Shown piece after piece: positions 1 through 64,000 of a stretch of DNA of 64,000 nt. The notes beneath the pieces were generated by a model that worked only from the letters and a program-made list of their open reading frames with translations, was not told the origin of the DNA and searched no databases. Every line of letters starts with the position of its first letter. Positions within the stretch are counted from its first letter, which is position 1. Source of the DNA: Schmidtea polychroa (lineage: Eukaryota); the NCBI GenBank assembly GCA_044892525.1, contig CM097885.1, positions 4,466,001 to 4,530,000 of the forward strand, written 5' to 3'. Both the position numbers and the translations under genes were made by a program.

Positions 1-13994: not shown

Positions 13995-14510
13995 AAATTA
14001 ATACGTTTTTTTAAGATTTTCAACAGTCTTACCGTAAAGACTGTTGTTTAATAATTTATAAATGTTTTTGTCTAGTTTGCTCGTTACGCCGTATTTGTAT
14101 TTATATAATTTTTGAAAATTTTATCTTGTTTAAATTTAATTGCTCTGTGTTTTTAAAGAACATAGTTCCTCTTGAAGCTTCTCAACTTTCGAACCGGGTA
14201 CACATCTTTTCAGCGGCAACGGGAAGATCATCCAGTTTATCGTGAATTGACGTGGGATTTCTAAATCCACTTCTATGGTATAACCATAATTAAGCAGATC
14301 TAAATCTACCGTTGTGCACTCAACAATTATATTAATTAATAAATTATCATATGTAATCCATTCAAAGTTAAAAGGTAATGGTTGACTTAAAGCCCAACCA
14401 TATAAATTATTTATATCTATGTAAAGCAACGTGGTCTCGGGGTCTGTTTTTACATAGTGCTTATTTACAAAAGTTAGTCCGCCACGGATACCGCCCTCGA
14501 AAAAGTTTTG
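13995..14510 (-). pseudogene. Family-B pPolB fragment (motifs A-B)
   Basis: GGIRGGLTFVNKHYV..YIDINNLYGWALSQ and IYKLLNNSLYGKTVENLKKR. Confidence 0.88.
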
Positions 14511-15749
14511 AGTTATCGAAATAAAATATGTCAAAATTTTAAAATAAATCTATTAGACATTAACCGTGACTTTAAAATTACTTCATTTTAAATTATGTAT
14601 TAACAACAAATAAGATTAGTGTACCATCACTAAAAATATTTTTAAAACATGAAGACAATTGATTTTTACATTTGATATTGACTTTTAAATAATAGACATT
14701 AAAATTTCCTCTTCAAATGCGGACGAAATAATAAATCATTTGGATTGTTTGGATAGTGTGATGGTTTATTTACAATAATATTACAAATGTATTTTCGATA
14801 TAATAAATAAAATGATCCGTTTAAATATTCACATTATCTCGCCACCTTTGTTTTTTTTCAATTGGAAGATATCTTTAATTAACCTTTATCATTGCATCGA
14901 GTTGTAACCAGGAACTTTCCATTGTGAGGCATCGTTCACTGAGCTCCAAAGAAAATTAAAATGTATTCAAAAATCTGGAATCGCAACAATTTGTGCCCAA
15001 TATCGGACGCTAATAATTTAGCACTTTTCGCTCTCATCATTGGCTTGTTTCATAACAAACTTTAACACTATTCATTGTACTCAAAACCTTTACTCTTAAA
15101 CTTTCCAAATTGAATTAGGGTTTCTTGAGTACAAAAATGAGCAAAGTCATAATTTGAAGTATCTTAAAGCTGGTCTCTAATCATTGTCGGTATAGGAGTA
15201 AAGCTTACAGTGCATAACTTCAAGAAGTCGGTGTCACCGACAACGATATTAATTTTGAAAAATAAATTCTTCTCGATAATTGGTAAGTTCTATATATTGT
15301 AGCTGGTACATCCGATGTAGATGAGTCTATCAAAGGAGATAACATCTTTATTAAAAATTTTCGCTATCAAATCCACATCAATCCTTATTGATTTTCTGAA
15401 TTGGGACTTTGAAACATACATAGCCTCAAATTCTTTTTTTTGAGTTCTACAGATTTCCCGTACAAACTATTATTAAAAAATTTCTAAAAGTCTCGTATAA
15501 TTCACAATGAGAATTTGTTCTCAATTGCGTTATCTTATCTATATAATTTTTAAAATTTGGTGCCTATTTAAATTTAATAACTCTGCACTTTAACGACTTT
15601 TACACCTATTTCAATATAAAGCTTCTGAAGTGTTCATGATTCTTCTTGGGTTAATGCATGACCATCAAATTGTAATTTTGAGGTCCAACCGATAAGACAT
15701 TTCCCATGAAATTCCTTGGAGTTGCACTAAAACCCTTCAAACTGTCTGC

Positions 15750-15935
15750 TTGTGCCTTGAATTTGAATCATGACATTAATGTGAGATCTTTCCAAGAGCA
15801 TTTTCGTCATTTGTCTTCAAGAATGCCTTACACTTGGTATCGAAGTATTTTTTGCATATCCATTTAATCACTCGACTTGTATTTGTTCTGTATTTAAATT
15901 CTTGGTACAGTAGAACTTGGTTTCCTTTCTGCGTC
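15750..15935 (-). pseudogene. FLYWCH-like zinc-finger remnant (MULE transposase-like); duplicate at ~2400-2580
   Basis: TQKGNQVLLYQEFKYRTNTSRVIKWICKKYFDTKCKAFLKT....H.H pattern. Confidence 0.4.
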
Positions 15936-18859
15936 AACGAAAATTCCATAATTTTTAAATTATTTAGATTGCTAATGTCAATTCTATATTAACAAGCATA
16001 CGTGATTTTATGCATATAATTAAATATTTTTTCACAGTTCTGTTCTTGCATTGTTCGATATATGTTATGTTATCATGTTCTGTTTTATCCGGTTTCTTAA
16101 TTTTTGAACTCTTGGCCCTCAATAAAAGGCAAACAGGAGCAGGATACATTGTCGGATAAACTCAGTATATATAATAATAATGTCTTTGTTATTTGGGGTA
16201 GTAAAAAAATACTCAATTAGTTTGATATATAGTGTGGTTTTTAAAAATTTTTGGTTTTTGCAATCATTAACTAAAAATTTAACTTTAATTCTCGAAAAGT
16301 TTATTTCTCCTAAATTTTAATAGTTACAAAAGCCGTAATTACCACTTTAATTTACATAAACAAAAAAACATCTATATAATTATTTTTTTAAACATAAATA
16401 TAAATAAATTAATGTCTAAACACAGAATAGATATACATATAATTAAATATTTACATGTTTTTTGATAGTTCTGTTTAGTTATAGTTCTGTTATGTCACAG
16501 TTCTGTTCTTGCATTGTTCTGTATATGTTATGTTATCACAATGACTAGGAATGTCCGTATCCCGTTATTCTCATTTCTTCGAACACGAGTTTCACCACCA
16601 GGAAATTTAATGGGGTTAGGGTATCATGTCGTGTACTACACTTTGAAAAAGGTAAACTCAAGTCATTGTGAAATTTCCCAAGATTTCCATCAACTCCATC
16701 ACCAGCAGTTTCATACAACAACTATAGTTTATTAACTCTTTGATCGGCGTAAATTAATTGAAAAGAACGGACACAAAACAAAATTGAATATAAAATTTAT
16801 TAGTTCAAAATATTTCATAAAAATTACACATTAAAAGAAAATTACCAAATCCAATAACACGATGTCGTAAAATCGAAAAATTGAGATTTATCAATGTTCC
16901 ACTTGGCTAGACGGAGGCTGGTTCAATGAACATTAGTAGCCGAGATAAGACCTGACAACTCGCGAAGATCACATGTGAAAAATCCATATTTTTGATAGCC
17001 GGCCAGACGTGCATGAGATTAGGGTAACACGTGGACCCCTGAACAAAGAACCATTATATAATCGATGACGCAACATAGGTAATTACGTCATCTACAAATC
17101 TGTTAAAATAGTTAATGGGAGAAGTATTAATTCATTCCAACAGATTCCATTCCTACGAATTGCAGAAATTGTCTTTTAGAAATTTGATATTTTGTTAGAA
17201 TAATAGATAAATTTGGCACGGTTGATTTCTCTATTTTTATAACACATTTATACATTGAATAGCAAAATGCCAGATACTAAATTCAATTTTATTTACATAT
17301 ATTATTTCAGAACATTGATTTAAAAACGTCATTACCATGCGGGATGTTACTTTTTTTACGAATTTGGAGAAGAATGGTAATAATATGTTGCATAATTACG
17401 GTACCTCAACAAGCAATTCAATGATTCGAAATTATGAATCTTCATATCCGTCGAAGTATAATACAAGTAAATCTTATTCAAGACCAACTTGAGAACAAAC
17501 ATATAAAAATAGCTACGGAATTAGTGGAAAATACAATACAAACGAATATAATTTTAAATATAAACCAAATAGAAAATCTATACGAGATTTGTCAAATTCT
17601 CCGTCTGTTAAATATTCAAAAAAGTACAAAAAAGAAACCCAGTCGAAAAATATAGAGCCAATACAAAGTCCTAAGCAATCGAGTTTTATCTCAAAGTATA
17701 AAAGAAATCACGATGACAATGTTGGCGATTAATGAAAGTGAAATTAAACAAGCAAATATTTGAAATGCTATATGAATAGTAAAACAAGTATAGGAACATG
17801 TACCTCTTAAAATATTTACGAAGGCAGTGGTAAAGAATGTAGTCTCATCTCGAACAAGAATAAGAAAATATCCTAAACAAAATGTTTGAATTGAAATGAG
17901 GAGGACAGTTTTAGTTGATAGTTTAACACATAGGAAAGAATATATCTACACAAACTAGTGACAATATATTTCTACCGTCTCTAAGAATTAGACAACCTTC
18001 TTATGAAAGTGAAAAATAAATCGTTTAATTTAATTGGTTTTTAAGGAATTACATATTTAAACAAATTTTATTTTTACTAAAATGAATTTAAAAATAAAAT
18101 TAAGGATTTAAATTTCTAAATTAAAAACCAAAATTTGTTAAAACGTTAAATTATTGACAAAAGTTTTTCAATAGAGCAAAATCCCAACATAATTAACATA
18201 AATGGAAATATAATTACAGATAGGATTAATACACATAGGAATATGATTACAGAAACAATTGATATAATAGAAATATAGTTACAGTTAATTATCGGAACGG
18301 CTAAGGCACCATCTCCATAAGCTTATTCGCTGTCTGTTGCTTGTAATTCGCATAGGATTGGATTAGTAGTTTTCTTTTGTGATTTTAACATAATCTGATT
18401 TGTCTTCTGGTTAGCCCCGATGTTTTTGGTGGCACATACAACATAATTATGATCTAAGATTAATAATAGATGTAAATTTCGATTTAAAATTTGGGTATAA
18501 AAATTAAATTTACCAATGATATTCATGGAACTATTTTCTGAATCCTAGTTCAACTAAAGTTCAGAGTGATGAATGAACTGCGTCAAGCAATCCTAGCTGA
18601 GGTGGTAGTAAAGAATCAAAGTATGAAACTTGACCTGATAATTCCCACCACCAGCTGGATTGATTTCAGCAGCATATATAATTAAAAACTTAAAATTCGA
18701 AAATAATTTAATGTTTGGGAGAATATTTAAATTAAATCGAAAAATTTGAAAAAATTAAAATGATAAAACAAGGAAAATGTTCATATTTCCTTAAATAAAT
18801 GAGACAAATGAGAAACAAAATTCATCATCATTATCTACATTTATTATACATTTTTTCCT

Positions 18860-19975
18860 GATTAATGTTTTCGGGGTTTCAATATATTTACGACCACTCA
18901 ACTTGCTAATCTTTGAATATTTTGTCACAATAAAACTAATGTATTATATTTTGTTGATGGTCCAATTACTGCACTTTTCATCTATCTTACTAATTTTCTC
19001 ATTTAAAAGAGAGATACCATCATCAGTAAATGTGTTGCTCCAAACACGAGCAGAGTTTGATATTATGAAATACTGAAATTCATCATTCTCAAACTCTAAA
19101 ACAAAATTGAATTTTTAGTGAATTTTTTTTACCACTAACTACTTGAGTTGTCATCACTAATTGCTATAGTTTCATTATTTACAAATTCATTATTTACAAC
19201 ATCGTCGTCATCACCAATGATTATTATTTCTTTCATCTTTTTTGTGGGAATTTCTAAATGTCTTTTAATTAATCTATTGACTGTTTCCATTAATGGTCGA
19301 TTTTGTAAGTTAGTACTTTTTTCGGTGTTCCTATTAGTGGTTTATGTTATTGATATATATTTTTAATAAGCAATTTGGAAAACTGACTTTTTAGAAGGCA
19401 TATATTGGGTTAAATGATTATGTTGTTTATCAAGAGTTTGGCATATAGGACATAACAAGTATGTTACACTTTTATATTTATGACAATAATATCGTTACAG
19501 TCATGATGTGTAGCACTGTTACAAAAAGTTGGATATTTATAACCTATAAAAATAATTATAATAGTAATAATAATATTTTCATAAAACATAATAATTTCAT
19601 AATAATTTCTTAATAATATCTTGACAATTGGTTATATAGTAATTTTCTTCATAAAAACATTTTCAACATTATTATTTCCATAAAAATTAATTTCATAAAA
19701 ATTACTTTGATAAATTTTATAAAAACTTACATTTTGGCTTCTTGCACTCGAGATTGGCACTGCATTATTCCCATCATTTTCGGTTCCATTACTTACTAAA
19801 AAATCATAATAATAATAATTTAAAAAATAAATTTACCATAAATTCCGGAAACATTATTTCGATTAATTCCATCATTGTAGACTAAAATAAAAATAAAAAT
19901 AGAAACATATTAGAAAAAATTACCCATACGGTTTCTTCGAATCATTTTCTTAATATCACTTGAGATATTTTGCAT
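18860..19975 (-). pseudogene. Diverged family-B-like pPolB N-terminal remnant with spliced 5' exons
   Basis: GISLLNEKI..NWTINKI..TKYSKISKLSGRKYIETP matches the family-B N-terminus; GT-AG introns at 19882-19923 and 19796-19836. Confidence 0.6.
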
Positions 19976-20116
19976 GTTGTTTAAAAGTGATGAAAAAATG
20001 AAAAACATAGTATATATCACGTTTATTATTCACGAACTAATAAAATAATATATAATAAAATATATAATAGAATAACACGACATTTTTGGCAATAAAATTT
20101 ATTAAAACAAAAAATT

Positions 20117-20455
20117 TTACATTGATAACAACCATGCAAGACAATGTTGGCCACACGTAATTGAAAATGGATGTTGATACCGAGTTTGATTATATACAAT
20201 AAGTTTAGCAATAGTTTGTAATTTATTAATTAATAAATTTGGGTAATAATATCCAAAGGGATCGAATGCATATACTCGGTTTGGTTTCACATATATAGTA
20301 ATCCAATGTTCACTTCCTAAACTAAATGTATGAGTATTGACGATTATGGCTTGATTATTTCTCAAATATGGAATTTTATCCAGTGAATAAAATCCAAGAA
20401 ATTGGTTTCCCAATAATTGAGTACCAATTTGGCAAACCTGAATAAAACTAATCAA
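20117..20455 (-). pseudogene. Adenain-like cysteine protease of another Polinton family (5' end uncertain)
   Basis: IIVNT...GSEHW...AFDPFG...YQ....TCGQHC with catalytic H/D/Q/C intact. Confidence 0.85.
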
Positions 20456-22912
20456 TAAATTAAATTATAAAATAAAAATCTTAGTCCATTAAACTGAACG
20501 ATGTTAAGAAAAGGTATTTTTGTTCAATACACGGTAAAAACAAAAACAAAACCGAAACTTGATTTTCTTTAGAAATTGAACCTTTTCTTAACATCGTTCT
20601 GTTTTTCTGGTTTCAACCTTAAATACATGCAGCTCCAAAATTATTCATTCAGTGAATCGTTGTAGTAGATAGTTGTTGGGCTAAATTTTGAAGTAGAGGA
20701 AACTGGATCGAATAGGGAAACGAACCCCGAGAAAATAAATAAAATAAGATAAAAAATAACTTACAGCCAAATCTCAGTAATAAATAGGGAGAAACAATAA
20801 GATACCAATAAAAGAAATAGGAATAAGTAACCAAAATACATAAAACCCCTAAGATGTGGAAATAAGACAAAAGGGAAATGGTTTAAGGCATACAGCAGAT
20901 AAAGTAGAAATAGAATAAACAAAAAAGTAAGAAAAATAAACGAGAAATTAAAGAAATAAAATAAAAATAAAACCATTCTTAAATCTAATTAAAACAAAAA
21001 ATTATATTACAATAAAATAGCATTAAAAAAATAATAAAACTAAGAAAATAATAAAATAATAATAAAAAATAAGATAAGACCAGTAAAATTCACTATATTA
21101 TAATAAAAAACATAAAAATAATAATAAATAACGAAATTACACGCTAACCGTGTCCTGATTGGACGAAAAATAATATATAAGCAACGTGGAAAATTAGAAG
21201 ATCACCACTTTTAATCCACGATTGCAGGTAAAATTTTATAAGTAAAAACCACTTTTAATCCACGATTGCAGACCACTTTAACAAATACTCTACAGCGAAC
21301 TATTCCAGAGAACAGCAAGGACTACGAAACCGAATCTAAACAAAGAATATACAGTAATCAACCGTCAAATTTAATTGAGGACTAATTCCATTTTGAGCTA
21401 TTCAACCTATCCGATCCAGTTTTCGAAACTTGAGGTATGTCTCAGAAGTTGATTATTTATGGTTGCTAGTTTAATATGGTTATTTTGTAAACATAATTAA
21501 AAAGGAAACAATTTCATATAATAAATTTATTCAAATGAAAAGACAGCCTTTCTTCATGGTACCGGCGACTGTACCATCTGGGAACTTCAGGTATGATGTG
21601 GACGATGCCAAAGATATGCCACAGCGGAATGAGCAGCCACGAGGAACTTTCAGAATATGTATCCTAAGGATGTCGCAGAATTAAATGCTCCGAGAATATA
21701 ATAAGAGTTTATGAGATTTTTTCATTAATGTCACGATCAAATGTGTGATTACAAGGTAGGAGAGACATCATACTTGGAGCCCAAATGATATGGTCGCCGG
21801 GTAAATTTTATTTATTCATTTATTGATTATTCGTTTTTGATTTATCTTGCACAAATTTTAAATTTAATTGAGTTGAAATGAGTTGATTGGTCCCTCATGA
21901 CGGTGCAAGAGCAGTGGCAGAAATGTGTGCCGTTCTTGGGTGTGTCGTGAGGAATGAAGAAACTATGTAGTCAAGATCCAGTTCGGAAATGAATTTTCTT
22001 CATCGAGTGCGATCGTAAATAGAGCATCCCATCATTTCTATCCGTCACACCGAAATCTCCAACAGTCGCAAAGATGATTAAATTCCAAAAGGAGAATGAT
22101 TCATGTTGAGATCGACATTTATATCCAGTTCTGATTTTGTGAGAATCCACGTAGAATAGAAAGACCTTTTCATACTTAGCTTGTCCGTCAGCATATTTAG
22201 AAAGAGAACCTGTTCGACCATAATTTGCGAGAAATTCCAAAATTTTCCGTAATACACCACATTTCCGAGATTTTACCTGATTTGTGTCGCCAGGACGTTA
22301 ACTGCTAAATCCATCGTCGATGCACTTTTAGAATCGTTGTCCTTGGATTGCCGGTATCAGTGATAAGCATTTGCTTTCTGACAGAAGAGTAAACATCTCG
22401 TAATAAATTATCAAAATACTCACCATAAGCTTAAAGGAGATAGTCGCCAGCGATATCGAAAATTCGCCGATCAATCTTAGCTAGCTTGGAGTTAGCCGTC
22501 GTAGATAGCCGATAATATTTTGGTAGAGATTGTGTATTGATTTCTGATAGAGGTTGTGAAACGAACGCATTGACAGTGGTTATCCTAAATCAACATCGTA
22601 AAGGAAAACCTGATAATCGAATCAAGCTTATCTAGTAATCTCCTGATTTGCCACCCACTCATGATTTGATTTTGCGCTCCCAGTTGGCTAATGTTGCTGC
22701 TTGTCTAGGAAAACTGATATTTAATCGACATTACCTTGACTTGAGAATGCAACTATATATGTACACACTAGTCAACTTTGCACAAGGCAGTATAAGGATC
22801 GATCTACGATTAGGGTAGAAAATTTTTTGATGACGTATCGATTACATGATAATACGAATTTTCTCTAAAACAGCGAGATGGTATGCAGGAGTGAAGGATT
22901 AGATCTCCCCAA

Positions 22913-23850
22913 AGTAGTGTGGTTATATACCCAACCAAAACAGCCCCCCAACAAAAACATGCCTCCAAATCACTTAAGCTATTAGAAAAACAACCTAAAA
23001 CTTATACTTTTATAGTATTTTAACCCTATATTTTGAAAACAACCACCCTTAATGACTCTAACTGTTTTAATCTTTAAAGCCTCAAACTCAAAAGCTTCAA
23101 ACTAAAAAGAGAATAGAAAAGAAAATGGCATTATGAAAAAGTTAGAGGGCTATTTGATCTTTATCAGATTATTGATTTTAAATTATATAAATTAAAAAAT
23201 AAATGAAAAATAGTAAAACTGCTCTGAGGGGACAGTGGTATTTTTTTTTTCACTGTCCCCTCAACAGTTTTTTTTGATCCGGATCATTTTTTTTATTTAT
23301 CAACCTCTTTCGTTTATCGAATCTCTTCCAATATACAAGCTGGCCAGACTCATACATCAGAATCAATCCGATAATAGCAGCACACCTTATTATTCGCTTC
23401 TCGCTCGAATACGATTTCATCGGCGTTTTAAGTGTGCTGCTCGAAAGTACAAATGAATTCGAAAGCGAATTCGAAAGAGGTCCGAAAACAACTGAGAAAT
23501 AAATGTGCACATTACCGGGATCGATCCGGGGGTGTTCGAAAGACAGGTGGCAATAATTACCGGTTCGCCACCATCACCCGTTTCAATATTTTTTTTTTCA
23601 TATTTATGTTTAAAAAATAATTAATTAATAAAAAAATAAAATAAAATAAAATAAATAAAATAAAATATACAAGTACTTTATAAATAAAAGATACCCACAC
23701 TATTTTCAATATTATTTTCAAATTTTTAATATTATTTTATGTTGAAAAAAAAACTAACCTCAGATGTGATTTGAACCGCTAGCATTTTGAACCACTGTGT
23801 CAGTCTAGCCCACTACGCCATCAAGGTTTGGATTTTTTGTCATTTTTTAA
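22913..23850 (+). repeat. Left terminal inverted repeat of Polinton copy 1
   Basis: Reverse complement of ~37108-38037. Near-identical to about 23760; the innermost ~90 bp are more diverged. Confidence 0.93.
23745..23827 (-). ncRNA. tRNA-like Pol III unit 4 (inner end of left TIR; paralogue of unit 3)
   Basis: Minus strand reads ACCTTGA-TGGCGTAGTGG...GGTTCAAATC...CTGAGGT-TAG-T9; the acceptor stem pairs 6 of 7 (including G-U). Confidence 0.65.
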
Positions 23851-23894
23851 ATTTTTATTATAAAAAATGAATAATATAAATCTTAAAAAATAAA

Positions 23895-26800
23895 ATGAAA
23901 ACAGGGTATCCAATAAAAAATTTTTTTCTAAAAATGAATTGTAATATTTGCAATAAAGTTTTTAAAAATAAAACTGGATTAATTTCTCACTTAAAATCGA
24001 AAGCTCATTTATTAAAAGAAAATAATCTTAATGATACAAATTCAAAACTTTGTCCTAAATGTAAAGGAAGATTTCTACATTCTGGATATAATAAACATTT
24101 TGAAAATTGTATCGGGAAAAATAGAGAAATATTTACATGTTCTCACTGTAACTTTTCAACAAAAGTAAATTTCTATTATTTAGAACATATAAAAGAATGT
24201 AAAAATAAAAAACAAAATTCTGACGATGAGGAATGTCATTCAGAAGGAGAACCTGATCATGTTGAAAGAGAAAAATATAACTGGGATAATTTTAATCATA
24301 TAGATGAATTTCAATTAAAAATTAATGGGCCTGCAACTCCTGGAGAATATATAAATAAAAATAAAAAAAATATTAAAAATTCTTTCACTGAAGCTTTAAA
24401 AAATTATAAACCGACAAGGTATAATGTTATAAAATATAAAATTATAATCAAAGCAAAATACTGGCGAGGAGCAGAAGAAAAGACAACACCCTTAGATGTT
24501 GAAATTGGAATACCTTTTAAATATTTATTTTCAATTAAAGGATTTGATAAAACCATCAAAGAAATAATTAAAGCAGCAGAAGCAAAACAAGAGGAAGTAG
24601 AAAATGAATTAGGAGATTCAAACTTAGTATTCAACTCTTTCCAAACTTTAGTGATTGATTATTGGAGAGGATTACCACCCAATCCTAAATCTTATATTCC
24701 TACACCCTTTAAATCTAAAAATGTTATAAATGTACAGAATAATGATAACAAATGTTTCATCTGGTCAATACTTGCACATTTACATCCTCAAGCAACAAAT
24801 CCCCAAAGAGTTTCAAAATACAAACAATATGAAAATGAATTAATATTTCCCAAAGGATTCAAACACCCAATGAAACTAGAAGACATTCCAGAATTTGAAA
24901 AATTAAATAATCTTAAACTTAATATTTATGAACATGTTATAGGGAAAGAAATTATTCCAATTTATATTTCAGATAGTGGAATCAAGGATAATGGAGCACA
25001 GGACAACGAGATATATCTTTTAATCTTGGAACAAGAAAATAATCAACATTATGTTTTAATAAAAAACTTTCAAGCTTTTATATCTCCAGAGAATCCAACT
25101 AGTGGAGGAGGAACATGTAAAAGATGTCTTCATTATTCAACAACTAAAAACTCTATGATTTAACATACAAGATTTTGTGAAAAAGATGATCCAGCTTTAA
25201 TTAAAATGCCTAATAATCCCAAGATGTATTTTAAAAACTTTTCAAATTTACTACAAACAGTTGGAGTTCTTTATGGTGACTTTGAATCTATAAACCATAA
25301 ACAAGATTTGGTTTATCAATATTTAAAAATAATAGAAAAAAATAAACTCATGGATTCCTGGAACTCCTCAGGAGAGAAGATGAAACCAGAGAGGATGAAA
25401 GCCTTTCTAAGAAAAAGAAATAAACCTAATAGTGTTAAAAAAACTAAACAATTACCATCTGCTTATAAATTATTATTTAAAAGTAATTATCCTGAACTCA
25501 TAGAATCTAGAGAATATTCAATTCTAGGAGGTACCCCTGAAGAAGTCTTGAATCATTTTACTAAAAATATAAATGATCTAGAACATGAAATATTTAAAAT
25601 ATTAAAAACAAAGTATCCTCAAAATATTTCTAATCAACAACAACAAGAATATGAAAATACTTCCAACTGTTGGATGTGTAAACAGAATATTCTTCCTGAT
25701 GAAAAAGTTATAGATCATGATCATTTAAAAAAGGAAAATAATTATCGAGGAGCAGCTCATAAAAATTGCAATCTTAATTGCCATACTCCTAAATTTATAC
25801 CTGTTATATTTCATAATCTTTTTGGATATGACATACATCTATTTATTAAACACCTCGCAGCAAATGCTAAAAACTCTTTCAAAGTTATCGGCTTAACAAA
25901 GGAAAAATATAAATCAATTGAATATGGGAAATTAAAATTTATAGACTCGTTAAACTTTCTCCAAATGTCTTTAGATGCAGTAGCAAAAACAATGAAACCA
26001 GAAAATTTTAAAATCACTCGAGAATTCTTGGAAAAAAATAATATTCCTCTAGAAGAATATCCTACATGTTTAGCAAAAGGAATATATCCTTATGACTATG
26101 TTGACTCGTTTGAAAGATATAATGAAACAAGTCTTCCTAGCCAAGAAGATTTCTATTCACAACTTCAAAAAAATCATATTACAAATCAAGAATATTCTCG
26201 AGCAAATAAAATGTGGGAATTATTCAAGTGTAAAACTTTAGGAGAATATACAAGTATGTATTTATCCTTGGATGTTTATATTCTAGCAGATTGCTTTGAA
26301 GAATTTACAAAATCTTTTGTTCTTAAACCTTATAATTATATAACTGCACCCTCTTTAGCTTGGGATACTATGTTATATACCATTTGGACTTCAAATATAG
26401 AAGATGCTGATAAAATTATAGATCTTTTAACTAACCTCGATATGTTTAACCAAATTAAAACAAACATTAGAGGAGGAGTCTCTTCAGTAATGGGGAATAG
26501 AGAAATAAAAGCTAGAAATGCAATAACTACTAGCCGAAGACTATCTAAACACCCTGATGATCCATATATGAAAATTAACAATGAGGAATTAAAAGAATTA
26601 TTAGAAACAATGAAAAATCCTATATTTATACTTTATATAGATGCAACAGCTTTATATTCAGGAATTATGACTCAATTTTTACCAATGGGTGATTTCACTG
26701 AAATAGAGAACCCAACAGATGACCTTATGAAAGAAATACTTTCAACATCGAAAGATTCTCCAATAGGTTACTTTATAGAATGCGACCTCGACTATCCAGA

Positions 26801-28214
26801 TGATATAAAATCAGGAACAAGATATTTTCCTTTAGCTCCCATAAGAAGAAAGATTGATATCAACGAACTTTCTGAATGGCAAATCTCACAAGATAAACCT
26901 CCAACAATGAAACTTCTTTGTGATCAAACAGATCGAAGGTTTTATCTTTGTCACTATAGACTCCTCCAATTTTATCTTTCACGAGGAATGATATTAAAAA
27001 AAGTTCATAGTGTCATAAGATTTAAACAAGCTCCATTCATGAAAGCTTTTATCGAGGAGAACATTAGGTGCCGAAACATTGCAAAAAGAGAAGGTAATCT
27101 TTTTAAAGATAATAATTATAAAATTTTAAACAATTCAGTCTTTGGGAAAACAATGTAGAATGTTGATAAATATACTCATATTGAACTCCTAACAAATACT
27201 ACCAAAGATATTAAGCGTTATAATCGCATGCTAGGAAAGCCTACATTTAAAAACGCACAAGTATTTTCTGAAAATCTTACTGCAGTAGAATTAAAAAATT
27301 ATGAGAAAACATATAACAAACCAATATTTATAGGGTTTACAATTTTAGAACTTTCAAAATTACAAATGTATGAAACATATTATAACATCTTACAACCTAT
27401 ATACGGAGCAAATATATCAATGCATGCAATGGATACAGATTCAATGTTTTTAACAATAAGAACTCATGATTTACAAAAAGATATGAAAGAAAATCCTATA
27501 CTTTCAAATTTAATAAATTCATCTGGAGAACTATTTTCGTTTAAAGATGAAAAACCTTTTACTCCTATAGAAAATGGAATATTTATTCGTGCTAAACAAT
27601 ATTCATACGAAACATTGAGAAACCCTGAATTTATAACTAGATCATTTATATTTAAAACTCCAGAAACAGAAGAAACCATTACACATAGATATCCTATATT
27701 TCCTAAAGAAGAAAAACCTGTAAAGGATAACAGATGTAAAGGAATACAGAGAGTGGTTGCAAAGAATCTTTCTCATCAAGATTATATAGATACATTGAAT
27801 CCAAATCATAAAGATAAAATTGATGAAATACATCAACTTAAAAGTGAAAACCATGATATTCACTTGATAGAATCTCAAAAAGTATCATTATCAAATTATG
27901 ATGATAAGAGATTCATACTAAGTGATTTAAAGACAACTCTACCTATTGGAAATAATTTAATCCCTATAATAAAAAATCTAGAAAAGTTGAATAAGTTATA
28001 TGATACAAAGATTACTGATCTTGATATTTATAATGTTGAAATTATTTATCCCGAGAGAGAAATCGAGAAACCTTTATATTCTCAAGTTTTTAATTCTATA
28101 TGTTTAGAACTTAAATATTTTAATACTGATCCTGAATATATAAAAGGTCTAAGTGATAAAGAATTTAAAGATCATAAATTAATGATTCATAGGTTGGCTT
28201 TCAACCATAACTGA
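23895..28214 (+). pseudogene. polB: Protein-primed family B DNA polymerase (pPolB), one reading frame with two in-frame stops (TAA 25161-25163, TAG 27156-27158)
   Basis: ORFs 23895, 25206 and 27228 share one frame. N-terminal Zn fingers; ExoI YGDFES; DHDH..YRGAAH..CN; ExoII FHNLFGYD; KGIYPYDY; motif A YIDATALYSG; motif B KILNNSVFGK; motif C MDTDS. Confidence 0.95.
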
Positions 28215-28308
28215 AACCAACGATATTTAATTTTTTAATAATAAAATGTCGACAATTAATTTAAGCAACTATAGCAACCTGATCTACTTTTTTAAAAATA
28301 CACCCATT

Positions 28309-28920
28309 TTATAAGTAAGAATTCTTTAACCATTTTTCTCGAGATGTTTTTTTATTACTTATAACATTAGCCACCATGCCCTCCCTTTTTAATCTTATAA
28401 CCTCATTCTTTATATCTTGTATTATTTGATTTGATTTCATTATTTCTTCGTCTGTCAGGATTCCATCTTCCAAAGCTTTTAATTGAAATAAAAATAATTT
28501 AGAGATTCCTAATTCTATTGATAAACAAACTTCTCTATATAAACTTTTCTTTTTAGAAGTATAAGATAATGAAACTATTTCAGTTAAGAAACCATCAGCC
28601 ACAGAAATACTTCCAAGTATTACAGGTGCAAGAGTAACAACTGGTAAAGTTATGGGTAAAATAACTGTTAATATTGCAGATGCAAATCCTAAAGAATAAC
28701 CTATAACTTTTAAAACTGTATTCCTTTTATTCCATCTATTTTTAATTTTTTTATAATGCTTTAATAAATCTTGTAAATGTAAGGTTTCTGATTTAAATTC
28801 TTTTACTCTCATAATTTCAAGTTCTGTGGGAGCCGAGGCCTTGGAACCTTTGTGACCTTCGGAATAATATCCTGATGATCTCAATTCTGGGTAAATTTTT
28901 TCTTCTCTTACTTCTTCCAT
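28309..28920 (-). CDS. Polinton accessory membrane-associated protein (coiled coil plus hydrophobic hairpin), 203 aa
   Basis: Intact ORF with hydrophobic segment VIGYSLGFASAILTVILPITLPVVTLAPVILG; conserved in copy 2 (54820-55398). Confidence 0.8.
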   Translation of the reverse strand: MEEVREEKIYPELRSSGYYSEGHKGSKASAPTELEIMRVKEFKSETLHLQDLLKHYKKIKNRWNKRNTVLKVIGYSLGFASAILTVILPITLPVVTLAPVILGSISVADGFLTEIVSLSYTSKKKSLYREVCLSIELGISKLFLFQLKALEDGILTDEEIMKSNQIIQDIKNEVIRLKREGMVANVISNKKTSREKWLKNSYL

Positions 28921-28928
28921 TTTAATAA

Positions 28929-29939
28929 TTAAAAAAATAAGACTTTATTCTTCTGAGCACCATCTGGCACCAATACTCGGATATCAAAAGAAACTCTTGT
29001 TGAGAGGATATCTTTATACAATTCTCTCAATGCTTTACGAACTTCATCAACATCAACCTTTTTTTCATAAAATATTAAATCTATATATTGTACAAGTGAA
29101 CTAGAAAAATGAATATTCTTACTTTTAACTTTATGTAGTCCATGTGAATGAGTATTAACATACCAATCTCCGTGTGGTAAATCATAACTAGTCATTATAA
29201 CATCACCCTTTTCAAGCTTACTATTATAATCACATTTCACAAACCATTTCATTCTTTCATTATCATCATCAAACAAAAAGAAATAAGGATCAATAATTTT
29301 TACAACCATAAAAACACCCCATTCTTTACTGTTTGTTGTTATTAAACTTGGTTCTATAAAATGTTTATATGTATGGGGTAATAATGTTTTATTCTGTTCT
29401 AATTCAGCAGCTCTTTTTCTAATACTATGTGTGGTGTTAATGTGTGTTCCATGAGACTCTAAATTTGAAATTCTTTTATTAAATGATGTAATCATCTCAT
29501 TTATTATTTTATATATTGGATTAAATTTAGTATTCATAATTTGTTTATCTTTAGAATTTAATATAGCAGTATTTAACTTTACAACTTGTTCAGTTAACAG
29601 ACTTTGTAACTTGTCAAATTTATCATTAAATCGTTGTTCGATATTATTAAGCTTTGATTCCATTGAATCAATTTTTGTTGTTAATGAACTTTCAATTCTT
29701 GTTGTTGTTAAATCAGTATATTTTTTAACACCATTTACATATTTCTTATTAACTGCATCAGCTTCATCAGTTGGAAAAGATAATTCTTTTATCTTGTGTC
29801 CATTTAAAATTAAATCACCCTTCATTGAATCACCTCTTTCATTAATATATTTATTTTCTGTTAAAGTTAATATTTCTTCTGTATTAAACCCTGTTTTTAT
29901 TGTTCCACCACCTCTATTACATGGAATATAAGAACTCAT
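28929..29939 (-). CDS. Fibre-like/coiled-coil virion protein, 336 aa
   Basis: GDSMKGDLILNGHKI..PTDEADAVNKKYV resembles tail-fibre-type motifs; followed by a coiled coil and a globular C-terminus; adjacent to penton; conserved in copy 2. Confidence 0.65.
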   Translation of the reverse strand: MSSYIPCNRGGGTIKTGFNTEEILTLTENKYINERGDSMKGDLILNGHKIKELSFPTDEADAVNKKYVNGVKKYTDLTTTRIESSLTTKIDSMESKLNNIEQRFNDKFDKLQSLLTEQVVKLNTAILNSKDKQIMNTKFNPIYKIINEMITSFNKRISNLESHGTHINTTHSIRKRAAELEQNKTLLPHTYKHFIEPSLITTNSKEWGVFMVVKIIDPYFFLFDDDNERMKWFVKCDYNSKLEKGDVIMTSYDLPHGDWYVNTHSHGLHKVKSKNIHFSSSLVQYIDLIFYEKKVDVDEVRKALRELYKDILSTRVSFDIRVLVPDGAQKNKVLFF

Positions 29940-29979
29940 TTATTAATAATTTAAAATGGACGGAGTCCCCTGAGAGGAA

Positions 29980-30705
29980 CTAAACCTGTTTCAAATGTAA
30001 ATACATTGAAATCTCTTCTCCATTAAAATCAATCAATTCTCCTTCTTGATTAAGAATTTTAAAATTAATATCCATTATATATTTTCTACATAAAGGTAAA
30101 TAATTTGGAGGATTCATTCTTTCAACTATTTTATATCCCATAGGAACTGTGTTTGAGGGAAAGGAATATAAAACATTTGTTTGTTTACCATTATTATAAG
30201 AACCTGTTATACAATCGCAATGAATATTTATTGTGTTTGTATTTATTATTTTTATAATATGTTCTGATGTTATTATTCTATCTTCTTTTATTGTTATATC
30301 CATAGGTTTAAATCCTAAAACTGTGTGAAAGAAACAATTATCTAAAAAACTAATTTTTATATTCTTCAAAGTCATTACACATTTTGAAGTTGGTATATCC
30401 ATTTTAATTTTAATACCTTCATTTGTTTTTTTAGAAAGTATATCATTTAAATCTTTTATCTCATATGCCCCAGGTTCTATTGTTATAATTTCTGGTTTAT
30501 GCCCATCACGAGTTTGAATAGTAAATTTATTATTATCTTTAGTTATATTAAAAATCGTATTATAAGCACAAAACCATAATAGCCCCAATTCATAATTTAA
30601 ATTTTGATCTAATTTAATTGAATCTTGAAAGTTTATAGTAAAGTCTGATTCTTTTGAATTTATAGATAAAGTTCTTGAATATTTATCTGACATTATGTTT
30701 ACCAT
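29980..30705 (-). CDS. Minor capsid protein (penton, single jelly roll)
   Basis: INIHCDCITGSYNNG..VLYSF...GYKIVE..NPPNYLP...DFNGE pattern typical of Polinton minor capsid proteins. Confidence 0.85.
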   Translation of the reverse strand: MVNIMSDKYSRTLSINSKESDFTINFQDSIKLDQNLNYELGLLWFCAYNTIFNITKDNNKFTIQTRDGHKPEIITIEPGAYEIKDLNDILSKKTNEGIKIKMDIPTSKCVMTLKNIKISFLDNCFFHTVLGFKPMDITIKEDRIITSEHIIKIINTNTINIHCDCITGSYNNGKQTNVLYSFPSNTVPMGYKIVERMNPPNYLPLCRKYIMDINFKILNQEGELIDFNGEEISMYLHLKQV

Positions 30706-30789
30706 TTTTTTTTAAATTATCTTCCGGAGGGTTGTGAAGCTCCATTTCTTTAGTAGTAAATTCATATAGTAAAAATCCTTATAGTAAAA

Positions 30790-31256
30790 ATCCTTATAGT
30801 AGAGATTCTAGATCATTATAAATTTCTTGAATTATAGATTCAAAATCCTGCGTATGCCCCTTTCCCTCTCCCTTATTCAATCTATACAAAACATAAACTT
30901 AAAATACCACATATTTTAGTATTCAAAGGTTGAACTTGTAAAGAGTTAAAAGTATAACCATTTGGGGAATCAATCGGAGAACCCCTCAAGAGATAATCTT
31001 CAACTTCTTTAGTAGGTTTAATCCCAAAAGAATCAAAGTAGATAGATTTCTTATATATACAAACCCAATGAGATCCTTTTTCATTTGAATTTTGATAATT
31101 GATTATTATATTCAGGGGACTCTCCAGACTTGATAATTCATCATTCATTAATATTTTAATTTTTAAATTTAAATAATTTGCATAATCTTTCAAATCAAAA
31201 TTTGTTTTTGCATTTATTCCAAATGTTTTTAAAAAATCTAATATTGAAGGAGTCAT
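30790..31256 (-). pseudogene. Adenain-like cysteine protease with a frameshift near the C-terminus
   Basis: GSHWVC...YFDSFG...QVQ....ICG catalytic residues. A 2-nt deletion relative to copy 2 near 30892 gives an early TAG; the downstream frame continues DFESIIQEIYND. Confidence 0.88.
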
Positions 31257-31278
31257 TTTGTATTTTAAAACTTCGTAT

Positions 31279-32172
31279 TTATAACTTCGTATACTTATTA
31301 AATTTATCTTTTGAAATTATTCCTTGTTTTAACAAATCTTTAGAAATCTTTAAAATATCAGAATCTAAATTATTATGTCCTGCTTTCCTTGCAGCTAATA
31401 GTTTTCTTAATTCAATAAAAAGATTGATGGGATTTGGTTTACCACCTTCACTAATTAATCCCTCTCCCTCTGTAACAACATAACCCTTTTCATTTTTATT
31501 TAAATAATTCTTTAAATCTTGAATATATTTTGCTTTAGAACTAGCTCTTATTAATCTTATTAAATTTAAATATTTTTTAATTTCTTCAACATCATCTGAA
31601 GAATATCCACAAAGTAATCTATAAAAATCATCTGTAAATTCAAAGTCTAAATATTCATTATTATAAACATTTTGTGAATGAATACGTGATTTATTTTCTG
31701 AATTTGAATATAAAGTAAAGTTTTGTTTATTAATTGTTATTATTTGATATCCTTCAGTATTAGTATTAAATGTGGGTCTAATTGAAGGAGGTAAATCATC
31801 TCTAATTTTAGGATCAACTTTAAGAGGTTTTGTTTTTAAAAACATTTCTTCTTCTTCCACATTAGAAATTCTTCTGCGTTTTCTTTGATTTCTTTCAGAA
31901 TGACTTTCAGGATGGTTTTCACTGGATTCTTTTTCTTTATCCTGCCACTCTAGTTCTTTTATTTTTTGTTTTTTATCTTCTAACTCTTTAAATTTTGCTT
32001 GCTCATTGAAATCTTCCAACTCTTTTATAGCTTTAATTGTTGGCCCCTGTTGTTGTGTTATTACCTCATTTAATATTATAGATTCAGCATGTTGAGTTGT
32101 ATCTTTTTTATTATATTTATCTTGTTCTGATTGTAATTTTTTTAAAAGTGCTAATCTTTCTTCATATACCAT
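31279..32172 (-). CDS. Polinton conserved putative core protein (PZ-like), 297 aa
   Basis: C-terminal NPINLFIELRKLLAARKAGHNN..DILKISKDLLKQGII matches the conserved Polinton motif; NLS-like RKRRR. Confidence 0.75.
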   Translation of the reverse strand: MVYEERLALLKKLQSEQDKYNKKDTTQHAESIILNEVITQQQGPTIKAIKELEDFNEQAKFKELEDKKQKIKELEWQDKEKESSENHPESHSERNQRKRRRISNVEEEEMFLKTKPLKVDPKIRDDLPPSIRPTFNTNTEGYQIITINKQNFTLYSNSENKSRIHSQNVYNNEYLDFEFTDDFYRLLCGYSSDDVEEIKKYLNLIRLIRASSKAKYIQDLKNYLNKNEKGYVVTEGEGLISEGGKPNPINLFIELRKLLAARKAGHNNLDSDILKISKDLLKQGIISKDKFNKYTKL

Positions 32173-32194
32173 TTTAATGGTATCAAAAATGGTA

Positions 32195-32773
32195 TCATAG
32201 TTCGAAGGGCTTCAAGTATAATCCTTTACCATTTTTAGTTTTACAAAGGCATCCATTCATTAAAGATTTACATATTTTTTTTAAATCTTCTTTATCTTTT
32301 GAAGATAAAGATTCAGATGTAGAAATTTGATTTTTTAAAAAATCATTTAAACCTCTACCTTTATAAGGATCAAGATAGAGACCTTTGCCCTGAGACTTTT
32401 GCCGACTCCCCTCATATGGATTAAGATAGAGACCCTTTCCAACGGACACTCCCCCTTTAGCTTGCCCTACCTTCTTCATTGAATCGATTTCAGTTTGTAG
32501 TTTTTCTTTTTCTAGGTCTGTCTTTTGAGATTCTTTAGCTTTTTGAACTGTAGTTGCAATTCCTCCAGCTATTCCAGCAGCACCTGATAAACCAGCAATG
32601 ATTGCAGGTATTAAAGCAGCTAATGGAAGAATGCCACCTTCTTTAGCTTCGTGGAGCTTCGCTCTAACTTGTTCTTTTACATGTTTTCCAATAAAATATT
32701 TTTTACCATCAATTACTACTGATTTATTTTTATTTGAATTTATTAATTCTTGCAAAGATTCTTCAGTGGTCAT
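32195..32773 (-). CDS. Adenovirus pX-like core/membrane-active protein with GxGLYLxPY repeats, 192 aa
   Basis: EGGILPLAALIPAIIAGLSGAAGIA resembles adenovirus pX GGILPLLIPLIAAAIGA; three GKGLYLxP motifs. Confidence 0.75.
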   Translation of the reverse strand: MTTEESLQELINSNKNKSVVIDGKKYFIGKHVKEQVRAKLHEAKEGGILPLAALIPAIIAGLSGAAGIAGGIATTVQKAKESQKTDLEKEKLQTEIDSMKKVGQAKGGVSVGKGLYLNPYEGSRQKSQGKGLYLDPYKGRGLNDFLKNQISTSESLSSKDKEDLKKICKSLMNGCLCKTKNGKGLYLKPFEL

Positions 32774-32789
32774 TTTATAATAAACAAAA

Positions 32790-33594
32790 ATGGATGTACG
32801 AAGTCCAATAATTTGGAAACCAATTTTAAATAGACATAAGAGTAAATTTAATAATAAAGTATTTACTGATAATTTTAGATTATTAATTGTTGGTTCTTCT
32901 GGATGTGGAAAGAATGTACTTGTTTTGAGAATGTTACTTGAAGATGATTTTTTAGATTATAATAATTTAATCTTTTATTCTACAACCATAAATCAACCAG
33001 AATTACAACTTTTGAAATGTGGATTTGAAAATAAATTAACTAAAAAAGCAATAATTGATATTTTTAAAAATCAACATAGGTGTCCTGAAGAAGTTTTTCA
33101 ACCTTGTGATATGGTTGATTGGTATAAGGAAAAGATTTTAGAATCAGATATTAGTAATAAAAATGATTATATTTGTGAAGAAGGGCAGGAGGCAATTCAA
33201 GTTTTATTCTCTAATAAACCTGAAGATGTTTTACATTGTGATTTACTTCCTAAAGATAAAAAGAATCTAGTTATATTTGATGATGTTGTTAATATGAAAA
33301 ATCAAGAGATTCAAGAGTTACTTTACACGAGGTCGACATAATAATTGTAATGTTATTTATATATCTCAAACATATTATGCTTTAGATAAAAATTCAATAA
33401 GAAATAATTCCAATTGTTTTATATTTTTTAAATTAGATCGCCGTGATAAGAATATGATTTATAATGATTTATTTTCAAATGTTGAACCTGATAAGAATAT
33501 GTTTGATATGTTTGTTGATAATCATTGGAAAGAAAAATATAATTATATTTATTTGGAAAGAGAAGAAGCTGAAATATGGAAAAGTTTGTTTTAG
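32790..33594 (+). pseudogene. A32/FtsK-like DNA packaging ATPase, frameshifted near 33316
   Basis: Walker A GSSGCGKN and Walker B LVIFDD. The shifted frame continues YFTRGRHNNCNVIYISQTYY...IRNN to TAG at 33592-33594. Confidence 0.9.
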
Positions 33595-33605
33595 GGCTTG
33601 TCGAC

Positions 33606-35018
33606 TTAAAAATCTGTTTTCTGTAGTTCATTATTATAAAATCTACCTAATATTTTTTCATTATTTAAATCAAAGATGCTATATGTTATTGGAGTTGTAT
33701 AATGTATTTTATTTATAATAAAAATTTCATTTGTCCATTTTGCTGTGAATCCTTTTTCAAATTTATTTTTATATTTAAATATTCTTACTCGGTCACCAAT
33801 TTTAAACTTTGGTTTTTCAATAACATCATTTTCAATATTTACCACTTTAATGGTTTCAGGCTTCATGGAAGCATTTAAAGGTGTTAATTTTATAGAACTA
33901 TGTACATCATTATTATATTCATTTACAATCTTTTGTAACAATTCATTGTTCCATTTTTGTTTTCCAATAGCAGTAAAATATTTCCACATTTTATTTTTTA
34001 ATGTTCTATTTAATCTTTCAACTACGACTGCTTTTCCTTCGTTTTCTGTTGAATAGAATTTAATATCATTTTCATTTAAAAACTTTGTAAAAACTTTGTT
34101 ATAAAATTCTGTTCCTTTATCACACCATAAATATTTTGGGATTCTTTGATTTTCTTCAAATATATTTTCAAATGCTTCTGTAATGGAATATCCTGTTTTA
34201 TTTTCTAAACACCTTGCAAAGGCAAATCTTGTATATAAATCTATTACAGTTAAAATTATTTTATATTTTTCAGGAACTGATGATTTGGTTGGCATAAAGA
34301 CTAAATCTGCAGACCATGTTTGATCTTTTTCATGTACTTGAACTTTTAAATATTTTTTATTTTTTCTAAATTCATGGTGTAATTCGTTGGCATATTTTAT
34401 TTCTGATTCTGTTGGGGTTTGTAAACTAGTCTTGGCTGTACTCTCGAGGGATCTTTCAATCTCTGCTTGTTCGATAATCTTTTTATAAGCAACATCTTTT
34501 GCTTTCCTAGGAAGTCTTGCACCCATGGTGATCGGACTGTGTCCAAAGCCTATGAAAATCTTACCTTTCATTGCTAATTTAACTAGAGCTCTTTGAATCT
34601 TTTCTTGGGTTGATGGATTTTGGATACTATTTAAATCATGTATTAAATTCACATCTGCAACATGTCTATCTCTAAGATTTGTTGAATTGTATGCAATGTC
34701 ATGTTTTAAAGCTGCTTGATCAATTCTATTTATTGGTTCTTCTCCTTGTTTGGGATTATTATTTTCATCTAATCTAATATCTAGACGTGTTCCTGGTCCA
34801 GTATAGTTGTGTTTAAATAAATGTCTTTCACCTGGATATTTTTCTGTAGTAAAAGGTTTTAATATTGAAGATGTTGTTTTTGAAGATTGCAAATCGCCTC
34901 CAGCTCGTGGAATTAGATCACCTCCTGTATGTTTTTTAGTTTTTAAATGACTTGCTTTATGATGTCTTGTAACTTGACAATTACAACTTTCACATCTCCA
35001 ATATTTATTTAGAGACAT
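33606..35018 (-). CDS. int: Retroviral-like DDE integrase fused to an N-terminal Zn finger and a parvovirus-type phospholipase A2 domain, 470 aa
   Basis: WSADL, LWCDKGTEF and VVERLNRTLK (D,D,E); C-terminal KFKIGDRVRI..WTNEIF; PLA2 motifs YTGPG and DQAALKHDIAY; CESC..H...H at the N-terminus. Confidence 0.95.
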   Translation of the reverse strand: MSLNKYWRCESCNCQVTRHHKASHLKTKKHTGGDLIPRAGGDLQSSKTTSSILKPFTTEKYPGERHLFKHNYTGPGTRLDIRLDENNNPKQGEEPINRIDQAALKHDIAYNSTNLRDRHVADVNLIHDLNSIQNPSTQEKIQRALVKLAMKGKIFIGFGHSPITMGARLPRKAKDVAYKKIIEQAEIERSLESTAKTSLQTPTESEIKYANELHHEFRKNKKYLKVQVHEKDQTWSADLVFMPTKSSVPEKYKIILTVIDLYTRFAFARCLENKTGYSITEAFENIFEENQRIPKYLWCDKGTEFYNKVFTKFLNENDIKFYSTENEGKAVVVERLNRTLKNKMWKYFTAIGKQKWNNELLQKIVNEYNNDVHSSIKLTPLNASMKPETIKVVNIENDVIEKPKFKIGDRVRIFKYKNKFEKGFTAKWTNEIFIINKIHYTTPITYSIFDLNNEKILGRFYNNELQKTDF

Positions 35019-35056
35019 TTTAAAATGTTAAAATATCAGGGATTATATCAAGAATC

Positions 35057-36339
35057 TCACCTAACATTTTCGATTATTGAAATCTTTCCACCATCTAATT
35101 TCATTTCTATTTTCTTTTCTTCTAATATTAATGTATATACTTTAGCTTTAAAATTAGAATCCTTTGTTACATGAAGTGTAACATCAACATTATTTATGGC
35201 TAGGCGATCATCTTGGTCTGAAACATTTATACAAAATATAGAATATAAATTTTTGAAATCTTCTAAACTTAATTGCGGTTCAACTTTGAAATCATAACAT
35301 GTTTCAATATAATTTAGATATGGGAATATGTTTTCATTATTTTCAATATTAAATTCCATTCTATTTATTGGATAATAAGAACTATTTAATTGAATTTGGA
35401 TTGTTTTTAAATTATCAACTCCAATCTTTTGAATAAACAAGTTGTTATTTTTTGGAAAGATGAATCTACTTCTTTGAATCCAATCAAGATATATCTTGGT
35501 CGGTATGCTAAATTTGCTACCTTTATAGAATATGTTGAACCCTCTGTCATACTAAATTCACTACAGATTCTATTTAAATAATTTACATTTATAGACTTGT
35601 TGGAATTTAATCTTTCAAGGAGTTTAATCTCAGAATGTGGGTTTAATGTCCATTCAGGTATATGTAATTCAAGTGTTGATAATTTTAATTTAGCTTTTGT
35701 ATCTACAGCTCCATAGAACAATCTTTTATCACCTTCTACTCTATTACAGATGAATTCTATAAAAACATTATGAAGTATACGATTATAGTTTTGAAGGAAT
35801 CCAAACAAGTGTTTTAATTCAAAATAACCTTCAAATTTTTTAGATTTATAAAGTTCAGCTCTTTTATGGTAACCATGGTTTACATCTAAACCATCTTTAT
35901 CTAAATCCCCTTTATTAACATCAGGAATCCAACCTGTTAATTCACCATATTCGTTTTTATAATCACAACCAGTCAAAATAAAATTTAACATTGTAGAATA
36001 TACTCCCGGATGCAAAACAGTTTCAATTTCTGATGATCCTAGTTTTAATCTCATGTTGGAGAATAAATTTGGAAAGAAATTATTTTCTAGGGTTATATCT
36101 TTGTTTGCTTCAATTTCTAATTCGATTTTATAATATAATTTGGCATTACAAATATCTATAGGGTTTGATGTTTGAAGAGATTGAAAAACTATATCACCCC
36201 TACGATTTAAGTTTGCAATAGATCCTGAAGTTGGGGAGATTTTAAGTACATCATTTTTCTTGATTTCATGAGTAAATTCTTTATTATAATCAAGATTTAA
36301 TTTATTTTTTTCTTGAATTTTAAGATTTATATTATTCAT
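35057..36339 (-). pseudogene. Major capsid protein (double jelly roll), split by a 1-nt loss in an A-run near 35450
   Basis: ORFs 35407-36339 and 35057-35440 join to ~427 aa. Motifs NNFFPNLFS, LFGFLQNYNRIL, RPRYILIGF, YYP and YSIFCINVS are typical of Polinton MCP. Confidence 0.85.
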
Positions 36340-36395
36340 TTTTATATATTAAAATTTACACACACAAAATAGGATTAATTAAATATATTTTGTAA

Positions 36396-36477
36396 GCCAT
36401 TATAGCGGAGTGGGAATAGGCTTCAATTTTATCACCGGGAGTACCGGGTTCAATTTTCGATTTTGGTCAATTTTTTT
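36396..36477 (+). ncRNA. tRNA-like Pol III unit 1 (degenerate)
   Basis: A box TAGCGGAGTGG at 36403, B box GGTTCAATT at 36447, T7 at 36471. Aligns without gaps to unit 2 over 72 nt. Internal T4 runs suggest decay. Confidence 0.5.
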
Positions 36478-36638
36478 CGATATTTTTTTTCAACGGAATC
36501 TGATTCAGCGTACTGATTTTAGTATATATTTAAATTTTCAGATGGATCTGAGTGGTAGTTGTCGAGAAAATGAATAATTAATTATCAATTTCATCAATAA
36601 ATAGTCACACATTAACAACTTATTTTATATTGAGTATA

Positions 36639-36719
36639 GCTCTAATAGCTTAGTGGTAATAGCACTCGACTGCATTGCCAATACCAATGGGTTCAAATCC
36701 CATTTCGGTCATTTTTTTT
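36639..36719 (+). ncRNA. tRNA-like Pol III unit 2 (tRNA-Cys-like 5' half, non-pairing anticodon arm)
   Basis: A box TAGCTTAGTGG at 36646, GCA at canonical positions 34-36, perfect T-stem ATGGG/CCCAT around TTCAAAT, T8 terminator at 36712. Confidence 0.7.
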
Positions 36720-36881
36720 CAAATTTTTTTTTAACGAAATATTGATCAGCATACTCGATTTAGTACTTGTACAAATTTTTAATGAGATTGGTCAACGGCA
36801 ACTCTTGGAAATTTAAGATCAAAAACGTTTTAACTTAAGCTACCAAAAATTAATATATCCAATAAAAAAATATTTATAAAA

Positions 36882-37151
36882 ATGGATGAGTTAAAAGAAA
36901 GAATGAGAAATGAATTGAATGAAGTTAAACATAAGAGAATGAAAAGAAGAGAAGAAGAACCATTAGAATACATCAAAGAGTTGATGGTAGATAATGAAAA
37001 GTATCGACATTTTTATATGAAGGCTGTAGATGTTGCTGATATAAGATTGAAGAAAATGAAACAATTACAGGAAAGAGTTAAAGAACTTGAATCGATTATT
37101 TATAGTCTAAAAAATGACAAAAATCCAATCCTAGATAGCGCAGTGGGCTAG
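36882..37151 (+). CDS. Small coiled-coil protein of unknown function, 89 aa
   Basis: Intact charged heptad-rich ORF with AAAATG start context; its stop overlaps tRNA-like unit 3. Confidence 0.55.
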   Translation: MDELKERMRNELNEVKHKRMKRREEEPLEYIKELMVDNEKYRHFYMKAVDVADIRLKKMKQLQERVKELESIIYSLKNDKNPILDSAVG

Positions 37152-38037
37152 ACCGGCACCGTGGTTCAAATGGATAGCGGTTCAAATCCTAACTGTGGTT
37201 AGTTTTTTTTTCAACATAAAATAATATTAAAAATTTGAAAATAATAGTGTGGGTATCTTATATTTATAAAGTACTTGTATATTTTATTTTATTTATTTTA
37301 TTTTATTTTATTTTTTTATTAATTAATTATTTTTTAAACATAAATATGAAAAAAAAATATTGAAACGGGTGATGGTGGCGAACCGGTAATTATCGCCACC
37401 TGTCTTTCGAACACCCCCGGATCGATCCCGGTAATGTGCACATTTATTTCTCAGTTGTTTTCGGACCTCTTTCGGATTCGCTTTCGAATTCATTTGTACT
37501 TTCGAGCAGCACGCTTAAAACGCCGTTGAAATCGACTTCGTGAGCGAGAAGCGAATAATAAGGTGTGCTGCTATTATCGGATTGATTCTGATGTATGAGT
37601 CTGGCCAGCTTGTATATTGGAAGAGATTCGATAAACGAAAGAGGTTGAAATAAAAAAAATGATCCGGATCAAAAAAACTGTTGAGGGGACAGTGAAAAAA
37701 AAAAAAAATACCACTGTCCCCTCAGAGCAGTTTTACTATTTTTCATTTATTTTTTAATTTATATAATTTAAAATCAATAATCTGATAAAGATCAAATAGC
37801 CCTCTAACTTTTTCATAATGCCATTTTCTTTTCTATTCTCTTTTTAGTTTGAAGCTTTTGAGTTTGAGGCTTTAAAGATTAAAACAGTTAGAGTCATTAA
37901 GGGTGGTTGTTTTCAAAATATAGGGTTAAAATACTATAAAAGTATAAGTTTTAGGTTGTTTTTTCTAATAGCTTAAGTGATTTGGAGGCATGTTTTTGTT
38001 GGGGGGCTGTTTTGGTTGGGTATATAACCACACTACT
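37108..38037 (-). repeat. Right terminal inverted repeat of Polinton copy 1
   Basis: Reverse complement of 22913-~23850. Confidence 0.93.
37129..37211 (+). ncRNA. tRNA-like Pol III unit 3 (inner end of right TIR)
   Basis: A box TAGCGCAGTGG at 37136, B box GGTTCAAATCC at 37179 with a second GGTTCAAA upstream, T9 at 37203. Confidence 0.65.
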
Positions 38038-38724
38038 CCCCAACTCAACCTAGTGTGTTTGCTAATTCCTTCTAATAGTACAGACAAGTAACCGATTTAA
38101 TAGTCTATACACAGCAACAGATACAACGATGAATATCGGCACTCATAACAAAATTACTTATAACGCATGACTACAGGCAGGCGTCTCCATGACAACGATT
38201 GCGATGCATTATTTAAAATGATCAGAATTTAATTTATAGCCTAACTCTAACCGATATATTTCGTTTATTTTTATAACTTAAATCGAGTCTATAACCTAAG
38301 TAGAGGTCAGTCACCGCGAATTATTTTCCCATAACACTATGCACGCATAAATCGCCAAAATACAGTAGAGAAACTTAAATTTTTAATAACAAGAAACATA
38401 ATGGAAGGAATAGGGTTGATCGTAATAAATGAATAAACATGTTTTGGTACGGAGATTGTCCAGTCGAAAGTAAATCGAAGGGTTGAGTTTTATATCGAGT
38501 GAATTACTTTCGAGAATTCCCCCTTTTCTTTTCTTAAGTTATAGGGATTGGGTGAATTAATTTAAATGTTTGCGATTAAATGACTGTGAACTTTGGTAGA
38601 CGGTAAAGATTGCGGGCTATTGTTAAATGGAATGATTGATGGAATTACAAAGCCCCCGCCCCAAAGTGTATATATCACACAAACGAATGTTACGAATAAG
38701 CATAAAGACTGATTAAACCTGCAG

Positions 38725-39479
38725 ATGTCAACACCGTCCAACACTATCAAGGAACTTCGCCCGTGTTTTTCTTGTGCAGACAAGAACGCGGATATCGCCC
38801 AACTCCACCTTCATATCGGGGCTCTCAAAAAGCGTATAGATCTATACGAAGGAACGTGGTTCTCCCCGCCACAGATGAAGGAAGAGCGGAGTAAGATTCT
38901 CAGATTGGAGCACTGTCGAGACAGCCTCCTGGGGGAGAGCTGCTGTCAAAGGCTCACGATCAAGACCCAGTCCGAAGCCCTCCACAAGGTTTATACGGAG
39001 GCGGAACTGGCAAAACGGGTACGAGAATTTCCCGTCCTGGATGGAACAAATGTATTTCCCCTTCACCACCAGTCATCCACATCTTCCACCTCAAGCTGCC
39101 AGGGGCACGGATCACATCTCCATTTGAATCAGTTCTGTCGGGTTATCGGCCAATGGCAGGTGGTCCTTCTGACCCTATTCTGGCCCCAGTTCTCGTGGCA
39201 CCCGTCGTCACATCTGTAGTAGAAAACAATCTGCCACCTCGCAAACGGAAGCGGTCAACCAGAGCAGAAAAGAATCAGAAACGTAGAGATGCAATGGCAG
39301 CACTCGAAGCGTCATTATCTGCGGCGCAATCAACAACCGAAGAAATATCGTCCACCCACTCCATCCCCTCGAAAGAAGTTTTTCGAATAGTTCCGGCCGA
39401 AGAGATAAAATTTATATCGGATCGTCGGCTACCGGTTGACATCGATGAGATGATTGCCGAAGGAGAAGGCTTCGTGTAA
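38725..39479 (+). pseudogene. Unknown GC-rich gene in two overlapping frames (CxxC, coiled coil, NLS)
   Basis: ORFs 38725-39219 and 39153-39479; PPRKRKR; GC content well above the flanks; GC-box and TATA-like motif at ~38653-38676. Confidence 0.4.
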
Positions 39480-41249
39480 AGTGACTTACGCTCGGTCTCG
39501 ATTCTTTCTTTTGAATTGCAAATCGATTTTTTTTCTTGAAAAACTGACAGCCTTGTATATTTTAATTGATTTGAACTCTGTTGGTTTAGTAATTGTCGTG
39601 AATAATTTTGTTTTTGGCTTTAATATATTTTTGTCTGATTTCATTATGGTAAATTTTCAATATGCATGGTTGTGCAATCACGGTGAATGAAAGGATGATG
39701 TGGAACGAAGGCAATTAGGTGAGAGGTCGTCCCCTTGGACCAGGGTCGTACCGAGTTATACGTATGGATGCCGGTAAGACCTTCTAAGGCACCTTGGAAC
39801 CCGAATCGCGAGTGGGTTAACAGTAGTCCTAAGGTAGGGGCTCACCTGTTAACCAACTCCAACCCGTGTGAGCATGACCAACGAGGAACATCGCCGCGGG
39901 CTCACATGAGGGAATATCAATGAAGTCATTTGGAGTATGTTGGGGAAAGGTCTGATTCGAATGGACATGATCATATATCTGGTGATAAATTTTCCTTTTC
40001 TCCCCCCATACACCAACATAGTTGTGTGGACTCCAGCCCAACAGGAATCCTCGACTCTCACAAAGTTTTTTGGGCATCTGATACCTCCCCCCTACTTTTT
40101 AAAAAATATTTTGGACACCCCTTAATTTTTTTTTAAAAATTTTATTTTGTTTAAATCGTTGATTATATCATCAATTTTCATTTTTGTAAGCATTTTTTAT
40201 GTCAATATACTTGAAATTAAATTCTCTATTAAATGAGACTGCCGTAATCAAAATTGTTATATTTCATTTTTAGTGCACTATTTTTGAATTTACACATTTT
40301 TTAAACACCTTGAGATATTTTCACTTAAACAATATATAAATAAAATTTAAATCTCTACAAAATGACATCATTATTTATTTCAAATTCACAATCATAACAC
40401 CTTAAACAATGCCTTTTTAGCCAACTTTTACATACACACATTTTTAAATTTTAGAAAATACTTAAGAATACCCATTATGATATTAAAAAATTATATTAAA
40501 AGATATATTAAAAACTAAGCGTTTATTAATATTTATTAATTTTCGAACACTATCTAATCTCCAAATCGGTGATATGACATCTTTCTCATCCATTTTATAT
40601 CCCTGTATTGAAATACTTACAAACCAGCTTTCCCTATTATTTTCAATTTCTTCAAAGGCATCATGAAAACGGGAATTTCGATTGTTGATGAATATATTTC
40701 CATTGCAACATAGATTCTTATAGATTTTCCACAACACTTTATTTACTGCAGCAACATCTTTTGTTATATGTGTTATGAAACTTGAATATTGCAACTTGAT
40801 CAATTTGACTGCATTTCAGAATTTATATGGAATTTCATCTACCAAGAAATACATCTTATGGTTATGATACATTTGTACTGGTTTCACATCATTCTTGACA
40901 TGCTGAGTCTCAGTTATTTTCTTAATTGGGTTTGTTACTTTCAATAAATTAGAAACTATTTTCTCACCAAAAAATGTATAAATTTAAATCTTGAATATTT
41001 GTTTTATGGATGGATACACTCTTGAAGTTTATCTCGTAATTCCTTCTGAGCTTCATGATAAGTTGGATGATATCCCTGTTGCTGCTGAAAAATGAAACCA
41101 GGAAATAGATCAAAGCTAAAATATTGTTATTAAAACATCCAAAAACGAATTATGTTATTAATTGGAGGTTATTGAAATTATACTTAAAAATATTTTGAAA
41201 AATATATTGACACTAATTCAGAATTAAGATCGAAAAGTAAAAATACTCT

Positions 41250-44200
41250 AGAAAAAAAACTATTACAAATTATTAAATAACCGTTTAGATAATAATTTTA
41301 GATAAAAACTGTTGAAAATCTTAATCAAAGGATGAATATTGGACTTTGCACTACAAATTGTAAATTCTAAATCTACTTTTAAAAAATCGATTAAAATTGA
41401 CGATGACAATAGCTGCACTGTTAAATCATGATTCTGTATGTTTAGATATACCAAGTTACATTGGAAAATCTGTACTTATTATATAGGAGGTAGTCTCAAG
41501 AACATCAAATGAGGTAGCAAAATCATACGGAAAAATACATTGAAAGTACCTTGAAAGGCAGACGAAGTTAAAGGAAGAGAAGTTAGTGTTTTCACAGCCT
41601 TAGATAAAGAGCAATTAACAAATTACATAGAATCTATAAATCTCACAGCCAATTTATTGATATGTACAATGAAAGACATCGGTCCTATCAACTCATTACC
41701 TTCCATACAACAGTAGTAGCAATTTCCTCAACTTTTTTAAGAAAATCAGTAATACAGTCAAGGCCATAGAATTCAAAATATTGTTTAGTATTTTTATAAT
41801 TATTTATTAATAAAAGGCCTGCTGAACTAGGCATATGAATTTGATGATGACGAACATCAGGGGATTAAACCGACTCAAAATCGGCATAAATTACAAAAGG
41901 TGGTGTTATTGTTTTAGAAAAATTTTGAAAATCGATATTTTTATTTAAGGGTAAAGGGTTGTACCTGTCTGATTTTTGGCACATAATTATAATTATTATC
42001 ATTGTAGGTAAATAACTTATAATTTAAATTCCATTACATTAAAATTAAAATAATTAATACTAACTTAGGAATCGAGAATCTATCGGTGAAATACTTCGTA
42101 TCTAACTTTATAATTTACATAATAAGAATTATGTATTTCATTTGTGTCACCCCACTGGTAACTCCCAATTCCAAGGGATTCATAACGTAACATCATCCAA
42201 CGGATAATTCTGTAGCAAATATTGGGAAAGAGATTGGGAAATTTCGAAGATGAAAAATCTCCATAACGTATAATACGATCTATAAATTTTATCTCAATAT
42301 TCAATTCTAATTCGTTGTATTTTTCATTAGATTGATGTATGAAATCTAATAATTTTTCAACGGCTTCTCTAGACTTTTCACAATTCATAATTAATTTCTT
42401 TACAATTTCTTTAAATCCGCTAATCTAATGGCCATGTTATGTCCAATTGCAATCTTAGGCAGCAAAAAGAAAATGATATGTCTAGGGATTTTTCTATCCT
42501 CGTTGACTTCTAAAAGCCAACGATGGATTACATTTACGCATTTTATCTGTATTGCGGTATTTTTCAGTGACCAATTTATCTAACAATATGGATAAAGATC
42601 TTTGTAAATAAATTTCCATTGTTTATATTCAATATTTATTGGATACATTCATTCAATTTTATACTAAACGCTTTATCTAATCGGAACCCGTTAAAGACAG
42701 TGTGGGCACCATTGACATCTTATTTGAACGTTACAGTCCGGGTTCCGTTGACAGTTCATTAGTCTATTGATATTGGTCACAGCAGTATAATGATATCGGT
42801 CCTTATTTTCTAATAATAACAAATAAATTGGGTTTCCGTCAGTGCCCTTAGATCGATAAATAAGACTTAAATGAGGATGTTGAAAGACATAATTATCAGT
42901 GGTTTCATCGTCATCAATTATTACAGTTGGGTTGTATGAAAACACATTAATGTCTAATTTTAAATTTGATTTTCTTTTCGAATTTAGGAATGTTGATTAA
43001 TTTCATGGGACAATCCGTGACTTCGTCATATTTTAATTCACTCAAAAATTCAGTGTATTTAGATACTCTGAGGATTTTCACCTATTTGATCTTTCTTTAA
43101 TAAGTAAAGAATGGAATACAGAAAGCATTTACCGTCGCTTTTTTGATGTTTAATATAGCTTTCTTATTTTTCAATTCAGAAGGGGTTCTAATATATTGAT
43201 GTCCTGCCAAGCGACTAATTGGTTCATATTTAGTGATAAAAAATGTATCTCAAGAATGTTGATAACGCGCCACCCACTGCCTAAATAGGTAAATTGCTCT
43301 ATTTTTTCATTTAGTTTATGAACCCCTTCGTTTAAAAAATCATCAGAAAATGTCGTTGCATTATTAGAAATGTAATTGTCACGGATTTCAACATCTTTTT
43401 CAAATCGAATTAATATCGCAAATTGAATTTTGACGCTCCTCATTTTATGAATTTCTTTTATTAATTTAGTTTCGATTTTATCTGTTAAAATTATTTTAAT
43501 TAATTGCGCATCTGATAGCGCCATTTAAATTTATTGTGATTAAAGGTTCATTCTCTAAGGAAGAACCTCCAAATTGAATCAAATCATTATTTATAATATC
43601 TACATTATTTATAATAGGTATAATTTCATTATCTACAATATTTTCTTTATTCATAATAGATATAATTTCATTATTTACAATATTTATAGAGTCATCATCA
43701 TCACTGATTTCGATGACTTTCTTTTTAATAATTTTATTAGGTACATTATTTTCCTTATTTTCAGCAGGTCTTTATTTTTTGATGTTTTATTTTGTATAAT
43801 ATTTAAAATATCACAGTTATTTTTATTTTTTTTTCTTAAAAAGGTCTTTTATATTTACTTTAAAAGAATTTAAATGATTTGAATGTTCTCTAAAAAATTC
43901 TTTATATCTAACGCTCTGGGAAGTTTTGCATTTGGGCATATAAAAAAGTTGATGCCATTAAATTTATGCTTCTAATATTTTTTCATGTTTTTATAGCATG
44001 AAATACAATGACCGATTGACGACATGCAATATCTCGGGTAAAAAGAACCTGATAAAAAAAATATATAAATTAATTTTTATAAATTAATTTATTAACATAT
44101 AAATAATAATTATAATAATTAATAAAATGAATAATAAAACGAACAGGCAATTTGTTAATATACGCTATGAGAGAGATGAATTTTTGTTAGTATTCGGAAT

Positions 44201-45539
44201 AATATTTAATTCTTAAGAAGGAAAATTATTCAGACCATACAAATATGATGGACAAAATTATGAAAGATAATAGGTCTGTCTCTGAATTCGCCGAGACACA
44301 TTACATTTCCTACAAGCATCACCTTAATACTTATCTGAAAAGTGGCAATAGTCCCTAACTCTATGTGCAATAGATTTCTTGCAAAGATAACAGGTCCTGG
44401 AATCTCGAAAAGCCCGCTCTTCAATGAAAGATAAGGATTGAATAGGTTATGGTCTTCGCATAATTTTTAAAAAGTCTAAACCCAATAAGAATGTATACCA
44501 TCTAAATAATTTTCGTATGAAGTGACCTGATTTCTATTTCTGCGTATTACATCACGCTTTAAGACGGCTAGGATACTATAGATGAAACACATCATCGGTG
44601 GTTTGGATGTTTACTATTGCTTTTTTAACTAATAAAGTCTTTGGAGTGACCAGCTAGCCTATTCATATGGAAAAATTCGTTTATTTTGAAGTCGATCTCT
44701 TTAATTTTTACTACCCGCCACCCGCTTCCTAGGTATGTAAATTGTTCTATTTTATTATTTGACTAGTGATGCCCTCTACTAAAAAATTGTTTCAATATAC
44801 TTGGGCACTATTCGTGAAAAAAAAATCCTTTAACTCACCATCTTTCTCAAACTGAATTAAAACAACGAACTGCATCTTAAAGGGAAATTAGTTTTCCTAC
44901 AATTTTTGGTGTTAACTGTATCTGTACTAAGGCATATTTCTCCAGATCAAACATTAGATTTTAATTATTCCCCTTAAAATCTATTTCGATTTCTGGTTCG
45001 GCATCTATATCAACCGAACCACCTACTTTATTATTTATTGAGCCAACTATTTGATTATTTATATCTGTTTGACTAATTATATCTGTTGATTATTTAAAAC
45101 TGATTCATAATTTAAAACTATTTGATTAATAATATTTAAATCACCTTCAAACCATAAACTTTAGCAACTTTAGATGGAACACCAGACCCAAGACTAACAA
45201 GAGGCCGTTTTTTATTTTTATTATTATTTATATTATTAATATTAATAGATGTGTTATTTTTATTTATATGTGATATGTTTTGGATATTTTTAAAAACTGT
45301 TTTTATATAAAGTAAACTGATTGAGATGTTTACTATGTGTTTTAAAAAATTTTTATATTTTATATTTTGGGTAGTCTTGAATATTGGACAAAGATAGTAA
45401 TTGATTCCATAGAATTTATGGCCATAGTATCTTTTCATATTTTTATGTCAAAAAAGAGTATGCTCTGTTGAAGATACACAGTATCGTGGATAAAATTGAC
45501 TTATTAAAAATAAATATTTAAATAATTATATAAATATTA
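41250..45539 (-). pseudogene. Scrambled mosaic of family-B pPolB fragments
   Basis: LNEKIEQFTYLGSGWRV (43171-43524), PIYLLLLE..HYTAV..WCPHCL (42691-42945), PPFVIYADFES (~41870-41910), CYLCK..RVRD (~44300-44420), RFIDSM (~41630); one motif-B piece on the + strand (~41260-41400). Confidence 0.8.
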
Positions 45540-48204
45540 TGCAATGCATTCATTTGATAACACATCATCGGGTGAATTATACGAGTTATTTTGTGTTTGG
45601 TGAAAGCCTCCCCGTGGAATTATTTTACCCGAATGATTAAACCAGCCAGGATCCACTGAAGGAAAAGCTCTAGTATGCTAACCCACCCTTTACCATCCTC
45701 CTAATGCATTACTTAGGTGGGCATTATCCAAAGGGTTAGATGAATTCGTCAACCTCATCTTTACTTCCATTATTCGTTATTACTAGGGCCATCTTTCTTA
45801 TGATTATTACCAATAGCATATTATTATGGTCGGGGTTGCTACCATCATCAAAATTCTCACTATTATTATTATTACCCTCATTATCATTACTCAGATCATT
45901 ATTATTATCACGATTTTTACGGCCCTTAATATTATAGTCATCATTACGAGTATTACCCCAGCTATGATTCCGGCTTTATCATTGTTCTCTTATTCGGGAT
46001 AGTTGTTCTAGTTGTTATCGTAGTAATTATTTTTATATTATACGTTTCGCGTAGAATGTTCGGTTAATTTATTTCCAGAACGTGATTATTTGACAATTTC
46101 CGATTTAAAATTTGTCGCAAATATTCTAGTCAAAATCTAGTCAACGTAACAAAGGTCGCTGATTTTCTCACTTATCAGCTTTGGCTCATGTTGTAGTACT
46201 GCATTTATCTCATGATTGTGCATGGTGATTGTGTCATTTAACTACCACATGCTGTTCGCCCCCGATCTCACTGATTACAAAATCTGAGGCCTGGCAGTTT
46301 CCGAGTTTTTTATAGAGTAAGTTGTCGTAAGAGTAGGTTCAGTATTGTGTGTTATCACTGTGTTTCAACATCTTTACTCCCTAGTGCCGTATGTAGTGAT
46401 TACCTACAGGTTCAATTCCGATGCGACTTGACATGACTAAGACTGGACTTCGTTTATCATCGTATTCCGGATGCGGTGCCTACTGCCAAGACTCCAACTG
46501 GTAAAAATCCGTTCTACAGTGGATACGGTGTTAATCATAAGGTGTTTCACTCGACTGTCATTTCCCTACAAAGTACTTCTGGTCCAGGCCGCATTTTCCA
46601 GGAAACACTTACTATCGGATGAAACTTTCTATATCAACGAAGAGATCCAATGAGCGGACAATATGGAAATTTCAAGTAGAAATACGAATCGAATTAGACG
46701 GTAATTGAATTTTTTAGATGGAGATTTACTACTCTCGGGGACAATGTCTAATACACTGGGAAATGCAAATGCAACTTTAACAATGGAAATTCGTTTTGTA
46801 GGATGAATGGATAGTAAACTGCGGGCTCCCTCAGTCATTGCGAGTACTTTGGTTTTCGTGGTAAGAAAATTGTGGTTTCACTTTACGATGGTAATTTCTA
46901 AAGATTTTCTCTCTCTCAGATAAAGTTATATTTCACATCCTGTGGCGACAGATCAGTGGAGAAACCCCCCCCCCCACAAGATGACGTGATCCATACCACT
47001 ACGACGCTGAAGTATCATCTGACCTACTGGCAGGAAGAACAACCAGTGTCCCTCTAGCTGTGGCCTTCCCCACCCCAGTGCCGTGGAAAAAGAAATTACA
47101 ATATTATTGTGCATTCAATAAACTATTTCACTAGTTGTCATTTCGGTAATAAATCAATCCGGATTATATTTGATCATTATGAGTTCACTCAATGTACCTT
47201 TACTTAGGAAATAAAATAAATATTCGTTATTCATTTACTTATGAAATAATTAAACCTTTCTTATGCCTTTACTTAGGAAATTCGATAAACATGTATGTAT
47301 AATTTAACAGGAGAGAAAACGAATCATGAATATTTAATATTGTTACAAATCTTCAAATTAATCTACATATATAAATGTATAGAAAAAAAATCATACTACG
47401 TACAAAGGTGTACTGTCTGCCTGAAATCCGGATTAATGATAGAATAGTTTTCCTTTCCCAAAGTTCGTTTTAATTCGTTGAATCCTCGAGAAGTTTGTCG
47501 GCTGTGTGAATTAGTATAATGTTCCTAGTGATCTGGATAGTCAGTTGCTGAATGTGGATTGTCTCACCTAAGTTCGATAGTTTTTAAAACTGAAGTTTTT
47601 GTTTCGATGCTGTGCTTATATAGTTAGTTGCAAAATGCGCGGGCCAATCAGAATTGAGGCGCCGTTAATTTATTTGATTTAATTTAAATTTTATGTTTTT
47701 TATTAGTTTTTCCCAGTTTTCTCTATTTTTTCCTATACTTTTATTTATTTTCTTAAATTTTCCCATTAACTACCTATTTTTGATGTTGTTTTTCTCAGTT
47801 TGATCGGCTTTTATATCCTGATTTTATTTTTTGTTTTATTCTTTTATGTTTTTAATTTATTGCTGCACCTTTATTTTATTTCTAATTTATTTTCTGATTT
47901 ATTTGTGATATTTTTATTGTTTCTTATTGTTCCTTTCTCATTTTCTTATTTGTGCTATCTTATTTTACTTCAGCCCAACAATATGTTTAGATAGACAAAG
48001 TTACATTGGACAATCTGTACTTGAAACTTAGAATGTATGAACTCCAATATGTTGATTTAGAAAAATTTCGTAACGTAATGAAGAAATATTAATTAATGAA
48101 GATGAACTTATAGACATAGATGATGTCTAGTTGTCCGATGACACATAATGAATATTATTAAATAAACTTTATTCCTTTTGTCTTGTTAATTTTTATGTGT
48201 TTAA

Positions 48205-48429
48205 CCCTTTCATTCGGGAATTAATTCTGTGGGTAAATTAATTATCTAGACCATCAAACCTAGTAAGGGGACTCAAATTATGCAAAAAAATAATTTAATT
48301 ATTAAAATGTACTAGAACAAATTTCAATTTTCTTAAAAAGTACTTCTCACATTATATTTTCGAAAAGGTACAACAGATATTCAGCACACAAAACTGTGTA
48401 CAATATATTGTACACTCCGTATAAAAGGG
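48205..48429. mobile_element. piggyBac-type MITE
   Basis: TTAA|CCCTTTCATTCGG...CCGTATAAAAGGG|TTAA: TTAA duplication with imperfect ~13-bp TIRs. Confidence 0.75.
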
Positions 48430-48471
48430 TTAAAGTATTTGTTATTTAAGTCTAGTTAATTTTTGTGTTGT

Positions 48472-48590
<119 letters not shown>

Positions 48591-48904
48591 AAAATTTGTA
48601 TCTAAATTTATCTTTAAAAATTATTTCATTAAAATTTTCATTAAAAAATTTCATTTCTCTTCTGCTTTGTTTTTGAAGGTGCTGTTGGTGGATTAGCAGG
48701 TGGGTTGGATCTACTAAGGTCGATGACATGCGACGGAATTCATGCTCTACCTGATAATAATGACTAAGATTTGGAGGTGAGTCTACCAACATTGTTCGCC
48801 CGATAGAGGATGACGACTGCCTGAATCAGGCGTGATTTGACCAGAACGAATAGTTTCAGATATTTCGACAACAACATCGTTATTGTTGTAATCATGGTCT
48901 CTAA

Positions 48905-49050
48905 TTAATAAATTAATATTGTGATTGATTCTTAAATGGGAATGCAATTCACTAATACTGCTACCATCTGTTTTGATTCGCTTTCCGCAAGCTTGTATTT
49001 GGCATCCTTTTCCCGTTTAACCCTCTCCGTGTAAAAAATAATGCTGATAT
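48905..49050 (-). pseudogene. BED zinc-finger remnant (hAT-like)
   Basis: HYFL..EG*TGKGCQIQACGKRIKTDGSSISELHSHLRINH. Confidence 0.55.
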
Positions 49051-49114
49051 TTATAGTGACCCGTTCTATTCCCACAAAAATGGTTACAAAATGTGCCTTC
49101 AGCTTCATCCCGAT

Positions 49115-49706
49115 TAGGGTTCGGAATCCCGGGATCCGCAATTTTTAGCAATCCCGAAATCCCGGGATCGAGCACTTGATCCCGGGATTTGACTTTTAAG
49201 CCTAAAAGGAAAAATACCTTACAGTTTCCTTAAAAATTCTTTAAAACAATCGTTTTTGGTTGAACATTTTCAAATTTAAATTTTTTCGGTTGAGATTTGA
49301 ATTTTGTCATATAGAAAATACTTGGAATTTTTTTTGCATTCAAATTCTTAAAATATATAAATTTTAAAAATCGAAATTCTTGGAACTTTTTTTTTTCAAT
49401 ATTCAATTTGTAATTATATTCTTAAAATTTTTTGTTGGCGCTCAGACGTAATTAGTATATAATTGTTTTCACGTGTTATTGTTTTTGATTATTTTAAAGT
49501 GTAGATTTAATTAAATTATCATTCGCACTATTTGAACAACAAATTTTAAAAAGATAATGGCTTCTTACATAGACCATGAAAAGAAAAGTAATTCTGCTGT
49601 TTAGAAACATTTTTTACGAGAAGAAAAAGGACAGACAGCGATGTGTAAGTATACCGACTGCAAAAAAATTCTAAAAATTGGGGGTGGCTCAACGAAAGGT
49701 CTCCAT
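49115..49706 (+). mobile_element. Left part of a hAT transposon interrupted by Polinton copy 2
   Basis: TAGGG terminus with ATCCCGGGAT subterminal repeats; BED finger SAV*KHF...AMCKYTDCKKILKIGGGSTKGLH is cut exactly at AGTAGT (49707). Confidence 0.75.
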
Positions 49707-50065
49707 AGTAGTGTGTTTATATCCCTAGCCAAAACAGCTGTACCAACAAAACATGCCTCCATTTCACTTAAACCATTAGAAAAACAACCTAAAACTTATA
49801 CTTTTATAGTATTTTAACCCTATATTTTGAAAACAACCACCCTTAATGGCCCTAACTGTTTTAATCTTTAAAGCCTCAAACTCAAAAGCTTCAAACTAAA
49901 AACATAAAGAGAATAGAAAAGAAAAAGGTATTATGAAAAAGTTAGAGGGCTATTTTGGTTAGGGATATAAACACACTACTTGAGGCATTGTTTTGATCGT
50001 AATCAAACTCCGGAGTTGATCTTTATCAGATTATTAATTTTAAATTATATAAATTAAAAAAATTT

Positions 50066-53000
50066 ATGAAAACAGGGTATCCAATAAAAAATTTTTTTCT
50101 AAAAATGAATTGTAATATTTGTAATAGTTTTTAAAAATAAAACTGGATTAATTTCTCACTGTAAATCGAAAGCTCACTTATTAATAGCAAATAATCTTAA
50201 TGACACAAATTCAAAAGTTTGTCCTAAATGTAAAGGAAGATTTCTACATTCTGGATATAATAAACATTTTGAAAATTGTATCGGGAAAATTAGAGAAATA
50301 TTTACATGTTCTCACTGTAACTTTTCAACAAAAGTAAATTTCTATTATTTAGAACATATAAAAGAATGTAAATATAAAAAACAAAATGCTGACGATGAAG
50401 AATGTCATTCAGAAGGAGAACCTGATTGTGTTGAAAGAGAAAAATATAACTGGGATGATTTTAATCATGTAGATGAATTTCAATTAGAAATCAATGGACC
50501 TGCAACTCCTGGAGAATATATAAATAAAAATAAAAAAAATATTAAAAATTCTTTCACTGAAGCTTTAAAAAATTATAAACCAACAAGATATAATGTTATA
50601 AAATATAAAATTATAATCAAAGCAAAATATTGGAGAGGAGCAGAAGAAAACACAACTCCTTTAGATGTTGAAATTGGAATACCCTTTAAATATTTATTTT
50701 CAACTAAAGGATTTGATAAAAACATCAAAGAAATAATTAAAGCAGTAGAAGCAAAACAAGAAGAGGTTGAAAATGAATTAGGAGATTCAAACTTAGTATT
50801 CAACTCTTTCCAAACTTTAGTGATTGATTATTGGAGAGGATTACCACCTAATCCTAAATCTTATATTCCTACACCCTTTACATCTAAAAATGTTATAAAT
50901 GTACAGAATAAAGATAACAAATGTTTCCAATGGTCAATACTTGCACATTTACATCCTCAAGCAAGGAATCCTCAAAGAGTTTCAAAATACAAACAATATG
51001 AAAATGAATTAATATTTCCCAAAGGATTCAAACATCCAATGAAACTAGAAGACATTCCAAAATTTGAAAGTTTAAATAATCTTAAAATTAATATTTATGA
51101 ACATGTTAAAAGTAGAGAAATTATACAAATTTACATTTCTGATAGTGGAACCAAGGATAACGAACCCCAGGATAACCCTAGAGAAATATATCTTTTAATC
51201 TTGGAACAACAAAATAATCAACACTATGTTTTAATAAAAAACTTTCAAGCTTTTACATCACCAGAGAATCCAACTAGTGAAGGAGGAACATGTAAAAGAT
51301 GTCTTCATTATTCAACAACTAAAAACTCTATGATTAAACATACAAGATTTTGTGAAAAAGATGATCCAGCTTTAATTAAAATGCCTAATAATCCCAAGAT
51401 GTATTTTAAAAACTTTTCAAATTTACTACAAACAGTTGGAGTTCTTTATGGTGACTTTGAATCTATAAACCATAAACAAGATTTGGTTAAACAATATTTA
51501 AAAATAATAGAAAAAAATAAACTCATGGATTCATGGAACTCCTCAGGAGAGAAGATGAAACCAGAGAGGATGAAAGCCTTTCTAAGAAAAAGAAATAAAC
51601 CTAATAGTGTTAAAAAAACTAAACAATTACCATCTGCTTATAAATTATTATTTAAAAGTAATTATCCTGAACTCATAGAATCTAGAGAATATACATTTCA
51701 AGGAATTTCAGAAACAGAAGTCTTGAATCACTTTACTAAAAGTATAAATGATTTAGAACATGAAATATATAAAATATTAAAAACAAACTATCCTCAAAAT
51801 ATTTCTAATCAACAACAACAAGAATATGAAAATACTTCCAACTGTTGGATGTGTAAACAAGACATTCTTCCTGATGATAAAGTTAGAGATCATGATCATT
51901 TTAAAAGTGAAAATAATTATCGAGGAGCAGCTCATAAACATTGTAATCTTAATTGTCATACTCCTAAATTTGTACCTGTTATATTTCATAATCTTTTTGG
52001 TTATGACATACATCTATTTATTAAACATTTAGCAGCAAATGCTAAAAACTCTTTCAAAGTTATAGGACTTACAAAGGAAAAATATAAATCAGTTGAATAT
52101 GGAAAATTAAAATTTATAGACTCGTTAAACTTTCTCCAAATGTCTCTAGATGCAGTAGCAAAAACAATGAAACCAGAAGATTTTAAAATCACTCGAGAAT
52201 TCTTGGAAAAAAATAATATTCCTCTAGAAGAATAACCTACATGTTTAGCAAAAGGAATATATCCTTATGACTATGTTGACTCGTTTGAAAGATATAATGA
52301 AACAAGTCTTCCTAGCCAAGAAGATTTCTATTCACAACTTCAAAAAAATCATATTACAAATCAAGAATATTCTCGAGCAAATAAAATGTGGGAATTATTC
52401 AAGTGTAAAACTTTAGGAGAATATACCAACATGTATTTATCCTTGGATGTTTATATTCTAGCAGATTGCTTTGAAGAATTTACAAAGTCTTTTGTTCTTA
52501 AACCTTACAATTATATAACAGCACCCTCTTTAGCTTGGGATACTTTATTATATACCATTTGGACTTCAAATATAGAAGAAGGTGATAAAATTATAGAGCT
52601 TTTAACCGACCTCAATATGTTTAACCAAATTAAAACAAACATTAGAGGAGGAGTCTCTCCAGTAATGGGGAATAGAGAAATAAAAGCTAGAAATGCAATA
52701 ACTACTAGCCGAAGACTCTCTAAACACCCTAATGATCCATTTATAAAAATTAACAATAAGGAATTAAAAGAATTGTTGGAAACAATGAAAAATCCTATAT
52801 TTATATTTTATATAGATGCAACAGCTCTATATTCTGGTATAATGACTCAATATTTACCAATGGGTGATTTCACTGAAATATATCCTCCAGAGGGACTTCC
52901 AGAGGGACTTCCAGAGGATTCACTAAAGACTCTTGTAAAAGAAATACTTTCAACACCTAAAGATTCTCCAATAGGTTACTTTATAGAATGTGACTTATTA

Positions 53001-54428
53001 TATCCAGATGATATAAAATCAGGAACAAGATATTTTCCTTTAGCTCCTATAAGAAGAAGGGTTGATATCAACGAACTTTCTGAATGGCAAATCTTACAAA
53101 ATAAACCCCCAACAATGAAACTTCTTTGTGATCAAACAGATCGAAGGTTTTATCTTTGTCACTATAGACTCCTCCAATTTTACCTCTCACGAGGAATGAT
53201 ACTAAAAAAGATTCATAATGTCATAAGATTTAAACAGACTCCATTCATGAAAGCTTTTATCGAGGAGAACATTAGGTGTCGAAACATTGCAAAAAGAGAA
53301 GGTAACCTTTTTAAAGATATGAATTGTAAACTTTTAAACAATTCAGTCTTTGGGAAAACAATGTAGAATGTTGATAAATATACTCATATTGAACTCCTAA
53401 CAAATACTACCAAAGATATTAAGCGTTATAATCGTATGTTAGGAAAGCCTTAATTTAAAAACGCACAAGTATTTTCTGAAAATCTTACTGCAGTAGAACT
53501 AAAGAATTTTGAGAAAACATACAATAAACCAATATTTATAGGGTTTACAATTTTAGAACTCTCAAAATTACAAATGTATGAAACATATTATAACATCTTA
53601 CAACCTATATACGGAGCAAATATATCAATGCATGCAATGGATACAGATTCAATGTTTTTAACAATAAGAACTCATGATTTACAAAAAGATATGAAAGAAA
53701 ATCCTATACTTTCAAATTTAATAAATTCATCTGGAGAACTATTTTCATTTATAGATGAAAAACCTTTTACTCCTATAGAAAATGGAATATTTATTCGTGC
53801 TAAACAATATTCATACGAAACATTTACAAATCCTAAATTTGAAACTCGAAAAATTATAGTTAAAAACTTGGATGGATTAGAGGAATCTTTTACATATAAA
53901 TATCCTATATTCCCTGAAGAAGAAAAACCTGTAAAGGATAACAGATGTAAAGGAATACAGAAATCAGTTGCAAAGAATCTTTCTCATCAAGATTATATAG
54001 ATACATTAAACCCAGGTCATAAAGATAAAATTGATGAAGTGCATCAGATTAAAAGTGAAAAGCATGATATTCACTTGATAGAATCTCAAAAAGTATCATT
54101 ATCAAATTATGATGATAAGAGATTCATCCTAAGTGATTTAAAGACAACTCTTCCTATAGGAAATAATTTAATCCCTATAATAAAAAATCTAGAAAAGTTG
54201 AATAAGTTATATGATACAAAAATTACTGATCTTGATATTTATAATGTTGAAATCATTTATCCCGAGAGAGAAATCGAGAAGCCTTTATATTCTCAAGTTT
54301 TTAATCCTATATGTTTAGAACTTAAATATTTTAATACTGATCCTGAATATATAAAAGGTCTAAGTGATAAAGAATTTAAAGATCATAAATTAATGATTCA
54401 ACAAGTACAGTCAATCTCAGTCAGTTAA
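50066..54428 (+). pseudogene. polB: pPolB of copy 2 (frameshift ~50126; stops at 52233 TAA, 53364 TAG, 53451 TAA)
   Basis: Colinear with 23895-28214 and carries the same Exo and Pol motifs. Confidence 0.95.
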
Positions 54429-54819
54429 AGTTATTTTTTCCTTAAAAAAAATGTCAACAATGAAAATAGAAAATTAATTTTTATTAGTATAATAATCATC
54501 ATTGGAATTTATTTATCTTTTAAATTTTTAAAAGATGGTATCATAATACTTCTTACTCCCTTTTTTAAAATGGTTTTCATAATCAGATTCTTTAGATTCT
54601 TCAGATTCTTGTTCTAATCCAGAGACTAGGTTCCCAGGGGTTGGATTCCCAGGGGTTGGATTCCCAGGGGTTGGATTCTCAGAGGCTAAAAATTGAAGTC
54701 TCTTTCTTTTTATCCTTTAGGTCTTTATCCCTTAGGTCTTTATCCTTTAGGTCTTTATCCCTTAGGTCTTTATCCTTTAGGTCTTTTAAAAAATCAATCA
54801 TTTTATAAATAAGAATTTT

Positions 54820-55398
54820 TCAATAAGAATTCTTTAACCATTTCTCCCGTTTAATTTTTTTAGAATATTCATTAGTTATAACATTAGCACTTTTTAATTT
54901 ATTAATATTATTTTTAATATCTTGTATTATTTGATTTGATTTCATTATTTCATCATCAGTTAAGATTCCATCTTCTAAAGCTTTTAATTGAAATAAAAAT
55001 AATTTAGAGATTCCTAATTCTATTGATAAACAAACTTCACGATATAAACTTTTCTTTTTAGAAGTATAAGATAATGAAACTATTTCAGTTAGGAAACCAT
55101 CAGCTACTGAAATACTTCCAAGTATTACTGGTGCAATTGTTAAAACTGGTAAAGTTATAGGTAAAATAACTGTTAATATTGCAGATGCAAATCCTAAAGA
55201 ATAACCTATAACTTTTAAAACTGTATTCCCTTTATTCCATCTATTTTTAATTTTTTCATAATGCTTTAATAAATCTTGTAAATGTAAGGTTTCTGATTTA
55301 AATTCTTTTACTCTCATAATTTCAAGTTCTGTGGGAGCCGAAGGTTTGGGGGAAGCTCTCAATTCTGGGTAAATTTTTTCTTCTCTTACTTCTTCCAT
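54820..55398 (-). CDS. Membrane-associated protein (homologue of 28309-28920)
   Basis: Near-identical protein; N-terminal IYPEL and PSAP motifs. Confidence 0.8.
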   Translation of the reverse strand: MEEVREEKIYPELRASPKPSAPTELEIMRVKEFKSETLHLQDLLKHYEKIKNRWNKGNTVLKVIGYSLGFASAILTVILPITLPVLTIAPVILGSISVADGFLTEIVSLSYTSKKKSLYREVCLSIELGISKLFLFQLKALEDGILTDDEIMKSNQIIQDIKNNINKLKSANVITNEYSKKIKREKWLKNSY

Positions 55399-55406
55399 TT
55401 TAATAA

Positions 55407-56387
55407 TTAAAAAAATAAGACTTTATTCTTCTCAGCACCATCTGGTACCAATACTCGGATATCAAAAGAAACTCTTGTTGAGAGAATGTCTTTATATAAT
55501 TCCATCAACGCATTACGAACTCCGTCAACATCAACTTTTTTTTCATAAAATATTAAATCTATATATTGTACAAGTGTGCTTTTAAAAATAATATTCTTAC
55601 TTTTAACTTTATGTAATCCATGCGAATGAGTATTAACATGCCAATTTTCGTGTGGTAAATTATAAGCAGTAATTATAACATCACCCTTTTCAAACTTACT
55701 ATTATAATCACATTTTACAAACCATTTCATTCTTTCATTATCATCATCAAATAAAAAGAAATAAGGATCTATAATCTTTACAACCATAAAAACACTCCAT
55801 TCTTTACTATTTGTTGTTATTAAAGTTGGTTCTATAAAATGTTTATATGTATGGGGTAATAATGTTTTATTCTGTTCTAATTCAGCAGCTCTTTTTCTAA
55901 TACTATGTGTGGTGTTAATGTGTGTTGTATGAGACTCTAAATTTGAAATTCTTTTATTAAATGATGTAATCATCTCATTTATTATATTATATATTGTATT
56001 AATTTTATTATCCATAAGTTGTTTATGCATAAGTCTTTTATTTTTTAAAATTGATATTGTATCAGTTAACCTTTGAGTTTCTTCAGCTATCTTTTTAGCT
56101 TCTTCATTTAACTGGGTTTGTAATTTATTTATTTTAGATTCTAGTTTAGATTCTAAAGAATTATTAATATCAAGTTTTAAATCTTTGAGTTTGAGATCTA
56201 CATATTTTTTATTTACTGCATCAAAATCATCAGTTGGATAAGCTAGTTCTTTTATCCTATGTCCATTTAAAATTAAATCTCCTTTCATGGAATCACCTTT
56301 TTCATTAATATATTTTTTTTCTGTTAAGCTTAAAACATCTTCATCTTTTAATCCTTCATTATATAAACCAAATTTATTATAATTCAT
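55407..56387 (-). CDS. Fibre-like protein (homologue of 28929-29939)
   Basis: DAVNKKYVD motif; C-terminal half closely matches copy 1. Confidence 0.65.
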   Translation of the reverse strand: MNYNKFGLYNEGLKDEDVLSLTEKKYINEKGDSMKGDLILNGHRIKELAYPTDDFDAVNKKYVDLKLKDLKLDINNSLESKLESKINKLQTQLNEEAKKIAEETQRLTDTISILKNKRLMHKQLMDNKINTIYNIINEMITSFNKRISNLESHTTHINTTHSIRKRAAELEQNKTLLPHTYKHFIEPTLITTNSKEWSVFMVVKIIDPYFFLFDDDNERMKWFVKCDYNSKFEKGDVIITAYNLPHENWHVNTHSHGLHKVKSKNIIFKSTLVQYIDLIFYEKKVDVDGVRNALMELYKDILSTRVSFDIRVLVPDGAEKNKVLFF

Positions 56388-56446
56388 TTATTTACTAATA
56401 AAATCCTGATAGTTTAGCCTGGCTAGGTTATCAGACCTTGAAAATC

Positions 56447-57184
56447 CTATACCTGTCTTAAAGATAAACACATTGAAATCTTTTCTCCATTAAAACTAAT
56501 CAATTCTCCGTTTTCATCAACAATTTTAAAACTTATACTCATTATGTTTTTTCTACATATTGGTAAATAATTTGGAGGATTCATTCTTTCAACCATTTTA
56601 TATCCAACTCTTACAATGTTTGAAGGAAAAGAATATAAAATATTTGCATGTTTACCATTATTATATGAACCTGTTATACAATCACATTCAATATTTATAG
56701 AATTTGTATTTGTAATCTGTATAATATTTTTAGATTTAAAGGTTCCAGAGGTTGTTCCAGGTGTATACTCTTTAGTTTCAAAACCTAAAATAGTATGAAA
56801 GAAACTAGAAGTATTAAAAGAAAGTCCAACATTTTTTAAAGTTAATATACATTTAGAGGTTTGAACATCTGCTTTTATTTCTACATTTCCATTTGTTTCT
56901 TTTGAAATTACTTTTGCTAAATCTAAGATTTCATATGATCCAGGTTCAATTCGTATAATATTATTATTACTCTCAAGTATAAATTTATTATTATTATTAT
57001 TTATATTAAAAATAATATTAAAACAGCTAAACCACAAGAGTCCTAATTCATAATTTAAATCTTGATCTAAATTTATTGAGTCTTCAAAATTTATAGTAAA
57101 ATCTGATTCATTTGAATTTATTAATAAACTTCTTGAATATTTATTTGACATTATGTTTACCATTTTTTTAAAATCATCTTCCAT
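56447..57184 (-). CDS. Minor capsid protein (penton)
   Basis: INIECDCITGSYNNG..ILYSFP..GYKMVERMNPPNYLP. Confidence 0.85.
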   Translation of the reverse strand: MEDDFKKMVNIMSNKYSRSLLINSNESDFTINFEDSINLDQDLNYELGLLWFSCFNIIFNINNNNNKFILESNNNIIRIEPGSYEILDLAKVISKETNGNVEIKADVQTSKCILTLKNVGLSFNTSSFFHTILGFETKEYTPGTTSGTFKSKNIIQITNTNSINIECDCITGSYNNGKHANILYSFPSNIVRVGYKMVERMNPPNYLPICRKNIMSISFKIVDENGELISFNGEKISMCLSLRQV

Positions 57185-57192
57185 TTATTATA

Positions 57193-57707
57193 TCAAACTT
57201 TCAGACTTTCAGAGATTAAAGGTTCTAAACTATTATAAATTTCTTGGATTATAGATTTAAAATCTTGATCTCTATTTAGTTTATAAAGGACATATAAACT
57301 TAAAATACCACATATTTTAGTATTATTAGGTTGAACTTGTATATTATTAAAAGTATAATCTTTGGAACAACTTTTGGAGGAACCTTTGGAAGTCCCTACG
57401 GAAGTGTCCCTAGACTCAAGATAGTCTTGTACTTCTTTAGTAGGTTTAATACCAAAAGAATCAAAGTATACAGAGTCTAAAACGGACTTGTGGAATGAAT
57501 CTTGAAATATACAAACCCAATGAGATCCTTTTTCATTTGAATTTTGATAGTTTATAATAATATTATTCTTTTAATTTTTCCAATCTTGTATAATTCATCA
57601 TTCATTAATATTTTAATTTTTAAATTTAAATAATCTGCATAATCTTTCAAATCAAAATTTGTTTTTTCATTTATTCCAAAAGTTTTTAAAAAATCTAGTA
57701 TAGACAT
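57193..57707 (-). pseudogene. Adenain-like protease of copy 2, frameshifted near 57570
   Basis: Homologous to 30790-31256; GSHWVC, YFDSFG and QVQ..ICG are present in the shifted frame. Confidence 0.85.
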
Positions 57708-57760
57708 TTCTATATTTAAAACTTTGTATCTTAAAACTTTGTATCTTAAAACTTTGTATC

Positions 57761-58582
57761 TTAAAACTTTGTATATCTGATAAATTTATCTTTTGAAATT
57801 ATTCCTTGATTTAATAATTCTTTTGAAATCTTTAAAATATCAGAATTTAAATTATTATGTCCTGCTTTTTTAGCTCCTAATAGTTTTCTTAATTCAATAA
57901 AAAGATTGATAGGATTATTGAACCCCTTACCTTTGAACTTTGTACAATTGAACTCCGTACCCTCTGTAACAATATAACCCCTTTCATTTTTATTCTTTAA
58001 CTCTTGAATATATTTTGAATTTGAACTAGCTCCTATTAATTTCATTAAACTTAAATATTTTTTAATTTCATCTGGGGAATCATCCTCTAGGGGATATCCA
58101 CAAATTAATCTTAAAAAAACATCTGAAAATTCAAGGTTTAAATGTTTATTATTATAAACATTTTGTGAACGAATGTGTGAATTATTTTCTGGATCTAAAT
58201 ATAAAGTAAAGTTTTGTTTATTAATTGTTATTATTTGATATCCATGATCATTAATAATAAATGAGGGTTTAATTGAAGGACTCAAACCTTGATTAATTTT
58301 AGGATCAACGATAAGAGGTTTCATCTCCGAAGGTTTCATCATCTCAAGGGGCTCTAATTCCAAAGGTTGTTCCAAGGGTTTTAATCCTGAAGGTTTTAAT
58401 TCTAAAGGTTTTAATCCCAAAGGTTTTAAAGTCTCTATGGCTTTAATGGTTGGTTGTTGTTGTTGCATCATCACTTCATTTAATATCAGAGATTCATTCT
58501 GTAGGTTTAAATTTTTTTTATTATAGTTGTTTTGTTCAGATTGTAATTTTTTTAAAAGAGCCAACCTTTCTTCATATACCAT
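57761..58582 (-). CDS. PZ-like core protein of copy 2
   Basis: NPINLFIELRKLLGAKKAGHNN motif; carries LKPLG-type 5-aa repeats absent from copy 1. Confidence 0.75.
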   Translation of the reverse strand: MVYEERLALLKKLQSEQNNYNKKNLNLQNESLILNEVMMQQQQPTIKAIETLKPLGLKPLELKPSGLKPLEQPLELEPLEMMKPSEMKPLIVDPKINQGLSPSIKPSFIINDHGYQIITINKQNFTLYLDPENNSHIRSQNVYNNKHLNLEFSDVFLRLICGYPLEDDSPDEIKKYLSLMKLIGASSNSKYIQELKNKNERGYIVTEGTEFNCTKFKGKGFNNPINLFIELRKLLGAKKAGHNNLNSDILKISKELLNQGIISKDKFIRYTKF

Positions 58583-58613
58583 TTTTATAAAATTTTTATA
58601 CCATTTATACCTT

Positions 58614-59135
58614 TCAGGGTTTCAGGTATAATTCTATACCATTTTTAGTTTTACACATGCACCCATTTTTTAGGGATTTACATATTTTTTTTAAATCCTC
58701 TTTATCCTTTGGAGATAAAGAATTAGATGATGAAATTTGATTCTTTAAAAAATCATTTAAACCTCTACCTTTATAAGGATCAAGATAAAGACCTTTTCCA
58801 ACGGACCCTTTCCCCTTCTTCTTCATTGAATCGATTTCAGTTTGTAGTTTTTCTTTTTCTAGGTCTGTCTTTTGAGATTCTTTAGCTTTTTGAACTGTAG
58901 TTGCAATTCCTCCAGCTATTCCAGCAGCACCTGATGAACCAGCAATGATTGCATGTATTAAAGCAGCTAATGGAAGAAAACCACCCTCTTTAGCTTGCTC
59001 CTTCTGTCGCTCTTTAACTTGTTCCTTTACATGTTTTCCAATAAAATATTTTTTACCATCAATTACTACTGATTTACTTTTATTTGAATTTATTAATTCT
59101 TGCAAAGATTCCTCCGAAGGTTCCAATGTTGTCAT
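58614..59135 (-). CDS. pX-like core protein of copy 2
   Basis: EGGFLPLAALIHAIIAG; GKGLYLDPY. Confidence 0.75.
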   Translation of the reverse strand: MTTLEPSEESLQELINSNKSKSVVIDGKKYFIGKHVKEQVKERQKEQAKEGGFLPLAALIHAIIAGSSGAAGIAGGIATTVQKAKESQKTDLEKEKLQTEIDSMKKKGKGSVGKGLYLDPYKGRGLNDFLKNQISSSNSLSPKDKEDLKKICKSLKNGCMCKTKNGIELYLKP

Positions 59136-59150
59136 TTTTTAAATAATAAA

Positions 59151-59456
59151 ATGGATGATTGGAAACCAATTTTAGTTCGACACAAGAGTAAATTTAATAA
59201 TAAGGTATTTCCTGATAATTTTAGATTATTAATTGTTGGATCTTCTGGATGTGGAAAGAATGTACTTCTTTTGAGGATGTTACTTGAAGATGCTTTTCTA
59301 GATTATAATAATTTAATATTTTATTCTACAACCATTAATCAACCGGAATTACAACTTTTGAAATGTGGATTTGAAAATAAATTAACTAAAAAAGGAATGA
59401 TTGATATTTTTAAAAACCAACATAGATGTCCTGAAGAAGTTTTTCAACCTTGTGAT
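59151..59456 (+). pseudogene. 5' fragment of packaging ATPase of copy 2
   Basis: Walker A GSSGCGKN; cut off by a (TAT)n microsatellite. Confidence 0.88.
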
Positions 59457-59479
59457 TATTTATATTATTATTATTATTA

Positions 59480-59524
<45 letters not shown>

Positions 59525-59577
59525 TTAAAAAAAAAAAAAAATATTAAAAATAATATTAATATTAAAAAATAAATCAG

Positions 59578-60090
59578 GAAAACATGTGTGTATTACACAC
59601 AAAACAAGATACATAAATTTTAATCAAGCTATTTTATAGAAAATTAAATTTTATCTATATATTATATGAATAAAATCCTAAGAAAATTACGTTAAATGTA
59701 TGAAAAATACAAATTTATTGTAAAAACATGTGTGTATTACACACAAAACAAGATACATAAATTTTAATCAAGCTATTTTATAGAAAATTAAATTTTATCT
59801 ATATATTATATGAATAAAATTTCAAGAAAATTACGTTAAATGTATGAAAAATACAAATTTATTGTAAAAACATGTGTGTATTACACACAAAACAAGATAC
59901 ATAAATTTTAATCAATCTATTTTATAGAAAATTAAATTTTATCTATATAATATATGAATAAAAATCCTAGAAAATTATGTTAACCACGCGGAAAAATACA
60001 AATTTATTGAAAAAGCATGTGTGTATTACAGACAAAGAAACAAACTGAAATTGTAATTGTGCCATTTTGTAGAAAATTTAATTCTGCCTA
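59578..60090. repeat. 144-bp tandem satellite (three copies plus a diverged fourth)
   Basis: AACATGTGTGTATTACACAC recurs at 59581, 59725, 59869 and ~60014. Confidence 0.92.
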
Positions 60091-60182
60091 TACATTGTTA
60101 CACTTAAATCCAGATTGGACCTGTTAAAAGCGACAAAAAAGAGGAAAAACAGTAAAGTAGATGGTTTGGGCACCGCAAAAAC

Positions 60183-61236
<1,054 letters not shown>

Positions 61237-61237
<1 letters not shown>

Positions 61238-64000
61238 TTCCCTCTAAAATTGTTAAAATTAATACAACTGGTGATTCAATATATAATCAAATAGGTGTTT
61301 CGATCGATATTGACGATGAACCTGAAATTGAGATAGATTTTAAGGAGGCTAGAAAGAATTTACGATTTAATATGGAAAAAGATAACTTGGTACAAGTTAT
61401 CATTACAAATAAGATGACAAATAAATTAATTACCGAAATAAACGGTATGGGCACAGTTAAAATACAATTCACCGTTTTAATCCAGTTTGAGAAAGATGGG
61501 GAAATTAGAGATAATTTTTTCTCTAATAATGCAGAGGTTTTTTCAGATAATTTTCTAGTAGAGGGTATCACTAAGTTAAATGAGAAAATAGAAAAGTTCA
61601 CATATTTGGGTAGTGGATGGCGGGTGGTTAAAATCAAAGAGATAGATTTTATATTAACAAAATTTACCCATATGAATAGATTAGCTGGCCATAGATATAT
61701 CCCCACCCCATCAGCTTTAAATTCTAAAAAAGCAATAGTAAACGTCAAAAACACTGACGATATGTGCTTTATATATAGTATTTTAGCCCTTTTAAAACGT
61801 AATGTAGTACATATAAATAGAAATAGAGTTAGTTCCTATGAAAATTATCTTGACGAGTTAAATTTTGACCCCATTTCTGATTGTCCAATGAAATTATGTG
61901 ATATCCCTAAATTTGAAAGGAAAAATAGTGATTTAAATTTATCAATAAATGTTTTAATTTATAAAAAGAACCCAGCTAAGCCTTCTGAAAATGTAATTGG
62001 CGATAATTATATTCCACATCATCCTCAATTAGATATTATTCACCGATCTAAGGTTATAGGTGGTGAACCCATATATTTATTATTATTGGAAGACGGTAGT
62101 AATTTTCATTACACCGCAGTTTTTAACTTACAAAAATTAATGAACTCACACCCTAACAGTGAATGCAGTGTTAAAATTAGAGTGAACTGGTGTCCTCATT
62201 GTCTCAATGGTTTTCGACATGAAAAAGCATTTAACGTACATGTTGCACTATGCAGTAAGAATCAGATAGGTACTACTTTGTACACGCTCTCTAAAGATAA
62301 AAATTTAATTTTTAAAGAATTATCCAAGAAAATCACCCCGCCATTCGTGATATATGCCGATTTTGAGGCAATCTTGCCTGAAGACATCACCCACCACCAA
62401 AAACATATGCCAATAACAGCAGGCATGTTATTAATTAATAATTATAATAATACCAGATTTTATTATGAGTTTGTTGGTGATGATTGTGTGTTGTCTTTCT
62501 TGCGTAAGGTGGAGGAAATTGCGGTCAAAATTGTCCTGCCATATTACGAAATTAATGGGAAAAAGCCCATGCAAACCTTGTCTTTCACTGAAGAGCGGGC
62601 TTTTCGAGAATCCAGAACCTGTTATCTGTGTAAAAAATTCATTAGAGATAGAGTTAGGGACCATTGCCACTTCTCAGGCAAATATCTTGGTGCTGCTTGT
62701 AGGAAATGTAATGTTTCTCGGCGAATTCAGAGACAGTTACCAGTTGTCTTTCATAATTTGAGGGGGTATGATCTCCATCATATTTTGAAGTATGGTTTGA
62801 ATAATTTTCCTTCTTGGGAATTAAATATTATTCCGACTACTACCGAGAAATTCATCTCCCTCATCGCGTATATTAACAAATTGCCTGTTCGTTTTATTGA
62901 CAGCATGCAGTTTGTTAATTCATCTTTAGCAAAAGCGGTTAAGACTCTTTCCGATCTGCCTTTAACTTCTTCTGTTTTTGATGGTGCAATTGTTCGAGCC
63001 AAAGGTATCTTTCCTTATGACTTTGCTACATCGCTTGAGGTTTTGGAATCGACTCTTGAACTACCTCCGATCTGGGATTCTGTGTCTAATGATGAGTATG
63101 CATTAGCCCAAGTTATTTGGGCTCAGCAAAATTGCAACAACATGTTAGATTACATGTTAACTTACCTTAAATTAGACGTGTTTCTCCTCACAGATTATTG
63201 TACACAATTCCGTGAAAAGGCCATTGCTTACAATGGTCTGGAGCCTCTTAATTTCTATGGTATTCCCGGTATGTCATGGGCCTCAGCGCTTATGACATTA
63301 ACGGAACCCATTGAACTTCTGCAGGATATGGAAATGTTTAATTTCTACGAAGGAGGAATACGGGGTGGGTTAACATTTGTTAACAAACATTATGTTGTAA
63401 GTTCTGAAGACACAGAACTCTTGTATATTGACATAAATAACTCGTATGGTTGGGCCTTAAGCCAAAAGCTTCCGTATGCTGACTTTGAATGGGTGTATGA
63501 TGATCTTGATTCTGTCTTGAATGAATGTATGAATGAGGATATTGAAAATCTTCCATATGGATATACAATAGAAGTGGATATTGATATCCCTCAGTGTGTG
63601 CATGATTTTTTAAATGATTTTCCGATTGCTTCGGAAAAGATGTGCCCGCCAAATTCTAAAGTTGAGAAGCTGATGCTCACGCATTGGCCGAAGAAGAACC
63701 ATGTTCTTCATTGGCGACTTCTCAAGTTGTATATAGAATTGGGGGCTATTATTAAAAATGTACATAGGGCAATTAAATTTAAGCATGCACCCATTTTTAA
63801 ATCGTACATAGACAAAAACACCAATTTACGAGCCAATTCTACATGTGAATTATATAGGGATTTATACAAATTATTTAATAATAGCTTGTATGGTAAATCG
63901 GTGGAGAATCTGAAAAAGCGGATGAATTTGAGGCTATGCAATTCAGCTGAAAAGATGATTGTATATGCATCAAAACCTACTTTCAGAAAATCTATCAAAA
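61237..64000 (+). CDS. polB: Family-B pPolB, 5'-truncated and open to the window end
   Basis: One frame (61261+3n) gives GSGWRV, PFVIYADFE, VRDHCHFSGKYLGAACRKCN, VFHNLRGYD, KGIFPYD, IRGGLTFV, YIDINNSYG and KLFNNSLYGKSVEN. Confidence 0.92.

Follow-up and report, generated by a model that had tools for sequence, protein, structure and literature searches.

An intact Polinton in the Schmidtea polychroa genome

The 64-kb window analyzed here (64,000 nucleotides of contig CM097885.1, positions 4,466,001 to 4,530,000) contains a complete Polinton/Maverick insertion at positions 22913 to 38037. Polintons are transposon relatives of adenoviruses and virophages. The element was delimited using its inverted repeats (I1 to I6), its Pfam domains and both of its flanks. 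It is intact, is 15.1 kb long and has 1-kb terminal inverted repeats (TIRs). On both flanks is a 6-bp target duplication, CCCCAA (22907 to 22912 and 38038 to 38043). Pfam analysis revealed matches to DNA_pol_B_2, rve, Pox_A32 and DJR-like_dom. The assignment to the Polintons that had been made from the sequence at the outset is therefore borne out by a pPolB polymerase, an rve integrase, an A32-like packaging ATPase, a double-jelly-roll (DJR) capsid protein, long TIRs and the 6-bp duplication. No protease was identified by Pfam, and a search of IMG/VR with the capsid and polymerase proteins returned no relatives. Several percent of the animal's genome is made up of this Maverick lineage, which is present as thousands of near-identical copies; the genomic copies of the element are 93 to 100% identical.

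The left TIR (22913 to 23901; inverted repeats I1 to I7) includes a copy of the start region of the capsid gene (23848 to 23901). The right TIR, defined by inverted repeats and copy alignments, spans 37104 to 38037. The capsid gene itself, identified from open reading frames and Pfam, lies on the minus strand at 35057 to 36339. It is split into two open frames in the window copy, and other copies have frames of approximately 431 to 433 amino acids. Between the capsid gene and the right TIR begins a small plus-strand open frame, ORF89 (36882 to 37151), for which the Pfam search returned no family match. The left end has no ORF89, and some copies lack it as well; in copy L033, for example, 36834 to 37083 is missing. 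A search for sequencing runs that contain the locus listed none recorded as RNA. We also inspected assembled contigs of four runs (X1, X2, X3 and X7) over 24000 to 38037. One contig set (X1), whose origin from RNA is a guess, covers 36573 to 37163; such contigs carry no information on small RNA, strand or level, and DNA carry-over is possible. A second set (X2), subject to the same guess and the same possible carry-over, has six loose poly-A ends behind 37659.

Four units with the anatomy of type 2 Pol III genes

The initial annotation had described four short units in this element, each with an A box at position 8, a B box near position 52 and a run of seven to nine T residues. All four were confirmed. 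U1 (36396 to 36490, plus strand) has its A box at 36403 to 36413, GGTTCAA at 36447 to 36453 and a body that extends to 36470, followed by T7 (36471 to 36477) and T8 (36483 to 36490); transcription of the capsid gene runs away from it. U2 (36639 to 36732, plus) has its A box at 36646 to 36656, its B box at 36690 to 36700, a body that extends to 36711, and runs of T8 (36712 to 36719) and T9 (36724 to 36732). In U3 (37129 to 37211, plus), within which the last codons and stop of ORF89 fall, the A box at 37136 to 37146 is followed by two copies of GGTTCAA (37163 to 37169 and 37179 to 37185) in a 16-bp tandem unit; the body extends to 37202 and T9 occupies 37203 to 37211. U4 lies on the minus strand of the left TIR (23745 to 23827), with its A box at 23810 to 23820, two GGTTCAA boxes, a body that extends to 23754 and T9 at 23745 to 23753.

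The A-box pattern TRGCNNAGTGG was matched five times in the window, against 0.20 matches expected from shuffles, and none of 100 shuffles reached five. Four of the five matches are those of the units (36403, 36646, 37136 and, on the minus strand, 23820). The A box stands at position 8 of every unit. GGTTCAA begins at position 52 of both U1 and U2 and, in U3, at positions 35 and 51. The stricter B-box pattern GGTTCRANNCC was matched only by U2 and by the second box of U3. A run of T7 to T9 lies directly downstream of all four units, with a gap of 0 to 1 nucleotide (nt), whereas the chance that a run of at least seven T residues starts in a given 15-nt stretch of the window is 0.0115. These runs are longer than those of the host tRNA-Cys gene (T3 and T4). 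The RNAs predicted from the units are approximately 75 to 85 nt long. The A boxes, B boxes and T runs thus bear out the Pol III type 2 anatomy first ascribed to the units, and they are not chance motifs.

tRNA likeness is retained by U2

The units had also been described as tRNA shaped, with the expectation that covariance models would call them pseudo-tRNAs. The tRNA likeness holds for U2, which matches the Rfam tRNA family (RF00005) at 32.4 bits, above the gathering score of 29 bits, with the anticodon GCA. It does not hold for U1, U3 and U4, none of which matched the Rfam tRNA model in small searches at E values up to 10. ARAGORN found no tRNA gene in the 64-kb window, and the right TIR gave no SRP or tRNA match. 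An Rfam SRP match of 30.4 bits, below the gathering score, was obtained at L053 for an element with a 7SL head; BLAST showed no likeness between it and the present Polinton, so it is a separate case. The more specific statements about U2 were accurate: positions 7 to 36 are identical to the 5' half of host tRNA-Cys(GCA) at 26 of 30 positions, and the T stem is fully paired, while the anticodon stem has been lost, with two of five pairs remaining. Five of the seven acceptor pairs can form. The T stem is re-paired with letters other than those of host tRNA-Cys. The resemblance shows ancestry from tRNA-Cys, and U2 is best described as a degenerate derivative. A genome pattern search for U2 copies with a base other than T after the anticodon returned no match, and neither did a search for the source tRNA of U3 with a D-stem-closing pattern. 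Capture from the host tandem array of tRNA-Cys genes was considered and rejected, since only the 30-nt tRNA part is alike and the spacers differ.

No unit forms a four-stem cloverleaf, and the minimum-energy folds of the units are not cloverleaves. Compared with shuffled sequences, the four unit RNAs had fold z-scores of 0.14, -2.45, -0.09 and 0.28, so that none stands out except, weakly, U2. Acceptor-like pairing, read by eye, amounted to 6/7, 3/7 and 4/7 in the U3 forms and is not kept. The copy alignment comprises 42 rows, one from the window and 41 from elsewhere in the genome, and in 10 of them the 5' acceptor strand of U2 is lost to a 9-bp deletion.

Fixed placement in the TIRs and an optional block beside the capsid gene

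U3 and U4 are parts of the TIRs, one in each, and point outward. In the basic layout, they start 37 to 39 nt from the first start codon at each end. U4 is oriented divergently from two start codons, an ATG at 23867, which is 39 nt from its first base, and the pPolB ATG at 23895, which is 67 nt from that base. Both carry the 16-bp B-box unit two or three times. U1 and U2, by comparison, are an old tandem pair on an optional block of 489 bp (36357 to 36845; plus strand), which lies between two copies of AAAATT (36351 to 36356 and 36846 to 36851). Its insertion point is 17 nt upstream of the ATG of the capsid gene (36339, minus strand), and with the block in place a unit again stands close to a start codon, at 56 nt from that of the capsid gene. 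The block is present at 34 of the 46 classifiable right ends and absent from 11 of them, so that elements without it also exist in several copies; in one such copy (L048), 36356 is joined directly to 36846. ORF89 varies as well, which gives four natural arrangements: capsid-U3, capsid-ORF89-U3, capsid-U1U2-U3 and capsid-U1U2-ORF89-U3. At most right ends, the gap between U3 and the capsid gene is 0.3 to 0.8 kb and is filled by ORF89 and U1-U2.

The units are restricted to Polinton DNA

Pattern searches of the genome returned 3,251 matches to a 34-mer of U2, 2,086 to a 34-mer of the capsid gene and 2,192 to a 35-mer of U3/U4; the reversed-pattern controls returned none. Of the U2 sites without an exact capsid-gene partner among the matches listed, 12 were checked, and all 12 still lay in Polinton DNA. 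A genome-wide search within reach of near-identical copies found no left edge of the block next to another neighboring base. The units thus belong to the Polinton, as had been claimed, and are restricted to Polinton DNA. A host tRNA-derived SINE was ruled out by the 12 sites and by the absence of free-standing block edges. SINEs of that kind likewise have a high copy number and begin with a tRNA-derived head that contains A and B boxes, but, among the near-identical copies searched, the units were found only inside the Polinton. Each unit, moreover, ends immediately in its T run and lacks the body and tail of a SINE.

The units are inherited within the dominant Maverick lineage of the genome. 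Among the eight divergent copies examined, five related Maverick lineages of the same genome had no box within 1.7 to 1.9 kb upstream of the capsid gene; these have other ends, and their capsid gene is 86 to 89% identical. Because these sister lineages lack boxes and multicopy elements lack the block, the modules are not required for transposition.

The boxes are conserved and the bodies drift

We compared the boxes with the remainder of each unit, as the initial annotation had proposed, and found the boxes to be better kept. These tests were framed after the data had been seen and involve small numbers. In the comparison of U3 with U4, none of 23 box positions differs, against 13 of the 53 remaining positions (Fisher P = 0.007). 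U1 and U2 share 16 of 16 box positions, 31 of the 58 remaining body positions (53%) and 64 of 94 positions of the 3' flank (P = 0.0003). Both U1 and U2 keep their terminators despite the drift of their bodies. Across sampled copies, U1 had an intact A box in 40 of 40 and an intact B box in 40 of 40, and U2 had them in 40 of 43 and 43 of 43. The 48 sampled U3-type copies, which comprise 34 distinct sequences, retained the A box in 47 cases and the B box in all 48. Between the two main U3/U4 haplotypes, the A-box changes hit degenerate positions of the consensus, and T9 directly follows the unit in every form. Conservation is confined to the boxes, and selection appears to act on the promoter boxes rather than on any RNA fold.

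Copy-to-copy variation affected 0.2 to 0.3% of cells in U1 and U2, at most 1.5% in the block from U1 to ORF89 and 4 to 6% in the flanks. The family is young, and the sameness of its copies may reflect recent spread instead of constraint. The box letters, moreover, are universal among tRNAs; if U1 and U2 derive from different tRNAs, the boxes that they share were inherited and not maintained.

Comparison with known Pol III elements

The initial annotation had likened the units to adenovirus VA RNAs. VA RNAs I and II are likewise products of Pol III genes with internal A and B boxes in a Polinton-related virus, but they are approximately 160 nt long and form a long imperfect duplex. The likeness did not hold up: the Polinton units are short (approximately 75 to 85 nt) and fold no better than shuffled sequences, and the Rfam VA families gave no match at E values up to 10 over positions 20000 to 45000, which include all four units.

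A parallel in layout is provided by the TMERs, the tRNA-like Pol III genes of murine gammaherpesvirus 68 (MHV68). In the published descriptions, several such genes, which have internal A/B-box promoters and do not serve in decoding, form a cluster near one end of the genome (PMC8223928, PMC4337559). As far as those descriptions go, both are virus-type DNA genomes with several A/B-box units not used for decoding. In the Polinton, the T run follows the body at once (0 to 1 nt), and U2 alone of the four units still scores as a tRNA. In TMERs, by contrast, the tRNA-like part is separated from the terminator by pre-miRNA hairpins.

tRNA genes are also found in relatives of Polintons, namely polinton-like viruses, virophages and MELD viruses. 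One survey counts 558 tRNAs over approximately 8,300 polinton-like virus and virophage genomes and reads them as codon compensation (PMC12220804); tRNA flags are also present in a figure legend of a second paper (PMC8502044). Theirs are called true tRNAs, whereas in U2 only two of five anticodon-stem pairs remain and ARAGORN calls no tRNA. The present case also differs in being an animal Maverick with two units built into its TIRs.

Finally, B-box clusters or tRNA genes on both sides of a domain are described as blocking the spread of heterochromatin (PMC2040200, PMC3395662). U3 and U4, with two or three B boxes each, flank the gene block symmetrically and so form, by layout alone, a putative two-sided barrier. 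The known cases are host loci and not transposon terminal repeats.

Possible functions of the units

Our preferred reading, to which we assign a probability of roughly 45%, is that the units are retained Pol III/TFIIIC modules that act mainly in cis beside the promoters of the element. In this reading, the four units are type 2 cassettes derived from tRNA genes: an internal A box at +8 is followed by a B box near +52, and an oligo-T terminator comes at approximately +74 to +85. In the nucleus, TFIIIC would bind the B boxes and recruit TFIIIB and Pol III, and short tRNA-like RNAs unable to decode would be made. Because the boxes and not an RNA fold seem to be held by selection, the working part would most likely be the DNA-bound Pol III/TFIIIC complex, which may hold the element ends and the promoters of the neighboring genes in an open state or protect them against the spread of silent chromatin. 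The unit RNA would then be a by-product or have a second function. Of the two ideas in the initial annotation, TFIIIC sites at the ends appear to fit better than a VA-like RNA, given the two or three tandem B boxes, the single unit per TIR beside the first start codon and the conservation of the boxes alone.

The main competitor, which we consider somewhat unlikely, is that an ancestor of the lineage captured tRNA-derived sequence whose pieces now ride along without function and look conserved through the youth of the family. The 93 to 100% identity of the copies, the optional nature of the U1-U2 block, the box-less sister lineages, the survival of a tRNA score in U2 only and the lack of any outstanding fold, except weakly in U2, would all be expected of such neutral relics. 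They would not be expected to show two further patterns: U1 and U2, 53% identical outside the boxes, retain all 16 box positions and both terminators, and the two TIR forms match at all 23 box positions but not at 13 of the 53 others. Nor does neutrality readily account for the A and B boxes kept through the 34 distinct U3-type sequences (47 and 48 of the 48 copies) or for terminators of T7 to T9 where the host tRNA-Cys gene has T3 and T4.

It is considerably less probable that the units, in line with the main idea of the initial annotation, encode trans-acting RNAs which, like TMER or VA RNAs, act on host defense or RNA-processing factors. The complete anatomy of a Pol III gene, strong terminators included, is consistent with this, as are the nearly invariant U1 and U2 bodies among copies and the paired T arm and five of seven acceptor pairs kept by U2. 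T arm and acceptor are the tRNA half recognized by processing enzymes. But no fold is stable, no Rfam small-RNA family is matched apart from tRNA by U2, and complementarity to the rest of the element reaches at most 12 nt; the U3/U4 bodies vary freely without keeping their pairing, and the 9-bp deletion takes the U2 acceptor strand from 10 of 42 copies. Slightly less probable again is a role as Pol II promoter or enhancer repeats, in which a Pol II transcription factor bound to the conserved GGTTCAAAT cores would drive the neighboring polymerase and capsid genes, and the tRNA likeness would reflect ancestry only. Such repeats would suit the basic layout, in which 37 to 39 nt separate the start of U3/U4 from the first ATG of either end, as well as the two or three copies of the 16-bp B-box unit and the confinement of conservation to short cores. 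They leave unexplained the kept A box at +8, the fixed spacing between A and B boxes and the T9 after every form, and ORF89 and U1-U2 put 0.3 to 0.8 kb between U3 and the capsid gene at most right ends.

Implications for Polinton biology

To our knowledge, almost nothing is known about the non-coding parts of Mavericks/Polintons or about how they evade host silencing. These candidate Pol III units may help the Polinton that carries them. We regard as doubtful, though worth stating, the further suggestion that Pol III/TFIIIC modules in both TIRs and beside the capsid gene have contributed to the success of this lineage, the most successful Maverick lineage of the animal, through either anti-silencing or decoy tRNA-like RNAs. 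In the literature searched, anti-silencing use of tRNA-gene promoters by a transposon was not described for Polintons. Pol III-type modules at fixed places in both TIRs provide a concrete hypothesis that is directly testable in the host, and copies that naturally have or lack the U1-U2 block provide built-in controls. If the modules are inert, the case still illustrates the capture, duplication and decay of tRNA genes within a virus-like element; if the hypothesis is true, transposon-borne tRNA-gene promoters would serve as an anti-silencing device.

Results

Four units (U1 to U4), each with an A box, a B box and a T run, are carried by an intact Polinton/Maverick that spans 22913-38037 of the window; U3 and U4 lie in its terminal inverted repeats (TIRs). 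U1 (36396, plus strand) and U2 (36639, plus) have GGTTCAA at position 52, followed by T7 then T8 in U1 and by T8 then T9 in U2. U3 (37129, plus) has GGTTCAA at positions 35 and 51 and a T9 run, and its 16-bp B-box unit occurs in two or three copies. U4 (23827, minus; A box at 23810-23820) likewise carries two GGTTCAA motifs and T9. The A box lies at position 8 in all four units. The anatomy described in the initial annotation was confirmed. A-box matches in the window numbered five, against 0.20 expected, and the probability that a run of at least seven Ts falls within 15 nt of any one site is 0.0115. At both ends of the element, the units adjoin the first start codon and point outward; the distance from the U4 start to the ATG at 23867 is 39 nt.

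The units had also been described as tRNA shaped, and pseudo-tRNA calls were expected. This held for U2, which carries the anticodon GCA and scored 32.4 bits against the Rfam tRNA family, above the gathering score of 29; its T stem is paired, and its anticodon stem forms two of five pairs. U1, U3 and U4 matched no Rfam family, small searches included, and ARAGORN called no tRNA. Compared with shuffled sequences, U2 folds weakly better (z, -2.45) and the others no better. U2 alone is therefore strictly tRNA shaped, and U1, U3 and U4 are tRNA-promoter shaped.

Genuine host tRNA-Cys(GCA) genes are found in tandem arrays with a 281-bp period, 11 genes per 3-kb locus, at two loci (L043, C1:269256424-269259472; L044, C948:7923-10971). 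From A box to anticodon, U2 is identical to host tRNA-Cys at 26/30 positions, which bears out the tRNA-Cys-like 5' half noted initially. Its 3' half is unlike tRNA-Cys, and the T stem has been re-paired using other letters; the array spacers do not resemble the optional 489-bp segment (36357-36845) that holds U1 and U2. U1 and U2 represent a tandemly duplicated 243-bp unit, and their 3' flanks remain identical at 64/94 positions. GGTYA closes all four units and leads into a T run and CAAC-like letters, so U3 and U4 may be old relatives of U1 and U2. Elsewhere in the genome, locus L053 (C1:133000-136200) contains at 1457-1586 a partial match to metazoan SRP (7SL) RNA (30.4 bits; cutoff, 70). 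This repeat is a different one from the Polinton in the window, with no BLAST likeness to it; the match makes a second Pol III-gene fragment on a mobile element of S. polychroa.

Conservation was assessed in an alignment of 43 rows, of which 39 are distinct and one is the window's own copy. Per-cell difference rates were 0.003 in U1, 0.023 in U2, 0.012 to 0.015 in the spacers, 0.004 in ORF89 (a small frame at 36882-37151, plus), 0.066 in U3, 0.063 in the TIR beyond U3 and 0.044 in the capsid start region. Nearly all of the U2 value comes from a single 9-bp deletion, present in 10 of the 42 rows covering U2, which takes out the 5' acceptor strand. The low divergence of the whole U1-ORF89 block would fit recent spread and constraint equally. 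More telling are two contrasts devised post hoc, after the sequences had been viewed, and resting on small numbers: U3 and U4 differ at 0/23 box positions versus 13/53 others (Fisher P = 0.007), and between U1 and U2, which are old paralogues, 16/16 box positions match versus 31/58 elsewhere in the body (P = 0.0003). In both contrasts, the boxes are better kept than the other positions. The 45 nt past the unit are identical in U3 and U4.

Motif integrity was scored in a sample free of the window copy (L005), the host arrays L043 and L044 and the unrelated L053. The A and B boxes were intact in 40 and 40 of 40 U1 copies, 40 and 43 of 43 U2 copies, and 47 and 48 of 48 U3-type copies (34 distinct sequences). 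A run of at least six Ts was present in 38/40, 40/43 and 44/48, respectively; two of the four U3-type misses are extraction cutoffs, and the others keep T4 to T5. Acceptor-like pairing, judged by eye, is not maintained across U3 forms (6/7, 3/7 and 4/7).

The units are not private to the window copy. An 851-base query across them gave 40 scored copies at 98 to 100% identity among 2497 first-look candidates. With up to three mismatches, U2 had 3251 sites, a capsid-gene 34-mer 2086 and U3/U4 2192; reversed-pattern controls gave 0. All 12 checked U2 sites listed without an exact capsid partner proved to be Polinton DNA that is more diverged (93 to 97%), truncated or rearranged, and a genome pattern search for a U1-U2 block whose left edge adjoins a different base returned no match. 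A host SINE as the source of the units, the alternative raised initially, was rejected on these results; the searches detect only near-identical copies, and a distant free-living relative would escape them.

In L048, whose capsid gene is ~86 to 87% identical, position 36356 is joined straight to 36846; therefore, the U1-U2 block is a 489-bp insertion between two AAAATT copies, 17 nt upstream of the capsid ATG. ORF89 is also additional relative to the left end, and 36834-37083 is missing from some copies. Among 55 exact capsid sites in the first 25.6 Mb of contig 1, 34 had U2 at 708 to 727 bp. Those without an exact U2 had U3 at 464 to 465 bp (five sites; the basic layout, like the left end), 722 to 756 bp (five; ORF89 only), 917 bp (one) or 1211 bp (one), and nine had neither partner; a missing partner may be a mere mismatch, since only zero-mismatch sites were listed. 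In two basic-layout copies that were read, the unit starts 37 nt from the capsid start, resembling U4 at its end. At two basic-layout loci (L054, C1:14883300-14884150; L055, C1:16275150-16276000), the capsid-start and U3-type module is doubled in tandem; the pattern search for U3/U4 likewise gave U3-type sites spaced by 237 bp. In five copies (L045, L047 and L049 to L051; capsid gene 86 to 89% identical), likeness to the window copy stops at 36321-36358, and neither strand carries a strict or loose A or B box in the 1.7 to 1.9 kb beyond. These and L048 belong to a nonrandom set of eight, chosen for odd match lengths among 126 scored capsid matches.

The host element has AG...CT termini, the six-base repeat CCCCAA at both flanks and TIRs of ~1 kb (22913-23837 pairing with 37119-38037, in arms of 78 to 265 nt that are 89 to 100% alike). 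It lies in a 781-Mb genome of 1012 contigs; G+C is ~27% in the window and 43% in the 2 kb directly to the right of the element (38001-40000). A protein-primed polymerase occupies three open frames (23895-28214, plus), separated by 42 and 69 bases and beginning with a C2H2 zinc finger. An A32-like ATPase lies at 32790-33341. In the rve integrase frame (33606-35018, minus), a phospholipase A2-like domain (Pfam PF08398; E = 4e-9) precedes the rve core, an unusual pairing for a domain known in the capsid proteins of parvoviruses. The double-jelly-roll capsid gene (35057-36339, minus) is split into two frames (310 and 100 amino acids) in the window copy; many other copies have ~431 to 433 amino acids.

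A TATAAAAA-like run abuts the ATG of the capsid gene, ORF89 and a short left-end frame (36340-36349, 36873-36881 and 23858-23866), too near for the usual TATA box of those start codons. Each TIR contains a hairpin (37682-37724 and its left-TIR mirror) whose 13-bp stem is perfect and whose loop is A rich; Rfam microRNA-family matches to it were weak and far under the cutoffs. In sequencing run X2, regarded as RNA by guess only, six contig ends run into poly(A) behind 37659, just past AATAAA; these ends could be an artefact or could mark a polyadenylated transcript that reads outward across the TIR. About 70 bp from each terminus (37964-37975 and 22975-22986) lies a 12-base match to the beginning of U2 (acceptor-strand end and first A-box letters), which may be due to chance.

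Discussion

The units combine full Pol III type 2 anatomy, tRNA ancestry and Polinton membership, with boxes kept while bodies drift. TFIIIC would bind the B boxes and recruit TFIIIB and Pol III, which would then make short tRNA-like RNAs incapable of decoding. We favor, at a probability of roughly 0.45, a role in cis, in which the bound complex would keep chromatin at the Polinton ends and promoters open or insulated, because it is the DNA motifs, not a fold, that selection seems to preserve and because the units lie beside the first ATGs and point outward. PMC2040200 and PMC3395662 describe tRNA genes and extra-TFIIIC sites as chromatin barriers.

That the units are neutral relics appears rather unlikely. 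RNAs acting in trans, as TMER or VA RNAs do, are distinctly improbable. PMC8223928 and PMC4337559 describe tRNA-like Pol III genes in gammaherpesvirus 68. The VA RNA analogy drawn in the initial annotation fails on size and fold, and its other suggestion, TFIIIC sites at the Polinton ends, would be the better fit. Plain Pol II promoter repeats seem slightly more improbable still.

PMC12220804 reports tRNA genes from polinton-like viruses and virophages and interprets them as codon compensation; such genes are also flagged for MELD viruses in a figure legend of PMC8502044. In the main texts of the open-access literature searched, we found no published account of such units in animal Mavericks; a term look-up in the main text of two Maverick papers (PMC8097293 and 10.1101/2022.07.12.499685) did not return the word tRNA. 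The units are a real, nonchance feature, integral to the dominant Maverick lineage and in part optional, and the sequence evidence points to maintenance of their Pol III promoter motifs.
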